Source: Escherichia virus ESCO5 | Taxonomy: Duplodnaviria; Heunggongvirae; Uroviricota; Caudoviricetes | Reading direction: 5' to 3' (one strand) | DNA: 64,000 nt | IMG/VR virus record: IMGVR_UViG_2974610597_000001 | In this document: in pieces, positions 1-64,000 of the stretch | Layout of the letters: the number at the start of each line of letters is the position of its first letter | How positions within the stretch are numbered: the first letter of the stretch is position 1 | Notes under the pieces: generated by a model | What the model saw: the letters and a program-made list of their open reading frames with translations, nothing else | Told to the model about the DNA's origin: nothing | Databases searched by the model: none | Position numbers and translations under genes: made by a program

Positions 1-1
1 T

Positions 2-415
2 CATTTTATTGAGCGAGATGTAGATATTGTTGTAGAAGCTATAAACTCTCAACTAATCCCTCAAACACTACGACTAAACAATATCTTCCTTTCTGATGAA
101 GATATGCCTAAGTTTGTCAGTGGTGAAATGGGTGATCCTGATATTGAAGTAAATGCTAAAGCTATTCAACAGTTGGTAGCCTCTGGTGCAATACCTTTAA
201 CCCCAGAAGTTATTAACGAGTTCCTTGAAAAAATTGGTTTTGAATATCGCATCCCTGACGATATTGTTGCCAATAAAGAGAAATTCTTTGAATTCATGGA
301 TAACTATATGCCTGACAAAACTTCACGATCAGGAGATGGTTTAGCTACAGCAGGGACTGGAACATCTGATACTGTTTCTGCTTTAGATCCTTCAGCACAA
401 AACCTGTCGAATTAA
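2..415 (+). CDS. C-terminal part of a virion protein truncated by the window edge, probably portal protein
   Basis: Frame is open from position 2 to the stop at 413-415; the listed ORF 104..415 is only the part after an internal Met. Lies immediately upstream of scaffold, decoration and capsid genes. Confidence 0.4.
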   Translation, partial: HFIERDVDIVVEAINSQLIPQTLRLNNIFLSDEDMPKFVSGEMGDPDIEVNAKAIQQLVASGAIPLTPEVINEFLEKIGFEYRIPDDIVANKEKFFEFMDNYMPDKTSRSGDGLATAGTGTSDTVSALDPSAQNLSN

Positions 416-443
416 AAATATTTAATATTTTTTAATTTTTCTA

Positions 444-472
444 TTGACAAAACAACAAATATCCTGTAGACT
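444..472 (+). promoter_or_regulatory. sigma70-like promoter (TTGACA - 17 bp - TAGACT)
   Basis: Consensus -35 hexamer at 444-449 and -10-like hexamer at 467-472 in an AT-rich intergenic gap upstream of the 509 gene. Confidence 0.35.
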
Positions 473-508
473 AAGATTTATGGGATATCTGTTTTTAAGA
501 GGTTTCAA

Positions 509-988
509 ATGGAACTCAATAAAGATACACTGTGGGAACTCTTCAAAACCTTCGCTGGTTTTAAAGAGAATTCTGAATCCCAACAAGATTCTATACCATC
601 TCAAAAACCTGAAACTTTAGTCAAACAAAATAAATTTGATGAAGAAAAGATGCAGGTTATTGAGGTCTTGTATTGTCCACCTGAAGAAGACGATCTCCAC
701 GGAGAGCGCATGTCTGATTTGGAAATCAGGAAGATGGTTGACAACTTCAATGAGAATATTACCAACATTAGTGGTAATCTTGGTCACATGAAGAACACCG
801 ATAAGTTTTCTCCAATTAAAGCTTGGGTAAATGAAGTTGATTGTTACATTGGTGACGAACTCGTTGTGGAAGGAACTCCCCTCGTTAAAATCCAATTCAA
901 CGACCCTGAATTATATCAAGCTCGTAAAGACGGCGTTCTTAAAGGTTTGAGTATAGGCGCAATGGGCGTTAAAGTCAAGAAGGACTAA
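509..988 (+). CDS. hypothetical head-module protein (possible prohead protease or scaffold-associated)
   Basis: 159-aa ORF with RBS AAGAGG upstream, between probable portal and scaffold-like gene. Function assigned by position only. Confidence 0.5.
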   Translation: MELNKDTLWELFKTFAGFKENSESQQDSIPSQKPETLVKQNKFDEEKMQVIEVLYCPPEEDDLHGERMSDLEIRKMVDNFNENITNISGNLGHMKNTDKFSPIKAWVNEVDCYIGDELVVEGTPLVKIQFNDPELYQARKDGVLKGLSIGAMGVKVKKD

Positions 989-990
989 TC

Positions 991-2106
991 GTGGCAAATA
1001 CATATTTAACTAACGTAGACTTTTCAGGAAAAGCTACGGAAGAGTCACTAGGTGCTCATATTGCTTACACTTTTGATTTTCAAGGTGGAGCGGCATCTGG
1101 TTATAATACCCCCCTTTTATTTAAGTCAGACGGATCTCCAGACATAACTTTTGAAAAGTTAGAAGCTCTCACTAAAATGGGAGAAGATGTTACAGAGTTA
1201 CGTAAAAGCTATATTCAACAAGTGATGGATCGCATTTCTGAAAAAGTGCGTGAAAAATTTGAAGCTGGTTGGGATTGGGTTTACGTTATTGATGCTGACT
1301 TCGATGCGAACGTTGCAATTTTCTGTTCAGATAACGGTATGTTCTCTGTTGGCTTTAAAGTTGACGGACTGAATGTTGAAGTTGAAGAGGTTGCTAAACC
1401 TGTTGTTCGTGTTACTGATTATCAAGTTGTTGATGGTGATGTAATGATCTCCATTGATTTCTTTGAGGACGTTTTAGACGATGCTTTGAGTAATCTCGTT
1501 AAGAGTTCCTTGAAACAAAGTCAAGTTAAAGATTATTTAGTGAAAGCTCACGCTAAAGCTAATACAAACTCTGTGGATGCAGAGGCTAACCCCGCAGGTG
1601 ATAAATCTGCAAACACAACTGGAATCAATAAAGGAGAAACCCCTTTGGAAAATATCAACAAAGAAGAATTCCTGAAATCTGCTGAATTCCAAGAACTGAT
1701 GAAAGCACAGATCGCTGAAGCTGTAGAAAAAGCAGCCGCAGATGCACGTGCAGCCGCAGAACTTGAAGCACAGGAAAAAATCGCTAAGGCAGAACAGGAA
1801 GCAGAAGAACTTCGTAAAGCTGAACAAGCTCGTATCGAAGAAGAATATACAACTGTTGTTAAATCCTATTCTTTCGTAGAAGAAGACAAAGTTGAAGCTC
1901 TCGTTAAATATCTGGTAGATAATAAAGATATCGCTGAAACTATCGTCAAAGCATTCGAAAAAGCACGTGCAGAAGTGGACGCAGTTAAGAAAGAATTTGG
2001 AGCAGAACGTGGTGTTGATGTGATCAATACTCAACCTGTAGCTAAATCTTCTTCTGAACTGATTAGTCAGAAAGCTGCTGAACTTAAAAAAGCCCAGAAA
2101 CAATAA
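991..2106 (+). CDS. scaffold-like head assembly protein
   Basis: 371 aa with a long Ala/Glu/Lys-rich coiled-coil segment (AEAVEKAAADARAAAELEAQEKIAKAEQEAEELRKAEQAR); sits upstream of decoration and capsid genes. Confidence 0.5.
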   Translation: MANTYLTNVDFSGKATEESLGAHIAYTFDFQGGAASGYNTPLLFKSDGSPDITFEKLEALTKMGEDVTELRKSYIQQVMDRISEKVREKFEAGWDWVYVIDADFDANVAIFCSDNGMFSVGFKVDGLNVEVEEVAKPVVRVTDYQVVDGDVMISIDFFEDVLDDALSNLVKSSLKQSQVKDYLVKAHAKANTNSVDAEANPAGDKSANTTGINKGETPLENINKEEFLKSAEFQELMKAQIAEAVEKAAADARAAAELEAQEKIAKAEQEAEELRKAEQARIEEEYTTVVKSYSFVEEDKVEALVKYLVDNKDIAETIVKAFEKARAEVDAVKKEFGAERGVDVINTQPVAKSSSELISQKAAELKKAQKQ

Positions 2107-2125
2107 TCTTAGGAGATTAAATTAA

Positions 2126-2524
2126 ATGGCTAAAGGAATTACTTTATCTAACTCTCGCCAGGAATTCGGACACCTGGTTCTGGGTGGAGTGTTTAGCTCT
2201 GACCTTGGACACTGTGTACGTGAAGTTAACCTGGTTAAAACAGCAACCATGAAAATTGGTTCTATCCTGAAAGCTGACAACACTGAAGCTGCTAAAGCTG
2301 AAGCTGCCGATGCTGCTAAAGTTCTGATTTGGACTGATGCTCTGTTCGGTATTGATGATGTAGCAGTAGGTGACACTTTCACCGCAGTTGTTGGCGTACG
2401 TGATCTTACTCTGAACCGCTTTGCAGTATACTACAAAGATGGCTCCCTGGTAGATGACGCTGGCGTAGCAGCACTGGAAACACATGATCTGAAACTGACC
2501 GAAAAAGTCGTTTTCACTTCTTAA
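2126..2524 (+). CDS. head decoration protein (lambda gpD-like)
   Basis: 132 aa, Ala/Gly/Val-rich, directly precedes the capsid gene as D precedes E in lambda; RBS TAGGAGAT. Confidence 0.45.
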   Translation: MAKGITLSNSRQEFGHLVLGGVFSSDLGHCVREVNLVKTATMKIGSILKADNTEAAKAEAADAAKVLIWTDALFGIDDVAVGDTFTAVVGVRDLTLNRFAVYYKDGSLVDDAGVAALETHDLKLTEKVVFTS

Positions 2525-2545
2525 TTTTAATAGGAGATTAATATA

Positions 2546-3547
2546 ATGCCAGCAGTAATTTTAGATCAGGTTGTAGATTTCAGCCCTATGATCGAACTTC
2601 AGGATTCCCCTGATACACTGATTGCCAGCCTGAATCTGTTCAGCGTTGACTATCATTCAACTACCGCTATTGAAATCGGTAAAGAAAAAGCTGAAGATGC
2701 GCTGATCTCCGCTCGTGAGCGTGGTGGTGAGCGTAACTTCCTGACCATGAAAAATCCAGAACTGAAAGCGTTCCGTATTCCGTTCTTCCCTCTGGATAAA
2801 AACATCAAAGCTCAAGATATTCAATCTTTCCGTAGCTTTGCGATGGCAGGAATCAATGACTCTCTGCGCACAGACGCTGAAGTTGTTAACCGCTATATGT
2901 CCCAGATTCTGCGTGACGTAGCAAAAACCAAAGAGAAAATCTTTGCAGAAGCAGTTATGGGTCGTGCCTATAACGGCGTAGGTGGTGCAGCTAACTCTGC
3001 ATACAACTGGTATACCGAGTGGAATGCTACCCAGAAATCTGTTGCTGTAGACTTTGCTTCTACCACTGTTTCTCCAGCAGCCACTATCGAGCAAGAAGCT
3101 CGTGCTTACATCATCGATACTAAACAAGATGGCTCTACCGCTACTCGTATCGTAGCTCTGTGTTCTCGTGAATTTTTCGCATCTCTGGTTAACTCTCCAT
3201 TTGTTCGCCAGGCATATCAGTATTTCCAAGGAACTCCTAACCTTCTGCGTGACCGCCTTAGCGGTAACATGGATGTTCAGGTGTTCGAATGGAACGGTGT
3301 AACTTACATTGAAGATATCCACGGTAACATCCCTGCTGGTGAAGCATATGTTCTGCCTATGGGTATCGAAGGTATGTTCCAGGCGCACTACGCTCCTGCG
3401 GATACTCCAGAACTGGCTAACACCCAGGCTCGTGAACTGTATACCTTCATGATCAGCCAGCACCGCACCATTCAGCTTCAGTCTGAATTCTCGCTGCTCG
3501 CAGTTAACACCCGTCCAGAACTGGTAGTTAAACTGACTACGGCTTAA
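2546..3547 (+). CDS. major capsid protein (lambda gpE-like)
   Basis: 333 aa; size, position and C-terminal region (LANTQARELYTF) recall the lambda E family; followed by a strong hairpin. Confidence 0.65.
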   Translation: MPAVILDQVVDFSPMIELQDSPDTLIASLNLFSVDYHSTTAIEIGKEKAEDALISARERGGERNFLTMKNPELKAFRIPFFPLDKNIKAQDIQSFRSFAMAGINDSLRTDAEVVNRYMSQILRDVAKTKEKIFAEAVMGRAYNGVGGAANSAYNWYTEWNATQKSVAVDFASTTVSPAATIEQEARAYIIDTKQDGSTATRIVALCSREFFASLVNSPFVRQAYQYFQGTPNLLRDRLSGNMDVQVFEWNGVTYIEDIHGNIPAGEAYVLPMGIEGMFQAHYAPADTPELANTQARELYTFMISQHRTIQLQSEFSLLAVNTRPELVVKLTTA

Positions 3548-3567
3548 CAGAACTCTGTTAATATTAG

Positions 3568-3597
3568 AGGCTCGTCCGTGATGGGCGAGCCTTTTCT
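3568..3597 (+). terminator. hairpin terminator after the capsid gene
   Basis: AGGCTCG (3568-3574) pairs with CGAGCCT (3586-3592) across an 11-nt loop, followed by TTTTCTGTTT. Confidence 0.5.
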
Positions 3598-3631
3598 GTT
3601 TACAACAAGAGTTTACAATGAGGAGATTGAT

Positions 3632-3976
3632 ATGTCAAACCCAGAATTGAAACGTTACTTTAGTTATCACGAAATGATTCGTGATTTCGAATCGCTTTCA
3701 CCACTGATTGATGCTGATAAAACATTAGTATCTGCGCCACCAATGTCTTTCTATCTGAAAGATGGTCGTATTGCATTAGGTGGAAACTTCATTCACTTCC
3801 TCACACGTTTGAGAGAAGAAACAGGTATTCTTGTGCATCCTTTTGCAAGTGAAGAACACATGGGTTACTATCTTGTAAGTTACGAAGATTATGCACCTGT
3901 AAAAATCAAAGAAGAAGTTTTAAAAGTAGAAGCGGTAGACACTCCAGCTAAAAAACGTTCCCTTCGTAAAAAATAA
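3632..3976 (+). CDS. hypothetical protein (head completion or neck region)
   Basis: Start moved to the ATG at 3632, preceded by GAGGAG; the listed ATG at 3578 lies inside the terminator hairpin loop. Confidence 0.5.
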   Translation: MSNPELKRYFSYHEMIRDFESLSPLIDADKTLVSAPPMSFYLKDGRIALGGNFIHFLTRLREETGILVHPFASEEHMGYYLVSYEDYAPVKIKEEVLKVEAVDTPAKKRSLRKK

Positions 3977-3985
3977 GGTGGGCTT

Positions 3986-4534
3986 ATGCTGAATGCGGTA
4001 GAGTTGGCACCACTGATCCGAATTCTTGTTTATAACCCTTCTCAAGAAGTATTGCCAGATGCAATGCTGATTCAGATCATCCAGACTTGGATTGATATTA
4101 TAGGGAATGAAGATAAGGATAAGTGTGCAGTATTGTGGAACAGCTTGATTTCTGTTTTAGAGTATTTATGGAACAACGATGTTCTTAATAACAATACTCA
4201 AACAGGAGGGGCTATGTCTCGCAGAGAAAAGATGGGTGAAGTCGAAGTTGAAGTTAAATTTAACAACGGTCAAGTAACTTATAAGTCTCCGTGGGAAGAT
4301 ATTTATCATAACTATTTAAATGGTCTTATGGTTATTCCTGGGTGCACGGCAGGACGAGGAGCAACCAGTAAAGTTCTTATTGGTGGTGTTGATGCTCGTG
4401 AGATTGATCGAGTAAACAGCGATCCTAACTCTGTAAATGGTCTTGGTAATGTTGCAAGTGTTGATCGTAATACACGCAACGTTAATTATTTGCGAAATTA
4501 TGGACCTGTTTCTTTTTATCGTAGGGACAAATAA
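3986..4534 (+). CDS. putative head-tail connector protein
   Basis: 182-aa ORF in the neck region between capsid and sheath genes; by position only. Confidence 0.4.
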   Translation: MLNAVELAPLIRILVYNPSQEVLPDAMLIQIIQTWIDIIGNEDKDKCAVLWNSLISVLEYLWNNDVLNNNTQTGGAMSRREKMGEVEVEVKFNNGQVTYKSPWEDIYHNYLNGLMVIPGCTAGRGATSKVLIGGVDAREIDRVNSDPNSVNGLGNVASVDRNTRNVNYLRNYGPVSFYRRDK

Positions 4535-5022
4535 TGGAAAGTGAGATCTTACCAGGTGATGATACGGATTGGGAAACCATTATCAAAAAGATGATGGACC
4601 TTGAACAAGTTCAAATCGAAGCTGGTTTTTTAACAAACAAAAGGCATCCTGAATCAGATCTCACTATTCCTGCAATAGCAGCTATTCAACAATATGGTAA
4701 TGAAACAAATAACATACCTGCTCGCCCTTTTATAACAGATGGCGCTGTTATCTCACAGAACAATATCGCTAAAAAGATGAAGCAGGTGTTTGCAAATTAC
4801 TTAATGAATAATGTCGGGTTAGCTGTTTTTGAGCCTATAGCGAGAGCCTCTAGAGAAGGAATAGCTCAAGCGATTGCAATGCAACGTTATCGTCCTTTAT
4901 CTCCTGTGACAATTAAGATACGACAAGATAAAGGCAACTATTCTAATCATATCTTAATAGATACGGCACACATGATAAATGCAATCGAAACAAAAATCAC
5001 AAAAAGCAAGTCTAAAAAATAA
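4534..5022 (+). CDS. putative neck or tail-completion protein
   Basis: 162 aa; start overlaps the upstream stop (ATGA); position between head and tail genes. Confidence 0.4.
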   Translation: MESEILPGDDTDWETIIKKMMDLEQVQIEAGFLTNKRHPESDLTIPAIAAIQQYGNETNNIPARPFITDGAVISQNNIAKKMKQVFANYLMNNVGLAVFEPIARASREGIAQAIAMQRYRPLSPVTIKIRQDKGNYSNHILIDTAHMINAIETKITKSKSKK

Positions 5023-5067
5023 CTTGCATAAACTTTGTTTTTGATGTATACTAAAAAGGAGATACAA

Positions 5068-5484
5068 GTGTTACTAGATCAATTTACTCTCCTTGATCTA
5101 ACTGAATACCAAGGTCGTAGACGAGTCTACAAAGAGGCGGTTGGTTCAGTTATTGCTAACTTAGAAAGTAGTGTAGAATATGAACCATTTACTATTGAAG
5201 CGGCAAGCTTACAACCGATATCTGGTAAAACACTGAATGCACTACCTGAAGGTTACAGATCTAAGGCTCAATATAGTTTCTGGACTAAAACAGAAATGAA
5301 GGGGTTACAACAAGGAACAGAACAGTTATCAGATCAGATATTGATAGATGGTAAATGGTATTCTGTTTATTCCCTTAAAAATTGGACCAGAACATCTTTC
5401 TTAGTCCATCATCACTGTGTTGCAATATTAGACGATCAAAACAACTCCTGGTCTTATGGAACAGAAGGAGGAAACTTTGGCTAA
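5068..5484 (+). CDS. hypothetical neck or tail protein
   Basis: Probable GTG start at 5068 preceded by AAGGAG; the listed ORF begins at 5035. Confidence 0.4.
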   Translation: MLLDQFTLLDLTEYQGRRRVYKEAVGSVIANLESSVEYEPFTIEAASLQPISGKTLNALPEGYRSKAQYSFWTKTEMKGLQQGTEQLSDQILIDGKWYSVYSLKNWTRTSFLVHHHCVAILDDQNNSWSYGTEGGNFG

Positions 5485-6115
5485 TATTTACCAACAAATA
5501 GAAGCATACGAAAATGCCATCTACTTAAATATAGGTGGCTTCCTTCAAGAATTAGTGGGGTTGCCAGTCTATGTTATGGATAAGCCATTCATTAAACCGG
5601 ATACTCCTTACCTAGCACTACGTATTATCACTTCCAGCGATTCTGGAGGTTGGTCTTACCGAAGCTCTATTCAAAATGATATGTATTCCTACGAGATGGA
5701 TAATACCTACGAGATTGAACTTGTAGCCTATCGTGGAAGACCTACCACTTTGATGAGCTATGTTCTGGCTGCTCTCCGTGGTGCAGAGGAATTAAAATAC
5801 AAACATCTCTATTCTAAAGGTCTTGGTTTTTTAGGAGCCTCTAATATAGCTCAAGCCAATACGATTGTAGACGGAGATAAGACTGAATTAAGAGCGCGTA
5901 TGGTTATGACGTTCAACACTCGTATGAGTATTGAAGATATTGCTACTACACCAATAGAAGCAATCAACATGCACATCCGTTCATTCAGAGATAGTTACAA
6001 TGATCCTATCCCTTTAGATTTAATTCTAAACAGGGTTTATGCAATTACTTTGGTTCCAGGCGAATACTCGTCAGTTAATCAAAATGGATCATTATTTAAC
6101 AACCCTACCGAATAA
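5456..6115 (+). CDS. hypothetical tail protein (possible tail terminator or sheath-associated)
   Basis: 219-aa ORF directly upstream of the sheath gene; an alternative TTG start at 5477 follows AAGGAGG. Confidence 0.35.
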   Translation: MEQKEETLANIYQQIEAYENAIYLNIGGFLQELVGLPVYVMDKPFIKPDTPYLALRIITSSDSGGWSYRSSIQNDMYSYEMDNTYEIELVAYRGRPTTLMSYVLAALRGAEELKYKHLYSKGLGFLGASNIAQANTIVDGDKTELRARMVMTFNTRMSIEDIATTPIEAINMHIRSFRDSYNDPIPLDLILNRVYAITLVPGEYSSVNQNGSLFNNPTE

Positions 6116-6149
6116 ACTCATTGGAATTAAGTTTCTAACAGGAGCATAA

Positions 6150-7523
6150 ATGGCAACTTTTCGTGAAAAGGTAGCAACCGTAACTTTACTGTATGGTGCT
6201 ACATCAATTCGTGAAACCCAGTTCGATATTCCTCTGATCCTTACAGGTCAGAACGTAACTGGCGAAGCGATTCAATATTACTCTTCTTCCGATGCACTTT
6301 TGGAAGCAGGTTATGGATTAAATGATCCAGCGTATATTATGGCAGTCAAACTGTTTAACGGTTTGTTCCCACCAGATCAAGTCATGGTTGGTAAGCGTGA
6401 AGTTACAAACTTTACTCTAACTCCAATCGTAGAAGATAGTGCAACTTACACAATTACCATCAAAAATGGTACCAAGAAAAAAGAATTTAAATTCATTGCT
6501 GATGACACTGCAACTGCACAAGAGATTGTAGTTGGTCTGACTGAAATGATCAATGCAGATCTTGTTTATGGCCCACTGTTTACAGTAGCTAACAACGGCG
6601 CTGCAATGACTTTCACTCCAGTAGAAGGTAAGTTTGGTTCTATTGACAGCACAGGTTTCACTCAAGAAACTGTCTATGCTAATGCTATTACGGAAGATAT
6701 TGCTGCTCTGCATGATATTGATAGTAGCTGGTTCTGGACCCTTTCAGATTCCCATGAAACAGAAGATATTCTAGCTTTGGCTGCATGGGTAGAAGAGAAT
6801 GATAAAGTTTACTTCTTCTCTAGTTCTGAACCTGGAATTAAAACGAAAGCAGAAGATAACGTTCTGGAACGACTGAATGACCTCGGTTATAATAACACTT
6901 GCTTTGCATTGTGGATGACCGATGCAGATTCTGTATTCCCAGAAGCAGCAGTTGTTGGTGCTATCTGTTCTCGTCAACCTGGTTTAACTACCCTTCACGG
7001 TAAAACACTGGTAGGCGTAGAGATCGAGAAACTGGATCAGACTTCGGAAAACAATATTGTTCAACAGAACGGTAACATCTATCGTAAAGAGCATGGAACT
7101 CTGTTCTATCGTGATGGATTGATGGTTAGCGGTTTCTTTGTTGACTATGTTGTTCATGCTTTGTGGTTTAAAGCTCGCACAGAAGAATCACTGTTTACAC
7201 TGTTTAAACAACAGTCTATGCTGGGTGGTGGTGTTCGTGCTACTTCAAACGGTCTGGCTTTGATTCGACAAGCTGTTCTGGCTAACCCGATCCAAGTAGG
7301 TATCCTCAACGGTTCCATCGCTAATGAAGTTGTTACTTCTGAAGAGACTGGTTTGCGTGTCGATCTGAAACCTATTGTTTATATTCCTTCTCGTGCCGAT
7401 ATGACCGATGCGCAAATCAATGCTCGTCTGGTTGATGGGATGAAGATTGAATATGTTTACGCTGGCTTCTTCCATTACGTTAAAGTTCAGGTCAACGTCC
7501 TGACTAACCGTACTGCAAACTAA
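6150..7523 (+). CDS. tail sheath protein
   Basis: 457 aa, followed in order by tube, frameshifted chaperone pair and tape measure, the canonical contractile-tail arrangement. Confidence 0.7.
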   Translation: MATFREKVATVTLLYGATSIRETQFDIPLILTGQNVTGEAIQYYSSSDALLEAGYGLNDPAYIMAVKLFNGLFPPDQVMVGKREVTNFTLTPIVEDSATYTITIKNGTKKKEFKFIADDTATAQEIVVGLTEMINADLVYGPLFTVANNGAAMTFTPVEGKFGSIDSTGFTQETVYANAITEDIAALHDIDSSWFWTLSDSHETEDILALAAWVEENDKVYFFSSSEPGIKTKAEDNVLERLNDLGYNNTCFALWMTDADSVFPEAAVVGAICSRQPGLTTLHGKTLVGVEIEKLDQTSENNIVQQNGNIYRKEHGTLFYRDGLMVSGFFVDYVVHALWFKARTEESLFTLFKQQSMLGGGVRATSNGLALIRQAVLANPIQVGILNGSIANEVVTSEETGLRVDLKPIVYIPSRADMTDAQINARLVDGMKIEYVYAGFFHYVKVQVNVLTNRTAN

Positions 7524-7525
7524 TA

Positions 7526-7548
7526 CGGCGGGGGTTAAGCCCCCGTTA
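7526..7548 (+). other. GC-rich hairpin after the sheath gene (possible RNA stabiliser or weak terminator)
   Basis: CGGGGG (7529-7534), loop TTAAG, CCCCCG (7540-7545); no clear U-tract follows. Confidence 0.35.
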
Positions 7549-7569
7549 TCAAAATAAAGAGGATCTATA

Positions 7570-8049
7570 ATGGATAAAATGCTTACTGGCGTAATGGCCT
7601 ACGACCCATCTCAAGTTATCCTTTCATTAGGTGGTTGGGAACCGTGGGGTTTTGCGGCTGATACTAAAATCGTTATTGCTAAATCTAACGATATTATCAA
7701 CCCTTATTCAGGGACTGATGGGGACGTTTCATTAGCTTTGAGTCGTAACCGTTTGGGAACACTCACAATGTCTTTGCAACGCACATCTCCAGCTAACGAA
7801 GTACTTGCAACATATGCACAAACAATGTATTCTACTCGTCAAGTAGCATTCAGTGTTTACTTGGAAGACCCACGTGGCTATTACATTAGCACGATTGGAT
7901 GGATTCAAAGTCAGCCTGAAGATACTATTGGCGAAATGATTACAGAGAACCAATGGGTTATTGGTCTTAAAGATGCAAGCCTTCTGCGTAATGAAGTTGG
8001 TGTAGGTTTGAGCACCCTTAACTCAATCTCTGCTCTGACAATTCAATAA
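7570..8049 (+). CDS. tail tube protein
   Basis: 159 aa immediately downstream of the sheath gene and upstream of the chaperone genes. Confidence 0.65.
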   Translation: MDKMLTGVMAYDPSQVILSLGGWEPWGFAADTKIVIAKSNDIINPYSGTDGDVSLALSRNRLGTLTMSLQRTSPANEVLATYAQTMYSTRQVAFSVYLEDPRGYYISTIGWIQSQPEDTIGEMITENQWVIGLKDASLLRNEVGVGLSTLNSISALTIQ

Positions 8050-8055
8050 TAAATA

Positions 8056-8077
8056 AAGGGCAGAAATGCCCTTTTTA
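8056..8077 (+). terminator. rho-independent terminator
   Basis: AAGGGCA (8056-8062), GAAA loop, TGCCCTT (8067-8073), then TTTTT. Confidence 0.65.
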
Positions 8078-8094
8078 TCATTAGAGAGGAAAAT

Positions 8095-8577
8095 ATGTCA
8101 CAAGAACAAGATAACACAATTCAAAAATATGCTCGACCAGAAGAAGTAGTTGAGATTCCGTTAGATGGAAACAGATCTGTTACTTTCCGTATTATGAAGT
8201 GGAGTCCATCTAAAGTGTTTGACAGGATTCCAGAATTGGGTAGTGTTCTGGTTGTTCCTATGACTATGTATAGCACAGCAACAATGTCCGCAGACGAAGA
8301 CCTTGAGTCACGTATTGCTATGGCACTGATCCAACTTTTTGCAGGTTTGGAAGAAAAGAATTTAACTGTCTTTTTGCGTAAAATTTTAGATGAGGTTTAT
8401 ACTCAAGACGGTTATAACGTTGCAGAAAATTTTGATGAATTATTTATGGCTCACCCAGAACTAGTGTTAGATCTTACTGCTAAAGTTCTGGAGGTAAACT
8501 ACGGCCCTTTTTTCAAACGAGGTTTCGGAAAACTGTTCACACAGCTTCAGGCGATGACGAGTTTAGCAGCAAATTAA
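8095..8577 (+). CDS. tail assembly chaperone (gpG-like)
   Basis: 160 aa between tube and tape measure; overlapped at its 3' end by an open -1 frame. Confidence 0.6.
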   Translation: MSQEQDNTIQKYARPEEVVEIPLDGNRSVTFRIMKWSPSKVFDRIPELGSVLVVPMTMYSTATMSADEDLESRIAMALIQLFAGLEEKNLTVFLRKILDEVYTQDGYNVAENFDELFMAHPELVLDLTAKVLEVNYGPFFKRGFGKLFTQLQAMTSLAAN

Positions 8578-8843
8578 CACCTGCGATTGAACATGCTATC
8601 GACACAGCAACGAAAACCCTTACTTTGAAGTGGTATGAGGTTATTCTTTGCAAAGTCGTTAAAGATACCTCGGAAACACTGAAAACATTGGATAACTACG
8701 GTGTAGATTATCTTTTAAAACTATATGAGTATTTAACATACGAAGAGTATGTTGAAGCCATGTATGTTAAAGACACTTCAATAAAGAGAAAACATCAAAA
8801 CCAGACAAATAAAATGTCAGATTTGTTTAAGAAACTTGTTTAA
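8484..8843 (+). CDS. tail assembly chaperone C-terminal extension (gpGT-like, reached by -1 frameshift)
   Basis: The -1 frame is open from 8484 to the stop at 8841-8843; the listed ORF 8625..8843 is its tail end and starts at TTG with no good RBS. Confidence 0.5.
   Translation, partial: SSGGKLRPFFQTRFRKTVHTASGDDEFSSKLTPAIEHAIDTATKTLTLKWYEVILCKVVKDTSETLKTLDNYGVDYLLKLYEYLTYEEYVEAMYVKDTSIKRKHQNQTNKMSDLFKKLV
8508..8514 (+). promoter_or_regulatory. candidate -1 ribosomal frameshift slippery heptamer T_TTT_TTC
   Basis: X_XXY_YYZ heptamer in the zero frame of the chaperone ORF, inside the 94-nt overlap with the -1 frame. Confidence 0.5.
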
Positions 8844-8863
8844 TCCAACACGAGGAACATACT

Positions 8864-10852
8864 TTGTTAGAAATTAACGCCTCCAAAATTAGTAACGTGG
8901 TTACGTTTAAGGTGGACAAGAACAGTCTCAAGGAAGCAAAAGATGCCGTGTTGAGTGTTCAGAAGTTTGCAAATAAAATGCAACCCACTATGAACATGAC
9001 CAAGTTTAGACAACAAATGAAAGAGATTGAGCGTGAACTTAAGAAAGCTCAAACTCAAAGTCAAAAACCTATGCGAGCACCTACTCCCGCTGGAGCGGGT
9101 GCTCCTGTAGGCGGATCTGGCAGACCTAGAACTCCTAAAACCCCGCAAGGAAGAGAAGAAGAAAAAGCTCGTAAAGCTGCTGAACGCGAAGCTAAAGCAG
9201 CAGCACGTAGGGAAGACTTAGGTAATCTTCGTTTGCAGAACTTTAACTATCGAGCAAGAGCATTTAGTAAAGCCAGTCCTGGCGCTATGCAAGAAGCTAG
9301 AGACGTTATGGGTAAAGCTGTAGAGCAATACAAAAAGGGTGAAATAACTCTTCAACGTATGAACCAAGCTCTTGCTCACCAGTTAGATGCTTTACGCAGA
9401 TCGCATCGTGAAAAGAATGCTGAAATAGAAGACGAGGTTCGTGGTCGCCGTCGTATTCGTAGAGAGCTAGAAGCAGAAGCTAAAACCCGTATACGTATGC
9501 GAAATCGTGAACTTAGAGATATAGAACGCAACCGTAAGCGTGAATTAGCTCAACAAAGACGTGATCGTGATCGTCGATATGGACAATTAAAAGAAGGTGC
9601 GGCAGGTCTTAATCCACGCATGATTGCATCCTCTTTGATCGGTGCTGGGTTATTTGCAGGGGGTTCTGTAGTTGGTAACACTTTGATGAATACTAACGAA
9701 AGGATTAAACTTGTAAGCCGTGGTGCTGAAAACGTTCAGACAAACGCCAACGCTATTTTGGCAATGACAGCTTGGGGTGAACAGAACGGTGTAGACTCTG
9801 CAAATATTATTAAGTCAATAGATAATATTAAAGACGTTCGTGAACGTCTTGGTAATACAGTTTTAGCCTCAAAATGGAATGAGAAAGAAGGGAAGTGGAA
9901 AGGCGGTGATAATGGCATAAATGACATTATGAACTTGTTTGGATGGAATCCAGAACAGCTTAAACCTTTACAGAACGATCCTTTGGCTTTTATTCAGGCT
10001 ACTGTTAATGAAGGTGAGCGTCGAGGTATGAACTCTGCTCAAATCGGGCGACTTCTTGAAAACCTTGGTGATGACCTTATGCACTACCAACGTATGTTTA
10101 GTAAAAACGGCGAAGGGTATAATGAAGTATTGAAAATGCTTCAAAGAACAGGTGCAACATTAACTCAAGAACAAATAGATGCTTCTAAAGAGTTTACTCG
10201 TTTTGCTGCAACAGTTCAGCTTGTAGGTCAAGGTATGCAGAACCATTTCTTAGAGGGTTTTGTGAAAGCCTTACCTAAAGATGATTCTTGGTTGGATAAC
10301 GTTAAAGTGCTAGATCAGTTTGCCAAAGATTTAGGTGAAGAACTTGGTAAGACAACAGTTCAATTAGGAGGTTTTGCTAAAGAATTGGGAGATGGTTTCG
10401 GATCTTTTACCAATTGGCTTAAAGAGACATTCCCAGACACCTTCGGAGACAACACAGATCCTAATAAATCTATGGCACAAAAGGCATATGAGGCAACGCA
10501 AAGTGGAGACAGCAATCCTGTAGCAGATTGGTTGTACAATTTAACAGGTATTGATACACAAGATGTTGGTCGTATGTGGAGAGGAGAACAAACAAGGACA
10601 CGTGCTTTTGGATTTGGTAATCCTCTTGAAGATTTACGTGAATCAGCCTATACACCTAACGTAAGTTTGGCTCGTAATCAACCTATTGTTGAGAATACGG
10701 TAGCAATACCAAGTGATCTTATCAAAGTTACGATCAGCCCTTCTTCAGAGTTTGGAAATATTCTTGATGCAAGAATTCAAAATAGCGGAAATAGCATTTT
10801 CCAACGTTTATCTCTTTCAACTCTAAGTGGACAATCTAACACTGGTGGTTAA
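8864..10852 (+). CDS. tail tape measure protein
   Basis: 662 aa; Arg/Lys/Glu-rich coiled-coil N-terminal half and Gly-rich hydrophobic segment; follows the chaperone pair; TTG start after GAGGA. Confidence 0.8.
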   Translation: MLEINASKISNVVTFKVDKNSLKEAKDAVLSVQKFANKMQPTMNMTKFRQQMKEIERELKKAQTQSQKPMRAPTPAGAGAPVGGSGRPRTPKTPQGREEEKARKAAEREAKAAARREDLGNLRLQNFNYRARAFSKASPGAMQEARDVMGKAVEQYKKGEITLQRMNQALAHQLDALRRSHREKNAEIEDEVRGRRRIRRELEAEAKTRIRMRNRELRDIERNRKRELAQQRRDRDRRYGQLKEGAAGLNPRMIASSLIGAGLFAGGSVVGNTLMNTNERIKLVSRGAENVQTNANAILAMTAWGEQNGVDSANIIKSIDNIKDVRERLGNTVLASKWNEKEGKWKGGDNGINDIMNLFGWNPEQLKPLQNDPLAFIQATVNEGERRGMNSAQIGRLLENLGDDLMHYQRMFSKNGEGYNEVLKMLQRTGATLTQEQIDASKEFTRFAATVQLVGQGMQNHFLEGFVKALPKDDSWLDNVKVLDQFAKDLGEELGKTTVQLGGFAKELGDGFGSFTNWLKETFPDTFGDNTDPNKSMAQKAYEATQSGDSNPVADWLYNLTGIDTQDVGRMWRGEQTRTRAFGFGNPLEDLRESAYTPNVSLARNQPIVENTVAIPSDLIKVTISPSSEFGNILDARIQNSGNSIFQRLSLSTLSGQSNTGG

Positions 10853-10859
10853 TAAAATA

Positions 10860-10881
10860 CCTCGCTTCGGCGGGGTTTTTT
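10860..10881 (+). terminator. rho-independent terminator
   Basis: CCTCGC, TTCG loop, GCGGGG (one G-U pair), then TTTTTT at 10876-10881. Confidence 0.7.
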
Positions 10882-10889
10882 CGTTTCCC

Positions 10890-10919
10890 TTGACACAAAG
10901 TTTCTATATGTGTTACAAT
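10890..10919 (+). promoter_or_regulatory. sigma70-like promoter (TTGACA - 17 bp - TTACAAT)
   Basis: -35 at 10890-10895 and -10 at 10913-10919, immediately after the terminator and upstream of the baseplate genes. Confidence 0.45.
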
Positions 10920-10978
10920 AATCAATATGGGAAGATCTTGCATCTTCCTTTTGGCATTATCATTACTACGAGGTTATC

Positions 10979-11680
10979 ATGGCAGCAATGACTCCACAAC
11001 AGTCGGTGAGAGCCGTCTATAAGGCAGAACAGGAAATCAACTCTACCGAGAATAAAAATACCTCGGCATCTACTGTAAAGGGTGATAATGGTTTCTGCAT
11101 TTTAGCAAGTGTTTATAATAGTTCAAGTGATCAATACATTCAAAACTTTAAAGCAATTACTTTCGATTCGGTCCCTGAAGTAGGTGTAACTCGTGAGGCA
11201 GATGTTACAAGTTTTCCAGTAGAATCAGGATCGGATGTAAGTGACCACGTTCAAATAAAAAACAACAGATTTAAACTTTCAGGTATAATTACCGAAACAC
11301 CAATTCGGCTTATGCGAGATCAATTATACAGTGCAGGTGTAAATGGAGCAAGGATTTCTCAAGCAATAGAATATCTAGATCAAATATTTGAGTCAAGACA
11401 ACCAATAGTTCTTTTGACAGAACACAGGACTTTTGAAAATGTTATTCTGAAAGGCTACTCTTATGATTATAAATCTGAATTTGCTATGCAATTTGATTTA
11501 GAGTTCGAACAAATTCGTCTAGTCTCTAAGGCCACTACTAATGCTATTGCTGTAAAAACAGCACCAAATAAGTCAACTGGTGGTGATGTGAAAGGTCAAG
11601 TCGCTTCTAATGGTCCTAAGTCAGATATTACAGTAAGAACTGCTGAAGCTACTAATACCCCAACAAACAACGGAGGTTAA
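10979..11680 (+). CDS. tail or baseplate-associated structural protein
   Basis: 233-aa ORF, first gene after the tape measure; by position only. Confidence 0.4.
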   Translation: MAAMTPQQSVRAVYKAEQEINSTENKNTSASTVKGDNGFCILASVYNSSSDQYIQNFKAITFDSVPEVGVTREADVTSFPVESGSDVSDHVQIKNNRFKLSGIITETPIRLMRDQLYSAGVNGARISQAIEYLDQIFESRQPIVLLTEHRTFENVILKGYSYDYKSEFAMQFDLEFEQIRLVSKATTNAIAVKTAPNKSTGGDVKGQVASNGPKSDITVRTAEATNTPTNNGG

Positions 11681-11682
11681 TA

Positions 11683-12096
11683 GTGACAACTTATTCTAAA
11701 ACAACAAGGTCTACAAGTAATACTGGCTACAGTGCAGTTTATCTGGAGGACCATTCTACTTATTTTGCATGGTATCTGAAAACTGAAGAGTACCCTGATC
11801 AAACATATACAGTTACATTGGATGGAGTTGATTATGACATTCGTTTAAGGTGGAACACTAGGGACGAGTCTTGGCAATGTCAGATAGGATTATCTGGAGA
11901 TGATCCAAGTATAAGTTTCAAAGTTACAAATGGTTTAGATCTTCTTAAACCTTATAAATATCTTGAAAGTGTGCCAGATGGTCAATTGTATATAGTAGAT
12001 ACAGTTAAGATTAATGGTCGTCCTGGGTATACAACTACAGGTCGAGATAAACGTTTTGTATTGGTTTATATTGATAACAAACCTAATCAGGCGTAA
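11683..12096 (+). CDS. hypothetical baseplate protein
   Basis: 137-aa ORF tightly packed in the baseplate operon. Confidence 0.4.
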   Translation: MTTYSKTTRSTSNTGYSAVYLEDHSTYFAWYLKTEEYPDQTYTVTLDGVDYDIRLRWNTRDESWQCQIGLSGDDPSISFKVTNGLDLLKPYKYLESVPDGQLYIVDTVKINGRPGYTTTGRDKRFVLVYIDNKPNQA

Positions 12097-12105
12097 GGAG
12101 ATAAT

Positions 12106-13116
12106 ATGGCAGAAAGAGAGTATACAAAAGCTCCTGCCCCTAATTTAAACAGGGCATACAAATTATTAATTGGTTCTGCCACAAACACAATACAGAAGAG
12201 AACTAAGAACTCGGCATTTAAATCTACAGTAGATTTGGATACTAAGTTAGGCACAACAGAAAAATCCTCTTCTAATTTGTATTTGTTGCAAGACCATCAA
12301 ATAACCTTCAGCATTAAGAAAGATAATAATAAAGATCCTAACCAAGCAGAGATTGTAGTTTATAATCTATCGGATGATACTGTTAACTATATAAACCGTG
12401 GTATCCGAAATAACTTGGCGGTTGCTCTAGCGGTAGGATACGAAGGTGAAGAGTTGGTTATGATTTTCAAAGGAACTATCCAATGGGTTAGTGATACTTT
12501 TGACTCGGTAGACAGGAAAACCACTTTACACTGTTTGGATGGCGGTATTAACATTGCAGAAGCAAGAACAAGCCGCAGTTATCCAAAAGGAACTAAAATC
12601 AAACGTGTTGTGACAGATTTGGTAAAAGATTTAGGAACTACAGAAGGTAATATACACGTAGACAATGATCAAACCTTATCCTCAGCAACAGCTATGTGTG
12701 GAAACACTTCACATTACCTAGAACATATTTGTAAAAGTATTGATCACAATGTGTCAATACAAGATGGATCTGTTTATGTCACTCCTCGTTCACAAATGTC
12801 TAGTGCACGTAGCGCCTACATTAGCCCTGAAACTGGTCTGATAGGAAGTCCAGAACCATTCCACAACGATATAAAACCTACTAAAAAAGTTACCAAGTCC
12901 TCTAAGAAGGCAAAGAAACCTACAGATGGTGTTAAATTCAAATGCCAAATGAATGGTGCAATACTACCAGAAAAAACAATCTGGTTAAAAAGCCGAGATT
13001 ATGATGGTCCATTTAAAGTTGTTTCTGTTTCTCACAATGGTGATAAAGAGGGTAAAGAGTGGGTTACTGAAGTGGAGTGTGTATCCGTGTCTGAAATAAT
13101 GACTAAGGAGAAATAA
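12106..13116 (+). CDS. putative baseplate hub protein
   Basis: 336 aa directly upstream of the spike gene; RBS AAGGAG. Confidence 0.4.
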   Translation: MAEREYTKAPAPNLNRAYKLLIGSATNTIQKRTKNSAFKSTVDLDTKLGTTEKSSSNLYLLQDHQITFSIKKDNNKDPNQAEIVVYNLSDDTVNYINRGIRNNLAVALAVGYEGEELVMIFKGTIQWVSDTFDSVDRKTTLHCLDGGINIAEARTSRSYPKGTKIKRVVTDLVKDLGTTEGNIHVDNDQTLSSATAMCGNTSHYLEHICKSIDHNVSIQDGSVYVTPRSQMSSARSAYISPETGLIGSPEPFHNDIKPTKKVTKSSKKAKKPTDGVKFKCQMNGAILPEKTIWLKSRDYDGPFKVVSVSHNGDKEGKEWVTEVECVSVSEIMTKEK

Positions 13117-13850
13117 TGGATGCATTGAATTTTGTCACAGCAATGCGTGGCTTAATGACAGAACAATTAGCAGAAGTCCATACAGCCCTGCCAGTCCGTG
13201 TGACTGGCGTTAATTATGGTGCTAAAACTGTCACTTTAGAATCTATTGTTAAAAACACACGATCTAGTGAAGATGAAATAGATTATCCTACTTTTGAAGA
13301 TGTTCCTTTTATGGTTAATGGGGGTGGGACAGGAAGAATCTCATTCCCTATTAAAGCTGGCGATTTAGGAACTGTTATATTTTCTGAAAGAGATCCTTCT
13401 AATGCACTGCAAACTAGTGGAGAAACCTCTTCATCATCCACTTTTATGCAGCCTTGTGGATTATACCCTATTTGTTTTATTCCCAAAATAGCTACAGGAA
13501 CAGATTCAACAGAAGCCGTAGATTCTGAAAAGGTAGTTATTTCTAATAACAAAAACACGTACGCTTCTTTCGACCCTACAGGTAATATTTCAATATGGAA
13601 TAGTCAAGGGATGAAAATAGATATTACTACCTCCGGTATTACTATTACAGATGGCACAGGGACTTTGGATCTAAAAGGTGGTAATTTAACTTTCAAAGGC
13701 GGCGTGGCAGATATCAATGGTCTTAAAATAGATCAGAACGGTTTGATGACAGATGGTAATGGCATCGGATTCCATACTCACACGCACACGGTTCGTAACA
13801 TTCAGAGCGGTAACTCAAGTGCCGAGTCCTTAAAACCAACAGGAGCCTAA
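13116..13850 (+). CDS. baseplate central spike protein (gpV/gp5-like)
   Basis: 244 aa; Gly/Thr-rich repetitive C-terminal half ending in GIGFHTHTHTV, an HxH-type motif like the metal-binding tip of P2 gpV-type spikes. Confidence 0.55.
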   Translation: MDALNFVTAMRGLMTEQLAEVHTALPVRVTGVNYGAKTVTLESIVKNTRSSEDEIDYPTFEDVPFMVNGGGTGRISFPIKAGDLGTVIFSERDPSNALQTSGETSSSSTFMQPCGLYPICFIPKIATGTDSTEAVDSEKVVISNNKNTYASFDPTGNISIWNSQGMKIDITTSGITITDGTGTLDLKGGNLTFKGGVADINGLKIDQNGLMTDGNGIGFHTHTHTVRNIQSGNSSAESLKPTGA

Positions 13851-13851
13851 C

Positions 13852-14478
13852 ATGGGAATCCCTTTTGACTTAAAACTTGGGCCAAACAACGACCTCATCA
13901 TGGATGATGGGGATTTGGTCCTCACTACAACCAGAACAGAAATTGCAGCACAAACTCTTGGGATAACTCTGAACACGTATCGTGGAGAGTGGTTTTTAAA
14001 TACTAACTTCGGTGTTCCTTACTTACAAGAGATTATTGGTGTTGCTAGAAAGAAAGATATTGTAGACAGAATATTTTTAGCAGAGATTGCCAAAAACGTT
14101 TACATAGATACAATAAACAGTTATAAATCTGCTTATGACATGGATCAACGTTATTACTCAATGACAGTTATGGTGACAGTTGGAGCAGATACAGTAACAT
14201 CCATATTCAATACTCAACCTTCTGAAGAGTTTATTTACCCTGAAGCTGGTGAAGACAATGCAGCGATCATTTGTGAAGCTTACAGTATTGTTGAGAATTC
14301 GAATAGACTTTATCGCTTTATCAACTTTGTTGGTTTGCCACGTGATACCTACTCTACTTGGTGGAATGAATGGTCTACAGAGTCAGCAGGGGAAAGAATC
14401 ATGGTTAACGAAAAAGGTGATGCATTAGCTACAAACAATAATTTCGGTATAACAGCTATGACAGGAGTAGAAGAATAA
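13852..14478 (+). CDS. baseplate wedge protein (gpW/gp25-like)
   Basis: N-terminal segment EIAAQTLGITLNTYRGEWFLNTNFGVPYLQEI resembles the gp25/GPW signature; directly follows the spike gene. Confidence 0.5.
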   Translation: MGIPFDLKLGPNNDLIMDDGDLVLTTTRTEIAAQTLGITLNTYRGEWFLNTNFGVPYLQEIIGVARKKDIVDRIFLAEIAKNVYIDTINSYKSAYDMDQRYYSMTVMVTVGADTVTSIFNTQPSEEFIYPEAGEDNAAIICEAYSIVENSNRLYRFINFVGLPRDTYSTWWNEWSTESAGERIMVNEKGDALATNNNFGITAMTGVEE

Positions 14479-14951
14479 TGGCAGATTTAACTACGATCAA
14501 AGTTTCTGATCTTACACAAACAACCTCTGTGTCTGATACAGATTTCTTTGTAACAGATCAGGCTGGAATAACAAAGAAGACTTCTTTGAAAGTGCTGTTG
14601 AGTGGTGCAGGGGTAACTAGAAACCGTTTAAATGCACGGGGAACAGTAACTAGCACCTTGGCATTAGATATTAGTTCAGCAGAATATTTTTCGGCAACCT
14701 TATCTTCTGCAACGTGCACAATTAGTTTTACTAATATTCCAGTAGCAACGAATGCAGTTTTAAACTTTACTTTAGCTTTGCGTCAAGGAAGTGGCGCAAA
14801 TAAAGTCGTATGGCCTTCTTCTGTAAAATGGAGTTTTGGTCGTTCCCCAGTTTTGAGTTATCGTCAAGGTGCAACAGACACTTTTGAGTTTATCAGTTAT
14901 GATAATGGAGCAACTTGGACAGGTAGCTTAGTTTTAGCAGGAGTTATTTAA
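14478..14951 (+). CDS. hypothetical baseplate or tail-fibre-associated protein
   Basis: 157-aa ORF whose start overlaps the upstream stop. Confidence 0.4.
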   Translation: MADLTTIKVSDLTQTTSVSDTDFFVTDQAGITKKTSLKVLLSGAGVTRNRLNARGTVTSTLALDISSAEYFSATLSSATCTISFTNIPVATNAVLNFTLALRQGSGANKVVWPSSVKWSFGRSPVLSYRQGATDTFEFISYDNGATWTGSLVLAGVI

Positions 14952-17827
14952 TGTCAAGAGTTAAGCACAATATTGACAACACGTTTCAGTTGATTGAAGG
15001 GTTGGTTCAGTTTTTGGAAAGAAATACTGGGCTTACCATAGATCCTACGGTTCAGCATTACATTATCAACCCACAAAACGTATTGGCGAACAACAGACAC
15101 TTTATTAACTGGACAGCGCAGGAAGGGCAACCAAACGGTGACGCTACTACCGAAGGTCAATCTGTGCTTATCACTGGTTTTGCTTATGCATATTTGGCTA
15201 CAGGGGATAAAAAATATCTTGAATCTGCCGAGAAGTATTGGCAAGCCTATATAGATCACTTCTTCGGGGGCCAACCTATTCCTGATCCTCCAGCTAAATA
15301 TCGTCCCAACTGGATCATCAATGGTAAAGAACCACGTTTAGCACATTACCCTCTCACAGATGATGGGTATCCTACGCACGGCGGGTTCAAAGGTAGCATG
15401 ATGACTTGGATTAACGGAAGGACTGTTATTCCTAAAGGTGCACCGCATTGGGGGGAATACTTAGATAAAGCTTGGTTTGCTTTCAATGGCAATCTTGGTT
15501 GGAACTCCGTTAACGCAACAGTTTATGCAACTAACCCAGATGGTTCAACTAACTGGAAAGAATATGGAGATCAGTGGGATGTTGAATGGATTATAGATCG
15601 TCTAGGACGTAAAGTTGATTGGGATGGTAACATCTTATCTACAGGTCACAGCTTTGCAGAATATGGAACAGTGCAACTTAAAAATGCTTCTGTGAACGGT
15701 GACTATAAATTCAACTACGCTACATGCAACCCTGTAGAACACGGTGGATATCTGCTTAAGCGTAATGAGATGTGGCATAACCGTCCTGTAAACGTTCCGG
15801 TAGAATTAGGTTATCAAGATAATGCTTCCGATGCGGAAACGTGGTGGTGTGATGCAAACTACTTGATGTATCAGATCACAGGAGAGAGAAAATACTGGCT
15901 TTGCTGGCAATCTTCTTTATTGCTGTGTCAAGACTACTCAAACATTGATATGTTTGATAAATTCTTCCGTAGATCTACGACAGCAATAATTCCTTTTACA
16001 GATGGTATCTCTTATGATTACTCATACCCATCTACAGCAATACCTAAATACTCTCGTGACGAATTAGGATACACAGTAATTCGACAAGATGTTGCAGCCC
16101 AAACAACTCTAGAACAACAGGCAGTTTGGTTCAGAGTGGATCAGAATTCAAAACTGCGTATTGAGTTTCAAGGTGTAGATGATGCAGGGGAAGGTATTCT
16201 TTTCCGTCCAGAGTTAGAATTAAGCAAGACTAAGAGTGAAACAGACACAGTGACATATCGTTGTGGCTTACCTCTTGGTGCAGCTAATATGACTAAGATG
16301 GATATACCTTTATCTAGTTTTATGCGCACCGAACCTCCTGGAGGTGGTGTATATATTATTGCTGAACCTAGAATCATTGTTGACTGGGGAAGCAATACTG
16401 TGATACAATATAAATATGCAACTGGTATTGCTGGGACAAATAGTGATCAGATAGTTTCTGCTAATATGGATTCAGATGGTGGTTTTACTGTTGGGTTTTG
16501 GTTAACACCAACTAAAACAGCCAATTTAAAATCTATTACGTATCGTTCATACGCAGATGATTTTAACATCACTATTACGGATTCCGCAGGTTGGAGATGG
16601 TGGGCCATGTTAGAAAAAACAAATTCTACATGGGTTACTAAAGCTTTAAGTCCTGCTGATTTCAAATTAAGTACTTGGCAACCTAATCACGATGACACAG
16701 AGACAAAACCTTCGTCAATAAACCTGACTGCTATTGATCAGATCAATATTGCATTGGATTCTGAACCTGCAAATGGCTTGACAGGGGCAATCGATTTTTA
16801 TTGCGTTAACGATATCCCATCTTTGTATTCTTCAGCCACTGGTGATGACTACACAATGTATTTCAGGGTTACAGTTTCATCTGAAAATCCTTATACAGCA
16901 AAACTTGGAGATTGTACAATACTGGACTACAAACTTGACAGTTTGAATTATACTCCAGGAATCATTCCATTTTCTAATATTAGCGATCCTAACACAGCAT
17001 TATATGACGGTTGGCGCGGTATTCCTTACCCAGGTTATCAATACCCATCCTTATATTGTTTTAAAGGGAGAGATATTGATTGGGTTCGTATGAACAACAG
17101 TATAGACTTTTTATATGATTCACAAATGTGGTTTTATAATAAGTTTGCCCCTGTGATGCCTGGGCCAATGGCACAAGCTTATGTTTGGGATCGTTGGGAT
17201 GCTCATAAATACGGAAACAAGAATGAGTTCACAATGTATCATTGGAACGATAAAGCTTGGGATGGGTATGAAGCACGAGCATTCTTCTGTGCGTGTCATA
17301 CAGTATACGAACTTAAACAACGAGGAGCAGAAGTTCCTGAAAAACTTTTAACAGTTTGTAAAAACTGGATCAACTATCTGAAGTGGTTCCAAGACAACAA
17401 CGAAGGAAGAACACCAACAATATTTTATCCCAATGGAGAAGTGGCAGCGCCTGTAGATGACTTTACAAGTCACATGTCTGCGCTCTTTATGGCAGGATGT
17501 GCTATAATGGGGATGGCTGGATATGATTCAGAAATTCCTAACATTAAAATAGTAGCAGACCGCTGTTTTGAACTTATTCAGGAAAATTATATTGTTCTTG
17601 GTCCTAATCATGTTATGAATGGCTGTTGGAGTTCCGCTCCTAGACCAGATAGTGATAACGGAGTCTTCTTTGGCTTCCACGCTGGAGAGTTGTTACGTGG
17701 TTTTGGGTTGTATGCTTTATACAAAAAACTTAATCCCCAAAATGCATTACCTGTTTTGGATTCGAGCAATATTCCTGCACTTACTGTTTTGACAATGGCA
17801 AACATTAGTGTGGACGTTACCGAGTAA
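14951..17827 (+). CDS. large tail fibre or tailspike protein 1
   Basis: 958 aa, Trp/Tyr-rich; first of a run of large receptor-binding-type proteins. Confidence 0.5.
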   Translation: MSRVKHNIDNTFQLIEGLVQFLERNTGLTIDPTVQHYIINPQNVLANNRHFINWTAQEGQPNGDATTEGQSVLITGFAYAYLATGDKKYLESAEKYWQAYIDHFFGGQPIPDPPAKYRPNWIINGKEPRLAHYPLTDDGYPTHGGFKGSMMTWINGRTVIPKGAPHWGEYLDKAWFAFNGNLGWNSVNATVYATNPDGSTNWKEYGDQWDVEWIIDRLGRKVDWDGNILSTGHSFAEYGTVQLKNASVNGDYKFNYATCNPVEHGGYLLKRNEMWHNRPVNVPVELGYQDNASDAETWWCDANYLMYQITGERKYWLCWQSSLLLCQDYSNIDMFDKFFRRSTTAIIPFTDGISYDYSYPSTAIPKYSRDELGYTVIRQDVAAQTTLEQQAVWFRVDQNSKLRIEFQGVDDAGEGILFRPELELSKTKSETDTVTYRCGLPLGAANMTKMDIPLSSFMRTEPPGGGVYIIAEPRIIVDWGSNTVIQYKYATGIAGTNSDQIVSANMDSDGGFTVGFWLTPTKTANLKSITYRSYADDFNITITDSAGWRWWAMLEKTNSTWVTKALSPADFKLSTWQPNHDDTETKPSSINLTAIDQINIALDSEPANGLTGAIDFYCVNDIPSLYSSATGDDYTMYFRVTVSSENPYTAKLGDCTILDYKLDSLNYTPGIIPFSNISDPNTALYDGWRGIPYPGYQYPSLYCFKGRDIDWVRMNNSIDFLYDSQMWFYNKFAPVMPGPMAQAYVWDRWDAHKYGNKNEFTMYHWNDKAWDGYEARAFFCACHTVYELKQRGAEVPEKLLTVCKNWINYLKWFQDNNEGRTPTIFYPNGEVAAPVDDFTSHMSALFMAGCAIMGMAGYDSEIPNIKIVADRCFELIQENYIVLGPNHVMNGCWSSAPRPDSDNGVFFGFHAGELLRGFGLYALYKKLNPQNALPVLDSSNIPALTVLTMANISVDVTE

Positions 17828-17835
17828 GGGGTAAA

Positions 17836-19989
17836 ATGAAACAAGCTATATTTACTGTCACGCGAGACAAGAGAGTAAATGCGAGTTCATTTAACTACAC
17901 GACTGTTGATGGAACAGCAGTCGCTGGTAGAGATTATATTGCAAAATCGGGAACACTTGTGTTCCCTGATGATGCTGATTCTGCTACCATTGTGGTTGAA
18001 GTATTTGAACGACCAAAGAACTCAATAGATCTTAACTTCTCCCTCCAAGTTTCAGGGATTAGTCAAAATAACATGATGGTTGAAACGACCATCAACTGTA
18101 TTATAACTACGATTCAAGAAAATACTACTCCAATAACTTGGACTACAAAAGACGTTAAAATGTTCTCTCCTATGTATTGGACAATAGATTCTCAAGCAAC
18201 GGAAAGTTGTTCTATTGTATCTCATGGAGACTCTTTTACTGCAAGATTTGTAAACAGAACAACAGCAGGTTTGGCAGGGGTTATCTGGAGCACAGTTGAC
18301 AAATATGACCATAAAGGTGTTGGGTATTTACCCCACACAGATTTAAGTTCAGAGAAACTTTGGTTTAAAATGGAAGTTAGTCAAAACATGCCAGGTTTTA
18401 AAGAAGAACCTTTGGTGCCAACTTTGACTGTAACTCTCTTGGATAAAAGTGTCCACTATGTTAGTTTAGGATTTTATGCTTCAGATATTTCAGAAGATGG
18501 TAAAACAGCTACAATCAAACTAGATTTTGGTAATATCTTCTCTGGTCCTAATAATGATATTCCTTTGGACATGAGTGCTGTAGATAATATTTTCTTCTCT
18601 TTGATTACAGCAAGGTATGAAGAAATAGAAGAGATTGTACCTATTGATAGTCAAGAGGCTTGGTTTACTTTCACTCTTCTTGAACCTACTTCTGGTTATA
18701 GTATGATGAAAGTCAGTAACCTTGTCCAGCCTGAACATGATATTCGCATGTGCACATCTTATGACGATATGTATAACCTGACTCCAGAGAGAGTTATTTA
18801 TAATACATATGCGCTAGGTTATCGTGGAATGATTAACCATTACAACGGAATGTCTCACTATTATGAGTTCTCATGGAACGGAACATCTTGGGCTTTAAAT
18901 AGATCTGTCTTCCTGAATCCAGCTACAGAAGCTTGGCTAAATAGTTTCCATTCTATAGCGAACGAGAAGGGTTACACAATAATGAACTCTTTAAGTTTTG
19001 AGTTGATGAGCACAGTTTGTCCTGTAGAATGGGTCCAGCATGATTGGAACGATGCTCTTGCAGCAACAGGGTATGAGCCTCCTAGTTACGTGTTGTCTCC
19101 AACTATTGACGAAGGTATGAAATATTTGCAAAATGTTATTAATAAAATAGCATCTATTTCGCAAGCTAATAATATTCCAGTTGTCATTCAAATTGGTGAG
19201 CCTTGGTGGTGGTATAATACAGCGAGTAAAATGCCTTGTATATACGATTACACTACTAAACTAGCATTCAACACAGAAACAGGTTTATTTGCACAAGATG
19301 TAGGAACAATAGATAATTATAAAACAGGAACACCGTTTGACGAATACTATGCATTTTTGTCTCGTAAACTAGGATTAAGAGTTGCAAAGTTTGCAACAGA
19401 TACTAGATTAGCCTATCCTGGAGCTAAAGTTACATTATTACCATTTGTGCCATCCATTTTAGGTAACGGTATGATGGAGTTTGTTAACTTCCCTAAAGAT
19501 TATTATATCCCAGAAAACTTCGACTTTTATTGTTCAGAGTGTTATGACTGGTTGTTGGAAGGTAAGATGGAAAAATCTTTTGACGCTATCACAATACCTA
19601 ATGAACAATTAGGTTTTAGTTATGATAAGATACATTATCTTGCAGGTTTTGTTCCAGATGCTACTCTTGCACCTTTGTATAGCTTTGATCCTGAATCAAA
19701 CTACCGCACGTATCTTTGGAAAATGATTATAGGTAACATAGTGTTGAACGCCAATAAGTTCAATGGACTTACACAATATATATGGGCCTATCCTCAAATA
19801 ATGCACGATTCTATCACGGTAGTTAATTCTCAATCCCAAGTTTTCTATATGGGTAACGTGCCTTTGAACGTTTATTTACAGGATATCACTCTTAAACAGG
19901 TAAATGTTGAGATTGCCACCATAAGTGGAATTACATTAGCCACTAAATCTGGAGAAGATTTAGTAACAACACAAAAATTTTATATATAG
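17836..19989 (+). CDS. tail fibre or tailspike protein 2 with N-terminal Calx-beta-like domain
   Basis: 717 aa; N-terminus (NYTTVDGTAVAGRDYIAKSGTLVFPDDADSATIVVEVFE) matches the Calx-beta pattern. Confidence 0.5.
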   Translation: MKQAIFTVTRDKRVNASSFNYTTVDGTAVAGRDYIAKSGTLVFPDDADSATIVVEVFERPKNSIDLNFSLQVSGISQNNMMVETTINCIITTIQENTTPITWTTKDVKMFSPMYWTIDSQATESCSIVSHGDSFTARFVNRTTAGLAGVIWSTVDKYDHKGVGYLPHTDLSSEKLWFKMEVSQNMPGFKEEPLVPTLTVTLLDKSVHYVSLGFYASDISEDGKTATIKLDFGNIFSGPNNDIPLDMSAVDNIFFSLITARYEEIEEIVPIDSQEAWFTFTLLEPTSGYSMMKVSNLVQPEHDIRMCTSYDDMYNLTPERVIYNTYALGYRGMINHYNGMSHYYEFSWNGTSWALNRSVFLNPATEAWLNSFHSIANEKGYTIMNSLSFELMSTVCPVEWVQHDWNDALAATGYEPPSYVLSPTIDEGMKYLQNVINKIASISQANNIPVVIQIGEPWWWYNTASKMPCIYDYTTKLAFNTETGLFAQDVGTIDNYKTGTPFDEYYAFLSRKLGLRVAKFATDTRLAYPGAKVTLLPFVPSILGNGMMEFVNFPKDYYIPENFDFYCSECYDWLLEGKMEKSFDAITIPNEQLGFSYDKIHYLAGFVPDATLAPLYSFDPESNYRTYLWKMIIGNIVLNANKFNGLTQYIWAYPQIMHDSITVVNSQSQVFYMGNVPLNVYLQDITLKQVNVEIATISGITLATKSGEDLVTTQKFYI

Positions 19990-19997
19990 GAGTAAAA

Positions 19998-22763
19998 ATG
20001 TCAACTACAATTACTAATTTACCCGAAACATCAAAAGTTAATGGTTCTGATTACCTGGTTTTAGACCAACCTGATAAGACTGTTAAAAGCACAGTTTCCA
20101 ACTTTCTTACTGACACTGGGGTGGTTTTAGCCACCCAGTTAAAAGATATTTCTGGAGCTACCAAGTACCCAGAACTTCAAATGTCACGCTGGAGAGATGA
20201 AGGTGATCCTAGAGGATGGGGAGCAGTAGGTGACGGAGCAACAGACGATACCAATGCCATAACACAGCTTCTTGCTGCTATGCCTGATGGATGGATTATT
20301 GATGGGCGTAATCTCACTTTCAAGGTTACAACACTACCAGATATAAGCAAGTTTAAAAACGCTGCTTTTGTTTACGAGCGTATTGTTGGACAACCCCTTA
20401 CTTATGTATCTGAAGGTTTCTTCGATGGAAATCTGACAAAGATTACGGATACACCATTTTACAATGCTTGGACGCAAGATAAGACGTTTGTTTATGACAA
20501 TGTTATATATGCACCATTTATGGCTGGCGAACGTCATGGTGTACAAAACCTCCATGTAGCGTGGGTTAAATCAGGAGATGATGGACAAACTTGGTCTATG
20601 CCAGAATGGTTAACTCCAATTCATCCTGATTATAATGCCTCTTCAGCAAACAAAGTTAACTATCATTGTATGAGTATGGGCGTATGTGGTAATCGCCTAT
20701 ATGCAGTCATCGAAACCCGTTATTTATCTAACATGCGATTGAAGAAAGCAGAACTTTGGTCACGTCCAATGCCTTATTATAGAAGGCCAACTGGAGGTAT
20801 AACAATTAGTTCTGGGTCTACTACGGCGACGATTGTTTTAGAAAAGCATGGTCTTAAAGTTGGAGATGCTGTTAACTTTTCCAATTCAGGTGCAACTGGT
20901 GTATCTGGAAATATGACTGTTGCATCTGTAATTAACAAGGATACATTTACTGTTACATTAGCGAGTGCTGCCACATCTAATATAGATAATACAGGAACTA
21001 CTTGGCATTTTGGAACACGTTTCTGGGATAGCCCTTGGGAAATTACAGAATTACCAGATGTTGCCTATTCTACTAATGCAGACTTATGTGTTACAGAAAC
21101 CCATAGTTTTACAGTTATAGATGATGATAATTACACTTTTGCTGTGGGTTATCACAATGGTGATGTTTCCCCAAGAAGATTAGGTATTTTGTATTTCAAT
21201 AATGCTTACTCTGACCCAAGTTCTTTTACTCGTAGAACAATTAGTCAAGAATATGCTGACAATGCAGCAGAACCCTGCATTAAATATTATGATGGAATTT
21301 TATATTTAACTACTAGGGGTACTTCAACTTCTGCTGCTGGTTCTACATTAGCAATGAGTGCTGACCTTGGAGAAAACTGGAATTACTTAAGATTTCCTAA
21401 CAACGTTCATCATACAAACCTACCATTTGCAAAAGTTGGTAACTACCTTTATATCTTTGGTACAGAACGTTCATTTGGAGAATGGGAAGGAGAAGAACTA
21501 GATAATAGATATAAAGGTACGTATCCTCGAACGTTTATGTGCAAGATTAATGTATCTGCATGGCCTGCATCTTTATCCGATGTTCAATGGTTTAATATCA
21601 CCGATCAGATGTATCAAGGGCATATTGTTAATTCTGCATGTGGTGTTGGTTCGGTATGTGTTAAAGATGGTTGGTTATATTATATCTTTGGAGGCGAAGA
21701 TTTCTTATCTCCTTGGTCTATTGGGGATAATAGTAAAAAATTATGGTACAAGCACGATGGTCATCCAGCCGATTTATATAGCTATAGACTAAAGATTACC
21801 GAACATGATTTTGTATCACGTGATTTCAAATATGGAGCTACGCCAAACCGTACATTGCCTGTATCTATGGGTACAGATGGGGTAAGGCATGTCTCAGCCC
21901 CTGTAACTTTTGATAATGATGTGCAAGTACACTCTTTAACAGTTACTGGTCTTGAGCATGATGGGACACAACAATCTGCCGTTAGAATAAAATTAGATGG
22001 TGATTATGGGGTTGTTGCAAAAAATGTCCCAATAAAAAATCCTTCTGAACAGCGACTAATCTTATGTGGAGGAGAAACTCCTTACGTTACTGATGGATCG
22101 CTATTACAACTATATGGTTCAAACCATACGTATCCAAACAGAGCAGTTTTATATGCCCCAGGAGGAGCATATACCCAAAATAATTTCATGCCATATTTAG
22201 ATGGACAAGTTGCATTAGGTGGTGCATCTAACAGATGGTCAGAAGTGTACGCATCTACAGGAACCATTAATACTTCAGATGGAACATTAAAAACTAAACC
22301 TACAGAGATTGAAGATATTTTACTGAAAGCGTGGGAAGATATTCATGTAATCTCTTATCAATGGCTGAGTGCTATCGCGGAGAAAGGAGATTCTGCGCGT
22401 ATTCATTTTGGTGTTATAGCTCAAGATGTAAGAGATATTCTGATTAATTATGGTTTAATGGATGAAAATAGCACTGATTGTAAGTATGCTTTTCTGTGTT
22501 ATGATGAATACCCTGCTATGTACGATAGTGTTGTTACGGGACAAAAAGAAATCCCTTTATTTGATGATGAAGGGAATGTTGTAATTGATGAAGAAGGTAA
22601 TCCAGTAACAATCGTAGAAGATGTTGTAGAAACTATCGAAATAATTCCAGCAGGATCGCGATGGGGTATCCGCGCTGACCAAATGTTTTTTATTGAGATG
22701 GCTTATCAACGTAAAAAGTTAAAAGCTCTTGAAGAAAGACTTGCAACCCTGGAAAGTAAATAA
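19998..22763 (+). CDS. tailspike with Asp-box motifs and C-terminal S74-type intramolecular chaperone domain (sialidase-like)
   Basis: 921 aa; GDGATDDT motif near the N-terminus, Asp-boxes SGDDGQTW and SADLGENW, and a C-terminal TSDGTLKTKPTEIEDI...GVIAQDV segment typical of autoproteolytic chaperone domains. Confidence 0.6.
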   Translation: MSTTITNLPETSKVNGSDYLVLDQPDKTVKSTVSNFLTDTGVVLATQLKDISGATKYPELQMSRWRDEGDPRGWGAVGDGATDDTNAITQLLAAMPDGWIIDGRNLTFKVTTLPDISKFKNAAFVYERIVGQPLTYVSEGFFDGNLTKITDTPFYNAWTQDKTFVYDNVIYAPFMAGERHGVQNLHVAWVKSGDDGQTWSMPEWLTPIHPDYNASSANKVNYHCMSMGVCGNRLYAVIETRYLSNMRLKKAELWSRPMPYYRRPTGGITISSGSTTATIVLEKHGLKVGDAVNFSNSGATGVSGNMTVASVINKDTFTVTLASAATSNIDNTGTTWHFGTRFWDSPWEITELPDVAYSTNADLCVTETHSFTVIDDDNYTFAVGYHNGDVSPRRLGILYFNNAYSDPSSFTRRTISQEYADNAAEPCIKYYDGILYLTTRGTSTSAAGSTLAMSADLGENWNYLRFPNNVHHTNLPFAKVGNYLYIFGTERSFGEWEGEELDNRYKGTYPRTFMCKINVSAWPASLSDVQWFNITDQMYQGHIVNSACGVGSVCVKDGWLYYIFGGEDFLSPWSIGDNSKKLWYKHDGHPADLYSYRLKITEHDFVSRDFKYGATPNRTLPVSMGTDGVRHVSAPVTFDNDVQVHSLTVTGLEHDGTQQSAVRIKLDGDYGVVAKNVPIKNPSEQRLILCGGETPYVTDGSLLQLYGSNHTYPNRAVLYAPGGAYTQNNFMPYLDGQVALGGASNRWSEVYASTGTINTSDGTLKTKPTEIEDILLKAWEDIHVISYQWLSAIAEKGDSARIHFGVIAQDVRDILINYGLMDENSTDCKYAFLCYDEYPAMYDSVVTGQKEIPLFDDEGNVVIDEEGNPVTIVEDVVETIEIIPAGSRWGIRADQMFFIEMAYQRKKLKALEERLATLESK

Positions 22764-22783
22764 TACCGCTTAGGCGGTATTTC
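22763..22783 (+). terminator. hairpin terminator
   Basis: ATACCGC, TTAG loop, GCGGTAT, followed by TTCAATCTTT. Confidence 0.45.
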
Positions 22784-22811
22784 AATCTTTATATCTCACT
22801 TAGAGGTACTC

Positions 22812-23075
22812 ATGGTTAAAGAGAAAAACGGTTTTAAAAAATTTATTCGCGGAATGTTCTGCACTTACCCCGGCAACGGGGTAAGCTCTACGAAAGTCTG
22901 GAACGCTGTAGGCATGTCGGTTATGACAGGCATGTTTATCTTTTTAGGAATAGAAAAAGAAATTCCTGAATGGATGGGTTGGGCTTTTGTTTTCATGATA
23001 ACCCCTTCTCGCCTCATGAAAAATCTTATTGATTTACGTTGGGGCAGATCACAATCTACCAAAGAGGATGACTAA
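22812..23075 (+). CDS. small two-TM membrane protein (holin-like candidate)
   Basis: 87 aa with two hydrophobic segments (MSVMTGMFIFLGI, WMGWAFVFMITP) and a charged C-terminus; RBS GAGG. Confidence 0.3.
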   Translation: MVKEKNGFKKFIRGMFCTYPGNGVSSTKVWNAVGMSVMTGMFIFLGIEKEIPEWMGWAFVFMITPSRLMKNLIDLRWGRSQSTKEDD

Positions 23076-24562
23076 TGGACGAATATGGTTTGACAGATGC
23101 GGGATTTGTAATCCCGACTTTTGACGATGTTTTAAACAACTACATGACAGCAGTAAAAAACACATTTGGTGCAGATGCAGCCACTTCGGAAGATACTGTG
23201 ATCGGACAACTGTTTAGAATAATTGCATACACAGATTACACATTGTGGGAAGGTATGCAAGGGGTTTATAATACTCAAACACTGGATGGTGCAGAAGGTA
23301 TTTATCTTGACGAAATCTTTTCTAAACGTGGTTTCTATCGAGCAGGGGCAGCAGCAAGTACAGGTTATGCATATGTTAAAAGTAATAACAAAGCAGCTTG
23401 GACTTACGAGTTAGGCACAGATATTTACTTCAACTCTGATAGCGATATGAACTACTATGTTAGCACACCAACTATGTTGAATGCTAAGATTGCAGCTTAT
23501 CAAATTTCTCGTGCTAATGCCACTGCTACAGGTGTTCCAAATATTACTTTTTATGCACAAAGTGCGATAGATGGAGGACTAAACAGTAAAACACTTGCAC
23601 CTGGTTCTTCTACATTTATAGCCGATCTTGAAACTTTTATCAAGGCAAACTTAACAGAGGCTGATCGTAGTCTTGTATTTTCTGATTCTGGTAACTTGTC
23701 AATTGGTTTTACTTCTTTAACCAGTGATACTCCAGTGGGACTAGTAACTCCTATCAAATTTTATGCTAGTGTTCCAGTTGGAACCAAATGGAGTGAAATT
23801 CCGGTAGTTGCAGCAGAGAAAGGATACAATCCGGTGGGTGTGGAGTCTATTACAGGGATATCTTCTACCTTTACAGGTTATCTTGATAGTGGTAACTTCT
23901 ATTCGTTTTCTCCTGGTCGAGATGTTGAGACAGATGCAGAATTCCGCTCTCGTTTCAATGACAACGTTGACGAAGCTAACGCAGGGACACGAGCAGCTAT
24001 TGTGAAAGCTCTGTTACTTACAGATGGTGTTACTAAGGTGAAGATTTATGATAACCCTACGTTACATGATCAAGAACATGCTCCAGCTATGACTTTCCAG
24101 ACTATAGTCTATGGAGGGAGTGCTGAAGAAGTTGCTGAAGTTATTTACAAAACTAAACCAATCAACAGTTTGACACATGGAACAACTAACATAACTGTTA
24201 CAACGGAAGACGGAGGACAAGAAATTATTCGTTTTTCTCCTGGTGCTTCTGCTACGTATTCCGTAAAACTTGTTTATCAAACTGTCAACGGAACAACTTT
24301 AAGTGGAACAGAAAAACAAAACATTGTAGAAGCTTTACAAAACCTGCAAGCTTACTTTGAATTAGGTTCTTCAGTAACGAACGATCAAATCAAAGGTGTT
24401 ATTTATGCAGCACTTGCTTTTGGACGCTTGACTTCTCTTCGTGTTTATGTTAAACTTAATACTGAGGATGACAGTAAATATACAGAGAATAATATAGTTC
24501 CTGCTTATAATGTTGTCCCTTCTTTTGACCTTGATAACATTTCTTACGAGTATGGAGTGTAA
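23075..24562 (+). CDS. baseplate wedge protein (gpJ/gp6-like)
   Basis: 495 aa; N-terminal region (FDDVLNNYMTAVKNTFGADAATSEDTVIGQLFRIIAYTDYTLWEGMQGVYNTQTLDGAEGIYLDEIF) resembles the baseplate J family. Confidence 0.5.
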   Translation: MDEYGLTDAGFVIPTFDDVLNNYMTAVKNTFGADAATSEDTVIGQLFRIIAYTDYTLWEGMQGVYNTQTLDGAEGIYLDEIFSKRGFYRAGAAASTGYAYVKSNNKAAWTYELGTDIYFNSDSDMNYYVSTPTMLNAKIAAYQISRANATATGVPNITFYAQSAIDGGLNSKTLAPGSSTFIADLETFIKANLTEADRSLVFSDSGNLSIGFTSLTSDTPVGLVTPIKFYASVPVGTKWSEIPVVAAEKGYNPVGVESITGISSTFTGYLDSGNFYSFSPGRDVETDAEFRSRFNDNVDEANAGTRAAIVKALLLTDGVTKVKIYDNPTLHDQEHAPAMTFQTIVYGGSAEEVAEVIYKTKPINSLTHGTTNITVTTEDGGQEIIRFSPGASATYSVKLVYQTVNGTTLSGTEKQNIVEALQNLQAYFELGSSVTNDQIKGVIYAALAFGRLTSLRVYVKLNTEDDSKYTENNIVPAYNVVPSFDLDNISYEYGV

Positions 24563-24564
24563 AA

Positions 24565-25194
24565 ATGGCAGTGAGTGTTGACCATGTAACAACTTGGGCC
24601 AGTATCAATGAAGATGTTAAAAACCTTCTGATTGAAGATTTTAAATCTTCTCCTAACATTGTCAAGCTCCTCTACATCGTATCCAGTGAAAAGCAAAAGA
24701 TAGATCAGGCAATGATCTATCTTGCTAAACACCGCTTGATCTCCACAGCCACAGGCAAATACCTAGATATCTTAGGAGAAGAAATGGGGATCGAACGTAA
24801 TGGCTCTGATGATGAAGAGTATAGAACAATATTAAAAATCAGGGCTTACCGCGTAGCCTCATCGGGGACTCGTGGTGACATAATTGATATCTTCGCCCGT
24901 TTCACAGGAACAGAGCGTGAAACGCTTAATACTTACGTAGGTTTGAATAAAACCTTTGATGTGTTTTTCTACAACCTGTGTCTTCAATCTGATCAAGCTT
25001 TAGAGCAGTTGCTAAGTGTTTTCCCTATTATTAGTAGCTACCGTCTTGGAGCAAAAGCAGGATCAGCTTTTGGTTTTAGTTCTTATTATGCTGCCAAACC
25101 GCCTCATGGTATTGGTGGTTTAGGTTCCCTGTACATGGAATCTACTGGGGATGAAACAGGACGCATGTGTACGCTTCTCAAGCAAATAGATTAA
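24565..25194 (+). CDS. baseplate wedge subunit (gpI-like)
   Basis: 209 aa immediately after the J-like gene. Confidence 0.4.
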   Translation: MAVSVDHVTTWASINEDVKNLLIEDFKSSPNIVKLLYIVSSEKQKIDQAMIYLAKHRLISTATGKYLDILGEEMGIERNGSDDEEYRTILKIRAYRVASSGTRGDIIDIFARFTGTERETLNTYVGLNKTFDVFFYNLCLQSDQALEQLLSVFPIISSYRLGAKAGSAFGFSSYYAAKPPHGIGGLGSLYMESTGDETGRMCTLLKQID

Positions 25195-25203
25195 GGAGTT
25201 TAA

Positions 25204-26265
25204 ATGGCGAAGCCAATATATTATCCTGACTGGGCTACACAAACTGTAACGCTCCCAGGAACTTTAAACACAAACAAAATTAGACCTAAAGAAACCATCC
25301 GCACAATTGGTATGGATTATGGTCAAATCATGACTTGCGAAGAAATGAACTGGATTCTTAATAATATCGGTTTATGGATTCGCTATTTGGTGGATGACTT
25401 TCTTCCAACTTTACCTGATACTTACTTGCCTTTAATTGGAACTAAGATTACAATGGCAGGTGATGCTACTGGTGAGGCTACTTGGAATGGTAATAAAGAA
25501 GTTACTTTATCTATCCAAGTTCAAGATAATAGTCATAATCACTTGTCGGCAAACATTACAGATGCCACTAGTTCAACAGTAACACCAAACGTGTTGGTAA
25601 AACGTGATGCAGGTGGTGCTATTTACGGTGGTGATATTTATGTTAATGGCACTTCCACAACAGATCCTGCAACACTGTTCTTCAAAAACTTTGCAGGACA
25701 AACGAATGGTGAGATTTCTGCCGAGTATCAAAGCGGAGGTCAGCTTTACATCTATCGTAGAAATCCTAGCACAGGTAGTGTATCGGCAGGTGTTCGTTTA
25801 TATGATGCAGGTTATGTTCTAATAGATAATCCAAGATCAAACAGTGGACAAGACACTTCTAACGGAAATGCTTTAGTTCGTTTAGATTATCTGAACTCTC
25901 GTTTGACTTCCCTTCAGAATACATTGCAGACGAATATTAACACTGTTCAAAACAACTTGAATAATGTTAACAACAACCTCTCTTCTCGTATAAACAATGT
26001 AGAAAGTAATCATCAAAGTCAGATTACAAATAACTACAACTATGCTAACGGAACCTTTGTAAGAGATATTCGTTATACTAGCCAAGGTGTGTATTATCCA
26101 CCAGGGAACGAGGTTTCTTGGACTTATATCTGTTCTTCTGGTTATGTTCTTTCTGGTATTATCGTACAGGAAACAGGACGTAGCTCTGCGGATAACATCG
26201 GTGGGGTTTACTTCAAACGCCTCCAGCGCAACGTTAACGGAAACTGGTACGATATTGGAGGCTAA
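25204..26265 (+). CDS. short tail fibre protein
   Basis: 353 aa with an Asn/Gln-rich coiled-coil segment; followed by a tail-fibre assembly gene. Confidence 0.5.
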   Translation: MAKPIYYPDWATQTVTLPGTLNTNKIRPKETIRTIGMDYGQIMTCEEMNWILNNIGLWIRYLVDDFLPTLPDTYLPLIGTKITMAGDATGEATWNGNKEVTLSIQVQDNSHNHLSANITDATSSTVTPNVLVKRDAGGAIYGGDIYVNGTSTTDPATLFFKNFAGQTNGEISAEYQSGGQLYIYRRNPSTGSVSAGVRLYDAGYVLIDNPRSNSGQDTSNGNALVRLDYLNSRLTSLQNTLQTNINTVQNNLNNVNNNLSSRINNVESNHQSQITNNYNYANGTFVRDIRYTSQGVYYPPGNEVSWTYICSSGYVLSGIIVQETGRSSADNIGGVYFKRLQRNVNGNWYDIGG

Positions 26266-26811
26266 ATGATATTTACAAACTTTAAAAAATATATTCCTGA
26301 AGACCCTGAACTAAAAGAATTGGTAGAAGCAGAGAACATTCTTTTTCTTCGTTGCGATCAAGGTTACGATTGGTATGATTTACGTAGCACAGAATTCAAT
26401 AACGATAAAATGAAAGTCGTTTTTGATGATCAAAATCGTATTGTGTTTTGGAATACTGATCCTACACTACTTTGCCCTGAAGATCTTTCTATAGCACAAG
26501 TAGACTTTAACATAGATACTTTTGAGGATATTAGGAACAAGGTTCTGGATTTAGAAACCTTAACTCTTAAGAATAAAGAGTATTCCCGTGAAGAGTTGAT
26601 GACACAAGCTAGTGCAAAAATTCGCTCTTTACAAGAAACAGCGGTAGCACTTATAACACCTTTACAGTATGCTAAAGATTTAGAAATGGCTACTGAAGAC
26701 GAATTAGCTTATCTTAAAAATCTTCAAGTTTATGTAGTTAAACTAAATCGTGTTCCGCTTCAAAAAGACTATCCTTACGCTATAGATTGGCCTACATTAC
26801 CGACAGAATAA
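26266..26811 (+). CDS. tail fibre assembly chaperone (Tfa-like)
   Basis: 181 aa; C-terminus (KNLQVYVVKLNRVPLQKDYPYAIDWPTLP) matches the conserved tail-fibre assembly protein ending. Confidence 0.55.
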   Translation: MIFTNFKKYIPEDPELKELVEAENILFLRCDQGYDWYDLRSTEFNNDKMKVVFDDQNRIVFWNTDPTLLCPEDLSIAQVDFNIDTFEDIRNKVLDLETLTLKNKEYSREELMTQASAKIRSLQETAVALITPLQYAKDLEMATEDELAYLKNLQVYVVKLNRVPLQKDYPYAIDWPTLPTE

Positions 26812-26820
26812 GGGATCACT

Positions 26821-27156
26821 ATGGAATTTCAAGAAGCATGGGGACTTGCAAAGGATGCAATAATCCCTTTAATCGGAGTCATCTGGTTCTTTTTCAAACA
26901 AAAAATGGATAAATTCGGCTCTGATCTTGAGGAAATGGAGGAGAAAAGTCGAGAGCTAGAGAAGAAGTTGGTCTTTGTTGAATCAACTTATGCAACTAAA
27001 GCCGAACTTACCCAGATGCTAAATCAAATTAACTCTACATTAATGGCAAATAATAACACTCTTGAGCAAAAAATTGAAAAGATTATGGACCTCAAGAATG
27101 CGACTATCCAAATGATGCTAGATGACATAGTTAAACGTACACAGAATAAGGGGTAA
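26821..27156 (+). CDS. membrane-anchored coiled-coil protein
   Basis: 111 aa; N-terminal hydrophobic helix (IIPLIGVIWFFF) then heptad-like coiled coil. Confidence 0.35.
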   Translation: MEFQEAWGLAKDAIIPLIGVIWFFFKQKMDKFGSDLEEMEEKSRELEKKLVFVESTYATKAELTQMLNQINSTLMANNNTLEQKIEKIMDLKNATIQMMLDDIVKRTQNKG

Positions 27157-27159
27157 TTA

Positions 27160-30100
27160 ATGGCAACATTCCCAACATATCCAGCAACGTCTCTCGAACA
27201 GGGCGTAGACCTGGTTATTTTCTCATCTAACCAACTCCATGATGTTATTAATGGAAGTGCTACAGAGAGTATTGAAACAGAATCAGGGTTGATACCAACC
27301 CTGAGAAAATCCCTTGTTGACAACTTTTTCTTTAAAAGCCCATTGGATTGGGCGCAAGGCACAAACGAAACAGTTTTTAACCAACTACGTTATTTTCAGA
27401 ATGGGGTATTGAGCGGTTATTATTATGCTCCTAATGCTACATTGGTAAACCCAATTCCTATGCAAGGGACTCCAGTAGGAGATAACAACTGGGTATTGTG
27501 GGGACTGAAGACAGAACAACTAGCAACAGAAGTCACCCCTTGGGTATATTCTGGTGCAACTGGTTATGAAACAGTAATCAGTCCTCCCTACATCTTTGAT
27601 AGTGCTATTGTTACAATCAATGGTGTTATTCAGGTTCTGGGAGAAGCTTTCCGCATAGAAGATAGTAAAATCATTTTATCTGAACCTTTGGGACATGATC
27701 CTGCAACAGGACTGCCAAACAAGCTTTTTGCCTATATTGGTAAAATCGTAGCTTCCGCAGATACAGATCCTAACTTAGAAAACCGTCTTGTCAGTTTAGA
27801 AACAAAAACTGAAGAACTGACAGAAAACATGGATAAAGTACCTTTACAAACTATTGCTCGTAAATACGGTTTGTTGGATGACGAAGTAGCTTACGCAACA
27901 GCGGGTCAATCATTAACAGGGATTAAAGCTCTGTATGATCCGGTAGCACAATCTTCCTACACATTGCCTCCTAACATCACAGGGACTTTAACATCTTTGT
28001 CTGTTTCTGGAGTAATGACTTATTCTGGCGGATCTGTAGATCTTTCTGCATTAGCTGTTGAACGTGGACAGTTTGTTCATTTGCCTACAAGCTTTGGTAA
28101 TAATGTAACTCTGACAGCTAAAAATCAGACGATTGGGCGTGGCGCTGGTCGCTATCGTTGGGCGGGAAGTTTACCAAAAAGTATTTTAGCTTCTGATACA
28201 TTGGAAACAAGTGGTGGATTAGGTCCAAATGCATGGGTTCTAACTAATACAGAAGGACTGTTAACCCCTCGTGGTGGAACATACAACGATTTATTCGATG
28301 TTGTCCGCTTATCAGAATTTGCTAACAATACAACTACCTATACCACACCAGAAGCAGCTTTCCAGGCGGCACTGTTAGCAGCAAAAGCTTCGAAAAGTAA
28401 GATTCTCGACGCTTACGGTTGTGATATGACTTTCACGACAAGCTCTTTTGATATTCAAGATATCACTTTGCGTGGGGGTGTGTTCCGTGGTCAACGCGAT
28501 TATCGTGTGCAAAATGCTACAGTAGAAGGCACAACTTTCCGTAACTCTCGTGTTATGTATTGGGGTGGTGCTGTGCGCATGTTCGATTGTTTGTGGGACG
28601 GTGCTCCTCGCGCAGGTCAAGTTGGTAGCTTGGTATTCCAAGGAAACCCAATATCAGGTACTTTTGAAATTGATAATTGTACTTTTAAAAACGGGTTATA
28701 TGGCATCCTTCAACAAGGAACAGGGGAACCAGTAACACGCGGTGTCTTCCGTAACCTTACCTTCATGGACATGCAAGGTGATGCAATAGAACTGAACGTC
28801 ATCAATAAACATTATGATGATGGTTGTGTGATTGAGAATATTTACCTGTCTAATATTGATGGGACTAACGCTCCTATTCCTCTGTCCAACTGGGGTATCG
28901 GTATTGGTGTGGCTGGTAAAGGACCATATGGTTACGGAATTCCTGATGATCAATATTGCAAGAATATTACAATTCGTAACGTTTTTGCAAAACGTTGTCG
29001 TCAGATTGTCCACGTAGAAGTTGGTCGTAATATTTCTATCGAAAACATTCATGGCGATCCAGATCAAACTGTATCTGTTGGGACAGGTTTGGCAACTGGC
29101 GCAGTTGTAATGTATGGAAGTAAAGATTTTACGATTGATGGTGTTTACGGAGAGCCTAAAACAGACGGTAGCACACTTGCAAGTAATATCCGTATGATTT
29201 ATTTGGAGTGGGGAACTAACGCAGTTCTGGATGAAGAGGGCAATCCGGTAGTTCCGGCACAGGGCAGACCTTCAAACCCATGCTTTAACTATTCTGTTCG
29301 TAACATTCACACCAAAACTGGGCGTGTTTTTGCAGGAGTTTCCGCTGGGCCAGGTTATGAAAACAGAGTCAGCTTTGAGAATATCCATTGTGCTGCGTTG
29401 CAGTTGTTCGGTGTAGCTTCTTGGCTTTCAATGTCTAACATCACCTGTAATATCTTTGATTGTGTTGGTCAACCTGAATCTGGTCCAGGGACATTTTATG
29501 ATGGATTCTTCCGTAGAGAAAAATCTGTTCTTGAGATGGTTAACGTAAACTGTTACCCAGATGGCAAGACTATGGTTACTGGTCGCCCACAGTGGAGCCG
29601 TTGCCGTTACTCTGATATTCATCGTGTCAACTGTAATGTTGAAGCTAATATGTATACCAATATCGCAGGTGGTATTGGAGCTATTGTAGGGACAACTGGC
29701 AAAGTTTATTACTTAGAGCCTAACCCTAGCCGAAACATTGATGGGATGCATTTCCCAACAGGGAAGGAGTTTGACAAAGGGGATATGATAGTCAAAGCGG
29801 ATAATACGTTCTTCCTTGTAACAACAAGTGGGGCATACATTCCAGATATCCCAGCTTTCGGTATTCGAGCTACACAAGCAGGAGATACCTTCCTGACACA
29901 GAACTTGACTCCTAATGGGACAGCAACAAACGCTTCTTGGTTGTATCACTATCCTCTGTCAGCAGGAACACGTATCCGTATTCCTGGTGCTGGTGTAGGT
30001 GGAGCAGATTTGGACACAGTTATTACTCGTGCACCTTATCAAGATAATGATACGTGGACTAACCCAGTTAAAATAGACATTGCAGATCCAATTGTAACGC

Positions 30101-30213
30101 CTACGAGTGCTGGAGTTAGAATCAAAACCATACCTAACGATTCTAGTAATGTTTCTGTAGGTAATACTGCGGTTATTCGCCCAACACCAGTGGTAGATGT
30201 GCCAACAACCTAA
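27160..30213 (+). CDS. tailspike with parallel beta-helix depolymerase domain
   Basis: 1017 aa; central region has repetitive beta-helix rungs (NCTFKNG, NITIRNV, NISIENIHGD). Confidence 0.55.
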   Translation: MATFPTYPATSLEQGVDLVIFSSNQLHDVINGSATESIETESGLIPTLRKSLVDNFFFKSPLDWAQGTNETVFNQLRYFQNGVLSGYYYAPNATLVNPIPMQGTPVGDNNWVLWGLKTEQLATEVTPWVYSGATGYETVISPPYIFDSAIVTINGVIQVLGEAFRIEDSKIILSEPLGHDPATGLPNKLFAYIGKIVASADTDPNLENRLVSLETKTEELTENMDKVPLQTIARKYGLLDDEVAYATAGQSLTGIKALYDPVAQSSYTLPPNITGTLTSLSVSGVMTYSGGSVDLSALAVERGQFVHLPTSFGNNVTLTAKNQTIGRGAGRYRWAGSLPKSILASDTLETSGGLGPNAWVLTNTEGLLTPRGGTYNDLFDVVRLSEFANNTTTYTTPEAAFQAALLAAKASKSKILDAYGCDMTFTTSSFDIQDITLRGGVFRGQRDYRVQNATVEGTTFRNSRVMYWGGAVRMFDCLWDGAPRAGQVGSLVFQGNPISGTFEIDNCTFKNGLYGILQQGTGEPVTRGVFRNLTFMDMQGDAIELNVINKHYDDGCVIENIYLSNIDGTNAPIPLSNWGIGIGVAGKGPYGYGIPDDQYCKNITIRNVFAKRCRQIVHVEVGRNISIENIHGDPDQTVSVGTGLATGAVVMYGSKDFTIDGVYGEPKTDGSTLASNIRMIYLEWGTNAVLDEEGNPVVPAQGRPSNPCFNYSVRNIHTKTGRVFAGVSAGPGYENRVSFENIHCAALQLFGVASWLSMSNITCNIFDCVGQPESGPGTFYDGFFRREKSVLEMVNVNCYPDGKTMVTGRPQWSRCRYSDIHRVNCNVEANMYTNIAGGIGAIVGTTGKVYYLEPNPSRNIDGMHFPTGKEFDKGDMIVKADNTFFLVTTSGAYIPDIPAFGIRATQAGDTFLTQNLTPNGTATNASWLYHYPLSAGTRIRIPGAGVGGADLDTVITRAPYQDNDTWTNPVKIDIADPIVTPTSAGVRIKTIPNDSSNVSVGNTAVIRPTPVVDVPTT

Positions 30214-30221
30214 TGGAAATA

Positions 30222-30245
30222 GAGAGGGGGATTCCCCCTCTTCTT
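30222..30245 (+). terminator. hairpin terminator
   Basis: GAGAGGGGG, ATT loop, CCCCCTCTT. Confidence 0.5.
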
Positions 30246-30277
30246 CCAATAGAATGGTCTAATAATAGGAGAGATAA

Positions 30278-32302
30278 ATGAATTTAACAAGACCTAATAG
30301 TGCGATAGCCGATCTAGTAGAAGCTACTTATCGAAAACGTCGCAGTTTTGAGGCAGGTTTTACATTACGTAATTCCCGTGAAGTTTTGCTGTTAGCGGCA
30401 GAAGGGAATTATTACCAATGGAAAGGAACTTTTCCTAAAGTAGTTCCAGCAAACTCTACGCCAGCCACCACAGGTGGTATTTCTTCCCTTGCATGGCAAA
30501 GTGTTGGGACCGCTGATGATATAGCAATTATCAATGCCAAGTTTACGGCAATGCAGCAACAGATTGATGATCTGTCGGAAACAATACCTGAAGCTGGTAA
30601 ATCGGCTTATCAGATCGCACTTGATAATGGTTTTGTTGGAACAGAAGCACAATGGCTTGCTTCTTTGAAAGGGGATACTGGTGCTCAACTTAATATTAAA
30701 GGATCATTAGCAAGCACTAGTGAACTACCATCTACAGGTAACGTAGCAGGTGATGGTTATATTGTAGGAGATGTAATCTACGCTTGGGATGGGGCTGTTT
30801 GGAAACTTATCTCTTCTCTTGGGCCAGAAGGGAAATCAGCTTACGAGGTATGGTTAGCAGATGGTAATACAGGATCTGTTTATGACTTTCTTGCCTCTAT
30901 AAAAGGTGATAAAGGAGACGTTGGTCCTACAGGTCCACAGGGTGCACCTGGTGTCAACGCTAATGGTTTTGATTACCGTGGAGATTTGCCTTCTACAAGT
31001 AACTTACCACAACCTAACTCTGAAAACGTAAGCCAAGCTTATTCTATTAATGGTAATCTTTATGTCTCTAATGGGACAGCTTGGGTCAACATGGGTAATA
31101 TTGTTGGTCCTCAAGGTCCACAAGGTGAGGCAGGTAAAGACGGTCTAGATGGAACAGATGGAGACGAAGGGAAATCTGCATATCAAAGTTGGCTGGATGC
31201 TGGTAATGAAGGGACAGAAGTAGATTTTATTGCCTCACTTAAAGGTCCAAAAGGAGACAAGGGTGATCAAGGAGAGCGAGGTCCACAAGGTGAACTAGGT
31301 CCACAAGGACCAGTGGGTGCAACAGGATCAGGTTTAGAGATTATCGGGGTTCTGAACAGCGAAGCTGAACTTCCTCCTACTGGAGAAGTAGGTGATGCAT
31401 ATAAAATTAATAATGATTTGTATGTTTGGGTTCAAGATGCTACAGAATGGATGAATGTAGGCAGTCTTGGAGGAACATCAATTACAGCTAAAGGTCATGT
31501 TCCGAACAGTGAAGCTCTCCCTGTTTATAATAACTACGGTGATGCCTATTTAACTGAAGACACTAGTAATCTTTACATCTATACCTACGATCAAGACACC
31601 AATTCCGCATCTTTTGTTGACATGGGAAGTATTAAAGGCGACAAAGGTGAAAAAGGGGATAAAGGAGATAAGGGTGATCCTGGAACAAACGGAACCAACG
31701 GTACTGATGGGACCAACGGTAAGGACGGCGCACAGTGGTTTGTAGCAACAACTAATCCAGTCACAGGAGACGGTGTTATCAATGATTACGCCTTCAATAC
31801 TACCACTGGAGCAGTATTTAAGAAAACAGATTCTTCTACGTGGACACTTATAGGAACTCTTCCTAGTATACCAGAAGCCCCTCAAGACGGCTTGACGTAT
31901 GGTCGTTCTGATGGAAACTGGATCGAAATATCAGGATCAGATCCTACGGAAGCTATAACACCAACTAGAGTTACAGCAGGTTTCATGGAACTTGAAACAA
32001 CTACTGCCAACTCTGGAGCATCTTGGACTCCTTCTGGAACTTCCAATATGTATGTTGTTACAGTAACTGACGCTCTGACAGTTGGAGCATGGCCTGGTGT
32101 CACTGGCTCTACAAAACCTAAAGCGTTTTCAGCAATGATTTATTTGATTCAAGATACAACGGGACACACGGTTACACTAGATGCGTCTTATGGAGCACTA
32201 AATGATACAGAAATAGCAACTACTGCTAACGCAGTAACAATTTTGCAATTAACGTATCCTGGTGTGGGTGATATCGTGGACATGGTTGTTGTAACACGAT
32301 AA
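30278..32302 (+). CDS. collagen-like tail fibre protein
   Basis: 674 aa with four Gly-X-Y tracts, three copies of a GKSAY..WL..G..G...DF.ASLKG motif, and four copies of a ~40-aa LP.TG..GDAY...LY.W...W...G motif. Confidence 0.7.
   Translation: MNLTRPNSAIADLVEATYRKRRSFEAGFTLRNSREVLLLAAEGNYYQWKGTFPKVVPANSTPATTGGISSLAWQSVGTADDIAIINAKFTAMQQQIDDLSETIPEAGKSAYQIALDNGFVGTEAQWLASLKGDTGAQLNIKGSLASTSELPSTGNVAGDGYIVGDVIYAWDGAVWKLISSLGPEGKSAYEVWLADGNTGSVYDFLASIKGDKGDVGPTGPQGAPGVNANGFDYRGDLPSTSNLPQPNSENVSQAYSINGNLYVSNGTAWVNMGNIVGPQGPQGEAGKDGLDGTDGDEGKSAYQSWLDAGNEGTEVDFIASLKGPKGDKGDQGERGPQGELGPQGPVGATGSGLEIIGVLNSEAELPPTGEVGDAYKINNDLYVWVQDATEWMNVGSLGGTSITAKGHVPNSEALPVYNNYGDAYLTEDTSNLYIYTYDQDTNSASFVDMGSIKGDKGEKGDKGDKGDPGTNGTNGTDGTNGKDGAQWFVATTNPVTGDGVINDYAFNTTTGAVFKKTDSSTWTLIGTLPSIPEAPQDGLTYGRSDGNWIEISGSDPTEAITPTRVTAGFMELETTTANSGASWTPSGTSNMYVVTVTDALTVGAWPGVTGSTKPKAFSAMIYLIQDTTGHTVTLDASYGALNDTEIATTANAVTILQLTYPGVGDIVDMVVVTR
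30596..31730 (+). repeat. in-frame coding repeats (collagen-like triplets and tail-fibre repeat modules)
   Basis: Seen directly in the translation of 30278..32302. Confidence 0.7.
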
Positions 32303-32305
32303 CAG

Positions 32306-32330
32306 AAGCCCCGAAAGGGGCTTTCTTTTT
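32306..32330 (+). terminator. rho-independent terminator
   Basis: AAGCCCC, GAAA loop, GGGGCTT, then TTTCTTTTT. Confidence 0.7.
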
Positions 32331-32343
32331 ATGGAGGGTTTAA

Positions 32344-35016
32344 ATGTTTCCAATTCCAATATTTACTATTATGACCAGCACTGGTGTCGTTCCTCTGCCA
32401 GCAGGTATTGTTAAAAAAGTAATCACTCTAGATTACCCAGATAATGCTGGCAATTCTAATAGCAGTTTAGCAATTTTGCTTAATGATGGTAGATTGTTTA
32501 CTCAAGGCGCAAACCTTTTTGGTGAGATTGCAGATGGAACTCGTAGTGCACGATTCAATAATTTCCACTTAGCTTCTACTGTAGTAGCGGATGTGTTTAC
32601 CGCAGATCGTTGTTTTGTTATTAAAACTAACAGTGGGGGATGGCAATATTCAGGATTGACAGCAGGGTTGGTAGGATCTATAGCAGCAGGTGGTACGGAT
32701 GCATGTGTAACTACTTGGACCAGCTTTCCATCTGTAATAACAGGGACTATCTCTTTAGCCAATCTTAAAGAGGTTAAGGGAGGATATAACAACACTCTCT
32801 GGTTGATGAATAGTGGTGTTCTTTATGGATCAGGTCAAAACACAGTAGGCAGTTTAGGTGCAAGTACTACTAACGAAGTTTCTACTCCTCGTCAGATAAC
32901 AAGTGCAGCAGTTGCTTTTGATGCAGGTTACAACCAATGCTCTTATGTCAACAATGTGGGAACCTTGCGTGTTTGTGGGGCTAGTAAAGGTTTAGCAGGT
33001 AATAATAACACAACAACAGCTTTTGTCAATGCCAAGATATCCGCTACTGAAACAGTGTATGTCAAAGATTACATCAATACAGTTTCCCAGACAATAGTTG
33101 TAGGAGATACCTCCGGTGGCACGGGTACAGTAAACTACTTATATGTTAGATCTAATACAGAAACAACCTACACTAAACTGGACACCTTTGCAGCAGGTTT
33201 CTCAACATGGAAATTTCCACCAAGCCGCCACTCTTTTTTCGTTGGGATCAATAATTCCTTGTGGGCTATTGGTAAGAACTACACTGCAAACTTAGGTTTG
33301 GGGTATGATTCTGCGAGCGGAGATCCACTCCAAGTGGGAAAACCAGTTAAACCTGAAGGAGTGGGTTCCTGGGATATAAACAAGCTCACAAGCGTTCATA
33401 CACTGAATATGGATGTTACTAACCAATTAGGTTATCAAGGAACCTTTTTCGTTTATAATGGAGATATGTATTATTCAGGTATTTGGAAAGATGGGAAAGC
33501 CTCGTATCTGTTCAATAGTGGTCTAAACTATAATAAATTCACACCAATAGCAAGCTCCGTGATTACAGGGGATGTTCTGGCAACTGGCTTAACTACAGAT
33601 TCTTTAGGAATTTGTATTGTAGGTGGAACTAAACAGTTGACACATTCTGTTAGCCCAGAAGGAGGTAAACTTTTCAATATTAAATACACTTCTTCTGCCC
33701 CTGCAAACATGACAATATCATCTACTGGTTTAATGACTTTCCATGCAGAAGGTGGTTTTGATGCAGGTATGACAGCCTTAAACGCTGAAGGAACAATTTT
33801 ATCAGATACCTCTGGAGGATATGCTTCAACATTGAGTGTTTACACCCCTAGCTTATCTGCGATGGATGTAGGAACAACACAAACAATGGTAGCAGAAATA
33901 ACACCAACAGGAGCAGCAAGCTTACCTGATATGGTTGTTGAGTATACAACTACAGATCCTAATGTTGCTACAGTAGATCCTACAACTGGTGTAATAACTG
34001 GTGTTGGTGATGGTGGTTGTAGGATTGGTTGCACAGCTACGTATCAAGGTGTTGTTACCGCTTCTGATAGTTCTTATTTAACGGTGAATGCTGTTGCGGG
34101 AAAGGAGTTAGCTCCATCTCCGAGTAGTAGTTTAACGGTTCTAAACGGATATTTCAACCACTCGGCAGATGGGGCAATTACGTTCCCAACTTTATCGGGT
34201 ACTGTTACACCAGCTAACTTTGTAGTTAAGGTGGATGACGTTGTAGTTCCTTCAAGTAAAGTAATATTTAGAAACAAAGCTTTCTCTACAGTGGATAGTT
34301 ATCCAGCAGGAGAATATAGACTGGCTATTGAATTTGCAAGTGCTTCAGTAGTTAATAGTGTGGAAGTGTCTATGGAAGCAAACCCAAGTCTTTTAGAACT
34401 TTGGGGCGGTAATAGAATCAGTTATTCTACAAGCCCAGCCTCACAATTCTTAAAAGGTTGTGCTAACTTAAGACGAATAACTTCTGATTGTTTTAGTAAC
34501 ACATCTTACACCGGAACATCTATAAGCGGTATCTTCTCTGGCTGCACAAGTTTGACAGCTATCCCTGAAGGATTATTCAGTGATGCTTTATTTCCTTCAA
34601 TGACAACAATGTCAAGCACGTTTGAAGGTTGTACATCTTTAACATCTATTCCTTCAGATTTATTTAAGAATCTGTCAAAAGTTACAAGATATTCTTACAC
34701 CTTTAAAGATTGCACCTCTCTTGCAGAAGTTCCAGCAGGAATGTTTGATAATATTCCAACGAAAGTGACCTCTTTAACAGCTACATTCCAAGGTTGTTTA
34801 GGACTTACAGATTTTAATAAGATCTTTAATGACAACCCAGGGTTAACTGTTTGTGGTAAACGTGGAGCATTATCTTCTTTCTTTAGTGGATGCACAAATC
34901 TTACAGGAACAGGAACAACATTAACAAATACATTAGGCGGAGTAGCTAATAGTTACCTATTCAGGTATTGCACAAAACTTTCTGATTATAACAACATTCC
35001 TTCCGGTTATAAATAA
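32344..35016 (+). CDS. tail fibre or receptor-binding protein with Ig-like (Big_2-type) domain and C-terminal BspA-type leucine-rich repeats
   Basis: 890 aa; Big_2-like segment (TTTDPNVATVDPTTGVITGVGDGGCRIGCTATYQGVVTA); five or six C-terminal F.GCTSLT.IP..LF repeats. Confidence 0.55.
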   Translation: MFPIPIFTIMTSTGVVPLPAGIVKKVITLDYPDNAGNSNSSLAILLNDGRLFTQGANLFGEIADGTRSARFNNFHLASTVVADVFTADRCFVIKTNSGGWQYSGLTAGLVGSIAAGGTDACVTTWTSFPSVITGTISLANLKEVKGGYNNTLWLMNSGVLYGSGQNTVGSLGASTTNEVSTPRQITSAAVAFDAGYNQCSYVNNVGTLRVCGASKGLAGNNNTTTAFVNAKISATETVYVKDYINTVSQTIVVGDTSGGTGTVNYLYVRSNTETTYTKLDTFAAGFSTWKFPPSRHSFFVGINNSLWAIGKNYTANLGLGYDSASGDPLQVGKPVKPEGVGSWDINKLTSVHTLNMDVTNQLGYQGTFFVYNGDMYYSGIWKDGKASYLFNSGLNYNKFTPIASSVITGDVLATGLTTDSLGICIVGGTKQLTHSVSPEGGKLFNIKYTSSAPANMTISSTGLMTFHAEGGFDAGMTALNAEGTILSDTSGGYASTLSVYTPSLSAMDVGTTQTMVAEITPTGAASLPDMVVEYTTTDPNVATVDPTTGVITGVGDGGCRIGCTATYQGVVTASDSSYLTVNAVAGKELAPSPSSSLTVLNGYFNHSADGAITFPTLSGTVTPANFVVKVDDVVVPSSKVIFRNKAFSTVDSYPAGEYRLAIEFASASVVNSVEVSMEANPSLLELWGGNRISYSTSPASQFLKGCANLRRITSDCFSNTSYTGTSISGIFSGCTSLTAIPEGLFSDALFPSMTTMSSTFEGCTSLTSIPSDLFKNLSKVTRYSYTFKDCTSLAEVPAGMFDNIPTKVTSLTATFQGCLGLTDFNKIFNDNPGLTVCGKRGALSSFFSGCTNLTGTGTTLTNTLGGVANSYLFRYCTKLSDYNNIPSGYK

Positions 35017-35019
35017 GAA

Positions 35020-35046
35020 AAGGAGCCATTTGGCTCCTTTCTTTTA
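35020..35046. terminator. bidirectional terminator between the convergent modules
   Basis: AAGGAGCC, ATTT loop, GGCTCCTT, flanked by an A-tract upstream and T-tract downstream. Confidence 0.7.
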
Positions 35047-35072
35047 TAAAAACTCTTTATAAATCAATAAGA

Positions 35073-35960
35073 TCAGAACGGAATATCATCATCGAAGTCC
35101 ATCGGAGGTTCTTCTTGATTACTTGGAGTTGGTTCTGGTTGTGGTTCAGGCTTTTTAACTTCTTTCTTCTCTTCTTTCTTAGGTTGTTCTGCGGAACCAC
35201 GAATGGCAGCAGCAACTTTATCAGACAGAGCCAGAACTTTACGAGCAGAATCAATCAGATCTTCTACAGATACAGTCTTAATGGTATGGTCTTTACAAGC
35301 ATTAAGGATAGCGTGACCAACAGATGCCCCAAGATCATAATCATTAATATCAACGCCACGAGATTCAGCAATTTCAGATTTCAGCGTGACAGTTGCAGAT
35401 TGAACAACCCCAGCGATATCGAAAGCATCGCCTTTAACACCATTACGAATCAGTTCCAGTGCACCATTTACTGCGTGACCAGTTTCCAGACCTACAGTAT
35501 CACGTTTTTTATAGGACTGTTTAGGAGCAGCATCGTTGGAACCTTTATTGCCAGAAGATTTGTTAGACTTCTGAACACCATCGGTAGACAATACTGTAAT
35601 ACGAGATTTTTTAGTATTGTAGTAAGTTTTACCGCCTTTATTATCAACGCGATCAATATCAATACTTACTTCTACACCTTTTTCAATAGTGATCCAGTTA
35701 TCACCTTCTTTGACTTGCAGGTTTTCATAACCTTCTTTCAGTTCAATGTCACCAAGAGAAATCCAAACACCTTTCTCCTCTGGTTTAGCACCTTTCTCTT
35801 TCAGAACAAGAGAAGCTCGGTGAGTTGAAACAATCGTTTTTCCTTCCCAATGAAAAGTTTTAGGTTCAGCGAATTTATCCAGTTTAACGTAGTCTACGAT
35901 ACCAGTTGCATAAGTTACGGTTTTGCCTTTACGATCAGTTTCAGTATTAATTACGGACAT
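35073..35960 (-). CDS. single-stranded DNA-binding protein-like, with E. coli SSB-type C-terminal tip
   Basis: 295 aa ending in PSNQEEPPMDFDDDIPF, nearly identical to the E. coli SSB tail; N-terminal body is not a canonical SSB OB fold by eye. Confidence 0.55.
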   Translation of the reverse strand: MSVINTETDRKGKTVTYATGIVDYVKLDKFAEPKTFHWEGKTIVSTHRASLVLKEKGAKPEEKGVWISLGDIELKEGYENLQVKEGDNWITIEKGVEVSIDIDRVDNKGGKTYYNTKKSRITVLSTDGVQKSNKSSGNKGSNDAAPKQSYKKRDTVGLETGHAVNGALELIRNGVKGDAFDIAGVVQSATVTLKSEIAESRGVDINDYDLGASVGHAILNACKDHTIKTVSVEDLIDSARKVLALSDKVAAAIRGSAEQPKKEEKKEVKKPEPQPEPTPSNQEEPPMDFDDDIPF

Positions 35961-35976
35961 TATTATCTCCTCTATA

Positions 35977-36369
35977 TTACATTAATTTTGCACAGAAAGA
36001 GCGGAGTCTTTCCATATCATCTTGCTCTAACAGGTATTTACCTTTACCTATTCCAACTCCAATTTCACCGTTAGGGAAATGAACTATTTGCACTGGAAAA
36101 CCTCCGAGTTTAATTGTGGCAGCTTTGCCTTCTTCGTCTATAACGTTTCGGATTGTATCTTGCAGTGAAATGAATTCTTTGTTTGTAACAGTGGCTTCAA
36201 TTATTTCAGAGGTTTCAACACGAGCCGTTAGCTTCTTGTCTCCACCTTGAATAATCAAAATTTGAAAATAAAAAGAGTTGTCAAGACCTACAACATTTTT
36301 CTCAACTAGTGTCAAACTGGTATAATTTCCATAAACAGTTTCAACAGCTATTTTAGAACGTTCAGTCAT
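35977..36369 (-). CDS. hypothetical protein
   Basis: 130-aa ORF with ATG start and AGGATAG upstream. Confidence 0.45.
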   Translation of the reverse strand: MTERSKIAVETVYGNYTSLTLVEKNVVGLDNSFYFQILIIQGGDKKLTARVETSEIIEATVTNKEFISLQDTIRNVIDEEGKAATIKLGGFPVQIVHFPNGEIGVGIGKGKYLLEQDDMERLRSFCAKLM

Positions 36370-36414
36370 TGAATGCTATCCTATCATAAAATGTTTAATA
36401 TTGTCAAGCTTTAA

Positions 36415-37008
36415 TTACCAAGGAATATCTTCTTCTTCCAATTTGGTATCTACTTGAGGTGGACGTGGAACCTTAACCTCTTTAACAAAACGAAGATATG
36501 GAAAACGTGTAGCGATTTTAATAACATGTTTGGCATCTTCTCTAACATCTTTGTGCAAGAAGCAGATCCCTGTTTCCAAAGTTGTTTCAAAATCTTTAGA
36601 GTAATAACAATCCTTTCCATCAAATGCAGCCTGGCAGATGGACAGATCAAACTCATTCAGAAAGGTTGTCATTACATTTGGGTCCATAATCATAAGGTTG
36701 CAAAGCTGACCGTCACGTTCAAATTCAAAAACGTGTTTAAGACCAGTAACACCCTCGTAGTTATCAGAAGCCTCTTTGTTTCCTAGCTTACGAACATTAG
36801 TTCCCATTAAAGCAGATGCAATTAGTTCTTGTATTTGCTCTTCTGATCGATGTGCAGGAAGTGACGTATAGAAATCCAGATCACGTCCAGCAATATCAAG
36901 AATACGCCAATCACGAACAGCACCGCCAGCCAAGACAGAATTAGGATCAGCGATCTTTAAGACAGTAAGAATTTCTTTGGCAATGTTGATTTGTTTTGAT
37001 TTAGTCAT
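36415..37008 (-). CDS. Pol-beta superfamily nucleotidyltransferase (CCA-adding/poly(A) polymerase head-like)
   Basis: GGAVRDW then RDLDF ([GS]-x(9-13)-DxD pattern) near the N-terminus; C-terminus EEEDIPW resembles the SSB tip. Confidence 0.5.
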   Translation of the reverse strand: MTKSKQINIAKEILTVLKIADPNSVLAGGAVRDWRILDIAGRDLDFYTSLPAHRSEEQIQELIASALMGTNVRKLGNKEASDNYEGVTGLKHVFEFERDGQLCNLMIMDPNVMTTFLNEFDLSICQAAFDGKDCYYSKDFETTLETGICFLHKDVREDAKHVIKIATRFPYLRFVKEVKVPRPPQVDTKLEEEDIPW

Positions 37009-37219
37009 TGATACGCTCCACAGTTACTTTAACAATATCGTCCATATTAATCTCATCTCCCAAGACTTCAATAACACCTTCCTCATAAAGTCGAGCACAT
37101 TCTTCCCATACTTCTGCTTCCGTCATTCCACCTTCAATCTTATTTGCAAGACCTTTAATAACATCTTCATTTTGTTCATCAATAAGAATTGAAACATTAA
37201 AGCTCACTAGTTTACGCAT
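37001..37219 (-). CDS. hypothetical small acidic protein
   Basis: 72-aa ORF overlapping the upstream stop. Confidence 0.35.
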   Translation of the reverse strand: MRKLVSFNVSILIDEQNEDVIKGLANKIEGGMTEAEVWEECARLYEEGVIEVLGDEINMDDIVKVTVERIND

Positions 37220-37227
37220 TGTTTTCT

Positions 37228-37395
37228 CCTTATACCTCTAAACGGAAAGTTTCTTTAGATACAAAATCGTATCCACCTTTTTCAAGCCAGTCATTGTAAA
37301 CCTCATCAGCTTGAGACTCTATCATAAAATACCGAGTGGTAATTTCGTCTCCGACAATACGCACAATTTTATAGCAAATCATGATACCATTTCCC
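37228..37395 (-). CDS. hypothetical small protein (55 aa, not in the ORF track)
   Basis: ATG overlaps the upstream stop (TAATG) and follows GGAGG; translation MGNGIMICYKIVRIVGDEITTRYFMIESQADEVYNDWLEKGGYDFVSKETFRLEV. Confidence 0.3.
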
Positions 37396-37396
37396 A

Positions 37397-37588
37397 TTAA
37401 TCTTCCTCCAGATCAATTTCATTATAGCAATGTATGCAGTAGCCATCGTTGTGCATATGTTGTTCATAAGACATATCTTTACCACAAGACCAACAACGAA
37501 TATCGCCATCGTCCCATTCACGTTCTTCTTCGCCTTCAAATGCATCTGGTAGGTAAGGCATACCAAGACAATCTAAATCGTAATGCAT
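37397..37588 (-). CDS. small zinc-ribbon protein
   Basis: Start moved to the ATG at 37588 after AGGAGGAG; Cys pairs CWSCG and CIHC; acidic C-terminus. Confidence 0.4.
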   Translation of the reverse strand: MHYDLDCLGMPYLPDAFEGEEEREWDDGDIRCWSCGKDMSYEQHMHNDGYCIHCYNEIDLEED

Positions 37589-37637
37589 ATCTCCTCCTAT
37601 AAAGGGGCAGAAGCCCCTTATAAAACAATATGTTAGA

Positions 37638-40600
37638 TCAATGACAGGATGCCCAGGAATTACCCACGTCATATCCGGCAGTAAGCTGAACGTTAAGATT
37701 GTAAAATTCTCCAGCCTTAGTAACAGCTAAAGCAGCAAGTTCACCTGCCCGACTATAAGCTGTAAACCATCCACCTTTGGGAGATTCATGAATGTTAGCC
37801 CAAATTTGCCCTGTCTCTTTTTCCTTATTATGCTTCCATTCTTCAACTTTAGCAAGGCATTCTTTATCAATTTTCTTTTGTTCTTCAGGATCGTCTACTT
37901 TCTTCCAACCTAATGATTCAGGTGAAAACCATTTGAATTCTACAAGGTTACGAGAAACTTCAAGCTGGGCTTCATCGTGGTATGCAATCATTTGTTGCAC
38001 GAAGTCTTTATTCTTCCAGTCATCTTTAAAGAAGTCAACACTTAGTCCTTCTTCTTCGATCATATCGTCATAAATAACCATTGCACGTTTAGCACAGATA
38101 ACCCCACCACTTTGGAACAGAGAGTTAAGAATCGCGTGAGCAGAACGAGTAGGAACCTTACGACCGTCAATACCCAAAACATACTGTTTACCAGTCTTAA
38201 CCCAGAAATCGTTTAAACGTTCTTTAAGACGCGCCAGTGGGAATGCAGCTTCCCAGAAAGCATCGAACACCAGTTGCCCTGTAAACTTATCGCTACCAAT
38301 TGTTTTAGCAACCTTGTCGGCTTGTGCACCATAGGTAATACCATACTTAACAGATTTAGCAGGACTACGTTCAAATTTACGTCCAATAGTTTCAGTGATA
38401 CGTTTTGCCATCATGGTATGAACATCGTTAGGCTTCTCTAACAAGAGAGCGTTACAGTATTCATGAGGCTCCGGTTCGTAGCGCCAACAGTTTCCTGTGA
38501 TGGTAATGCAGTCTTTCTGACGCATGACCCACGTACCAAGTTCTGTTTGTGGACACCAAACATCCTCTACACCCCACTCTTCAATAGTCAAACTTTGAAC
38601 AGGAATGTGAGAGCGGTTAGCCAATGTTACCACTTTTACTTTCTGCTCTTTTGTATTGAAAGCTACAGAGATATTGCCTCCATGCACCAGGTACGAGGCA
38701 GTTAAAGCTGCTTCAAAAAGTTCACCTGGGTTCTGCGCCCAACGCCAAACAGGTTTTTGTTTATGTTCATGCCAGTAACCATCTGCAATCAAGAAACCTT
38801 CCAAGAAAGCTACACGCTCGGCATGAGACATATTAACTACACGCTCTACCCACGGAACATCCCATTTACCTTGTTGAACAGAAGTTAAACTATTTACCTG
38901 ATCTTGTTCCATGTTAAATGGAGCATTACAAATAATATTATCTCCTGTGCAAAGCTCGGCAGTTGTTCTGACTTTAGGCACATAAGTATTCCCTTTACTA
39001 CGGGTATTAACATACCAACGGTGATCTGCTGTTGCACGGTAAGTGTGTGATTTCCCTTTAATCTCAAACGTCTTACTATTTTTATAGAAGACCTTACCTT
39101 TTACTTTAGTCCATTCTTTCAGACCTGTTTCAGCATTGTACCCTAAAATCTCATCCCCTTCCTTCAGGTCGTGATATCCTACCCAACCTTTACGAGTCAA
39201 AGCTTGAGCATCCATCGGCACACAGTAATGCGACTCAATCTTTGCTTCCAAAGAGTCGAAGTCATAACCGATCTGGAAATATTTAGGAACTTCTACACCA
39301 AACAAGTTACGCATCTCCCATCCAAACAAAGATGTGACACGAGGGATATTGGCTACAGACCTATGCTTCATACGAGAGGTTGCAGCATCACATGTAGCGG
39401 CTGGGGTAGGAATACGCCCATCTGCCCTTACTGCGGCTAAGAAACCTTTATCGTATTCTTGATCTTCTTCATCTTCTTCCCAATCAGCACCGCCACCTAA
39501 AATAGAGTTCCTACGATGCTTATACGTTAAGTATTCTACAATCTGAGTAGCATAAGGAAATTTCTCACCCAAAGCTTGCAGGTTAGGACAGATTTCTTTT
39601 TCCTGACCTTTGGTAAAACATGGGTTAGTCAATACTTTAAGACCGCGACCTTTACCTTTTGCTATACGCTCTTGAATCTTCCTTTCCAAGGTTTCCGGTG
39701 CGCACTCCAGATGATCACAACGGTCCTGACAAAAATTAGAAGATAAAGTTTGCTCAACGTAAGCTCGAATACCTTTCTGAAGTTCTTCCTCACTCTTTTT
39801 AATCTTGGTGCCAGATTTAAGAGTCAAATCTTTATCTTTATATTCCGATGGTACCCAACCTAATCCTACAAGCCAGTTTTTAATATGGGTTGTATCGTTC
39901 AATGTCGCAGGGATGTTAGGATCACACAGAGGCTCATCTGCTGCAACTGGCAGTTTCCACTCTTTCCCCAACATAACTAACCACCAATCGCCATCCCTCT
40001 CTTCCAAATGACCATCATGTTTTTTAGCAAAATTGATCATATGGTTAGTTGGTTCGAGGTTCTTTTTAATTTGCAATTTAGGCGGAATAAAAGCTTTAAG
40101 ATAACCTTTTGTTGCTGGTTTAGGTGGCAAAATAGGCTCAACGAGTAAACGAAGACGCTCCATTTCTGCATCCAAAAAAGCAAGGTTCTCTTCTGCTTGC
40201 TTCATATTAAAAGCAAACCCACGGTGTTCCTGGCGCGTGATAATGTCTGCTACACGTTGTTCAAGTTCAAATGGACCTTCCCATTTATCATAATCACCCC
40301 ATTCTTCCATAAGGTAGTTATATACGCTCGTATTGGCTTTGTTGTCATAGATACAGTAATAAAGCATATCCGCAGCAAAAGTCTTAAATCGATCTTCTTC
40401 TGGAATCTCTTTACGGAAATCTATTTTTACATCACCACCTGCTTTTCGAGAAAGTGCTGCCAAGCTATGTCCTGATTTGCCCTCAATCTTTCGATCTGGG
40501 TTTAACACTTTACTCAAAATCAAGGAGTCAATAAGTTTTACCTTATTTTTGCCCCACGTATTATATTTAACACTGTAATCTAATCCATAAAACAGTTTTG

Positions 40601-40970
40601 TAGCCAACCAGTCGTAGTTGATACCGTTGTGAGCCACAGCCATTTCAACCAGATATTCAGGCTTGTCTTTAAAATAACCTTCATGATTAATAAAGTCTGG
40701 GAAATCTTTTAGTTGAAAATGCGTGTAATCTTGCGCCACATACTCTTTAAGAACATATGTATATTTACCATCTGACTCTTCATAAGGACGCCCATCAAAG
40801 ATGTATTTAGGGCCATCGTGGAAAGCTACTATTTCTCCTGTTTCATGGTTCTCTAAGACAATACAGTGCATTTGAAATGTGTCTTTGAGACGATAAGGAC
40901 TAGCTAAATAATCAATAGTGTCATTATTCAACAATCCGTTTGCTTCAATATCCCATGTAAACTTACTCAC
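37638..40970 (-). CDS. family A DNA polymerase with 3'-5' exonuclease domain, interrupted by a putative intein
   Basis: Exo motif DIEANGL; motif A DFDSLEAKI (res 571-579), motif B RSPAKSVKYGITYG (869-882), motif C YHDE (997-1000); about 250 extra residues between motifs A and B. GTG start overlaps the upstream TAG. Confidence 0.9.
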   Translation of the reverse strand: MSKFTWDIEANGLLNNDTIDYLASPYRLKDTFQMHCIVLENHETGEIVAFHDGPKYIFDGRPYEESDGKYTYVLKEYVAQDYTHFQLKDFPDFINHEGYFKDKPEYLVEMAVAHNGINYDWLATKLFYGLDYSVKYNTWGKNKVKLIDSLILSKVLNPDRKIEGKSGHSLAALSRKAGGDVKIDFRKEIPEEDRFKTFAADMLYYCIYDNKANTSVYNYLMEEWGDYDKWEGPFELEQRVADIITRQEHRGFAFNMKQAEENLAFLDAEMERLRLLVEPILPPKPATKGYLKAFIPPKLQIKKNLEPTNHMINFAKKHDGHLEERDGDWWLVMLGKEWKLPVAADEPLCDPNIPATLNDTTHIKNWLVGLGWVPSEYKDKDLTLKSGTKIKKSEEELQKGIRAYVEQTLSSNFCQDRCDHLECAPETLERKIQERIAKGKGRGLKVLTNPCFTKGQEKEICPNLQALGEKFPYATQIVEYLTYKHRRNSILGGGADWEEDEEDQEYDKGFLAAVRADGRIPTPAATCDAATSRMKHRSVANIPRVTSLFGWEMRNLFGVEVPKYFQIGYDFDSLEAKIESHYCVPMDAQALTRKGWVGYHDLKEGDEILGYNAETGLKEWTKVKGKVFYKNSKTFEIKGKSHTYRATADHRWYVNTRSKGNTYVPKVRTTAELCTGDNIICNAPFNMEQDQVNSLTSVQQGKWDVPWVERVVNMSHAERVAFLEGFLIADGYWHEHKQKPVWRWAQNPGELFEAALTASYLVHGGNISVAFNTKEQKVKVVTLANRSHIPVQSLTIEEWGVEDVWCPQTELGTWVMRQKDCITITGNCWRYEPEPHEYCNALLLEKPNDVHTMMAKRITETIGRKFERSPAKSVKYGITYGAQADKVAKTIGSDKFTGQLVFDAFWEAAFPLARLKERLNDFWVKTGKQYVLGIDGRKVPTRSAHAILNSLFQSGGVICAKRAMVIYDDMIEEEGLSVDFFKDDWKNKDFVQQMIAYHDEAQLEVSRNLVEFKWFSPESLGWKKVDDPEEQKKIDKECLAKVEEWKHNKEKETGQIWANIHESPKGGWFTAYSRAGELAALAVTKAGEFYNLNVQLTAGYDVGNSWASCH
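38490..39224 (-). other. putative intein (Hint domain with LAGLIDADG-like motif) inside the DNA polymerase
   Basis: Residues 583-827: N-terminal Cys, block-B-like TADH, LEGFLIADGYW, C-terminal ITITGN followed by Cys +1. Confidence 0.55.
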
Positions 40971-41764
40971 TATTCCTCCTTTCTAATGTTCTCCAGAACC
41001 CACTGAAGTTCTTTTAAACTTAAACTTCTTACTCCCGCAGTTTTACTAGCTTCAGCTTTAAGTAACGGGTAAGCCTCAATGATACGCGTTTTAAGATCAG
41101 AAGTCAAGGCTTTTAAAAAATAGGTAGATGCTTCAGATAAAGAATCTTCTTCTGATAACACTTTACCTGCACTTGCTCCCGCTCTCCTAACGGCTATATC
41201 GTAGTCTTTACTGTTACCTAATACGAATAGTCGATTCTCTCCTAAAACAACGGGAGAACGCTTCTCGTTGCGTTTAATCCATATCTGGAATACACAAGGA
41301 ACATCCCAAGGTTCTCCATGAAGAATAAAAGATCCTTTTGGACATTCTTCTTCGTAAAGAAGATGCATGTGGGGATTTAGTTTGTGTGCAAAAAAGATTT
41401 TTTGAAATGTGCGAGGCAAGATAAAACAAATACCACCTTCGTTATCCAACATTTCAGCACAATGGTTAAAGAACTTAATGGCAAGACTAGCATTTTTTCC
41501 AAACGGAGGATTACCGACAAAAGCAGTTACACTACCAACAGACTCAACAGATTGAGCTAAAAAATCTGCCTCAATACAATCTTCAAACTTAGGGTCAATA
41601 TCAAAAGAAGTTATGTTTTTAAAACAAGAAGAGAAAGCTCCTTCTCCCGCAGATGGTTCTACGTAGTTAGCTTCCTCTCCAAAAATTTCTTTGATCTTAT
41701 CACATAAGAACCCCGCATAAGCGGGGTTAGTGTAATATTGATCAAGTGTGTTCAACTTGCTCAA
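40970..41764 (-). CDS. N6-adenine DNA methyltransferase
   Basis: AdoMet motif VEPSAGEGAF followed by catalytic motif GNPPFG. Confidence 0.65.
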   Translation of the reverse strand: MSKLNTLDQYYTNPAYAGFLCDKIKEIFGEEANYVEPSAGEGAFSSCFKNITSFDIDPKFEDCIEADFLAQSVESVGSVTAFVGNPPFGKNASLAIKFFNHCAEMLDNEGGICFILPRTFQKIFFAHKLNPHMHLLYEEECPKGSFILHGEPWDVPCVFQIWIKRNEKRSPVVLGENRLFVLGNSKDYDIAVRRAGASAGKVLSEEDSLSEASTYFLKALTSDLKTRIIEAYPLLKAEASKTAGVRSLSLKELQWVLENIRKEE

Positions 41765-41773
41765 TAGTCCTCC

Positions 41774-42205
41774 TTAGTTGTTAGCGAACTCAATAGTGAG
41801 GTCAACTTTACCATCGTCAGAAATAACCATGTTTTTGGTATTTTTAAAGATGATATCTACTTTACCTTCACTTACACGACAGAATGCAACACCATCTGCA
41901 ACTTTATCGATATAATATTTGTAAGAAAGAATACCCACTTTACTACGACCAGCACCTTTTGTGAAAGAAGGGCTTACATCGAAACGGAAACCTTTAGAAG
42001 AAACAACACGGTAAGAACGTCCAGTTGGAAGATGTTCAATAACAGAGACATTGTTCTCAACAACTTTTACAGCAAACTCTTCAGGATGATCCTCAACAAT
42101 CATATGTGGGATGGCAAATGCCAACGCTTGTTTGTGTTTAATAACACCAGCACCCAGAGCACCAGCAGCTTTAACTTTTGCATTCAGATCGATTGTCATA
42201 CGCAT
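41774..42205 (-). CDS. hypothetical protein
   Basis: 143-aa ORF, ATG after AGAGGAGAAG, directly downstream of a consensus promoter. Confidence 0.5.
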   Translation of the reverse strand: MRMTIDLNAKVKAAGALGAGVIKHKQALAFAIPHMIVEDHPEEFAVKVVENNVSVIEHLPTGRSYRVVSSKGFRFDVSPSFTKGAGRSKVGILSYKYYIDKVADGVAFCRVSEGKVDIIFKNTKNMVISDDGKVDLTIEFANN

Positions 42206-42238
42206 TTTTACTTCTCCTCTTGTTTGGTTGATGAGACA

Positions 42239-42267
42239 AGTATAAGTCCCTTCCGTAAAGTTGTCAA
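42239..42267 (-). promoter_or_regulatory. sigma70-like promoter (TTGACA - 17 bp - TATACT)
   Basis: On the - strand, -35 at 42267-42262 and -10 at 42244-42239. Confidence 0.5.
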
Positions 42268-42271
42268 CAGG

Positions 42272-42299
42272 TATTTTTAATAAAAGGGCCGAAGCCCTT
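42272..42299 (-). terminator. rho-independent terminator after primase-helicase
   Basis: On the - strand AAGGGC, TTCG loop, GCCCTT, then TTATT; stem overlaps the primase-helicase stop codon. Confidence 0.55.
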
Positions 42300-44076
42300 A
42301 ATAATTGCTATCCGTAGGCAAATTAGCAGGATTGTTGAAATACTGCTCTTTGTCATGCAGAGTTGCAGTTCTAATGTCATAGTAAAACTGCCCTGCCGGA
42401 CCAGTTTCCGAGAACTCACGGTTTTTTAGGATAAAGCAATGAGTCGTATTGCGTTCTACAGGGTCTTCAGCGGCTTTATCTCGTTCCAAAGCCAAGGTAA
42501 TACCAGCACCTTTAGCCAAGAAACTACTACCCATTGCATCGTCCTCTGTTAAGTGTTCATTGCCACCATTAGCCGATTTCTTAACGTGTGAGATGACGAT
42601 AATAGTTATAGCATACTCTTTCATGATGCGCTTCAACCATGTTGCTAACTCTTCCTGGGCTTGAACATCCATACCAGAAAGCAAATCAGAATAAGGGTCG
42701 ATAACAAGAATTGTTACTCCAAAATAGATGATCATCTCCAAAACTTTTTCTTTGATAGACTCCACATCTGCTCCACGATCATCACACACATAAAAACGTG
42801 GTGATCCATCTTCTCTTTCGTAAAAATCCAGGATTTTTTCTTTATTCTCTTCCAAGATTTGAAATTTCTCTTCCGGTGTTTTCCTGTGTAGAGGAATATG
42901 CAGGAACGAGGACAACAGGTTACGAGAATATTTCTTATAAGTTGCTTCCAAGGACAGAATACCTAGGGTATGTTCTGGGTGCGCAACAATAATATGTTTG
43001 GTGATCTCGTTCACCATCAAAGTTTTACCGATACTGGTCTTTGCCAGGATGACTGTAATCTCTTCCTCTACTAAACCACCACCCAGCATATTTGCAGCAA
43101 CACGCATAAAAGGAGGCAAGGTAATCATCTTGGATTCCAAGCATTCTAATGCAGCTTCATACAAGACATTAGAAGCATAAACACCTGCTGGGGTGTATAG
43201 ACGAGCACTCCAAAAAGCTTTTACGAAATCTTTTGCACGACCTTCTTCCAGATACTGATTGGCATCCTTAAGATCCATCTGCATACGATAGACTTTGTTA
43301 CGAGGCAGCACCTTAACAATATTTTCAAATGCCTCATTACCTGCTTTGTCGTTATCCATGCAAACAATAATCTTCTTAAATTTTTCAAAGAAAGGATATT
43401 GTGCCTGAACTTGTTTATACATACTGGTTTCACCAGTTGTGCCACTTACTACGGCTGGAAGCTCATATTTACTGTCCAAGTTTTCAGATAGCATTTGATA
43501 AGCTGCCAGAGCATCGTGTTCACCACCTGTAATTACAACAGTATGAGAACGGTCTGCAAAACGAATTTGTCCAAAAAGATCTACATCTTTACCTACTTGA
43601 CCAATAGGTTTACTGAAATCTTTAGGATGAATACGACGCTTAAAACCAACCAATTCTTTACCGATGGTAGTCGGATATAAACAACTTTCTACTACCATCT
43701 GATCTCCTTCCTGACGGTATTCATAACGAACACCATAGAAAGATGAAACTTTTTCTTTAATGCCTCGATAACCACGTGGGTTGGTTGATGTTTCTTGAAC
43801 AATTTTACGATGAATCTGTTTATTAAATTCCGAACCCACAATCTCCTCCTCTTCTTCTAAAACTTCACCATTTTCTCGTAACCATTCTACGCTAGGAATA
43901 GTGTATTCACACGCAAAGCACTTAGCACCTTTATGCTCTCCATTAGAATCTAATCCGTAAACCATCAGGTTATTACGAGAGCGATCCTTGCCATTTTTCA
44001 TGCAGCGCGGACAACCTGTATGTCCTTCCTTGCTAAGATCAACATCAAATCCATATTTAGTTATAATGTGCGACAC
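42298..44076 (-). CDS. bifunctional DNA primase-helicase (T7 gp4-like)
   Basis: N-terminal zinc ribbon (CPRC...CFAC), TOPRIM-like segment (VVITGGEHD, CMDNDKAGNEA), Walker A (AKTSIGKT); GTG start after AGGAGA. Confidence 0.85.
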   Translation of the reverse strand: MSHIITKYGFDVDLSKEGHTGCPRCMKNGKDRSRNNLMVYGLDSNGEHKGAKCFACEYTIPSVEWLRENGEVLEEEEEIVGSEFNKQIHRKIVQETSTNPRGYRGIKEKVSSFYGVRYEYRQEGDQMVVESCLYPTTIGKELVGFKRRIHPKDFSKPIGQVGKDVDLFGQIRFADRSHTVVITGGEHDALAAYQMLSENLDSKYELPAVVSGTTGETSMYKQVQAQYPFFEKFKKIIVCMDNDKAGNEAFENIVKVLPRNKVYRMQMDLKDANQYLEEGRAKDFVKAFWSARLYTPAGVYASNVLYEAALECLESKMITLPPFMRVAANMLGGGLVEEEITVILAKTSIGKTLMVNEITKHIIVAHPEHTLGILSLEATYKKYSRNLLSSFLHIPLHRKTPEEKFQILEENKEKILDFYEREDGSPRFYVCDDRGADVESIKEKVLEMIIYFGVTILVIDPYSDLLSGMDVQAQEELATWLKRIMKEYAITIIVISHVKKSANGGNEHLTEDDAMGSSFLAKGAGITLALERDKAAEDPVERNTTHCFILKNREFSETGPAGQFYYDIRTATLHDKEQYFNNPANLPTDSNY

Positions 44077-44088
44077 TTTGTTCTCCTG

Positions 44089-44367
44089 TTAAAATGGTTC
44101 GTTAGTCTCCATCATATATTCTGCTTCTAGTTCTTCCATGTGCTTTCTAAATTGGAAAGCAATTTCTGCTACAGTTACATTTAAATCTTTTTCAAAAACT
44201 TCTGTAGATCCTTCATAAAAACGAATACCGTCAATTAAAAGCCCTCCGTGGTAATCCCAATCGCTTTCACGAGAAAGTGGATTAGGTTCTTCATAATAGT
44301 AATCCACCTCCACAACCAAGGCTTTCCCGTTACGAGTGGTGTATTCAAAATCAAAAGTGTTAATCAT
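44089..44367 (-). CDS. hypothetical protein
   Basis: 92-aa ORF between primase-helicase and the glycosyltransferases. Confidence 0.4.
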   Translation of the reverse strand: MINTFDFEYTTRNGKALVVEVDYYYEEPNPLSRESDWDYHGGLLIDGIRFYEGSTEVFEKDLNVTVAEIAFQFRKHMEELEAEYMMETNEPF

Positions 44368-45311
44368 TATAGCTCCTCAAATAAAAGTCTACGACGCTCA
44401 TTCAACACATCAATGTGATAATGAGTCCTGACATACTTAGCTAATGCTAATCCTTTCTCCATGCAAACATCGGGAGCACTTAATAAGTATTCCGTAATAT
44501 CTTTCCACTCGGAAGGTGTTTCAGCAAAGAATAACAAATCTTTAAACTCTTGTGTATGATAATTCTCACGAGGAGAGCAGATTAAAGGTAAACCCTTAGC
44601 ACCTGCCTCAAGAATTTTAAGATTGCTTTTTGCATTATTAAACACGTTATCGATCAATGGTGCAAGACTGATTTGATGACCATCGTAAGATTCCATGTAG
44701 TAGGCATATGGTCTTACACCTTCATAAACACAAGTTGGTGCTACATTTTCCCTGATTAAAGACCATTCACGACTACTTAAAACTTCAGAATCCCTACGAA
44801 AACCACATATTGTAAGATCTTTACCAAAATCGGGCAAGATAGCCAAATCTTGTTTATGTGTTTCACTTCCAGCCCAGACTAATGGAGTTTTGGAGTAGCG
44901 ATCACGGGTCAACACAAATTGACCTTCATCGTAAGGAAGTCCATTAGGGATTATGTGCACATTATCATTGTATTGTGAAAGTTCAACTTGCAAGGCAGGT
45001 GTCGTAGTTGTAACAAGATCACTGTGCTCTAAAAACCATTTTAAATGTTCACGAATACCTGATTCAAAAATACCTTCTAACATGTGTCCTTTTGGAATAA
45101 CTAAAGAGTCATCCAAATCCATAACCATTTTAAAGCCCAGGTTTTTAAGGGCTAAAAAGCCCTCTTTACCTTTTGTTGGCACTCCGTTAAAAACGAAAAC
45201 GTTGTGTTTAGGTTGTGAAGAGAACTGCCTTGAGTAAGGCAGCACTACCCTATGGAAATCGCAGACACTATAATTGATTCCGTTACGATTGTCAAGAATT
45301 ATTTGTCCCAT
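44367..45311 (-). CDS. glycosyltransferase, GT-B-like (paralog 1)
   Basis: 314 aa; C-terminal NLKILEAGAKGLPLICS resembles the GT-B sugar-donor region; clearly paralogous to 45319..46305. Confidence 0.5.
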   Translation of the reverse strand: MGQIILDNRNGINYSVCDFHRVVLPYSRQFSSQPKHNVFVFNGVPTKGKEGFLALKNLGFKMVMDLDDSLVIPKGHMLEGIFESGIREHLKWFLEHSDLVTTTTPALQVELSQYNDNVHIIPNGLPYDEGQFVLTRDRYSKTPLVWAGSETHKQDLAILPDFGKDLTICGFRRDSEVLSSREWSLIRENVAPTCVYEGVRPYAYYMESYDGHQISLAPLIDNVFNNAKSNLKILEAGAKGLPLICSPRENYHTQEFKDLLFFAETPSEWKDITEYLLSAPDVCMEKGLALAKYVRTHYHIDVLNERRRLLFEEL

Positions 45312-45318
45312 ACTTCAC

Positions 45319-46305
45319 CTACAAACTTTCAATAACCTGGCGTCGCAATTCGTTTGCATCTGCCAGATTATAATGTGTTCGAACATGTTCCGCTAAGAAC
45401 AAGCCGCGATCTTCCCGATAGTTCGGATTGCGAAGAAGCTTAACAATTTCGTAATGCCATTCAGCTTTATTCTCTGCGTAAGCAACAGCGCGAGCATCTA
45501 CAGGGTTAAAATAAGGTAATACCTTAGAACAAACAATCGGAATACCTTTTGCCCCAGCTTCAAGGATTTTGAGATTACTTTTACAATTATTAAAATCATT
45601 GTCTACCAAAGGAGCTATAGCAATAGCATGACTTTCGTAAACACTCATGTAATTATCTAAATCTTTTACAGCAGCTTTATATTTGGCGTTTGGTAAATTT
45701 CTACGGATCTTAATCCACTCTTGCCCTGTGATACTCTGCGATGCTTCATATCCTGCAATAGTAAGAAGTTCATCATCGAAAGTATTAGAGACTAGTCGTA
45801 AATCGGGTTCGTGACTAGCACCGCCAGCCCATACAACAGGGGTACCGGATGAACGATCATTTGACAAAGTGAATTGTCCGCTATCAAAAGGAAGTGCATT
45901 TCGGATCACAACAACATTCCTATTTAAGTGACGGATCTTATATGCCAAATATTCCGTAGTCACAATGACCACATCGGCAAGCTTAACCATAGCTACAATA
46001 GCATGAGTGTTTGACTCATATAAACTTGCTAAATAATGTTCTGGATTAAGTTGGTAGAAATCATCTAAATCTACAACAATCTTAACACCTTGACGTTTCA
46101 GTGACAGAACATATTCTGCCCCTTTAGAATGAATACGGTTAAACACGACAACATCTTTCTTAGGCTGAAAATTATTGTTGTTAAATGGTATAACAATACG
46201 ATGATAATCACAACCACTGTGAGGTTTTGCATCAATTTTCAGTTTAGTCCATTTTTTATTTGACATGTGCCAGTGCCTCCTCATAAGAAATTCGGATTTT
46301 CCCAT
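45319..46305 (-). CDS. glycosyltransferase, GT-B-like (paralog 2)
   Basis: Shares CDYHRIV..., VVWAGGASHEPDL and NLKILEAGAKGIPIVCS with paralog 1; true start probably the internal Met near 46266. Confidence 0.5.
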   Translation of the reverse strand: MGKSEFLMRRHWHMSNKKWTKLKIDAKPHSGCDYHRIVIPFNNNNFQPKKDVVVFNRIHSKGAEYVLSLKRQGVKIVVDLDDFYQLNPEHYLASLYESNTHAIVAMVKLADVVIVTTEYLAYKIRHLNRNVVVIRNALPFDSGQFTLSNDRSSGTPVVWAGGASHEPDLRLVSNTFDDELLTIAGYEASQSITGQEWIKIRRNLPNAKYKAAVKDLDNYMSVYESHAIAIAPLVDNDFNNCKSNLKILEAGAKGIPIVCSKVLPYFNPVDARAVAYAENKAEWHYEIVKLLRNPNYREDRGLFLAEHVRTHYNLADANELRRQVIESL

Positions 46306-46939
46306 TTTTAATATCTTCTAAAGACGCTTTATATTCTTCCCAGTTAATGCCAATAGCAACTTCTTTCTCTTCTTTTGTCAGATTAGCAAAAGGCATAGGA
46401 TTGTTTCCAAAAACATCGTCTGGGTGGATATAAGCCATGATACGAAGTGGACAAGGTATTGCCTGAATGCCCTGATTCAAACCAGCAGCTTTCAAACGGT
46501 GTACCCATTCAGCATCTTCAAAACCATAGCCGTGAGTGTAAGGGCGGAAATAACCCATCTTCTCAACAACGGCACGAGAATACATTGCAAATTGACACAT
46601 TGCAAGTTCCCAGAGAATAACTTCTCCTTTACTCCCAACAACTTTATCTTTGAAATACTCCGGCATACCAAAGAAATCCCATCCTCCAGAGACAGCTTGA
46701 TCTACAAAATATGTTTCCCATCCCTCCATGATTGGGTAGCAATCGTCGTCAAAAATAAACCAATAATCATAACCTTCTTCATAAAACTGGTGCATAAGTT
46801 CATTCCTGGCGTAAGCTACACCTTTACGATCTGGATCGTTGAATACTCGAAAATCTGCATGTGGATCTGTTACAAGGTAGTCTTTAAGTGGACGGACACC
46901 TACAGTGATAACACCCACTCCGATTTTAATATTTTCCAT
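46256..46939 (-). CDS. glycosyltransferase, GT-A (family 2)-like
   Basis: 227 aa with DxD-type motif (IFDDDC) and GYGFEDAEW. Confidence 0.5.
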   Translation of the reverse strand: MENIKIGVGVITVGVRPLKDYLVTDPHADFRVFNDPDRKGVAYARNELMHQFYEEGYDYWFIFDDDCYPIMEGWETYFVDQAVSGGWDFFGMPEYFKDKVVGSKGEVILWELAMCQFAMYSRAVVEKMGYFRPYTHGYGFEDAEWVHRLKAAGLNQGIQAIPCPLRIMAYIHPDDVFGNNPMPFANLTKEEKEVAIGINWEEYKASLEDIKNGKIRISYEEALAHVK

Positions 46940-46947
46940 TTTCTCTC

Positions 46948-47511
46948 CTAAATAGTTTTACTGTGATCGTGACAGTGTAATAAATGATGTATAGACCGTT
47001 GAGGATTTGTTTGACCTAATCTGTAAATGTGAAACAGATACATTCCCCGCATCAATCCTAACCTCTTTCCTTTTTCATGTAAAGTGCGAGAGAAAATTAA
47101 GTCGAATTGGATAGATTTTTCTTCGAAAGGAATTTCATTCCACAATGATTTTCTAAAAAGCAAAAAGAAACCTGCCAGAGGTGTTCCGAAAGGAACTTCT
47201 TCAACACTCACTTTATGATATTCTCTTGCAATCTTAGCATATTCTATATGGTTTAGAATATCTGGATCATCGTTAATTTGGTTAGAGAAAAGCTGATAAC
47301 CACTACCTAACCTGTTACAAGTTGCACCTATTACATCAAAAGGCGGGTTTGACATAACAAGCTCTTCAAGCATAGATGGTTGATCAGGCAGGAGGAACAT
47401 TGTATCGGTATCTCTTAAGCACACCCAACTATCATCTGGAAGAACGGCAATAGCTTCATTGATAGCCTTGCCGATATTTCCTGTCAGATAGGGAGTAATA
47501 TAATAAATCAT
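46948..47511 (-). CDS. putative nucleotide-sugar transferase (GT-A-like)
   Basis: 187 aa with CLRDTDTMF; weak gestalt similarity. Confidence 0.35.
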   Translation of the reverse strand: MIYYITPYLTGNIGKAINEAIAVLPDDSWVCLRDTDTMFLLPDQPSMLEELVMSNPPFDVIGATCNRLGSGYQLFSNQINDDPDILNHIEYAKIAREYHKVSVEEVPFGTPLAGFFLLFRKSLWNEIPFEEKSIQFDLIFSRTLHEKGKRLGLMRGMYLFHIYRLGQTNPQRSIHHLLHCHDHSKTI

Positions 47512-47527
47512 TCTCCCCTCCGTTATA

Positions 47528-47719
47528 TTAACTGTCAGCTACAATCCCACGTTTAATCATTTCTTGTTGGATTTGGATGACACGATCTCGTGCTTCCATA
47601 TATTCTTTAAAAGATTCTTGGAGATGGTCACGAGCTACATCCCGTAGTTTAATCAGCTTGTCGTTTGTCACTTCTTGAAGAGAGATCTCGCCAGTTTCAT
47701 TGGTCCCAAGCGTTTTCAT
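47528..47719 (-). CDS. hypothetical small protein
   Basis: 63-aa ORF. Confidence 0.35.
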   Translation of the reverse strand: MKTLGTNETGEISLQEVTNDKLIKLRDVARDHLQESFKEYMEARDRVIQIQQEMIKRGIVADS

Positions 47720-47927
47720 TTACAACCTCCTTAATAGCTACTGCACAGTTCTTACAAATACATTGACCTTTGTTCTTAGAAATTTCAATGTAAGGTTCAT
47801 TTTCGTTTTCTCCGCGTCGTGAATCGTATATTACAGTATTGAAGCAGACAACGCAAATGTTTTTAATAACAACATATTTTTGCACTTTTTGTTTAGTGCG
47901 AAAATTTACTTCAATGACTTCTCCCAT
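47697..47927 (-). CDS. small zinc-finger-like protein
   Basis: Start moved to the ATG at 47927 (TGATG overlap with upstream stop, GGGGAG RBS); Cys pairs CVVC and CICKNC. Confidence 0.4.
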   Translation of the reverse strand: MGEVIEVNFRTKQKVQKYVVIKNICVVCFNTVIYDSRRGENENEPYIEISKNKGQCICKNCAVAIKEVVNENAWDQ

Positions 47928-48211
47928 CAGTGAATCTCCCCTAAAATGTTGTTTTGAGACATTACTGCGGAGCATTCTACAGCATCATGAGTCCTTGCAA
48001 AACGCTCCCACAGCACAGCATCTACTTTAAGAACCACACAAGGATAAATACTGTCGTTGATCATATCAATGCTATATTTATCTACATCCTTTTCATCTTC
48101 CATAAACAAAGTAGCGTATGCTTCCAAATGTTTACGGGTGTAGTATACGTCCTCTTCGGTAAGACCGACAACCAGGTAACTTGCTACAACAACAGTATTA
48201 TCTTCTTGCAT
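47927..48211 (-). CDS. hypothetical protein
   Basis: Start moved to the ATG at 48211 preceded by GGGGAG. Confidence 0.4.
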   Translation of the reverse strand: MQEDNTVVVASYLVVGLTEEDVYYTRKHLEAYATLFMEDEKDVDKYSIDMINDSIYPCVVLKVDAVLWERFARTHDAVECSAVMSQNNILGEIH

Positions 48212-48212
48212 T

Positions 48213-48734
48213 TTAACTCCCCTTTGGTAGATAGAAACCATGCACTTTATCTCGATAAACAAGACGCATATCACGCTCCCAGTGTGTCCTTATATTCCGT
48301 TTCTTGAAGTATAGAGCACCTTTAGTAACATCTAAAACAGACCGCAATTCAGGAAAATGTTTCTCTAAATAAAGTAAACGCTCCGCTATTGCTTTTGCTT
48401 CCTGCCATTTATCTTTCTCTGTCACGTTAAAAGTTTTCGCATATGAGAATTGCCCTTTCTGGAACAAGACTCCCTTGACTGTGTTAGGGAAGTAGGCATC
48501 ATTTCTTCTGTTGATTACCACATTCCCAACGGCATTCATTCCTTTTTTACCCAGACCGCGACCTTCTGCGTAAATTGCACAAGCTAATAGAATTTTATCA
48601 TTATATTGCTTTGTACATTTGTGAACTACTTTAGCGGTTTTTACGTTTGCAGCTTCGGCTTTCGCCACAACAGGTGTAAATGTAAAAGCAGTTAAGGATA
48701 GTAACGCAACTGTTACAAAGTTTTTTATCAGCAA
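48213..48734 (-). CDS. secreted endolysin, SleB/CwlJ-type cell-wall hydrolase
   Basis: N-terminal signal peptide (ending AKAEA); hydrolase motif AIYAEGRGLGKKGMNAVGNVVINRRND...GQFS; TTG start after AGGAGG. Confidence 0.6.
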   Translation of the reverse strand: MLIKNFVTVALLSLTAFTFTPVVAKAEAANVKTAKVVHKCTKQYNDKILLACAIYAEGRGLGKKGMNAVGNVVINRRNDAYFPNTVKGVLFQKGQFSYAKTFNVTEKDKWQEAKAIAERLLYLEKHFPELRSVLDVTKGALYFKKRNIRTHWERDMRLVYRDKVHGFYLPKGS

Positions 48735-48766
48735 ATTTTGCCTCCTTTTTAAGTTAACGAATTTCT

Positions 48767-48795
48767 AGTATAACACGATAGAGGCTTTATTGCAA
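48767..48795 (-). promoter_or_regulatory. sigma70-like promoter (TTGCAA - 17 bp - TATACT) upstream of the endolysin
   Basis: On the - strand, -35 at 48795-48790 and -10 at 48772-48767. Confidence 0.45.
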
Positions 48796-48815
48796 GAGGG
48801 GGATTTCTCCCCCTC
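48796..48815 (-). terminator. GC hairpin after the TerD-like gene
   Basis: GAGGGGG / CCCCCTC inverted repeat directly abutting the -35 hexamer. Confidence 0.4.
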
Positions 48816-48830
48816 AAAATCATTTGTTAA

Positions 48831-49433
48831 TTATGGACATTCATACCATTCTTTTTTACCACCGAAGGCCATTACCACATCGCAAATATCCAGACCAGCT
48901 TTACCTACACCATATGCTTTCAGCTTCCATTCTCCATCTTCACGAACCAGGGAAGCCACGTGGCAGATTGTGTTGCCAGCTACTTCAGGAGCCAGGAAGT
49001 CAAAATCCAGAATTTCCACATTACGCTCGGAGTCGAAGATTTTAAGCATACCTTCAGAAGCATGACCAAAACGTTTCAGACCTGTATCATCATCAATAGT
49101 CAGAACAAAGGCAATCTCTTGTGCATCAGGAGAGATTTTAGCCAGAGTAATATCAATCTGCTCCATGCTGCCAGTTCCATCACGAACATCGTCACCAGCA
49201 AAGGTAGAACGTTCAGGATCAAACTTATTAGCATAGCAAACCAGATGACGTGCAGACAGCATTTCAGGATTGCCAGCGGCATTGTGACGACAAACCAGTG
49301 CACTTACATCCAGATCCAGTTTAGAATCAGATTTCCAAGAGAACTCCAGGCGTAGTTCTTTCAGAGCCGGAGCAACTTTCTTCAGGGAAATTTTTTCGCT
49401 AGAGCCTTTTTTCAGGGAAATTTTATCAGTCAT
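48831..49433 (-). CDS. terD: TerD-family protein
   Basis: Duplicated ISLKK N-terminus, LDLDVSAL and GDDVRDGTG acidic loops, C-terminal EDGEWKLKAYG, matching E. coli TerD features (VSLSK, FDLDASAF, NGEWKFRAVG). Confidence 0.8.
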   Translation of the reverse strand: MTDKISLKKGSSEKISLKKVAPALKELRLEFSWKSDSKLDLDVSALVCRHNAAGNPEMLSARHLVCYANKFDPERSTFAGDDVRDGTGSMEQIDITLAKISPDAQEIAFVLTIDDDTGLKRFGHASEGMLKIFDSERNVEILDFDFLAPEVAGNTICHVASLVREDGEWKLKAYGVGKAGLDICDVVMAFGGKKEWYECP

Positions 49434-49448
49434 CTTTTGTCTCCTCTA

Positions 49449-49718
49449 TTATTTAAGTGTAATACCAGTTACAGTCAATTCTACTTCCAAAAGCTTAGAT
49501 GTGTTTTGGATTGATACTAATTGTGCATGATGGTTTAGTTCTACAGCAGAATAATCATTTTCCCCATCATCTACTTTTAAATAAACAATGATTTCACTAA
49601 GGTCTAAACCATTTTCGTCAAATGCATTTTCATAGACGAAAGTATCTCCTACATCCAAATCTTTAATGGTAAGGCATCGTTTATTTACTTTTTGCTCATC
49701 AATTTCGAAGTTTAACAC
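49449..49718 (-). CDS. hypothetical small protein (paralog A)
   Basis: 89 aa; shares DLDVGDTF..Y..A.DE.GLD and a C-terminal V.L.VT.ITLK with 50740..51018. Confidence 0.45.
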   Translation of the reverse strand: MLNFEIDEQKVNKRCLTIKDLDVGDTFVYENAFDENGLDLSEIIVYLKVDDGENDYSAVELNHHAQLVSIQNTSKLLEVELTVTGITLK

Positions 49719-49947
49719 TTCTTCCTCCTAATATTATCTCCGGTTTATATATACGAAGAATTATAGCATTTTCATTTTCTTTGTCAACCCATTCTTCATA
49801 ATCAGGCCATACATGAATCTCTACTCTACTTACAATATCTTCCATTCGCACAGTCCCAATGAAATACTCTTTGAGACTGCACATAATGAAAGCTTCTCTC
49901 TCGCGCCAATAATTTTCTATGACTTGAGAGGCAAGCTCGTCGATCAT
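49699..49947 (-). CDS. hypothetical protein
   Basis: 82-aa ORF. Confidence 0.4.
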   Translation of the reverse strand: MIDELASQVIENYWREREAFIMCSLKEYFIGTVRMEDIVSRVEIHVWPDYEEWVDKENENAIILRIYKPEIILGGRSVKLRN

Positions 49948-50738
49948 TTTTTAGCACCTACTTTAACAACCCACTCTCCGAACTCTTCAGATAAGAGTTT
50001 GTCATAAAGCTCTGAATCTGTCAAGTCTAAATCTTTAATGCCAATAAAACCAACATTATCATAAGCATTTGCCAGTTCTTTCAGGAAGCCAAACTTCTCA
50101 TTACCAACGCCAACCATGAACCAATAAATAGGTTTATTCTTATTCTCTTCAATAAGACGACGAACAGCACTAGGATCACCATTCTCACCATCCGTCTGGA
50201 AGAATACAACACCAGGGGTAACGTCAGCACCTGGTTCAGACACAGCTACAACCTTTTCACGCTCTACAGATACTGTTTCAGTTTTACCAAGCAGACGATT
50301 AAAGAAGCCTTTCTTTGGAGCCTCTTCTTGTACCACTTGTTTAGTGGTAATATATTTGGTAACAGTGCCAAAATACTCATCGTAGATATCTGCCATTACA
50401 GGGGCGTAATTTGTTCCACCTCCGATACGAACATTACGCATACATTTACCAACATAGTCATCGTAAACGTCTGCTGTTGCTGGAGTAAGCTCTTGGGAAC
50501 TCGTATTGAAGGCCCACATATCAATTTGTTGATTATCGTCGAACAGCATACCAAAAGGAAGCAGTTTACCTACAAAATCACTCACTACCCCACTAGAATA
50601 TAGACCATGCATACTACCAGAAATATCTAGAGCACATGCTACACGAAGAACAATCTTACCTTCATTCAGGTTCTTATTCTTTTTCAGAGAGAAAGCAAGG
50701 TTTTCTTGACGTTTTTTCAGGCTGATTTTATCGGACAT
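49944..50738 (-). CDS. von Willebrand factor A domain protein (TerY / TerF-vWA-like)
   Basis: MSDKISLKK N-terminus, then MIDAS motif DISGSM, GGGTNY and FQTDGENGD. Confidence 0.7.
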   Translation of the reverse strand: MSDKISLKKRQENLAFSLKKNKNLNEGKIVLRVACALDISGSMHGLYSSGVVSDFVGKLLPFGMLFDDNQQIDMWAFNTSSQELTPATADVYDDYVGKCMRNVRIGGGTNYAPVMADIYDEYFGTVTKYITTKQVVQEEAPKKGFFNRLLGKTETVSVEREKVVAVSEPGADVTPGVVFFQTDGENGDPSAVRRLIEENKNKPIYWFMVGVGNEKFGFLKELANAYDNVGFIGIKDLDLTDSELYDKLLSEEFGEWVVKVGAKK

Positions 50739-50739
50739 A

Positions 50740-51018
50740 TTATTTCTCCTTCTTAAGTGTAATGTTGGTAACTTCTAAATCTACTTCCACCATATTTGTA
50801 TCTGGCGGGATGCAATGAGTATAGCCTCGTTGTGCTAGTGATCCATTAATACAAATCGCACTGTTTGTGGAATTTTTAATGAACACCAAGTTACGGTAGG
50901 TATCCAACCCTGCGTCTTCATAGGCATCATAATACATGAATGTGTCCCCTACGTCAAGATCTTCGAAAGCAATAGGTAAATCCTGACCTTTTTCTTCTTG
51001 AATATTGAATCTAAACAC
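50740..51018 (-). CDS. hypothetical small protein (paralog B)
   Basis: Probable GTG start at 51018 after GAGGAGG; see paralog A. Confidence 0.4.
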   Translation of the reverse strand: MFRFNIQEEKGQDLPIAFEDLDVGDTFMYYDAYEDAGLDTYRNLVFIKNSTNSAICINGSLAQRGYTHCIPPDTNMVEVDLEVTNITLKKEK

Positions 51019-51574
51019 GCATACCTCCTCTACCAATTTTGAAGCCCAAATCGTAAGCTTCCTTAGTAATCTTTTGTAACTCACTTATAGGAAGTGTTAC
51101 AAGAGGATCATCTTCTTCAATTTCCATCTTGTCATCTTCTGTTTCAATGAGAGTATTATGCACTTTGTGATAAGGGTTGTCAACACGTTTAAACTTATTC
51201 TTTTCTGTGCTGAAAAAACAATCTGGATCTTCTTCACCATCACCCCAACCTTGATTAGGATCTCCGTCAGATTGTTCTGTAGGGATTTCACCTGTAAAGT
51301 ACTCTTCCAGCACCATAGCAATACCGTCCCTTGGATTTGAGGAATGCATTAAATCACAAACCTTACCCCAATCCATAGCCCATTCGAACCGTTCACGAAC
51401 GCCATTTTCATCCTCTTTTCCAGAGAAAACACAACCATAACTATCATAGTTGCCATACATCTCTTCAATAACAACACCGTCTTTCAAAAGAAAGAGGTAG
51501 CAAGGTGATCCGTCGAAAGAAGTAGAAAGGGCAGCTTTGCCCGATTCTTTGCACAAAAAACTAAAACAACCCAT
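51011..51574 (-). CDS. hypothetical acidic protein
   Basis: 187-aa ORF, Asp/Glu-rich. Confidence 0.45.
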   Translation of the reverse strand: MGCFSFLCKESGKAALSTSFDGSPCYLFLLKDGVVIEEMYGNYDSYGCVFSGKEDENGVRERFEWAMDWGKVCDLMHSSNPRDGIAMVLEEYFTGEIPTEQSDGDPNQGWGDGEEDPDCFFSTEKNKFKRVDNPYHKVHNTLIETEDDKMEIEEDDPLVTLPISELQKITKEAYDLGFKIGRGGMRV

Positions 51575-51777
51575 TACAAACCCTCCTTCAGATTATCAAG
51601 AGCTACAGTGGTTTCACAAAATTCTCCATAAGCTTTATGATGTTCCAGAAAAGCTTCGGGTCCACCCCAGTCATTATCTTGTGTATTCCAACCATCAATA
51701 AAAGCATCTTCAATGATTGTGATCAGTTCTTGTCGGGTTAACTGGATAATATTAGGATCGTTATCGTAGTTAAACAT
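51574..51777 (-). CDS. hypothetical protein
   Basis: 67-aa ORF; ATG overlaps the upstream stop. Confidence 0.4.
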   Translation of the reverse strand: MFNYDNDPNIIQLTRQELITIIEDAFIDGWNTQDNDWGGPEAFLEHHKAYGEFCETTVALDNLKEGL

Positions 51778-51938
51778 CTTCTTCCTCCTCTAAAATATGA
51801 AACCCGTAATTACAATAGTCCTGAAAGGTTTCGTGCGCAAGATCTTCTATATCCTCTTGAGACATATCATCTTCAATTTCGATATCCACAACCTCATTGC
51901 ATCCACACCAAGCAGTTTCAATATTCACTCGTAATATT
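51774..51938 (-). CDS. hypothetical small acidic protein (about 55 aa, not in the ORF track)
   Basis: ATG after AGGAGG; translation MKILRVNIETAWCGCNEVVDIEIEDD...EEEEDV; coupled start/stop overlaps on both sides. Confidence 0.3.
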
Positions 51939-51942
51939 TTCA

Positions 51943-52140
51943 TTACTCCTCCTCCTCATTGAAGTCAATATCTGCAAGGAGTTCGAATTTACGGAAGTTA
52001 CGACAACCTTCATAAATATAACAATCACGACAAACTGCTAGAACACTTGGGGGATATATGCCTCCCATCGGTGCGAATCGTTTTTCGTCATCATAACGGA
52101 CACCAATGTCTTCATCAATTATATAGATACGGATTCTCAT
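51943..52140 (-). CDS. hypothetical small protein
   Basis: 65 aa with CRDC...C and a C-terminal EEEE. Confidence 0.35.
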   Translation of the reverse strand: MRIRIYIIDEDIGVRYDDEKRFAPMGGIYPPSVLAVCRDCYIYEGCRNFRKFELLADIDFNEEEE

Positions 52141-53249
52141 TTACCAAGCCCTCGTTTCACAGCAGCTACCATCCCGTCTTCCAGAGATTGAACTTCATTA
52201 ATATAATCAACACGAGCAGCACGGGCTTCCGTATTGATGCGGTTAGTTTCTTCCAACATCTTAACCAAGTTTTCCTGATCGTGACGCAGAGTTTCAATAT
52301 CCAACACTTGACGGTTAGCCAGTGCTGCTGCTTCGATCTGATTCTGTGTGGCAAGATCGCTACCTAGTTTAATTGCCAGGTTAAATTCATCAAGAACGTT
52401 ATTCTGCGTCTCTGCTGCTTTCATTTGACGTAAGCTCTCGATATACATTGAGAAGTTAGCAGAGTAAGCAGGAATAACATTATTTACTATGTTACGCGCA
52501 GATCGCATTAAGCTTGCAGAAACTTTTTGCATACCTTGTACACGCGGTCCCATTTGGACACACAGTAGGCGCAACGCCTTTAAATCTGCAATACGAATCT
52601 CCAGGAGATCCAAAGTATCTCGGATCACTTGTCGCTGTTCTACGGCATCTTCTGGAAGAGCAGCCAAAGCTTGTTCTTCTTTTTCATAGGTTGCTGTTAG
52701 AAGCTGCATATCTCGGTTCAAACTTGCAGCATATTGTCCAATAGCTTGGTGTAGCTTTTCAAGATATACCAAGGAATCTTCTTCTTTGCGAATATCCATT
52801 TGAAGGTTCTTTACCAACTCTTCAATACGGTTATTAACATTATCAAACTCCCCAAACAGGTCTTCTTTCATACCCATAACTTTTTTAATGAGTTTAGTAA
52901 TACCCTTGCTTTGTTTAATAGAGTTTGGATCAAGTTGTTTTGCCTGTTTAATCAAGGCTGTGAGTCGTTCACTCATCTGATCGCCTTGATTACTACGTTG
53001 ATGTTTTAACACCTCGGCATTCAAGGAACGCAAGGTTGTTCCTGCCTCTGCCCCAATCTCTTCGATCTCTTGTCGGGTCATAGAAGGTAAAACTGGAACT
53101 TCTTGCGGTGCTGCTGGTGCATAAACAGGACTGGCATCTAACACACTTGGAGCAAATACAGATTTACTTGCATCTGTTGTTGCAGCGAATACACTCATTT
53201 CAGACTTCTTCTGACCACCAGTAGCTGCTTTTAAAAATGGACTTGTCAT
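52137..53249 (-). CDS. TelA-like helical protein
   Basis: 370 aa, predicted all-alpha coiled coil with a low-complexity N-terminus; size and composition fit the TelA/KlaA family; sits between the TerD/vWA genes and TerC. Confidence 0.45.
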   Translation of the reverse strand: MTSPFLKAATGGQKKSEMSVFAATTDASKSVFAPSVLDASPVYAPAAPQEVPVLPSMTRQEIEEIGAEAGTTLRSLNAEVLKHQRSNQGDQMSERLTALIKQAKQLDPNSIKQSKGITKLIKKVMGMKEDLFGEFDNVNNRIEELVKNLQMDIRKEEDSLVYLEKLHQAIGQYAASLNRDMQLLTATYEKEEQALAALPEDAVEQRQVIRDTLDLLEIRIADLKALRLLCVQMGPRVQGMQKVSASLMRSARNIVNNVIPAYSANFSMYIESLRQMKAAETQNNVLDEFNLAIKLGSDLATQNQIEAAALANRQVLDIETLRHDQENLVKMLEETNRINTEARAARVDYINEVQSLEDGMVAAVKRGLGK

Positions 53250-53836
53250 TCTTCATTCTCCTCTTCTGCATCTCTTATATATGGTGAAACACCGTACTCT
53301 TTAGCTACTTTAACCCAATCATCCCATTTATACAACCATAATTTTCCTTCAGTTCCTTCTTTATCTGATTTCAACCACATGTTAGGTTGCTTGCCTGGGT
53401 ACATGCGATTAGGTTTACGATTATAACCTCTAACACATCTTGTCGCAAACCTATCTACCAGAACAAGAACATATTTATATTCGTGGTTCAACGGCTCTTT
53501 GGAAGTGGCTTTAGGATTAGCTCCTAATTCTGCTGCCAGTTTTTGCCAATGAGCACCGTGTCTACTAAACTTACCCATACAACCATCAATAGCATGAGCA
53601 ATTTCGTGCTTCATTGTATCCACGATCATATCTCTTGTAGAGTTCTTATGCAAGTGCCAATTTACAACAACAATTTTATCTCGGTAGTTGCACCAACCGA
53701 AAGAGTTATTAACTTTGTTTCTAACACAAGCTTTATATCCTGCTTCACGTAACATGTTGTAGTAAACAGGAAAATCTTCTTTTATTTCCTGCATCACTTC
53801 CCACCACAAGAGTTGCAAGTCTCTCTCGGTATGCAT
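53246..53836 (-). CDS. SprT-like zinc metallopeptidase
   Basis: HEIAHAI (HExxH) and a downstream His/Cys-rich segment (GCMGKFSRHGAHW). Confidence 0.45.
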   Translation of the reverse strand: MHTERDLQLLWWEVMQEIKEDFPVYYNMLREAGYKACVRNKVNNSFGWCNYRDKIVVVNWHLHKNSTRDMIVDTMKHEIAHAIDGCMGKFSRHGAHWQKLAAELGANPKATSKEPLNHEYKYVLVLVDRFATRCVRGYNRKPNRMYPGKQPNMWLKSDKEGTEGKLWLYKWDDWVKVAKEYGVSPYIRDAEEENEE

Positions 53837-53839
53837 AAC

Positions 53840-54433
53840 TTACACCTTAAAAGCGAAATGCGTGGTCGTGGCTTCAAAATCAGGGCCAGATAAACTTGCA
53901 CTGAAATCTGAAATATTTGTAATTAAAAAGCTTTTATGCATACCTAACACAGCCACGCTTTCAATATCTTCTACTAACATTTCAATCATGTTAGAAACAT
54001 GGCTGAACGTAGAGTTTTGTTTTTTGATGGTGTAGAAAGAAAGATTCCCACCTGCTATATAAGACACCTCTTCAAAATCTTTAATCGTATATTGTGTGCC
54101 ATCAGTAAAGAAAATGGTAGCTTTATTAGTAGCACGTTTCTTGTTTTTTGGTCCTTTTTTACGTTTACTGCGAGTAGGCAAACCGTTTGGAAATACCGTA
54201 GCTACAAATTCTTCAGGAGAAACCTCCTTACCGAAATCATAACCGTAAGAAACAGCGTCTATAAACTCGTCGTCTTCATTTTTAAAATAATGAAAATAGG
54301 GCCAATTTGAGAGATTATCGAGCATCTTATGCTCATCCACAGCAGAGAACGTATCCCTCAAAGCACGTGTGATTTGCAAAGCATTAGGCAAACTTTTAAC
54401 ACCTGTAATGGAAGTACGAATAGAAATTGTCAT
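53840..54433 (-). CDS. hypothetical protein
   Basis: 197 aa with a basic patch (RSKRKKGPKNKKR). Confidence 0.4.
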   Translation of the reverse strand: MTISIRTSITGVKSLPNALQITRALRDTFSAVDEHKMLDNLSNWPYFHYFKNEDDEFIDAVSYGYDFGKEVSPEEFVATVFPNGLPTRSKRKKGPKNKKRATNKATIFFTDGTQYTIKDFEEVSYIAGGNLSFYTIKKQNSTFSHVSNMIEMLVEDIESVAVLGMHKSFLITNISDFSASLSGPDFEATTTHFAFKV

Positions 54434-54447
54434 TGTTTTTCTCCTTA

Positions 54448-54885
54448 TTAACGTCGCTTGCTACGAGATGAACTCTTTTTACTTAAAGGACTATTGTAAG
54501 ATTTACGAGTTGTATAGCTACTATTTGTTTTAAAAGTTTGTCTCGGCTTTTCATAAGTTTTTATCTCTTGTTTAGGCTTACTATAAAAATTAGTTTTCGG
54601 TTTAGGTGTATTATAATGCTTATTAATAATCGTTCTGTTATCGTTATAATCCCCACTGCTACGATTACTACCGCCACTCATCATATGCCCTAACAACATA
54701 CCTGTAGCAAACTCACCAACACCGCTACTACTAGAACCGCCACCATTGTTGATAATAGTTGTATCTCCGTCAGATCCTTGTTGAGCGTATTGTTGAGGAG
54801 GTTGTTGGTATTGTGCAGGATTTGTTTCATCCTCGCAAGCTGTTAAAAAGATACAACCAATTAAAATCAGGGCTAGTTTTTTCAT
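54448..54885 (-). CDS. lipoprotein
   Basis: Start at internal Met: MKKLALILIGCIFLTAC with lipobox LTAC; mature part rich in Gln/Pro/Gly/Ser/Asn/Lys. Confidence 0.6.
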   Translation of the reverse strand: MKKLALILIGCIFLTACEDETNPAQYQQPPQQYAQQGSDGDTTIINNGGGSSSSGVGEFATGMLLGHMMSGGSNRSSGDYNDNRTIINKHYNTPKPKTNFYSKPKQEIKTYEKPRQTFKTNSSYTTRKSYNSPLSKKSSSRSKRR

Positions 54886-55068
54886 ATTTGCTTTCCTCGT
54901 TTTGGCTATTAATACATCTGTGTTTGAAATCTCCAGAGAAGCAATAAAGTTGCTCTCCATCTCGGTATAAACTCACTTTACTGCCGTTGATTACGCTTGT
55001 CAATACAAAAATTACAACAAACAACCCTATTGCAAAACAAATATTTTCAAACACAACCAACAAGTATT

Positions 55069-55419
55069 TCATTTTAAAAATACCTCATCATCAGTTTCAT
55101 TATCCCAGAAGAACAAGTCCCAACCATTCGGATCATTCCATTTAGCTGCTGGAGAAGTCCATATTTGCTCGATATCAATATTCAAAACTTCACCGTTTCG
55201 TTTTGAAACAGCTTTAGTTAATTCCCAACGGGATACAGGCTCCACTTCCCCTGAACCACTCCCACAACAAGCTACCACATTAGGAGGCAAATTAATTGGA
55301 TCTTTGGTCACAATCATAACGCTTACCCCAGGGTAAACTTTTGAAAGATAATCTAAAACGTAATCCACATCACCAGATAAATCCCAAACAAGTTCTTGAA
55401 TTTCATCAAAATTATTCAT
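55069..55419 (-). CDS. hypothetical protein
   Basis: 116-aa ORF downstream of TerC. Confidence 0.4.
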   Translation of the reverse strand: MNNFDEIQELVWDLSGDVDYVLDYLSKVYPGVSVMIVTKDPINLPPNVVACCGSGSGEVEPVSRWELTKAVSKRNGEVLNIDIEQIWTSPAAKWNDPNGWDLFFWDNETDDEVFLK

Positions 55420-55437
55420 AAGTCTCTCCTATAAAAT

Positions 55438-55455
55438 AGCCTCCCGAAGGAGGCT
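55438..55455 (-). terminator. hairpin terminator after terC
   Basis: On the - strand AGCCTCC, TTCG loop, GGAGGCT, then ATTTTAT. Confidence 0.45.
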
Positions 55456-55461
55456 CATCTA

Positions 55462-56535
55462 TTAAACAGCAGCTTCTTCTTTTTCAGGGAAGATAAAGCT
55501 TGCAATAACACCAAGAGATAATGTGCCTAGAACAATCATCAGACTTACGTTAGGGGAAATATCATGCGGGAGGAATGACCACTTGGCATGAAGTGTTTCA
55601 CCGAACGGGTGATACATAAGTTTAGCACCAACAAACACCAGAACCACAGCAACAGCTTTCTCTAAGTGAACCAGATATTTCACAGCTACACTTAACACAA
55701 AGAAAAGTGCACGTAAACCAAGAACAGCCATCAGCATTGCAGAATAAACTAGCAGAGGTTCTTGTGTCACACCGATTACAGCCGGAACTGAATCAAAAGA
55801 GAAGACAATATCTGTAAGCTCAATAACAAACACACAAAGAAGAGCAGGAGTTGCATATTTAATACCATTCTTAATGGTAATGAACTTTTCACCATCTAGT
55901 GCATTGTGCACAGGCAGAACTTTACCTACTAAACGAACAGCCCAATGCTTAGAGTAATCAATATCCTCTTCTTCGTCACCACCTTTGATGATAGCCACGG
56001 CAGACCAAGCTACAATCAAACCGAACAACACTTGGACCGACCAATGAAGGTTAAACAAAGCGGTCCCTGCTGCAACAAAAATACCTCGGAAGACAATGGC
56101 TCCTGCAATCCCCCAAAGTAAAATCTTATGTTGAAGATGTGTGCTCTTAATTCCAAAGCTTGCAAAAATTGCCATGAATACCATCAGGTTATCTACAGAA
56201 AGACTCTTTTCCAACACATAGCCACTTAGGAAAAGCGCGGCAAACTCTTTACCATGTTCTACCCAAATGAATGCGTAATATCCTAAAGCTAAAGCAATCC
56301 AAAAAACAGACCAAAGCAAAGCAGATTTAATTCCAATTTCTTTATTTTTACCATGTTCTACCCAAATGAATGCGTAATATCCTAAAGCTAAAGCAATCCA
56401 AAAAACAGACCAAAGCAAAGCAGATTTAATTCCAATTTCTTTATTCTCTTTATGACCAAAGAAATCGATACCAATAGACAATGCCAAAATACCAACTAAA
56501 ACAACTACATCAATAATTGGGAAACCGAGTTGCAT
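55462..56535 (-). CDS. terC: TerC-family integral membrane protein
   Basis: Multi-pass membrane protein with LEKSLSVDN and TDIVFSFDSVPAV motifs; contains an internal exact 33-aa duplication. Confidence 0.8.
   Translation of the reverse strand: MQLGFPIIDVVVLVGILALSIGIDFFGHKENKEIGIKSALLWSVFWIALALGYYAFIWVEHGKNKEIGIKSALLWSVFWIALALGYYAFIWVEHGKEFAALFLSGYVLEKSLSVDNLMVFMAIFASFGIKSTHLQHKILLWGIAGAIVFRGIFVAAGTALFNLHWSVQVLFGLIVAWSAVAIIKGGDEEEDIDYSKHWAVRLVGKVLPVHNALDGEKFITIKNGIKYATPALLCVFVIELTDIVFSFDSVPAVIGVTQEPLLVYSAMLMAVLGLRALFFVLSVAVKYLVHLEKAVAVVLVFVGAKLMYHPFGETLHAKWSFLPHDISPNVSLMIVLGTLSLGVIASFIFPEKEEAAV
56248..56445. repeat. perfect 99-bp tandem duplication (2 copies) inside terC
   Basis: 56248-56346 is identical to 56347-56445; in frame; CTCTTTA occurs at both 56245-56251 and 56446-56452. 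Confidence 0.95.
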
Positions 56536-56616
56536 TCTTTTCTCCTCTCTTTGCGGGGAACTATTCCCCGCTTCATTTGATATATATCTTACTCTTTTTA
56601 AGAACTATGTCAACAC

Positions 56617-56838
56617 TTATTTTGTTGAATGAGAGGAAAAGATTCCTCGTAATACCGCCAGAATAAACGAAACACAAACCACGGTCCAGAAGGTTACTGG
56701 GACAGTGATATCTGCATGACCCATAACTTCAGCAACATAGTTGTAAGCCAGCAACAGTAACCAAGCTGGAATCAAACTAAGCATAAAAGCAATAACAAAA
56801 AAGCTTACCACCGCAATAATACCTGCAAAAACACCCAT
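56617..56838 (-). CDS. small two-TM membrane protein
   Basis: 73 aa with two hydrophobic helices. Confidence 0.45.
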   Translation of the reverse strand: MGVFAGIIAVVSFFVIAFMLSLIPAWLLLLAYNYVAEVMGHADITVPVTFWTVVCVSFILAVLRGIFSSHSTK

Positions 56839-56850
56839 ACTAATCTCCTC

Positions 56851-57324
56851 TTAAAGTTTATAAATAGTCACATCGTGACCTGTTTTTACTAAAGTTTCTT
56901 CAATCATCACTTGGATGATAGCCCAATTACCTCCAGCATATCCAGCGCCAATCATAGGTAAGCCGATCTTACATTTTTGGTCACGGAGAAGCACATCATT
57001 AGCCATAGCTATTAGTGCATCGTAAAGTGCATCATAGTCCAACTGACGACCTTTAGCATTGTATCCGTAACGGTATTGCCCGTATAGATTATATACCAAA
57101 GGGTCTGATTGTTCGTCTGGCACCCCTAAACTAAAAGAACCTAACTTACTTTGATCACCAGCCATTGTGTCTAAATCTGCCGCATATGCATAAGGGAATG
57201 CTCGTTTAATTTGCGGAGCAATTCCTGCCCCCATATTACACATACAATTGCAACAATGAGCAATAACAGTTACTTCACCTGCTTTAGCGGCATCAATAAG
57301 ATTACCTGTTTTCATTTTAAGCAT
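56851..57324 (-). CDS. macrodomain protein (OARD1/TARG1-like ADP-ribose hydrolase)
   Basis: Start at internal ATG after AAGGAG; VIAHCCNCMCNMGAGIAPQIKRAF resembles the TARG1 motif [24 protein letters not shown]. Confidence 0.55.
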   Translation of the reverse strand: MLKMKTGNLIDAAKAGEVTVIAHCCNCMCNMGAGIAPQIKRAFPYAYAADLDTMAGDQSKLGSFSLGVPDEQSDPLVYNLYGQYRYGYNAKGRQLDYDALYDALIAMANDVLLRDQKCKIGLPMIGAGYAGGNWAIIQVMIEETLVKTGHDVTIYKL

Positions 57325-57337
57325 TTTTAGCTCCTTA

Positions 57338-58165
57338 TTACAGAATGTGTTGTTTTGTGTAACGATCCAAGAATTCAAAGTTTTCAGCATACTTTGAAAT
57401 TCGGTTGTAACCTTCTCCCAAACATCCGAAGAAAAGTTGCTCTACATAGTAGTGTGGCAATTGGCTAAGAATGATTTTGAAGTCTTCGTGATTTTGGCCC
57501 ATAAGATACTTAATAGGACGAACAAGACACTGTGCATCACGTTCTTCATTAATCATTTTAACAAACGCTTCTGGTGTATTGATATAGTTAAAATTCAGTT
57601 TAGCTTCAGTATCTGCTTGATTACCTTCATATTTTGCAAAATACAAGAAGTAAACATCATTTTTAACTTGATTTTCATCAAGAATCTCAATCAGTTTGTC
57701 TTCATGAGTTCCGGTGATATTTACATCATCAATGAACACAAGCTTCTTATCACCCCAGAATTCTTTGTTGCAGTAGAATGTATCCCCATCAATAAGTTTC
57801 TTACGACTAGCTTTATCCAAGAAACCATAATCGTTGATATAGCTAACTTTACGATGAATAATATCCAGTTCTGCTGAACGACCTTGATCATATTGTGCTT
57901 GCAACATATTAAAGTAATTAATAAAATGATCTGTCATCATTGTTGCAGCATTGTGCACATGGTTATAAGGAGAAGGGATGATAACAAATTGTTCCCCAAT
58001 ATGTTTCATTGCCACTTGAGCAAAAAACTGAAGTACCAATTCTTTACCCATACGACGCGCAGCTTGGTTACTACCAAATTTCAATTTTGAATAGTCTTTG
58101 ATATCAAAAGTAGCAGTTTCCAGGTCATCAAATTTATTTGCAAAAATTTGAGTTTGATTACGCAT
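57338..58165 (-). CDS. phosphoribosyltransferase (type I PRTase) domain protein
   Basis: PRPP-binding signature KLVFIDDVNITGTHE; RBS GAGGAG. Confidence 0.6.
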   Translation of the reverse strand: MRNQTQIFANKFDDLETATFDIKDYSKLKFGSNQAARRMGKELVLQFFAQVAMKHIGEQFVIIPSPYNHVHNAATMMTDHFINYFNMLQAQYDQGRSAELDIIHRKVSYINDYGFLDKASRKKLIDGDTFYCNKEFWGDKKLVFIDDVNITGTHEDKLIEILDENQVKNDVYFLYFAKYEGNQADTEAKLNFNYINTPEAFVKMINEERDAQCLVRPIKYLMGQNHEDFKIILSQLPHYYVEQLFFGCLGEGYNRISKYAENFEFLDRYTKQHIL

Positions 58166-58814
58166 TTACAATTTCTCCTCTTTTAAGTTTCTCTAGTAAG
58201 TCGTTAGGGTTCTTAATATGACAGAAGTTAATCCCTATGTCAACACATTTACCATCAAATTCTTCGCTGTCCCCAACATGTAAAATCTCTTCAGCCTTCA
58301 AAGGAATGCTTGAATATGTGGCGGTCCTAACAAAGAATCTAGGATCTGGTTTACATAACAGATGTTCGTCTGAAAAATGCATAAATTCAAAACAATTCCA
58401 ACTGTCGAACATACAAGCACGACGCAAAATATCCCCAGATATAAAATTAGTATTGCTTTTAATACTAAGATCATATTTACCAGACAAGTATAGCAAACAA
58501 ACTGGCAAATCTAAAGCGATATGTGGAGGAAATTTAAGAAACCATTGCTCACAATCAAAACGCATTTGTGCAGATTCTACAGGGGTTAAACCTATCTTTC
58601 TTCCCAACATATTCCATGCATATGCTACACCTTCTGCACACCCATTTAGTGCAGCATTATCCATAATTTCTTTGGCATCTTTATATGCTTCTTTTGCCGC
58701 ACGTTCAGACATTCTACCATATGTAGCAATAGTGTGCGTACGTGCATCTGCATAGTTTTGATTGGCAGAAATAAGAGTATTCCATACATCAAAAGAAATA
58801 TGTTTTATTGTCAT
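58158..58814 (-). CDS. HAD-superfamily phosphatase-like protein
   Basis: N-terminal ISFDVWNTL (motif I-like), LSIKSNT, C-terminal HVGDSEEFD; start moved to internal ATG at 58814. Confidence 0.5.
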   Translation of the reverse strand: MTIKHISFDVWNTLISANQNYADARTHTIATYGRMSERAAKEAYKDAKEIMDNAALNGCAEGVAYAWNMLGRKIGLTPVESAQMRFDCEQWFLKFPPHIALDLPVCLLYLSGKYDLSIKSNTNFISGDILRRACMFDSWNCFEFMHFSDEHLLCKPDPRFFVRTATYSSIPLKAEEILHVGDSEEFDGKCVDIGINFCHIKNPNDLLEKLKRGEIVNA

Positions 58815-58815
58815 A

Positions 58816-59421
58816 CTAGGCCCACCACGCATCAAGATTTAAGTTACTGTCTACCACAACTTGTTCTATGTGGTAGCCTTTTATCTGTATCCCACTGTTC
58901 AAGAGCATATCATATGCTTCATTGAAACGCAACTTATCTTCTGCGGAATATAAGCGAGCATTGTAAAATCGGTAATCAAGTTCTTCAGCATTAGAAGAAA
59001 TACGGAAGAAGTTTGTTTCTACTTCAGGATCACTTGCTGAAGTTTTAATGTGAACTTCTCCGTAATTTTCTTTGCTTAGATCCATGAAAAGAACACAGGC
59101 AACATGTTTAAACATTCGTTCCAGTTTGTAACGAACAACATTGAAACCTGCGTTCTCAAGTTTTTCTACACATTGCAACATTAACGTAGTGTCGAGATCG
59201 CTTTGATACTTTGTTAACATACGATCACGTTGAGACTTTGTATCCCGATGTAAATCAATTGTTGTGCATTTGGCACCAATGATCTTAGCTGCTTTCATCA
59301 ACTCTTCAGAACTAACGTTAGATAAAGTAAGATGAAAATGGGCTTTCCACACTTTTTTAGCAGGGACACCAAAAGATTTATCCCCACTATTCGGCATGTT
59401 GACTACTACACTATGTTGCAT
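58816..59421 (-). CDS. hypothetical protein
   Basis: 201 aa, ATG after GAGGAG. Confidence 0.45.
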   Translation of the reverse strand: MQHSVVVNMPNSGDKSFGVPAKKVWKAHFHLTLSNVSSEELMKAAKIIGAKCTTIDLHRDTKSQRDRMLTKYQSDLDTTLMLQCVEKLENAGFNVVRYKLERMFKHVACVLFMDLSKENYGEVHIKTSASDPEVETNFFRISSNAEELDYRFYNARLYSAEDKLRFNEAYDMLLNSGIQIKGYHIEQVVVDSNLNLDAWWA

Positions 59422-59436
59422 TACTTATCTCCTCAC

Positions 59437-59628
59437 TTAAAATGGAAGTCTTTGAAGTTCATCTCCTCCGATATCAAGTAATTTAGCAACATCTCGATCA
59501 GAAAGCAACTCTTTTCTTTGTAAAATATCCACAAGGGTTGCAAGAATGTCCTTAACGTCCCGATCACTGTTCTTCAAAAGTTCTCCTGCCGTCCCTACCC
59601 TATCTCCTACAGCAAAATATGTAACCAT
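59437..59628 (-). CDS. hypothetical small protein
   Basis: Start at ATG 59628 after TAGGAGG. Confidence 0.35.
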   Translation of the reverse strand: MVTYFAVGDRVGTAGELLKNSDRDVKDILATLVDILQRKELLSDRDVAKLLDIGGDELQRLPF

Positions 59629-59641
59629 AAAACCTCCTACG

Positions 59642-60112
59642 CTAATCTGATTGCCAACCACTCGCCGTTTTGGTCCATAATCTTTGATTATCTGACCCTC
59701 TGAAAGGTTTTGTGGTTGGATTGTTTATTTCATACTTTCCGTCTACAATAATGTCAACAAGATTTTTAATATACAAAGGCACTTCCTCAAAAGTATATCC
59801 TGTATACACCATTATATCTTTGCTTGACCCATAAACGTCTCTAACCTTTTCTATAAGGTTTTTAACATTGTAAATATTCTGCGGATCTAATGGTTCTCCT
59901 CCTAAAATTGTTAAACCTTTTACAAACGGTCTTGACAAATCTTTTAAAACTTGCTCTACATTTTCGTTAGTGAACGGTTTCCCATAAGAATAAGACCAGG
60001 CTTTCTGGTTAAAACAGCCACGACAACCGTGGCTACAACCACTAACCCAGAGGGAGCACCTAACTCCCTCACCATTAATAAGATCTACAGGTTCATATCC
60101 TGCAAAATTCAA
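59642..60112 (-). CDS. nrdG: anaerobic ribonucleotide reductase activating protein (radical SAM)
   Basis: CSHGCRGC motif; 156 aa; immediately downstream of nrdD with overlapping stop/start. Confidence 0.85.
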   Translation of the reverse strand: MNFAGYEPVDLINGEGVRCSLWVSGCSHGCRGCFNQKAWSYSYGKPFTNENVEQVLKDLSRPFVKGLTILGGEPLDPQNIYNVKNLIEKVRDVYGSSKDIMVYTGYTFEEVPLYIKNLVDIIVDGKYEINNPTTKPFRGSDNQRLWTKTASGWQSD

Positions 60113-61923
60113 AGATGTTTCTCCCTTTGCAAAACTTCCTGCATTTTACCTTTGTTATAAGGCCGTGAATTAGGGGCAGAAAGATACCCTGATACACGTC
60201 TAACTACAGAAATAGTTTCTTCTTCATGGTTGCCACAATTAGGACACTCAAACCCTTTAGCCGTTGCCTTAAATTCTCCATGAAAACCACACTTAAAGCA
60301 TTGATCCACGGGCTGATTAATACCAAAATAGTGAATATGTTCATAAGCGTAGTCTACTAAAGTCTCCAAAGCTTCTAAGTTATTCTTTAAGTTTGGTGTT
60401 TCGACATAACTTATGTTACCACCATTGCTAATCTGTGCAAAACCTGCTTCATAATCCCATTTTTCAAAAGGATTTGTTACCAACCATACAGGTTGATGAA
60501 AAGAATTAGTAAGATAGTCTCTTTCTACCAGACCTGGATATTTTTCATTTAAAGCTGTTGCAAATTTATAGCACAAGGATTCTGCTGGAGTTCCATAAAG
60601 ACTAAATGCCAACTTAGATCGTTCTTTAAACACAGCACACACATCTTTCATATGTTGCAGAATGTTTTTACCTAGTTCCTTTTTATCTTTTTCCTCTGGA
60701 TAAAGGATTTCCAAAGCTTCGGCAAGACCTACATAACCAATACTAATAGAAGCATAACCACCTTCAAACAAAGCACCAATTTCATCGTTGGCATTTAAAC
60801 GCGCTAAAGCCCCTTCCATGAAAAGAATAGGGTTTTCAGATGCTTTGGTATGTCTGATACGGTTTACACGTAGCATGTGAGCATCGTAGGCTATCTCCAT
60901 ATGTTTATTAAGAAGATCGGTGAAAGATTCTCCTTTACTTCTCGCTTCCGCAGCAATCAGAGGCAAGTTGATAGAAACTACTCCAAGGTTGAATCGTCCA
61001 TCATATTTTTCTCCTTGTTCGGTGGCATAGTACGACAAAAAGGAACGACAACCCATACTCGTAACGGTACCATCTGCTGATCCCGTAACTTCTTTGTTCA
61101 AAGGAACAGAAATAAAATCTGGATAAATACGATCAGCACAACATGCCAAAGCTTGTTGCTTAAGGTCGTAGTTAGGATCACTAGGTTTCATGTTAACACC
61201 TTCTTGTAAAAAGAAAATAACTTTAGGGAATACAGGCGTTACATGATCTTTACCTAGACCGTTACTATGCACTTTAAGATAGTTAGCTGTGATCATTCTG
61301 CCAAAAACAGAGGTATCCAGACCCATACTGATTGTAATAAAAGGAGATTGTCCATTAACACTCATTAAAGTGTTAACCTGATACAAAAGAGTTTGCATAG
61401 CGTCATATACATCTTGTTCGGTCATTTCTAGGGCTTCTTTCCTTGCATAACAACCGTAGCGACGTTTGGTTATCTCCATGTTTTTAAGGAAACTGGCTTC
61501 AACATAAGGACTAAGACCTTTATCAATGTGCGCACACGTCTGACCTCCATACTGACTGGAGGCAACAGCTTGGATGATTTGAGTTAGCACTGTAGTAGCT
61601 ACTCCAATAGATTTTGGTTTTTCTATCTGTGCAGCACCGATCTTAAAACCATTCTCTAACATATCTTGATAATTAACAAGACAACAGTTTGTAAGAGGAG
61701 AGAGCAGATAATCCAAGTCGTGAATATGTCCAAAACCTTCTGTATGCCATTCTGACAAGTTTTTTGGCAGTATCTGTGTCATTGCCATATGTTTGCTTAA
61801 AATCCCCGCCAAGAGATCCCTGTGCGTGTTAACAAGGTGGGAAGGTTTGTTTGCATTCTCTCTAGTGTATGTTTCTGAAGTGCGATCTAAAAAAGAAAAA
61901 ACATCTTGGTACAAATCTTTCAT
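60109..61923 (-). CDS. nrdD: anaerobic ribonucleoside-triphosphate reductase (class III)
   Basis: C-terminal glycyl-radical motif RRVSGYL and zinc ribbon CFKCG...CPNCG; 604 aa. Confidence 0.9.
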   Translation of the reverse strand: MKDLYQDVFSFLDRTSETYTRENANKPSHLVNTHRDLLAGILSKHMAMTQILPKNLSEWHTEGFGHIHDLDYLLSPLTNCCLVNYQDMLENGFKIGAAQIEKPKSIGVATTVLTQIIQAVASSQYGGQTCAHIDKGLSPYVEASFLKNMEITKRRYGCYARKEALEMTEQDVYDAMQTLLYQVNTLMSVNGQSPFITISMGLDTSVFGRMITANYLKVHSNGLGKDHVTPVFPKVIFFLQEGVNMKPSDPNYDLKQQALACCADRIYPDFISVPLNKEVTGSADGTVTSMGCRSFLSYYATEQGEKYDGRFNLGVVSINLPLIAAEARSKGESFTDLLNKHMEIAYDAHMLRVNRIRHTKASENPILFMEGALARLNANDEIGALFEGGYASISIGYVGLAEALEILYPEEKDKKELGKNILQHMKDVCAVFKERSKLAFSLYGTPAESLCYKFATALNEKYPGLVERDYLTNSFHQPVWLVTNPFEKWDYEAGFAQISNGGNISYVETPNLKNNLEALETLVDYAYEHIHYFGINQPVDQCFKCGFHGEFKATAKGFECPNCGNHEEETISVVRRVSGYLSAPNSRPYNKGKMQEVLQREKHL

Positions 61924-62000
61924 TATTAATCCTTATTTTGTGAGTAGAACTATTATTCTACCTCTTTCAACCGAAAAAAGCTTTGAGGGAAATCAAAAAA

Positions 62001-62025
62001 GGCGCAAAGTGCGCCTTTAAGTTTT
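62001..62025 (-). terminator. rho-independent terminator upstream of nrdD
   Basis: On the - strand GGCGCA, CTT loop, TGCGCC, then TTTTTTGATTT. Confidence 0.65.
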
Positions 62026-62026
62026 A

Positions 62027-63442
62027 TCATTTGGAGAGGAATTGTCTTCCCATGATCTTACCGTTCTTCACAGCGGTCCCATCGTGTCCATTGTAATCCC
62101 AGGTTCCATCGATATTACGCAAGAAGCTATCACGAACAGTATAGGCTTTACCGTTCTCTACTTTACTTTCTTCCACAATGATTGCCATAACAAGCTTATT
62201 TTCAATTTCGGTAGTAACCGATTCTTTGATACCCTCTGTAACTTCACGATCATATTGGATATAAACTCGCTCCTCGGTTACTTGCACGTCTACCACATTT
62301 TTAAATGTGTAGGTCTGTTGCGTAGTGTAGAGGACACGAACGACACTCTTCTTACCTACCGGAGGCTTCTTACGAGGCTTACGGTAACGTGGTTTAGGGT
62401 TGTTAGTTGGAAGCCAACCAACAATATCCCGATCATATCCAACATGACCCCAAGTGAAATGCGTAGCCGATCCACTATCCGTAGTTCCGTCACGAAAGAG
62501 AACTTCTACGTGACCACCACAAGGGCGGTGTCCACCATTATTATAGTTGTATTTTGCCGTGCGCGGGAGAATGAAGTATTCTTTAATCGCCCACTCTTCC
62601 AGATTGTCGATATTCCAAGTGAATACTGTTCCCTTAGCAACATCTGTTTGACCATTGTTGAAGCGAACCTGCACGAAATCTTCCGAAGGCATAACACCTG
62701 TGTTCGGCAGATATTCAAATGCAGTATCTTCCGCTACAAACTGTTCTTCCTCTTGCTCCTCAATACTTGGCACAGGCGCAGCTTCATCGTATTTCGCAGC
62801 AAACATATTTTTAAATTCTTGAGCCGTGACTTCTACAAGGCCGCGATCACCAGTAGCAGCAGAGTGTGGGCGTGGTAAATCCCCAACTTCAATATGCATT
62901 GCATCTAAGCCTGCTTGACGATCAAAGAAGATAACCTTGCGGAATTGTTTATCTTTATATTGTGGCAGTTCATACATACTTGGATCGATTGTCTTCAAAC
63001 GTTCAGCATCTTCTGGCTTCCAGAAGCTTTTACCTGTTGCAAATCTAAAGTCTACCAGTAGTTTAACAACATCTCCTAATGATAAACTATCTGCATCTAC
63101 GAAAACGTCTTCGATTCCCAATAACCCTGATTTCTTAAGAATCAAATCTAACATGTAACCTCCTGTGGTTTGTTCTGCGTCTGGATAACGATCAACACTG
63201 GTGCTGGTTACACCGTTTATTTCACCAGTGGAGGCATTGTAGGAAATATATGGGAAGGTCATATCGTTCATTGCAAAATCACCTGAACAGGTTGGATCAT
63301 CTTCTCCCTCCCAGCCATACACCTTCACAATACCTTCACACAATTTGTCATACACACCAGCGCGACGTGCTGCTTCAGCAACTTCCTGTTTACGGGCAAA
63401 TTTATTAATCATGATTCCTCCTGTTAATTGCCATAGATGCAC
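62027..63442 (-). CDS. hypothetical large protein (possible enzyme of the accessory biosynthetic module)
   Basis: 471-aa ORF; likely true start is the internal Met (MINKFARKQ) after GGAGGA near 63411; no motif identified by eye. Confidence 0.5.
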   Translation of the reverse strand: MHLWQLTGGIMINKFARKQEVAEAARRAGVYDKLCEGIVKVYGWEGEDDPTCSGDFAMNDMTFPYISYNASTGEINGVTSTSVDRYPDAEQTTGGYMLDLILKKSGLLGIEDVFVDADSLSLGDVVKLLVDFRFATGKSFWKPEDAERLKTIDPSMYELPQYKDKQFRKVIFFDRQAGLDAMHIEVGDLPRPHSAATGDRGLVEVTAQEFKNMFAAKYDEAAPVPSIEEQEEEQFVAEDTAFEYLPNTGVMPSEDFVQVRFNNGQTDVAKGTVFTWNIDNLEEWAIKEYFILPRTAKYNYNNGGHRPCGGHVEVLFRDGTTDSGSATHFTWGHVGYDRDIVGWLPTNNPKPRYRKPRKKPPVGKKSVVRVLYTTQQTYTFKNVVDVQVTEERVYIQYDREVTEGIKESVTTEIENKLVMAIIVEESKVENGKAYTVRDSFLRNIDGTWDYNGHDGTAVKNGKIMGRQFLSK

Positions 63443-63962
63443 GAGGTTCGGCTATGGCTGTTGCATAAATATATGGATGACCTTGTGGGGACAATCTTGT
63501 TCCGAATGACCCTAATTCTAAACCATTCATGTCTTCCACGTCAAGCCCTATTTCTGTTTCTACAATTCTTGTTTGGACTTTGTAGTAGGTCCAGAAGAAG
63601 TATCGCATTTCTTCGGCATACTCTTTCACTTCACCAAAGCTGGGATAGAACTCAATCAACTCCAGCTTCAAGAAGATGTTGAAGTGAGAATCATCCAACA
63701 CTTCCTCTGTGCGGTAACATGGTGTCAGGGCCATGTAGGGATGACCAGCGATAAACTCGTAGCCATCCTTTTCCATTTGCAAGAATGATTGCTCGGCACT
63801 GGCAACATAAAACTTCCCATTAGGATGCCCCAAAGGAGCATCTTCTTTGCCAGGTGGCAGTGTGAATGCCAAAATATCTGCATCCACTAAATAAGGAACA
63901 TCTAACATTTCAGCAAAGCGTCCATAACTCTGGATGGCTTCGGCAATCACACCTGTGTTCAT
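63405..63962 (-). CDS. hypothetical protein with weak class II aminoacyl-tRNA synthetase/AsnA-like ligase motifs
   Basis: 185 aa; strong RBS AGGAGG; CYRTEE (motif-2-like) and GLELGSFGTR (motif-3-like); tentative. Confidence 0.35.
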   Translation of the reverse strand: MNTGVIAEAIQSYGRFAEMLDVPYLVDADILAFTLPPGKEDAPLGHPNGKFYVASAEQSFLQMEKDGYEFIAGHPYMALTPCYRTEEVLDDSHFNIFLKLELIEFYPSFGEVKEYAEEMRYFFWTYYKVQTRIVETEIGLDVEDMNGLELGSFGTRLSPQGHPYIYATAIAEPRASMAINRRNHD

Positions 63963-64000
63963 GACCTTCCTCCTGTGCGGAAAGCGCGTTTAGTAATGTT

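Follow-up and report, generated by a model that had tools for sequence, protein, structure and literature searches.

A predicted mobile intein with a single LAGLIDADG half-domain in the family A DNA polymerase of an Escherichia phage

The DNA polymerase gene of a phage matching Escherichia phage ESCO5 (Phapecoctavirus) contains a 245-amino-acid insert that is best explained as a mobile self-splicing intein with a LAGLIDADG half-domain, an explanation to which we assign a probability of roughly 0.85. That the insert is an intein and competent to splice is, on sequence evidence, very probable. The intein reading as such is already known from the GenBank annotation of the polymerases of phages PaulScherrer and SD2. 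The window, meaning the whole stretch of DNA that was analysed, comprises 64 kb of a ~149-kb genome, and the single-copy status of the polymerase gene cannot be deduced from it.

The polymerase open reading frame matched the Pfam profile DNA_pol_A (E 2e-11; 43.8 bits, cut-off 34.3) and contained both motif A (DFDSLEAK) and motif B (RSPAKSVKYGITYG) of family A. Motif A was aligned to the Klenow/T7 pattern D-[YF]-S-x-[IL]-E-L-R. The polymerase shared 99.9% amino acid identity with that of ESCO5, and the extein DNA and the intein DNA were each 100% identical to ESCO5. ESCO5-type records name the reading frame 'putative DNA polymerase/3'-5' exonuclease domain'. The gene and the parts of its insert are as follows, with intein block numbering after Tori et al. 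2010:

37638..40970, minus strand: family A DNA polymerase precursor gene; open reading frame of 1110 aa (N-extein 582 aa, intein 245 aa, C-extein 283 aa)
39225..39266, minus strand: polymerase motif A region (Y569-DFDSLEAKIESHY-582), from sequence; the intein follows directly after Tyr582
38322..38369, minus strand: polymerase motif B (R868-SPAKSVKYGITYGAQ-883), intact here; 'site b', where a distinct but related intein is inserted in other phages
38490..39224, minus strand: predicted intein, Cys1 to Asn245; 735 nt, 245 aa, precursor residues 583-827, in frame
38913..39224, minus strand: predicted Hint N-terminal lobe, intein aa 1-104, including Cys1 (39222..39224); beta-rich in the model, aligns with mini-inteins
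39015..39032, minus strand: block B, T65-A-D-H68-R-W70 (Thr B:7, His B:10, Trp B:12), from the family alignment
38610..38864, minus strand: predicted single LAGLIDADG half-domain, intein aa 121-205; helix-helix-strand-strand-helix-strand-strand in the model
38775..38813, minus strand: LAGLIDADG helix V138-AFLEGFLIADG-Y150 with putative catalytic Asp148-Gly149, from family conservation
38490..38609, minus strand: predicted Hint C-terminal lobe, intein aa 206-245, with blocks F and G
38544..38561, minus strand: block F, V222-W-C224-P-Q-T227, from the family alignment
38490..38510, minus strand: block G, C239-ITITG-N245, from the family alignment
38487..38489, minus strand: Cys+1, first C-extein residue and putative splice-junction nucleophile, from sequence

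An earlier, sequence-only reading had described about 250 extra residues right after motif A, and the insert indeed spans exactly 245 residues, with motif A ending at residue 582; 40 residues separate the end of the intein from the start of motif B downstream. Every landmark it had named was found in place, namely the initial Cys (the intein starts CVPMDAQALTRKGW), TADH, LEGFLIADGYW (intein residues 141-151) and a terminal ITITGN followed by Cys. The comparison with intein-free polymerases that it had recommended revealed a clean insertion. The phAPEC8 polymerase gene, 97.6% identical in DNA, is without exactly these 735 nt, to the base, and in silico removal of 38490..39224 gave a protein differing from the phAPEC8 polymerase by a single substitution, A424T. 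The residue at the Cys+1 position is also Cys in intein-free phAPEC8 and is Thr in phage nepoznato.

The suggested check against intein profiles gave a divided answer: blocks A, B, F and G were conserved over more than 100 relatives, but Pfam Intein_splicing (PF14890) reached only 16.3 bits on the insert, below its cut-off of 35.8, and matched only 18 of 78 family members at E<=0.01. Pfam LAGLIDADG_3 (E 0.14; 12.9 bits, cut-off 22.5) covered intein residues 137-169, which are residues 139-171 of the 248-aa query, starting two residues upstream of Cys1. NCBIfam and PHROGs searches of the intein matched no family. The confident predicted model nevertheless adopts a Hint fold, with solved inteins as its top structural matches, and the N-terminal lobe can be aligned to the natural mini-inteins P0005, P0008 and P0009. 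Together with the clean insertion, the conserved blocks and the PaulScherrer annotation, the model upholds the Hint-domain intein layout proposed from sequence.

Searches revealed 255 relatives of the intein at E<=1e-3, located in unrelated exteins at several insertion sites. All of them start with Cys and end with T-G-N followed by Ser, Thr or Cys; Ser occupies position +1 in 109 of 113. Members of the clade include ~70 inteins in small DUF5872/DUF6321-type proteins, and one relative in a sequenced phage, the portal protein of Gordonia phage Lahirium, is annotated 'contains intein'. In the family alignment, conservation was complete or nearly so at C1 and V2 (73/73 each), T65 and H68 (76/76 each), W70 (73/76) and V222, W223, C224, T243, G244 and N245 (77/77 each), as well as at D148 (73/75), G149 (74/75) and Q164 downstream of them (74/75). 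The penultimate residue is thus Gly244 instead of the common, non-obligatory His, and Gly in all 77 aligned members removes the earlier concern that it might affect C-terminal cleavage. Gly, Lys and Ser have all been described at the penultimate position of phage inteins (Kelley et al. 2016, PMC5050341); in the Bethlehem gp51 intein of the same study Gly is functional, and replacing it with His (G316H) causes precursor to accumulate.

The endonuclease part had been called 'compact or degenerate'. Compact it is; degenerate it probably is not, since what is present is one complete LAGLIDADG half-domain that is conserved and under purifying selection. Its model contains an alpha-beta-beta-alpha-beta-beta core (H134-148, E149-152, E159-164, H168-180, E185-189, E197-201), and the interface helix ends in FLIAD148-G149, an acidic residue followed by Gly. 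The top structural matches of the domain were PI-SceI, WhiA and I-CeuI, with probabilities of 0.99-1.0 but E>=0.013, and the nearest relatives of the half-domain are all embedded in inteins. Relative to phi92, dN/dS was 0.022 overall and 0.039 for the LAGLIDADG domain, about equal to that of the splicing lobes; relative to KP13-16 only dN could be used because dS was saturated. A single-domain layout (239-263 aa) was found in ~78 of 113 complete relatives and in at least 44 of 45 complete polymerase inteins (cluster representatives at <=50% identity). These counts judge domain number by intein length, as an HMM of the domain itself detected only the second domain of two-domain relatives and was unfit for counting.

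A LAGLIDADG active site takes two LAGLIDADG domains, supplied by one chain or by a homodimer. With the half-domain seated between both lobes of the splicing domain, two intein molecules would most likely pair through the LAGLIDADG helix to form a two-site homing endonuclease. In mixed infections, the dimeric enzyme would cleave polymerase alleles that lack the intein, and the element would spread as the break is repaired from the intein-bearing copy. We regard the chances of such endonuclease-driven homing as even. Neither a partner LAGLIDADG half-domain nor a second intein was found in the 64-kb window. When the intein-free target was scanned for palindromes with 11-nt half-sites at 25 centres, in both the window-spliced and the phAPEC8 sequence, the best score was 5-6 matches out of 11, where 2000 shuffles had a mode of 6. 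The scan thus lent no support to a symmetric site, nor does it favour pairing as a symmetric homodimer.

Presence of the insert is patchy. Across 60 Phapecoctavirus records, it was present in ~20 genomes and absent in ~27, with a different intein at motif B in 3 (among the matches listed, at >=95% nucleotide identity). Justusliebigvirus likewise has intein-plus and intein-minus polymerases, with flank identity of 98-99%. The label 'DNA polymerase, part I' on intein-free Justusliebigvirus records was considered as a second interruption and rejected: the phage alia gene encodes a complete 2580-nt intein-free polymerase, and the label is no sign of interruption because the name was inherited from a database match. 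Between the window and PaulScherrer, nucleotide identity was 91.7% for the intein and 74.7% for the exteins; within Phapecoctavirus the corresponding values were 99.2-100% and 96.0-98.3%. The intein was found on at least three flank-haplotype combinations, with switches 6-9 nt from the junctions. As judged from these sequences, the intein has spread laterally between genera; the mosaic flanks could also have been obtained by ordinary phage recombination. Recombination mosaicism was seen across the entire polymerase gene.

It is plausible, if on balance doubtful, that splicing is intact but the endonuclease dead: the half-domain would be a remnant of a former two-domain enzyme, and the distribution would reflect vertical descent plus ordinary homologous recombination during co-infections. 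Sibling inteins (nepoznato, KIL1, actinophage TerL and portal) measure 324-354 aa, which leaves room for two LAGLIDADG domains. Nepoznato indeed has two motifs, FLGWLLSDGYY and FLEAFWMADGH, in 324 aa, and the half-domain aligns with the second of its LAGLIDADG domains alone; the related KIL1 intein has 331 aa. The lack of palindromic symmetry at the target and the gene-wide mosaicism also favour a dead enzyme, as does the fact that our literature search found no precedent for a single-motif LAGLIDADG endonuclease in an intein. By contrast, the single-domain layout has been kept in most relatives, 73-74 of 75 members retain the Asp-Gly pair and the Gln, the domain is constrained about as strongly as the splicing lobes, and between the two genera the intein has diverged far less than the exteins. 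Moreover, the half-domain is absent from the natural mini-inteins P0005, P0008 and P0009; because these show that deletion is possible, its retention needs a reason.

For splicing, we propose that the polymerase is translated as a 1110-aa precursor in which the palm is interrupted right after motif A and the 245 inserted residues form a Hint splicing domain. Cys1, the block B Thr and His, the C-terminal Asn245 and Cys+1 would perform the chemistry. The intein would then excise, joining Tyr582 to Cys828 by a normal peptide bond, and the product would be an 865-aa polymerase essentially identical to the intein-free phAPEC8 enzyme.

The order of nucleophiles could differ. We consider it unlikely that splicing takes a class 3 or mixed route, in which the block F Cys224 makes the first attack on the N-terminal junction, giving a branched intermediate at block F, and transfer to residue +1 comes afterwards. 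The class 3 triplet Trp B:12/Cys F:4/Thr G:5 is present as W70, C224 and T243, and the spacing of C224, T243 and N245 equals that of C124, T143 and N145 in the class 3 MchDnaB1 intein. A phmmer search of PDB sequences with the last 50 residues of the intein, comparing blocks F and G with class 3, returned chance matches only, so the F:4 assignment rests on the spacing and the strand pattern of the model. Several observations speak against this route. The published class 3 definition requires absence of the N-terminal nucleophile, whereas Cys1 is invariant (73/73), which argues for its use, and position +1 in the window intein is Cys rather than Ser or Thr. The mycobacteriophage class 3 inteins were missing from the tblastn matches. 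The next-best PDB profile matches, NrdJ-1 and Spl DnaX, are not named class 3 and presumably belong to class 1, and thus indicate no affinity to class 3 in particular.

WCT inteins that retain Ser1 or Cys1 have reportedly been tested by Tori and Perler in 2011. It is a tentative idea, on the improbable side, that the family represents a large, previously uncharacterised phage intein clade with a half-domain homing endonuclease active only as a dimer, or else as a nickase; such an arrangement is familiar from intron-encoded enzymes such as I-CreI, and our literature search found it described for no intein. On the same idea, the clade, which has an invariant Cys1 beside the class 3 triad, Gly in the penultimate position and usually Ser at +1, could mark an intermediate between class 1 and class 3. 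Such an intermediate state was deemed evolutionarily implausible by Beyer et al. 2020.

It is very improbable that the segment is instead a built-in accessory domain of the polymerase that does not splice, or an insertion that has inactivated the gene and left a pseudogene. The curated intein profiles do stay below their thresholds, and most GenBank records call the whole reading frame simply DNA polymerase. However, the earlier reading would have been contradicted by homologues carrying the segment as an integral domain, and we found the opposite: intein-free polymerases with 97-98% DNA identity are without exactly this segment. Its relatives sit at splice-like junctions of unrelated proteins, it has a Hint fold with all splice-site residues, and its place between motifs A and B breaks up the palm. 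A pseudogene is ruled out by strong purifying selection and the many viable isolates: the intein lies inside the polymerase gene of more than 30 independently isolated, lab-propagated phages, and the precursor must therefore mature. From these isolates and the purifying selection we infer splicing. The chance that we are dealing with a group I intron, or with a free-standing homing endonuclease gene, is practically negligible, for although the KIL1 polymerase with its related insert is annotated as an intron-like two-piece join, the insert is in frame without a stop codon over 735 nt, its protein fold is Hint plus LAGLIDADG, and Rfam (intron families included) and tRNA scans of the 64-kb window found nothing, which leaves no intron alternative.

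Inteins in phage replication enzymes are textbook knowledge, and the finding as such adds no new biology; at most, it corrects ESCO5-type annotations. The Pfam, NCBIfam and PHROGs models largely miss the family, so many of the phage polymerases and small proteins that carry it are probably mis-annotated. If confirmed by experiment, a small endonuclease-bearing intein would offer a natural test of homodimeric intein endonucleases, and a compact scaffold with natural intein-plus and intein-minus phage pairs, such as ESCO5 and ESCO13, for direct measurement of homing. Cys1 and the class 3 triad in one family would, if confirmed, provide an experimental handle on the origin of class 3 splicing. 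Our literature search found nothing on the intein of phi92 or Phapecoctavirus polymerases apart from a single sentence in Maffei et al. 2021, nothing specific to family A polymerase inteins and no experimental work on the ESCO5 or PaulScherrer copy.

Among known systems, the homodimeric single-motif LAGLIDADG endonucleases I-CreI, I-MsoI and I-CeuI share the architecture of the endonuclease domain: each chain has a single alpha-beta-beta-alpha-beta-beta domain whose interface helix ends in Asp-Gly, and a Gln is conserved behind strand 2. The structural matches are weak. Those enzymes are free-standing and intron-encoded with partly palindromic targets, whereas the ESCO5 domain is intein-embedded and its target has no symmetry that we could see. 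PI-SceI, PI-PfuI, PI-PkoII and TliVMA have two LAGLIDADG domains per chain, some with extra DNA-binding regions, in contrast to one in the 245-aa ESCO5 intein. The class 3 inteins MP-Be DnaB, MchDnaB1, Msm DnaBi1 and AceL NrdHF are without a position-1 nucleophile, whereas the ESCO5 family keeps Cys1. The mycobacteriophage Bethlehem gp51 intein shares the penultimate Gly.

Closer relatives are found in other phages. The Gordonia TerL and portal inteins and that of Pinkcreek gp135 share with ESCO5 the Cys1, T..H.W, WCP.T and a final T-G-N, after which they have Ser or Thr, but they are 324-354 aa long, enough to hold a full endonuclease, and reside in other host proteins. The polymerases of nepoznato, ukendt, nieznany and AV126 contain a 324-aa intein of the same family (~31-33% amino acid identity) in the same host gene; it starts with CVP, has a block F of FC.ST and ends with TLTGN before Cys. 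This intein, which has two LAGLIDADG motifs compared with one in ESCO5, occupies site b (KSVKYG|C...TLTGN|CTYGAQ), 56 extein residues downstream of the ESCO5 site (site a); among the records listed, inteins at both sites were not seen together.

A close counterpart is the intein of PaulScherrer (Bas60, MZ501100, QXV83779.1), which has the same insertion point (ESHY|C...TGN|CWRY) and the same length of 735 nt in a host polymerase of another genus. Justusliebigvirus copies of the intein share 97.6-98.8% amino acid identity with that of ESCO5 (among the matches listed, PaulScherrer itself not being one of them). Inteins in the study of Maffei et al. 2021 were delimited via comparative genomics. 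The mat_peptide in the PaulScherrer GenBank record is off by one codon, starting with VPMD and ending with TGNC, because Cys flanks both junctions. The same record names the protein 'intein-containing DNA polymerase precursor', and that of SD2 (PQ821640) is likewise annotated, in agreement with the intein reading of the ESCO5 insert.

The window derives from Escherichia phage ESCO5 (Phapecoctavirus, Stephanstirmvirinae), as identified by tblastn and megablast, with 100% identity to ESCO5 in both extein and intein DNA. The sequence-only reading had placed a putative intein in its family A DNA polymerase, and that observation was confirmed: the Cys start, TADH, LEGFLIADGYW, the penultimate Gly and the ITITGN end followed by Cys were all present in a 245-aa insert directly after motif A (site a). 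The features are as follows.

37638..40970, minus strand: polymerase ORF, 1110 aa (Pfam DNA_pol_A, E 2e-11, above gathering score)
ORF residues 569 to 582, minus strand: polymerase motif A, Y569-DFDSLEAKIESHY-582, directly before the insert
38490..39224, minus strand: insert, ORF residues 583-827, 735 nt / 245 aa, starting CVPMDAQALTRKGW, ending ITITGN, then Cys
39015..39032, minus strand: block B, with intein residue W70
38544..38561, minus strand: segment with intein residue C224
38490..38510, minus strand: segment with intein residue T243
38322..38369, minus strand: polymerase motif B, R868-SPAKSVKYGITYGAQ-883, the insert lying 40 residues upstream
37397..37672, minus strand: 91-aa ORF

The 91-aa ORF shares ~35 nt with the 3' end of the polymerase gene and is Cys/His-rich, with a CWSC...CIHC pattern that may resemble a small zinc ribbon; just downstream of the polymerase gene, phAPEC8 has two short hypothetical genes annotated in its place. 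The 64-kb window contained no other intein of the same family, no tRNA genes and no Rfam families over gathering score.

Comparison with intein-free polymerases indicated a clean insertion. The phAPEC8 polymerase gene (2598 nt) lacks exactly the 735 nt, and removing them in silico from the window gene gave the phAPEC8 protein with A424T as the sole difference, the two genes differing at 63 of 2598 nt. We scanned 50,697 phage records with the spliced gene and read match spans in the 60 best, all with at least 95% nucleotide identity. Among these, the insert was present in ~20 distinct genomes and absent in ~27, the closest intein-free one being ESCO13 (98.1% identical). It was likewise polymorphic in the sister genus Justusliebigvirus at 98-99% flank identity, being present in phi92, PaulScherrer, UAB_1 and PD06 and absent in EmilieFrey, alia, outra and Paula. 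Near-identical polymerases thus occur with and without the segment, the opposite of an integral domain. Two records named VEcB disagree: OZ035773.1 ("Justusliebigvirus VEcB", 148,885 bp) has the intein and MT932211.1 ("Escherichia phage VEcB", 147,702 bp) does not, probably reflecting a species-level label on another isolate, although gain or loss during propagation could also account for it.

Profile evidence from the single sequence was weak: Pfam Intein_splicing scored 16.3 bits (cut-off 35.8), LAGLIDADG_3 reached only E 0.14, and NCBIfam and PHROGs gave no match. The proposed alignment to intein profiles stayed below threshold in Pfam, but the intein residues were conserved in the family alignment. 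A search of a large protein collection returned nine relatives, and 255 at E<=1e-3 when repeated with their alignment. C1 was conserved in 73/73 members, T65 and H68 in 76/76 each, and V222, W223, C224, T243, G244 and N245 in 77/77 each, the predicted splice-site positions being essentially invariant. All 113 complete relatives end in T-G-N, followed at +1 (the first C-extein residue) by Ser in 109, Thr in three and Cys in one. An AlphaFold2 model built from 78 relatives had a mean pLDDT of 92.8 and a pTM of 0.90, and every one of its top Foldseek matches in the PDB was an intein, TliVMA, PI-SceI, PhoVMA and the Ssp DnaB mini-intein among them. Clean insertion, the modelled fold and the invariant residues together support the intein interpretation, with splicing itself predicted.

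The relatives occur in unrelated exteins and at several insertion sites (slashes mark junctions): small proteins (FDVYP/.../SAYANG), family A polymerases at motif B (...YA/TLYGAG), a few polymerases at site a itself (...HY/TYKYDNG or ...HY/TWRYDNG), Gordonia phage TerL and portal proteins (one record stating "contains intein"), Mycobacterium phage Pinkcreek gp135 and the Pseudomonas phage KIL1 polymerase. Most, as seen in metagenome proteins P0002-P0122, lie in the small proteins, some of them Pfam DUF5872 or DUF6321, with the extein motif FDVYP-SAYANGWAAK and three adjacent insertion points within ~5 residues (VYP/SAYA, SAYA/SGAL, SAY/SNSY), apparently an insertion hot spot in a protein with no assigned function. 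The KIL1 polymerase CDS (KU130126, 737..3844) is annotated as an intron-style two-piece join, although what interrupts motif B there is in fact a member of this family, an intein of 331 aa that keeps the reading frame (RKDGKT/CLPVD...TITGN/CNYASVYNAG).

The element is already known at the annotation level. In the GenBank record of phage PaulScherrer (Bas60, MZ501100) the polymerase bears the product name "intein-containing DNA polymerase precursor", and a mat_peptide of 735 nt marks the intein at the same site; the SD2 polymerase has the identical product name; the Justusliebigvirus copies among the matches listed share 97.6-98.8% amino acid identity with the window intein. ESCO5 and most other records leave it unannotated. 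On inteins, Maffei et al. 2021 (PMC8594841) go no further than stating that annotation by comparison allowed their precise identification, and we found no experimental study of a polymerase intein of this type in the literature. The element belongs to a known kind and has low novelty, a sister phage already having it annotated. The PaulScherrer mat_peptide (3232..3966) begins with VPMD and stops at TGNC, one codon off the Cys1 and Asn245 boundaries that the mechanism sets; a Cys at each junction permits this shift. As identical TGT codons encode the two, the boundary cannot be located by comparative genomics.

The same gene has a second intein site, within motif B (site b). Phages of the nepoznato type have no insert at site a, where they read ESHY-TWRYDNP with Thr replacing Cys at +1. 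Their motif B carries a related 324-aa intein, ~31-33% identical to that of the window, with two LAGLIDADG motifs and a TLTGN end followed by Cys (junction KSVKYG/CTYGAQ; in nepoznato, MN850571, polymerase CDS 1105..4674, KSVKYG/C...TLTGN/CTYGAQ). The window sequence at site b is KSVKYGITYGAQ. Carriers were AV126, ukendt and nieznany, among the 60 best records, and, from a separate search, nepoznato, phiWec187 and three records labelled Campylobacter phage; none of the records listed had both inteins. Motif B is the common insertion site for the family in metagenomic polymerases, and site a is occupied again in three distant polymerases, there with Thr at +1.

Other intein-bearing Phapecoctavirus phages shared 99.2-100% nucleotide identity with the window in the intein and 96.0-98.3% in the exteins. 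For PaulScherrer the values were 91.7% and 74.7%, the extein value rising to 82.7% over the flanking 150 nt. An older copy is that of Klebsiella phage KP13-16 (90.6% amino acid identity, silent sites saturated). Extein variable sites numbered 16 per 100 nt at the junction (extein nt 1701-1900) versus typically 4-12 elsewhere, and the 3' end of the gene equalled the junction. Silent-site variation among Phapecoctavirus polymerase genes was ~2x that of most of the gene within ~100 nt of the junction (window 39225..39290 and 38424..38489). Each side of the junction has two flank haplotypes: the intein lies on window-like/window-like flanks in ESCO5 and Ro121c4YLVW, phAPEC8-like/window-like in REC, and phAPEC8-like/phAPEC8-like in WPEC1, anhysbys and ECO340P2. 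Haplotypes switch 6-9 nt from the junctions, and intein-free alleles occur on both backgrounds; the window's junction haplotype is shared with intein-free ESCO13 and ev052. This pattern fits repeated intein gain or loss with short conversion tracts, and is compatible with endonuclease-driven homing and with ordinary recombination alike.

Natural mini-intein relatives (142-163 aa) lack residues ~105-205. In the model, this extra region comprises helices 125-131, 134-148 and 168-180 and strands 149-152, 159-164, 185-189 and 197-201, and is predicted to form one alpha-beta-beta-alpha-beta-beta LAGLIDADG half-domain. Of the two LAGLIDADG domains in the nepoznato intein, the second aligns with it and the first has no counterpart. 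The endonuclease core had been called compact or degenerate; compact holds, whereas degenerate is doubtful because Asp148 (73/75 members) and Gly149 (74/75), which end the LAGLIDADG helix, and Gln164 after strand 2 (74/75) are conserved, dN/dS against phi92 is 0.039 in the domain (0.022 in the whole intein), and the single-domain size of 239-263 aa is kept in ~78/113 complete relatives and in at least 44/45 complete polymerase inteins (cluster representatives at <=50% identity found with the domain alone). Informative hits of that domain-alone search were all intein-embedded, none being a free-standing endonuclease.

A lone domain provides one half of an active site, so that a homodimer, in which two intein molecules pair as in I-CreI, would be the simplest model. 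Against it, the target site shows no palindromic symmetry, the literature yielded no precedent for a single-motif intein endonuclease, and the 64-kb window encodes no partner half-domain and no free-standing copy of this one; a nickase is the alternative. We infer that the window intein may act as a dimeric endonuclease, and a half-domain possibly active in this way is mildly interesting.

The penultimate Gly had been noted as possibly affecting C-terminal cleavage. Gly244 is invariant (77/77), and so is no single-copy oddity. Mycobacteriophage class 1 inteins often have Gly, Lys or Ser in place of the penultimate His, and changing Gly to His in the Bethlehem gp51 intein made precursor accumulate (Kelley et al. 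2016, PMC5050341). Another intein that does without this His, AceL NrdHF, still splices within minutes. Given this invariance and these precedents, there is no reason to expect impaired cleavage.

The best PDB profile match was the class 3 AceL NrdHF intein (E 1e-5), followed by NrdJ-1 and Spl DnaX, which we take to be class 1. Across the family, Trp70 follows the His of block B by two residues, and Cys224 and Thr243 precede the terminal Asn by 21 and two residues, respectively. This is the WCT triplet of class 3, spaced as in MchDnaB1 (H65/W67, C124/T143/N145). Gordonia phage TerL and portal inteins and Pinkcreek gp135 have the identical family signature of invariant Cys1, the triplet, penultimate Gly and mostly Ser at +1; the KIL1 intein has Cys1, HkW, the block F Cys and T-G-N, with Cys at +1. 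By the published definition, class 3 inteins further have Ser or Thr at +1 and no nucleophile at the N-terminus. Of the 37 WCT inteins in Tori et al. 2010, three retained Ser1 or Cys1, and according to Beyer et al. 2020 an origin of class 3 from class 1 is not easily achieved. We claim only that the family bears the WCT signature of class 3, not a class 3 mechanism. Class 3 inteins lack an N-terminal nucleophile, whereas the window intein keeps Cys1, whose invariance argues for its use in splicing; inteins combining Cys1 with WCT are mildly interesting in that their splicing might follow the route of class 1, that of class 3, or both.

Follow-up and report, generated by a model that had tools for sequence, protein, structure and literature searches.

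Chlorovirus PBCV-1, with its A064R protein, and giant viruses encode several GT-A domains, in some cases joined to methyltransferases, along with their own route to a rhamnose nucleotide, and use them for capsid or fibril glycosylation; giant viruses make UDP-L-rhamnose. In mycobacteriophage Che8, the acceptor sites are Ser/Thr-rich tails. Glycans on capsid proteins have been reported for both Che8 and Rita (PMC11256854). DNA is the acceptor of the T4 alpha- and beta-glucosyltransferases, the T2/T6 beta-glucosyl-HMC alpha-glucosyltransferase and the TET/ThyS-associated TAGT enzymes (Pyle et al.), and surface glycans are the target of prophage-encoded modifiers, such as GtrABX and S. aureus TarP. 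We compared these systems, and bacterial O-antigen and enterobacterial common antigen (ECA) clusters, with four consecutive genes of the Escherichia phage ESCO5 (Phapecoctavirus). The window, the whole stretch of 64,000 nucleotides analyzed, is 100% identical to ESCO5 NC_047776.2 in this region. These genes encode true glycosyltransferases. Together with rhamnose genes in another part of the genome, they probably assemble a small glycan on a non-DNA acceptor.

The genes, here called D, C, B, and A in order of transcription, form a tightly packed cassette on the minus strand (44367–47511; Table 1), in which neighboring genes overlap by up to 11 nt or are separated by up to 8 nt. An earlier sequence-only reading had placed four glycosyltransferase genes in a row here. 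The ORFs lie exactly at these coordinates, the enzymology proposed was right, and the label "glycosyltransferase" is already present for all four genes in RefSeq NC_047776.2. For B, the longest ORF of which would begin at 46305, the RefSeq start was adopted. The primase-helicase adjoins the cassette, as noted in that reading, on the downstream side in the direction of transcription. That reading had the cassette upstream of small Zn-finger proteins and the endolysin; in the direction of transcription, it is the SleB-like "endolysin" and three small ORFs that precede the transferases. The acidic product of gp215 matches PHROG 4240, and an ORF of 85–92 aa is kept between the GT-B and primase genes in five contigs from related large phages (L007, L032, L035, L036, and L041), but this protein displays no similarity to a 71-aa ORF at the equivalent position in a Serratia prophage, and its membership in the transferase system is uncertain. 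The promoter-like site matches the sigma-70 consensus at 12/12 hexamer positions, with an extended TG. The co-directional block behind it consists of TerD, the SleB-like hydrolase, three small ORFs, D-C-B-A, gp215, and the primase gene, and, from the promoter-like site to the primase gene, the scan picked up no terminator-like site on the minus strand. This candidate sigma-70 promoter points to expression of the cassette block in the early or middle phase of infection, not the late phase.

Table 1. Features of the ESCO5 transferase locus, with positions in the window
Feature	Position	Strand	Description
D (gp211)	46948-47511	-	187 aa; first gene of the cassette; minimal GT-A, DxD
C (gp212)	46256-46939	-	227 aa; predicted GT-A-type
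B (gp213)	45319-46266	-	315 aa with RefSeq start; GT-B
A (gp214)	44367-45311	-	314 aa; GT-B, paralog of B
gp215	44089-44367	-	92 aa, acidic; start overlaps stop of A
Promoter-like site	49760-49787	-	TTGACA, 16-nt spacer, TG-TATAAT; sigma-70 consensus match

The two paralogous GT-B-like enzymes recognized from the sequence were confirmed as such: A and B are 41% identical (E 2e-76), both match PHROG 7162 "glycosyltransferase" (E ~1e-145; 6.8e-149 for B), and the AlphaFold (AF2) model of A (pLDDT 93.4) has a GT-B fold. The best Foldseek matches of A in the PDB are GT4-type GT-B enzymes (GlgM, MshA, BshA, PglA, GtfC/Gtf3, and SdgB), and a tetrahydrobiopterin glucosyltransferase is also among its best structural matches. 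A is acidic (pI 5.7) and B mildly basic (pI 8.5). B is 51% identical to the GT-B of the Serratia prophage and 44–54% identical to homologs from Pseudomonas, IMG/VR, and Logan. Phapecoctavirus and Justusliebigvirus carry two GT-B copies, whereas Klebsiella relatives and temperate phages carry one. The A-type extra copy was seen only in large Stephanstirmvirinae-type phages, the Klebsiella members of which have a single GT-B. B appears to be the ancestral GT-B of the cassette. The two successive sugar additions suggested for the pair are plausible, with the ancestral cassette having a single GT-B, of the B type.

The assignment of the other two enzymes as GT-A-like is also supported, for D by a fold model and a DxD motif, and for C, more provisionally, by profile and sequence alignment. 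D matches PHROG 14179 (E 8.5e-113) and yielded no match against Pfam and NCBIfam. Its AF2 model (pLDDT 89.6) has a minimal GT-A fold, with the motif D34-T-D36, and its best Foldseek matches in the PDB are the GT-A enzymes LH3, ppGalNAc-T2, COLGALT1, and RmlT (E 5e-4 to 3e-3); in BFVD, the best match is a Cellulophaga phage transferase (TM 0.87). The D family contains 977 cluster representatives and is frequently fused to TOD1/MUCI70, GT2, or Methyltransf_24 domains. C matches PHROG 2456 "glycosyltransferase" (E 1.2e-78), and almost all of it can be aligned with the GT-A domain of mycobacteriophage ShiLan gp104 (E 2e-13). Its Pfam matches, to TAGT (19.2 bits, below the cut-off of 27.5; E 0.0013), Glyco_transf_7C, and GT2, are weak and sub-threshold, and the TAGT match of an ortholog in a relative is likewise recorded as weak. 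The local similarity of C to TAGT and PHROG 842 is centered on a DDD motif, with R45, D64-D65-D66, and E141-D142 as candidate motif residues. C is 36% identical to its Serratia prophage homolog and unrelated to D by BLASTP. No membrane segments were found in the cassette proteins (maximum Kyte-Doolittle 19-residue mean of at most 1.65).

A complete RmlABCD pathway for dTDP-L-rhamnose is encoded outside the window (record positions 30493–33771), by gp083–gp086, which score above the NCBIfam equivalog thresholds for RmlD, RmlC, RmlA, and RmlB. RmlC sequences with at least 60% identity were found in 132 phage records, corresponding to the organism groups that bear the transferase cluster. ESCO37 has lost rmlA and rmlB and retains rmlC and rmlD, the steps not always supplied by E. 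coli, because rffH and rffG of this host cover the RmlA and RmlB steps. We infer that rhamnose is a donor for the cassette enzymes. The rml genes are placed in the nucleotide-metabolism region of ESCO5.

The D-C-B unit is horizontally mobile, with a gene order conserved across unrelated phages. It is syntenic in Serratia prophages and phages and in metagenomic viral contigs, including three from IMG/VR (L056–L058, with an RmlB-like gene between D and C in L057) and two from Logan (L035 and L036). In an HK97-like Serratia prophage, D-C-B (41%, 36%, and 51% identity, respectively) lies between the lysis genes and the HNH/terminase/capsid genes. C-B precedes the terminase genes in Pseudomonas prophages and the holin-lysozyme genes in a lambdoid phage contig (L038), and B and C are found between TerL and portal in L037. 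GT-B and C-like genes occur in Chitinophaga. Cellulophaga phages have the D domain; in one of them, phi18:1, it is fused C-terminally to a second domain, in a gene located inside the head module beside a methyltransferase, and in the same-length D fusions scanned, the N-terminal domain is TOD1/MUCI70 GT-like. The cassette copies usually adjoin terminase, portal, capsid, or lysis genes and sugar-tailoring enzymes. A scan of 141 ORFs lying no more than 5 kb from the cassette at 12 divergent loci showed that the following families recur: GT2 (5), portal (4), capsid (4), Methyltransf_23 (3), Methyltransf_24 (3), terminase, hexapeptide acyltransferase (2), and NDP-sugar dehydratase/epimerase. Judged by these annotations, the loci appear to be glycan-building and tailoring islands adjoining head and packaging genes. 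In L064, for example, the order is DegT aminotransferase, methyltransferase, acetyltransferase, GT2, D, portal, and capsid, and the distant D homolog adjoins a C5 DNA methylase. A terminase-adjacent position is also common for morons and DNA-modification genes, so context does not decide the acceptor.

A virion protein is our leading, but tentative, guess for the acceptor, with a host envelope glycan next. The nearest relatives of C beyond its own family are the transferases at the cluster F mycobacteriophage glycosylation locus (~350 records), and Che8 gp108–110 occupy the same genome position as the ShiLan gp104 locus. The structural matches of A and D include the protein O-glycosyltransferases GtfC/Gtf3, SdgB, ppGalNAc-T2, LH3, and COLGALT1. 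However, C resembles Che8 gp108, for which there is experimental evidence, only marginally (E 0.004), with no similarity detected to gp109 and gp110, and no Ser/Thr-rich tails were found in the ESCO5 head and tail proteins. A 2026 cryo-EM study of phi92 provided atomic models of the major capsid, cement, portal, connector, sheath, tube, and baseplate core, with no mention of glycans or extra density (PMC13450770), so any virion glycan would be confined to flexible or unresolved parts. The location of the block behind the candidate promoter, between Ter and replication genes in Stephanstirmvirinae, would imply early or middle expression, and this counts against a virion acceptor.

The cassette may instead modify an Und-PP-linked intermediate (the ECA/O-unit primer Und-PP-GlcNAc) or the lipid A-core at the cytoplasmic face of the membrane, by adding rhamnose and other sugars. 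This would mask the receptors of the phage itself (ECA and the first outer-core glucose), leading to superinfection exclusion or keeping progeny off debris, or it would sequester Und-P, leaving the envelope weaker ahead of lysis. ECA and core glucose are indeed thought to be the Phapecoctavirus receptors (PMC12753057; PMC8594841), and GT4-like and GT2-like enzymes with rmlABCD match the composition of an O-antigen/ECA assembly cluster. One of the best structural matches of A is PglA, the acceptor of which is Und-PP-linked, and the N-domain of B-type enzymes is mildly basic, like that of peripheral-membrane GT-B enzymes. The upstream neighbors in ESCO5 are envelope-acting (TerC, TelA, TerD, and the SleB-like hydrolase, with its signal-peptide-like N-terminus), lysis genes adjoin the cassette in ESCO5, the Serratia prophage, and the lambdoid contig, early expression is suggested by the candidate promoter, and, in temperate phages, the cassette occupies the classic moron position, a site of lysogenic-conversion genes. 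Nevertheless, we consider an envelope acceptor rather doubtful: the hosts have very different envelopes (Enterobacteria and Pseudomonas, with partial cassette genes in Chitinophaga and Cellulophaga phages), no flippase, polymerase, or Gtr-type partner accompanies these proteins lacking membrane segments, the island of small phages lies among head genes rather than beside immunity or integration genes, and, as Humolli et al. (PMC11990801) argue, trying to modify all copies of an abundant surface glycan within one lytic cycle would probably be futile. It is very unlikely that the acceptor is a host protein, an RNA, or the nucleoside-like metabolite predicted for the upstream Ter-associated PRTase/phosphatase module, with a role in host takeover or counter-defence. 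The transferases directly follow the TerC/TelA/vWA-TerF/TerD block in all the Stephanstirmvirinae-type contigs examined that reach upstream of the cassette, the ESCO5 Ter block also includes a ComF-like PRTase, and the best matches of A include enzymes acting on small molecules (MshA, BshA, GlgM, and the tetrahydrobiopterin glucosyltransferase). However, Ter genes are absent beside the cassette in Serratia, Pseudomonas, lambdoid, and IMG/VR phages, and the presence of three or four sequential transferases with methyl- and acetyl-tailoring enzymes points to an oligosaccharide attached to a macromolecule.

Glycosylation of hypermodified DNA bases, the lead put forward in the sequence-only reading, was not supported, and its fallback, another phage or host macromolecule, is better supported. 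The hydroxymethylase found to be lacking in the window is indeed lacking, there and in the whole 149-kb genome: among the annotated genes and 69 poorly annotated ESCO5 proteins of at least 110 aa, we found no ThyA-type hydroxymethylase, TET/JBP or other 2OG oxygenase, C5-methylase, or TGT. The sole thymidylate-synthase homolog, the ThyX-like gp097, is common to over 1000 phages. Among these are N4, ICP1, and rV5-type phages, and searches with A, C, and D revealed no relative in any of the three. The phi92-like phages of the BASEL collection, in which sequence searches identified A, C, and D orthologs, are "exceptionally susceptible" to restriction-modification systems (PMC8594841). Phapecoctavirus DNA is cut by HincII: in a collection including five isolates of this genus, only three phages escaped cleavage by this enzyme (PMC10269720). 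The cassette might still glycosylate a hydroxymethylated pyrimidine produced by an unrecognized enzyme, or sparse specific sites, for nuclease evasion. In Stephanstirmvirinae, the cluster adjoins the primase-helicase, an N6-adenine methyltransferase-like gene, and DNA polymerase, and DNA would be a portable substrate for a mobile cassette; the rml genes lie among nucleotide-metabolism genes, and Olsen et al. proposed the rhamnosylation of hydroxymethylated nucleotides (PMC7552041). Besides the weak TAGT match, the R, DDD, and ED residues of C resemble the R...DDD...EDY/F motif of DNA-modifying GT-A enzymes, and the GT4-like matches of A are compatible with DNA, because true DNA-modifying GT-B enzymes also have BshA, MshA, and PglH as structural matches (10.1101/2023.12.21.572611); the C5 DNA methylase beside the D homolog in L064 points the same way. 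However, phAPEC8, phi92, and Phapecoctavirus genomes are all missing from the list that Pyle et al., in the same preprint, obtained with a profile search for GT-A enzymes modifying DNA. The TAGT score falls short of the Pfam threshold, T4 BGT and AGT are absent from the best 50 Foldseek matches of A, and A, C, and D are acidic (net charges of -8.5, -13, and -4.7, respectively). No base-modifying partner genes were found next to the temperate-phage copies. DNA as the acceptor is, thus, quite unlikely, with T4-style hypermodification poorly supported and anti-restriction modification the least supported option.

Returning to the virion protein as the preferred acceptor, we propose that D, C, B, and A, which are soluble cytoplasmic enzymes, work sequentially to build a short rhamnose-containing oligosaccharide. 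RmlA, B, C, and D would convert glucose-1-phosphate into dTDP-L-rhamnose, making the phage independent of the O-antigen type of the infected host, and the remaining donors (UDP-sugars) would come from the host. D-C-B would be the ancestral unit and A a later duplicate of B adding one further sugar or branch. The glycan would probably be carried by a flexible part of the virion, such as its many tail fibres or spikes, rather than by the ordered capsid or tail lattice, and would parallel the virion glycosylation of Che8-type mycobacteriophages and chloroviruses.

The ESCO5 locus resembles the T-even and TAGT systems in belonging to a lytic phage with GT-B and GT-A transferases beside replication genes, several possible serial additions, and a weak local match of C to TAGT and PHROG 842, but it differs from them in the lack of an enzyme making 5-hydroxymethyl-pyrimidine, the restriction sensitivity of its relatives, and the absence of Stephanstirmvirinae from the genome list of the DNA-transferase profile search. 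With O-antigen/ECA clusters, it shares rmlABCD, GT4-like and GT2-like enzymes and close PglA-type structural matches, and with GtrABX and TarP, the moron position in temperate phages; unlike these systems, it has no initiating transferase, flippase, polymerase, Gtr-type membrane protein, or membrane segments, and the cassette is common to phages of hosts with unrelated envelope glycans. The GT-GT-methyltransferase fusions of the D family are of the same kind as those of chloroviruses and giant viruses, whereas ESCO5 uses the bacterial dTDP route, and no sequence or structure match to A064R was found among the cassette searches. The actinobacteriophage loci (Che8 gp108–110; cluster F, ShiLan gp104/gp106) differ in that the match of C to the implicated Che8 proteins is marginal or absent, the ESCO5 capsid and tube lack Ser/Thr-rich acceptor tails, with no glycan reported for phi92 by cryo-EM, and the ESCO5 host is Gram-negative, with dTDP-rhamnose supplied by the phage. 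They nevertheless resemble the ESCO5 cassette in consisting of several soluble phage transferases with no membrane partners, and in the alignment of C with the ShiLan gp104 GT-A domain, and the D, C, and B families of other phages lie in or beside head genes, with methyltransferases.

The four consecutive minus-strand transferase ORFs proposed for 44367-47511 by the sequence-only reading were found at that position, in a 4-kb stretch (44000-48000) that matches Escherichia phage ESCO5 NC_047776.2 with 100% identity (Phapecoctavirus, Stephanstirmvirinae; subtracting 63034 from the record position gives the window position). The genes, referred to as D, C, B and A in the order of transcription (gp211 to gp214), are closely packed, adjacent genes overlapping by at most 11 nt or being separated by at most 8 nt, and all four already carry a glycosyltransferase annotation in RefSeq. 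Gene A is followed by a 92-aa ORF, the start of which overlaps the A stop, and then by the primase-helicase gene. The transferases do not lie upstream of the small ORFs and the endolysin, as had been read: in transcriptional order, the 'endolysin' (SleB-like) and the three small ORFs precede the transferases.

Features of the ESCO5 window, with positions in window coordinates
Feature	Position	Strand	Description
gp256	509-988	plus	RefSeq 'DNA methyltransferase'
Family A DNA polymerase	37638-40970	minus	1110 aa
Insertion in the polymerase	38493-39224		244 residues, minus strand
gp218	40970-41764	minus	N6-adenine methyltransferase-type gene
A (gp214)	44367-45311	minus	314 aa ORF
B (gp213)	45319-46266	minus	315 aa ORF
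C (gp212)	46256-46939	minus	227 aa ORF
D (gp211)	46948-47511	minus	187 aa ORF
SleB-type hydrolase	48213-48734	minus	annotated 'endolysin'
Ter-type module	about 48831-58066	minus	upstream of hydrolase and transferase block
TerD	48831-49433	minus	Ter module
Sigma-70 consensus-like site	49760-49787	minus	12/12 positions
vWA-TerF	49944-50738	minus	Ter module
TelA	about 52137-53249	minus	Ter module
TerC	about 55462-56436	minus	Ter module
ComF-like PRTase	about 57239-58066	minus	Ter module

The best promoter-like match in the 10 kb scanned was a sigma-70 consensus-like site (TTGACA, 16 nt, TG-extended TATAAT), and no predicted terminator was found between this site and the primase gene, leaving a block that extends from TerD to the primase. 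The position of this perfect site ahead of the block suggests that the transferase cluster may be expressed early or in the middle period; one perfect sigma-70 site cannot fix timing, and the scan was dropped as a proof of it. The gene annotated 'endolysin' lies in the block behind this promoter-like site, and encodes a SleB-type hydrolase (Pfam Hydrolase_2) with a signal-peptide-like hydrophobic N-terminal segment ending in AKAEA. Since ESCO5 encodes a separate lysozyme elsewhere (gp080) and its spanins adjoin the terminase genes, the SleB-type protein may not be the main lysis enzyme. Directly upstream is the Ter-type module (TerC, TelA, vWA-TerF and TerD, with a PRTase, a phosphatase and a hydrolase), and the TerC/TelA/vWA-TerF/TerD position is kept in all the related large-phage contigs examined whose sequence extends to this region.

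A and B are paralogous (41% identical, E 2e-76) and both belong to PHROG 7162. The AlphaFold model of A (pLDDT 93.4) has a GT-B fold with two Rossmann-like domains, and its Foldseek PDB matches include GlgM, MshA, BshA, PglA, GtfC/Gtf3 and SdgB (E 1e-9 to 4e-7, TM 0.5-0.6), with the T4 alpha- and beta-glucosyltransferases (AGT, BGT) absent from the best 50. As modelled, A is a GT4-like GT-B enzyme, and B would be a GT-B member by its identity to A, which bears out the proposed pair of paralogous GT-B enzymes. The Pfam scores were narrowly under the gathering thresholds for Glyco_trans_1_2 and Glyco_trans_1_4 (A, 24.7 vs 25 bits, PF13524; B, 22.6 vs 27, PF13692), NCBIfam gave no match for A or B, and PDB sequence searches with A, C and D and with A- and D-family profiles returned only weak C-terminal GT4 matches. 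The family alignment (A1), read by eye, conserves K228, K232 and E235 within 'KSNLKILEAGAKG.P'. For the E-x7-E motif, also judged by eye and without structure superposition, the second Glu is present in A and the residue eight positions earlier is an unconserved Ala.

The two GT-A enzymes of the sequence-only reading are likewise upheld, by the model of D and the homology of C to GT-A domains, and these two proteins are not related. For D, neither Pfam nor NCBIfam gave a match; its model (pLDDT 89.6) presents a minimal GT-A fold in which D34 and D36 are invariant, and on this model D is a DxD GT-A enzyme. The PDB structural matches of D have modest scores (LH3, ppGalNAc-T2, COLGALT1, LARGE1 and RmlT), and among viral models the best match is a Cellulophaga phage transferase (TM 0.87). 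The D family comprises 977 cluster representatives, with the domain either alone or fused behind TOD1/MUCI70-like, GT2 or Methyltransf_24 domains. C is assigned to PHROG 2456, and its Pfam matches are all weak, TAGT (PF20691) reaching 19.2 vs a 27.5-bit cut-off over 36 residues only. It contains R45, DDD at 64-66 and E141-D142 followed by Ala, rather than the Tyr/Phe of the R...DDD...EDY/F motif of DNA-modifying GT-A enzymes (10.1101/2023.12.21.572611). The putative assignment of C to GT-A is based on the DDD and on homology to GT-A domains, such as that of mycobacteriophage ShiLan gp104, with which it aligns over the GT-A domain (E 2e-13). All four proteins lack a hydrophobic segment (maximum 19-residue Kyte-Doolittle mean 1.65 or less). 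Three of them (A, C and D) are acidic and the fourth, B, is mildly basic, and these charge and pI values are no more than a weak hint.

The gene order D-C-B recurs in divergent phages. In an HK97-like prophage of Serratia sp. M24T3, homologs of D (41%) and C (36%) precede, in the same order, a GT-B gene that is nearer B (51%) than A (39%), and the trio sits between lysis genes and HNH/terminase/capsid/portal genes. D-C-B was also found in three IMG/VR contigs (L056-L058; in L057, D and C are separated by an RmlB-like gene) and in two Logan contigs (L035, L036), where a small ORF and a primase gene follow. Shorter versions comprise C-B upstream of metallopeptidase, TerS, TerL and portal genes in Pseudomonas prophages; C-B between a Q/antirepressor/HicAB region and holin-lysozyme genes in a lambdoid contig; B and C between TerL and portal in another contig (L037); and a GT-B gene, a hexapeptide acyltransferase and a C-like gene between primase and TerL in a Chitinophaga prophage. 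Cellulophaga phage phi18:1 has a D-domain fusion inside the head module, beside a methyltransferase, and a further contig (L064) has the order DegT aminotransferase, methyltransferase, acetyltransferase, GT2, D, C5 DNA methylase, portal, capsid. Stephanstirmvirinae carry A as an extra paralog, with Klebsiella members having one GT-B gene. A census of 141 ORFs near the cassette in 12 divergent loci found 85 families, and the commonest of the 25 most frequent were GT2, portal, capsid, Methyltransf_23/24, terminase, hexapeptide acyltransferase and NDP-sugar enzymes. These shared contexts and the census therefore show that the transferase families are part of glycan-building and glycan-tailoring islands, usually located by packaging, head or lysis genes. 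The small flanking ORFs of ESCO5 and of the Serratia prophage are not homologous, and thus provided no shared candidate for an acceptor protein. Functional coupling to the Ter cluster was not retained as an explanation for all loci, since copies of the cassette occur away from any Ter genes.

ESCO5 encodes RmlA, B, C and D of the dTDP-L-rhamnose pathway, all above the NCBIfam equivalog cut-offs (TIGR01207, 459.5 vs 360.65; TIGR01181, 428 vs 365.1; TIGR01221, 225.3 vs 155.75; TIGR01214, 238.9 vs 224.05), from genes outside the window at record positions 30493-33771. RmlC (60% identity or more) was found in 132 phage records, from the same organism groups as the transferase cluster. ESCO37 has kept rmlC and rmlD and lacks rmlA and rmlB. 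The host genes rffH and rffG supply the first two steps of the rhamnose pathway, and the loss in ESCO37 fits such a supply. We infer dTDP-L-rhamnose to be a donor for one or more of the four transferases. The pathway was noted by Olsen et al., who guessed at rhamnosylation of hydroxymethylated nucleotides (PMC7552041).

The sequence-only reading also led with glycosylation of hypermodified DNA bases, while finding no hydroxymethylase in the window. The latter statement holds and extends to the whole ESCO5 genome, in which our search found none; with no hydroxymethyl-making enzyme in the genome and with related phages sensitive to restriction, the former is now poorly supported. The gp097 protein ('putative thymidylate synthase') is of a divergent ThyX type, not of the ThyA or hydroxymethylase type, and its homologs, in over 1000 phage records, extend to N4, ICP1 and rV5-type phages. 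Since transferase searches found no relatives of A, C and D in these three types, gp097 was ruled out as a hidden hydroxymethylase. Sixty-nine ESCO5 proteins of at least 110 aa with poor annotation, when scanned against Pfam, yielded 19 families, with no TET/JBP or other 2OG oxygenase, Thymidylat_synt, C5 DNA methylase or TGT. No 5mYOX/TET and C5-methyltransferase pair or ThyS homolog is present in ESCO5, and none of the 25 most frequent families (of 85) near the 12 other loci is a TET/ThyS-type partner, a count in which rarer neighbours could be missed.

Orthologs of A (76-77% identical) and D (about 66%) are present in the BASEL phi92-like phages PaulScherrer, EmilieFrey and JohannJBalmer, and orthologs of C (about 75%) in other phi92-like phages. 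This group was described as 'exceptionally susceptible' to restriction-modification 'despite a putative dTDP glycosylation machinery' (Maffei et al., PMC8594841). In a collection with five Phapecoctavirus isolates, HincII was resisted by only three phages, none of them a named Phapecoctavirus or Justusliebigvirus isolate and one of them, ESCO58, a Tequatrovirus (PMC10269720); this restriction sensitivity is that of related phages, not of ESCO5 DNA itself. The NCBI phage genomes with GT-A hits in the DNA-transferase preprint include no phAPEC8, phi92 or Phapecoctavirus entry (10.1101/2023.12.21.572611). The lack of a handle-making enzyme, the restriction-sensitive relatives and the motif and listing evidence for C therefore make complete or dense T4-style hypermodification very unlikely. 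The only context found to hint at a DNA link is L064:6001-7421 (IMG/VR UViG_3300048591_000195), where a distant D homolog (34% identity) has a C5-cytosine DNA methylase directly next to it; no oxygenase was detected there.

We tentatively place a virion protein first among the possible acceptors of the glycan, followed by a host envelope glycan, DNA and a small molecule or other target, in that order, and leave part of the probability unassigned. The virion protein would be supported, partly by analogy, by the head-module contexts, the relation of C to a cluster F mycobacteriophage locus and the rhamnose of giant viruses. Giant viruses make this sugar for capsid glycans. Capsid glycans are also reported for the cluster F mycobacteriophage glycosylation locus (PMC11256854). 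However, the suggested early or middle expression speaks against a virion protein, as do the absence of Ser/Thr-rich tails from the ESCO5 head and tail proteins scanned and the 2026 cryo-EM study of phi92, which is silent on glycans and presents models of the capsid, cement protein, connector, sheath, tube and baseplate core (PMC13450770).

A host envelope glycan is a possible but rather unlikely target. The gene content resembles that of an O-antigen cluster, PglA-type enzymes are among the close structural matches, the cassette repeatedly adjoins lysis genes, and the upstream neighbours TerC, TelA, TerD and the SleB-like hydrolase, with its signal-peptide-like N-terminus, act on the envelope. 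However, the cassette is found in phages whose hosts have envelopes of unrelated types, it lacks membrane partners (no Gtr-like neighbours in the ESCO5 locus and no hydrophobic segments in A-D), and full remodelling of abundant surface glycans in a lytic cycle has been argued to be probably futile (PMC11990801). DNA is a doubtful target, and a small molecule or another acceptor ranks lower again. That D-C-B could be a portable module for direct, sparse glycosylation of DNA, for instance on canonical bases at particular sites or on a handle from an unrecognised enzyme, strikes us as highly improbable. Such sparse marks would leave classical type I-III restriction working and could blunt other defences, and would represent DNA glycosylation without a hydroxymethyl-pyrimidine pathway, in both lytic and temperate phages.

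Some observations concern other genes. The family A DNA polymerase has a clean insertion with respect to an 860-aa homolog (75% identical); the flanks join seamlessly (SHYC / CWRYE) and the insert starts with Cys and ends in TGN, with Cys as the next residue after it, which is an intein pattern, and Pfam (E 0.001 or better) detected no intein domain. The start of the polymerase gene shares one base with the stop of gp218, an Eco57I-like gene (PHROG 5172; weak in Pfam, E 0.017). One of the 69 scanned proteins matches Peptidase_S78_2 (XkdF-type prohead protease). The match probably comes from gp256, judging by the location of that gene between portal and scaffold; its RefSeq name would then be wrong. 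Elsewhere in the ESCO5 genome, beyond the window, are genes for Sir2, NADAR, Macro, cyclic-phosphate receiver, CapR and nSTAND-type NTPase domains; the ADP-ribose/NAD-related, CapR and nSTAND genes are candidates for counter-defence, with no link to the transferases.

The annotation of the four glycosyltransferase genes was already known, and earlier papers had discussed the rhamnose pathway. What is new is the recognition of D-C-B as a mobile unit, the lack of any hydroxymethyl-handle enzyme across the genome and the context evidence moving the likely target away from DNA. The cluster is an uncharacterised member of phage-encoded glycan assembly, and the cassette, as a defined set of three genes, can be taken into expression and assay work; its discovery also cautions that a transferase cluster in a lytic phage need not mean DNA hypermodification. 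A 'rhamnose machinery' has been noted several times in the Stephanstirmvirinae (types phi92 and phAPEC8), phages of broad host range that are candidates for therapy. A virion glycan would, to our knowledge, be the first virion-glycosylation system in Gram-negative phages and would bear on the immune recognition, stability and pharmacokinetics of therapeutic phages, and an envelope glycan would provide lytic phages with a mechanism for receptor masking.

No characterised member of the three transferase families was found in the literature. Genomes with T4-type transferases (BGT, GT63; AGT, GT72) have a ThyA-family hydroxymethylase, whereas ESCO5 has none and its gp097 is ThyX-like. With respect to the TET/JBP-associated GT-A enzymes (TAGT; JGT-like), C is under the Pfam threshold and has E-D-A in place of EDY/F. 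The Gtr seroconversion modules (GtrA/GtrB/GtrX) comprise an integral-membrane flippase and a periplasm-facing transferase, neither of which is in the ESCO5 cluster. In the Che8 locus (gp108-110), gp109 and gp110 were discarded as relatives of C, having no similarity to it; gp108 gave E 0.004, and the closer match is cluster F ShiLan gp104, from the same locus as the Che8 genes.

What the first reader, a model, noticed from the sequence alone, without database searches (positions are those of the whole stretch)
48213..48734. Signal-peptide endolysin with its own promoter and no adjacent holin or spanin
The SleB/CwlJ-type hydrolase has a cleavable-looking signal peptide, implying Sec-dependent export. 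It is preceded by a consensus promoter and flanked by Ter-like and Zn-finger genes rather than a holin. Candidate small membrane proteins lie elsewhere (22812-23075, 26821-27156, 56617-56838), so lysis control may be non-canonical and possibly tied to the TerC/TelA membrane proteins.
Basis: partly seen in the sequence, partly recalled or inferred. Interest (0 to 1): 0.4.

Follow-up and report, generated by a model that had tools for sequence, protein, structure and literature searches.

The report
Secreted SleB-type wall hydrolase of phage ESCO5
This is the already annotated 'SleB-like cell wall hydrolase' gene of Escherichia phage ESCO5: it really carries a secretion signal and its own promoter, but the phage also has an ordinary T4-type lysozyme and spanins elsewhere, so it is probably an accessory wall-cutting enzyme, not evidence of a new way of lysing cells.

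Summary
The window is Escherichia phage ESCO5 (Phapecoctavirus), and the ORF at 48213-48734 (minus strand) is its gene gp207, annotated 'endolysin / putative cell wall hydrolase SleB'.

**Confirmed**
- It has a Hydrolase_2 domain and a SleB catalytic fold, with an invariant catalytic-position Glu57.
- It has a Sec-type leader, and the -3/-1 signal-peptidase pattern is conserved among relatives.
- A hairpin, a TTGCAA-17-TGnTATACT promoter, a GGAGG ribosome-binding site and a TTG start are conserved in five relatives.
- No holin or spanin lies next to it.

**Not supported**
- ESCO5 is not short of canonical lysis parts. Outside the window it has a full-length T4 e-type lysozyme (gp080) and an overlapped Rz/Rz1 spanin pair beside the terminase gene. 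Its lysis genes are dispersed, as in T4.
- The link to TerC/TelA is lineage-specific gene order only. A hairpin and a promoter separate the gene from terD. In the phage collection, 1223 records carry such a hydrolase but only 146 carry TerD.

**Literature**
Published work already notes signal-peptide SleB-like hydrolases beside a separate endolysin in rV5-like phages and Phapecoctavirus. None has tested the function.

**Best reading**
It is a weakly translated, Sec-exported periplasmic lytic transglycosylase that acts as an accessory to the classical endolysin. The finding is ordinary and already known. Its true role is still open.

The parts
48213..48734 (-). CDS gp207: 173-aa pre-protein (19.7 kDa, pI 9.98) made of a signal peptide plus a SleB-type (Hydrolase_2) catalytic domain. 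It starts with TTG.
48660..48734 (-). Codons 1-25, the predicted Sec signal peptide MLIKNFVTVALLSLTAFTFTPVVAKA. The predicted signal peptidase I cut is after Ala25 (AKA|EA). An overlapping AEA|AN site two residues later is also possible.
   Evidence: Sequence rules (n-, h- and c-regions). The -3/-1 pattern is conserved in alignment A1. pLDDT is low (52-56) for residues 1-30. Cleavage has not been verified experimentally or with SignalP.
48564..48566 (-). Codon of Glu57 in the motif AIYAEGRG, which aligns with the YGESRGE motif of SleB. It is the presumed catalytic acid.
   Evidence: Invariant in 46 diverse homologues. Aligned to the 4FET/4F55 motif. The catalytic role of this Glu in SleB comes from my own knowledge of the SleB structure papers.
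48741..48745 (-). Shine-Dalgarno sequence GGAGG, 6 nt upstream of the TTG start.
   Evidence: conserved in 5 of 5 relatives
48767..48795 (-). Sigma-70-type promoter: -35 TTGCAA (48795-48790), 17-nt spacer, and extended -10 TGT-TATACT (TG at 48775-48774, hexamer 48772-48767).
   Evidence: scan; conserved in five phages with no indel between the elements; same architecture as other extended -10 promoters of this genome
48796..48815 (-). GC-rich hairpin GAGGGGG-AGAAAT-CCCCCTC directly after the terD stop codon and abutting the -35 element. It is a probable, possibly leaky, terminator of the Ter operon.
   Evidence: -16.9 kcal/mol, z = -3.5; -14 to -19 kcal/mol in four relatives; stem kept with sequence changes. 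The U-tract is weak in ESCO5, so the terminator scan did not list it.
47927..48211 (-). gp208, a soluble acidic 94-aa protein of unknown function that starts 1 nt after the gp207 stop codon. gp207 is therefore the first gene of a longer operon: gp208, the Cys4 protein gp209, gp210, four glycosyltransferases, then primase/helicase.

Best explanation
gp207 is a Sec-exported, signal-peptidase-processed periplasmic murein hydrolase with the SleB-type lytic transglycosylase fold.

Proposed sequence of events:
- Host RNA polymerase transcribes the gene from a conserved extended -10 promoter that follows the terminator hairpin of the Ter operon.
- Translation starts at a weak TTG codon behind a strong Shine-Dalgarno sequence, so output is probably kept low.
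- The leader (residues 1-25) takes the protein through SecYEG and is cut off after AKA.
- This releases a basic 17-kDa enzyme (Glu57 as catalytic acid, with a possible Cys40-Cys52 disulfide) that reaches the peptidoglycan without needing a holin.

It is not the phage's only muralytic enzyme. A classical cytoplasmic T4 e-type lysozyme (gp080) and an Rz/Rz1 spanin pair are encoded elsewhere in the genome. gp207 is therefore most likely an accessory wall-cutting enzyme, either a second, holin-independent contribution to lysis or a conditioning of the sacculus before lysis. It is not the centre of a new lysis mechanism.

Shown: the domain, the fold, the leader features, and the conservation of the promoter, ribosome-binding site and start codon, plus the co-existence with gp080 and the spanins.
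Inferred: cleavage of the leader, periplasmic activity, low expression, and the accessory role.
For: - Identity and annotation.
- Domain, fold and invariant Glu57/Asn75/Arg76.
- Leader: architecture and -3/-1 conservation; 107 of 120 family members have a leader. Homologues in rV5, 4MG, pEa_SNUABM_55 and the T5-like phage Stitch all have AXA-type leaders. The leader is not part of the confident fold. Cys40 and Cys52 are invariant in the subfamily, which fits an oxidising compartment.
- Start codon: the non-ATG start is conserved. It is TTG in ESCO5, VEcB, phi1_175008, two metagenomic relatives, 4MG and pEa55, and GTG in rV5.
- Promoter and hairpin conservation.
- Second muralytic enzyme: gp080 matches Phage_lysozyme PF00959 and is 46.7% identical to T4 e. 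It is present at 60% identity or more in 133 phage records, against 132 for gp207.
- Spanins.
- Literature: two lytic proteins in a Phapecoctavirus (PMC10793346). The SleB-like protein with a signal peptide is found in all Vequintavirinae genera and is toxic when expressed in E. coli, reported as data not shown (PMC7344957). rV5-like phages have a separate, purified endolysin, LysECP26 (PMC9728275). PVP-SE1 and BME3 have a lysozyme plus the SleB-like hydrolase (PMC12210895).
Against: - No experiment on this protein or any close homologue was found, so its activity, its cleavage and its contribution to lysis are all untested.
- SignalP could not be run. One paper on Phapecoctavirus genomes states that no signal peptides were detected, although it lists a 173-aa, pI 9.98 'endolysin' (PMC10698182).
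- The timing of expression cannot be read from the sequence. Extended -10 sigma-70 promoters occur in early regions and also upstream of the spanin/terminase and tail genes.
- A freely soluble, active transglycosylase in the periplasm needs some restraint, and I cannot identify what that is.
- It remains possible that gp207 is the main endolysin and gp080 has another role.
Confidence: 0.55

Rival explanations
1. SAR (signal-anchor-release) endolysin. The N-terminal segment is not cleaved and holds the enzyme inactive in the inner membrane until a pinholin or holin collapses the membrane potential. The enzyme then releases, refolds and degrades the wall.
For: The uncharged stretch is 20 residues long and 40% Gly/Ala/Ser/Thr, which by crude hydropathy is not clearly different from P1 Lyz or R21. 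The h-region is unusually well conserved within the subfamily. Small 2-TMD ORFs lie directly downstream of the homologues in 4MG and pEa_SNUABM_55, and also in Certrevirus, where one was proposed as a class II holin (PMC7344957). A SAR mechanism would explain how early export is tolerated.
Against: The AXA site is conserved with a variable -2 residue, and Pro sits five residues before the cut. The truly hydrophobic core is only about 15 residues long. The leader contains no Cys, so it is not the P1 Lyz type. The leader is not integrated into the predicted fold. No membrane ORF lies next to the gene in any Stephanstirmvirinae relative. ESCO5 has no homologue of the Vequintavirinae small membrane ORFs.
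Confidence: 0.15
2. gp207 is the phage's principal endolysin (the RefSeq label). It is Sec-exported as in Oenococcus phage fOg44 Lys44 and is activated when a still unidentified holin dissipates the proton-motive force. On this reading the T4-like lysozyme gp080 has another function.
For: RefSeq and PHROG label it 'endolysin'. The SleB-like gene is conserved across Stephanstirmvirinae and all Vequintavirinae genera, whereas the other muralytic gene differs between genera: T4 e-like here, lysozyme-like in rV5-like phages, an M15 peptidase in CB7 and Septuagintavirus. A homologue in Cronobacter phage CR3 is said to be implicated in lysis (PMC7344957).
Against: gp080 is a full-length orthologue of the T4 endolysin and retains the T4 E11/D20/T26 motif region. 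It is as conserved in the subfamily as gp207. In related phages it is the other enzyme that has been purified and shown to be lytic (LysECP26). Phage endolysins are known to be swapped often, so variability does not argue against an endolysin role. The same SleB-like gene also sits in T5-like phages. Those have their own endolysin, the T5 L-alanyl-D-glutamate peptidase cited, but I did not check Stitch for it.
Confidence: 0.15
3. The hydrolase is functionally part of the Ter (TerC/TelA/TerD/vWA-TerF) envelope-stress module, with lysis timing controlled through these membrane proteins.
For: The order TerC ... TelA ... vWA-TerF ... TerD - hydrolase is conserved in every Stephanstirmvirinae-like relative examined, down to 58% protein identity. 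In Vequintavirinae the homologue instead sits next to rIIA, another membrane-energetics and lysis-timing gene. That is a suggestive parallel.
Against: A stable hairpin and a separate promoter lie between terD and the hydrolase in all five relatives. TerD is found in 146 phage records, of which 132 are Stephanstirmvirinae, while the hydrolase is found in 1223. Homologues in rV5, 4MG, pEa55, Stitch and JG004 have no Ter neighbours. Nothing in the hydrolase sequence suggests a metal or a Ter partner.
Confidence: 0.07
4. The protein is not a lysis protein at all. It is a periplasmic wall-remodelling enzyme used during infection, for example to loosen the sacculus or to interfere with superinfection or envelope-linked host defences.
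For: In four unrelated lineages the gene lies in replication or nucleotide-metabolism modules, not with structural or lysis genes (PMC12210895). It has a weak start codon and is co-transcribed with glycosyltransferases.
Against: Genome position is a weak guide, since T4 e also lies among non-late genes. No sequence feature points to a specific non-lytic role. Expression of the CB7 homologue is toxic, as expected of a lytic enzyme.
Confidence: 0.08

Closest known systems
SleB / CwlJ spore-cortex lytic enzymes of Bacillus (Pfam Hydrolase_2, PF07486; structures 4F55, 4FET)
   Same: Same catalytic domain and fold. The Glu of the Y-x-E-x-R-G motif and the N-R and Q-F motifs are conserved. SleB is also made with a signal peptide.
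   Different: There is no N-terminal PG_binding_1 domain, only a leader plus the catalytic domain. The gene is encoded by a virulent coliphage, and the substrate must be ordinary Gram-negative murein rather than muramic-lactam cortex. Identity is only about 26%.
SleB-like signal-peptide hydrolases of Vequintavirinae (rV5, PVP-SE1/4MG, CR3_087, CB7_83) and other Stephanstirmvirinae (phi92-like VEcB)
   Same: Same family and architecture, same type of leader, and non-ATG start codons. They co-exist with a separate endolysin and with spanins placed next to the large terminase gene.
   Different: Identity to the Vequintavirinae proteins is only 33-36%. Those genes sit next to rIIA and/or a small 2-TMD ORF rather than next to a Ter cluster.
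Secreted signal-peptide endolysin Lys44 of Oenococcus phage fOg44
   Same: A predicted bona fide cleavable Sec signal on a phage muralytic enzyme, so export does not depend on a holin.
   Different: Lys44 is the phage's only endolysin and acts in a Gram-positive host. Here a classical endolysin is also present, and the periplasm of E. coli is the destination.
SAR endolysins (P1 Lyz, phage 21 R21)
   Same: N-terminal Sec-dependent export of a muralytic enzyme in a Gram-negative host.
   Different: SAR domains are uncleaved, about 20 residues or longer, Gly/Ala-rich, and take part in activation. Here there is a conserved AXA site, a shorter core, no Cys in the leader and no adjacent pinholin.
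T4 lysis system (e, t, rI, pseT.3/pseT.2 dispersed in the genome)
   Same: ESCO5 has an e orthologue (gp080), and its lysis genes are scattered rather than grouped in a cassette.
   Different: No homologue of holin T was found. T4 has no secreted SleB-type enzyme.

Membership tests
Hydrolase_2 (SleB/CwlJ) cell wall hydrolase family, PF07486 | Match to the family HMM above the curated threshold | tested here: met
   64.1 bits against a cut-off of 27, E=2e-17
Hydrolase_2 (SleB/CwlJ) cell wall hydrolase family, PF07486 | SleB catalytic-domain fold | tested here: met
   AF2 model with pLDDT 88.4; Foldseek against 4F55/4FET gives probability 1.0 and target-normalised TM 0.72-0.75. The profile matches the 4FET/4F55 sequences at E about 1e-30.
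Hydrolase_2 (SleB/CwlJ) cell wall hydrolase family, PF07486 | Conserved catalytic Glu in the Y-x-E-x-R-G motif | tested here: met
   Glu57 is invariant in 46 homologues and aligns with YGESRGE of SleB.
Hydrolase_2 (SleB/CwlJ) cell wall hydrolase family, PF07486 | Lytic transglycosylase activity on peptidoglycan | not testable with these tools
   Needs purified protein and muropeptide analysis.
SleB proper (two-domain spore cortex-lytic enzyme) | N-terminal PG_binding_1 domain preceding the catalytic domain | tested here: not met
   Pfam finds only Hydrolase_2 at residues 62-168, and residues 1-35 are a leader plus a linker. The protein shares SleB's catalytic domain but is not a SleB orthologue.
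Sec-exported, signal-peptidase-I-processed proteins | n-region with positive charge, h-region of about 10-15 residues, c-region with small residues at -3 and -1 | tested here: met
   MLIK / NFVTVALLSLTAFTF / TPVVAKA|EA. Across relatives -1 is Ala, -3 is A/G/V and -2 is variable. This rests on sequence rules only; neither SignalP nor an experiment was available.
SAR endolysins | Uncleaved, weakly hydrophobic N-terminal transmembrane domain that is released on depolarisation | tested here: inconclusive
   Crude hydropathy does not separate it from known SAR domains. The conserved AXA site, the Pro and the short core argue for cleavage.
SAR endolysins | Partner pinholin or holin gene adjacent | tested here: not met
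   The downstream genes gp208-210 are soluble and of unknown function. The same holds in VEcB, phi1_175008 and the metagenomic relatives.
Canonical holin-dependent endolysin in a lysis cassette | Cytoplasmic enzyme (no export signal) encoded next to a holin and spanins | tested here: not met
   A leader is present. The spanins are about 52 kb away beside the large terminase gene. No holin family match was found among the membrane ORFs.
Ter (tellurite-resistance-like) stress module | Co-transcription and co-occurrence with TerC/TelA/TerD genes | tested here: not met
   A hairpin plus a separate promoter lie between terD and the gene. There are 1223 phage records with the hydrolase against 146 with TerD.

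The most novel reading that the evidence does not exclude
The secreted SleB-type transglycosylase is kept alongside a classical endolysin, with a weak start codon in most examined homologues, in more than a thousand phage genomes (Stephanstirmvirinae, Vequintavirinae, T5-like phages, Pakpunavirus). On this reading it is not a redundant endolysin. It has a distinct, holin-independent function, either pre-lytic conditioning of the sacculus or a second lysis route. Its danger to the infected cell is held in check by neighbouring membrane-energetics genes: the Ter cluster in Stephanstirmvirinae and rIIA/rIIB in Vequintavirinae.
Probability: 0.2. Interest if true: 0.55.

Novelty: already known. Interest (0 to 1): 0.2.

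Why it matters
As it stands, the finding matters little. The gene is annotated in the public record, and the family's signal peptide and its separation from the other lysis genes are already noted in genome papers.

The residual interest is practical and modest. Databases label this protein 'endolysin' in more than a thousand phage genomes that also carry a classical endolysin, and nobody has tested what a freely secreted lytic transglycosylase does during infection or how the cell survives it until lysis. A knockout and a cleavage assay in an E. coli phage would settle this, and would correct or confirm a widely propagated annotation.

Tried and rejected
- **Holin next to the spanins.** I looked at the ORFs upstream of the spanin pair (record 58412-59086). 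They are hydrophilic, so they are not holins.
- **Holin by homology.** I searched ESCO5 for homologues of the small 2-TMD ORFs that follow the gene in 4MG and pEa55, of T4 holin T, and of rV5 rIIA, MoxR and its neighbours. Nothing was significant.
- **Holin by family match.** gp229 has a weak Rz-like match at E=0.0012 and no lipobox, despite its 'lipoprotein' label.
- **'hol-like chemotaxis' gp113.** It is a soluble coiled-coil protein, not a holin.
- **Timing from promoter class.** I tried to infer early versus late expression. Extended -10 sigma-70 promoters occur in the early region and also upstream of the tRNA, spanin/terminase, tail and replication genes, so no conclusion is possible.
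- **Automatic cleavage-site search.** My crude -3/-1 search was not discriminating, because it also finds sites inside h-regions. I therefore rely on the aligned c-region instead.
- **Separating SAR from signal peptide by hydropathy.** The crude numbers were inconclusive.
- **Literature.** I found no experimental work on this protein or on its timing of expression. Oliveira et al. 2013 (PMC3624390) is not held.
- **Neighbouring genes.** PHROG scans of gp208-210 and of the two small ORFs between vWA-TerF and TerD all returned unknown function.

Full report
**What the window is.** A 4-kb stretch around the finding is 100% identical to Escherichia phage ESCO5 (KX664695.3 / NC_047776.2), a member of Stephanstirmvirinae, genus Phapecoctavirus, with a 149,268-bp genome. 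The window corresponds to record positions 63035-127034, so record coordinate = window coordinate + 63034. This holds up to window position 56346. There the window carries an extra 99 bp that the RefSeq record lacks.

**The observation.** The ORF at 48213-48734 lies on the minus strand, encodes 173 aa and starts with TTG. It is HOR27_gp207, annotated 'endolysin; putative cell wall hydrolase SleB'.
- It matches Pfam Hydrolase_2 (PF07486) at E=2e-17, with 64.1 bits against a cut-off of 27.
- A profile built from 46 diverse homologues finds only the SleB catalytic domains of B. anthracis and B. cereus (4FET, 4F55), at E about 1e-30.
- In that alignment Glu57, Asn75 and Arg76 are invariant. Glu57 aligns with the Glu of SleB's YGESRGE motif.
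- An AlphaFold2 model (mean pLDDT 88.4) matches 4F55/4FET with Foldseek probability 1.0 and target-normalised TM 0.72-0.75. No other solved fold matches.

The hydrolase assignment is therefore solid. The protein has only the catalytic domain. It lacks SleB's N-terminal peptidoglycan-binding domain.

**The signal peptide.** Residues 1-25 read MLIK / NFVTVALLSLTAFTF / TPVVAKA, followed by EAANVK.
- This is a short positively charged n-region, a hydrophobic core of about 15 residues, a Pro, and an A-x-A site. From memory, the c-region closely resembles that of E. coli PhoA (...LFTPVTKA|R).
- In 15 relatives with 56-90% identity, the residue at -1 is Ala and the residue at -3 is Ala, Gly or Val. 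The residue at -2 is K, Q, I, T, A, H or Y. That pattern is what selection on a signal peptidase I site would produce.
- There is no lipobox and no twin-arginine motif.
- Residues 1-30 have low model confidence (pLDDT 52-56) and are not part of the predicted fold.
- Homologues in rV5, 4MG, pEa_SNUABM_55 and the T5-like phage Stitch all carry similar leaders ending in VVA|A, VLA|K, AMA|T and SHA|T. JG004 has an N-terminal transmembrane segment instead.
- Of 120 family members retrieved from metagenomes, 107 have a hydrophobic N-terminal leader.
- Cys40 and Cys52 are invariant in the subfamily and are also present in the Vequintavirinae proteins. This fits a periplasmic, disulfide-forming location, though that is an inference.

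I could not run SignalP. One paper states that no signal peptides were found in Phapecoctavirus proteins, while listing a 173-aa, pI 9.98 'endolysin' (PMC10698182). Another paper reports a signal peptide on the Certrevirus homologue (PMC7344957). My sequence analysis agrees with the second paper.

**Expression signals.** The 96-nt gap between the terD stop codon (48831) and the TTG start contains four elements, in order:
- a GC-rich hairpin at 48815-48796 (-16.9 kcal/mol, z = -3.5);
- directly abutting it, a TTGCAA -35 element, a 17-nt spacer and TGT-TATACT (48795-48767);
- GGAGG at 48745-48741;
- the TTG start.

On its own the promoter is unremarkable. It matches 9 of 12 positions plus TG, and it is one of 58 such sites in 16 kb against 43.5 +/- 6.4 in shuffles. 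'Consensus promoter' therefore overstates it. However, all elements are conserved in five phages whose hydrolases are 58-76% identical. These elements are the hairpin (with sequence changes that keep the stem), the -35, the exact spacing, TGnTAnAAT, the Shine-Dalgarno sequence and the TTG start.

The non-ATG start extends to the Vequintavirinae, with TTG in 4MG and pEa55 and GTG in rV5. This suggests selection for low translation.

gp207 is the first gene of a longer operon. gp208 starts 1 nt after its stop codon. It is followed by the Cys4 protein gp209, then gp210, four glycosyltransferases and the primase/helicase.

Promoters with the same extended -10 architecture occur in the early region and also upstream of the tRNA, spanin/terminase, tail and SSB genes. 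The timing of expression therefore cannot be inferred.

- Outside the window ESCO5 encodes gp080 (record 29570-30070, 166 aa, no leader). It matches Pfam Phage_lysozyme and is 46.7% identical to T4 lysozyme e over the full length. Its sequence [26 protein letters not shown] corresponds to the T4 E11/D20/T26 region.
- gp080 is as conserved in the subfamily as gp207. It occurs at 60% identity or more in 133 phage records, against 132 for gp207.
- An overlapped i-spanin/o-spanin pair lies at record 59070-59697, directly upstream of the large terminase gene and about 52 kb from gp207. Kongari et al. 2018 list this pair for phAPEC8 (PMC6139136).
- No holin is annotated, and I could not identify one.

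So the lysis genes are dispersed, as in T4. A classical endolysin and spanins are nevertheless present.

**The Ter link.**
- The order TerC ... TelA ... vWA-TerF ... TerD - hydrolase is conserved throughout Stephanstirmvirinae-like genomes.
- A hairpin and a promoter separate the hydrolase from terD in all of them.
- The hydrolase family is found in 1223 phage records, whereas TerD is found in 146. Of those 146, 132 are Stephanstirmvirinae and the rest are Caulobacter and Brevundimonas jumbo phages.
- In rV5 the homologue is followed by rIIA. In 4MG and pEa55 it is followed by a small 2-TMD ORF. In Stitch and JG004 it sits among early or nucleotide-metabolism genes.
- ESCO5 has no rIIA homologue.

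The Ter neighbourhood is therefore lineage-specific gene order. The parallel between Ter here and rII in Vequintavirinae, both linked to membrane integrity, is suggestive. It is no more than that.

**What is already published.**
[quoted passage not shown] It also says the CR3 homologue is implicated in lysis, notes spanins next to the terminase, and notes the absence of a classic cassette (PMC7344957).
- A Phapecoctavirus genome announcement reports two lytic proteins, one PF00959 and one PF07486 (PMC10793346).
- BME3 and PVP-SE1 are described as having a lysozyme plus a SleB-like hydrolase in the replication module (PMC12210895).
- In rV5-like phages the other enzyme, LysECP26, has been purified and shown to be lytic (PMC9728275).
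- I found no experimental study of the SleB-like protein itself.

**Most likely mechanism.** gp207 is a weakly translated, Sec-exported protein that signal peptidase cleaves, releasing a periplasmic lytic transglycosylase. It reaches the murein without a holin and acts as an accessory to the holin-dependent T4-type lysozyme. The spanins then complete disruption of the envelope. The rival explanations are given with their evidence in their own section:
- a SAR endolysin (0.15);
- the principal endolysin of the Lys44 type (0.15);
- a non-lytic remodelling role (0.08);
- a functional Ter partnership (0.07).

What restrains a soluble periplasmic transglycosylase until lysis remains unexplained.

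**Verdict.** The feature is an already annotated member of a known and widespread family. Interest is low (0.2). The one open question worth an experiment is what this secreted enzyme does alongside a classical endolysin.

Noticed in passing
window 56248-56346 and 56347-56445 (minus-strand terC gene, about 55462-56535): There is a perfect 99-bp tandem duplication, in frame, inside the TerC gene. It repeats 33 aa (NKEIGIKSALLWSVFWIALALGYYAFIWVEHGK), which is about one transmembrane helix. It is absent from NC_047776.2, so it may be an assembly or version difference or a real variant. One extra helix would flip the topology of the rest of TerC.
   Followed up: partly
outside the window: NC_047776.2 29570-30070 (L003): gp080 is a full-length T4 e-type lysozyme (46.7% identical to T4 e) lying among nucleotide-metabolism genes. 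It is the likely classical endolysin of the phage, yet RefSeq labels gp207, not gp080, as 'endolysin'.
   Followed up: yes
window 26821-27156 (gp229): The gene is annotated 'lipoprotein' but has no lipobox Cys. It encodes a 111-aa protein with one short N-terminal hydrophobic segment and a coiled-coil tail, directly after the tail-fibre assembly gene. It has a weak PHROG match to Rz-like spanins (E=0.0012). It could be a holin, antiholin or spanin-like protein.
   Followed up: partly
window 22812-23075 (gp234): This is an 87-aa protein inside the tail/baseplate operon, with a basic N-terminus, one or two hydrophobic segments and a charged C-terminus (RWGRSQSTKEDD). It has the general look of a class II holin and would be expressed with late genes. 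PHROG 1322 labels it only 'membrane protein'.
   Followed up: partly
window 49760-49787, minus strand: A perfect sigma-70 consensus promoter (TTGACA-16-TATAAT, with TG) lies inside the coding region of gp204, upstream of gp205 and terD. The Ter genes therefore seem to be served by internal promoters.
   Followed up: no
L001 about 41340-46640 (record 141.3-146.6 kb, outside the window): This is a series of strong extended -10 promoters (TTGACA-N14-TGnTAnnnT). Most of them are followed within about 10 nt by a conserved CACATAGGGCGG... GC-rich hairpin. It looks like a repeated early-promoter/leader cassette.
   Followed up: no
phage collection records MG065650.1, MG065689.1, MG065682.1, MG065644.1, MG065645.1: Records named 'Campylobacter phage' (B15, A110a, A112b, A147, A145) carry genes that closely match those of E. 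coli Phapecoctavirus or Justusliebigvirus phages (78-100% identity) or give the same match as rV5 records. The host labels are probably wrong, or the records are contaminants.
   Followed up: no
L004 3974-6453; L006 3995-4703; L009 2998-5745: In Vequintavirinae the SleB-like gene is followed by a small 2-TMD ORF (4MG 57 aa, pEa55 76 aa) and/or by rIIA (annotated in rV5; in pEa55 a 660-aa ORF of the same size). This is a possible lysis-timing cluster that has no counterpart in ESCO5.
   Followed up: partly
record 58798-58827 (L002 8798-8827, outside the window): The operon containing the spanins and the large terminase gene is preceded by a promoter with the same unusual TTGCAA -35 element and extended -10 as the hydrolase promoter. 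Most other strong promoters in the genome use TTGACA. This is a possible shared regulation class, based on only three examples.
   Followed up: no
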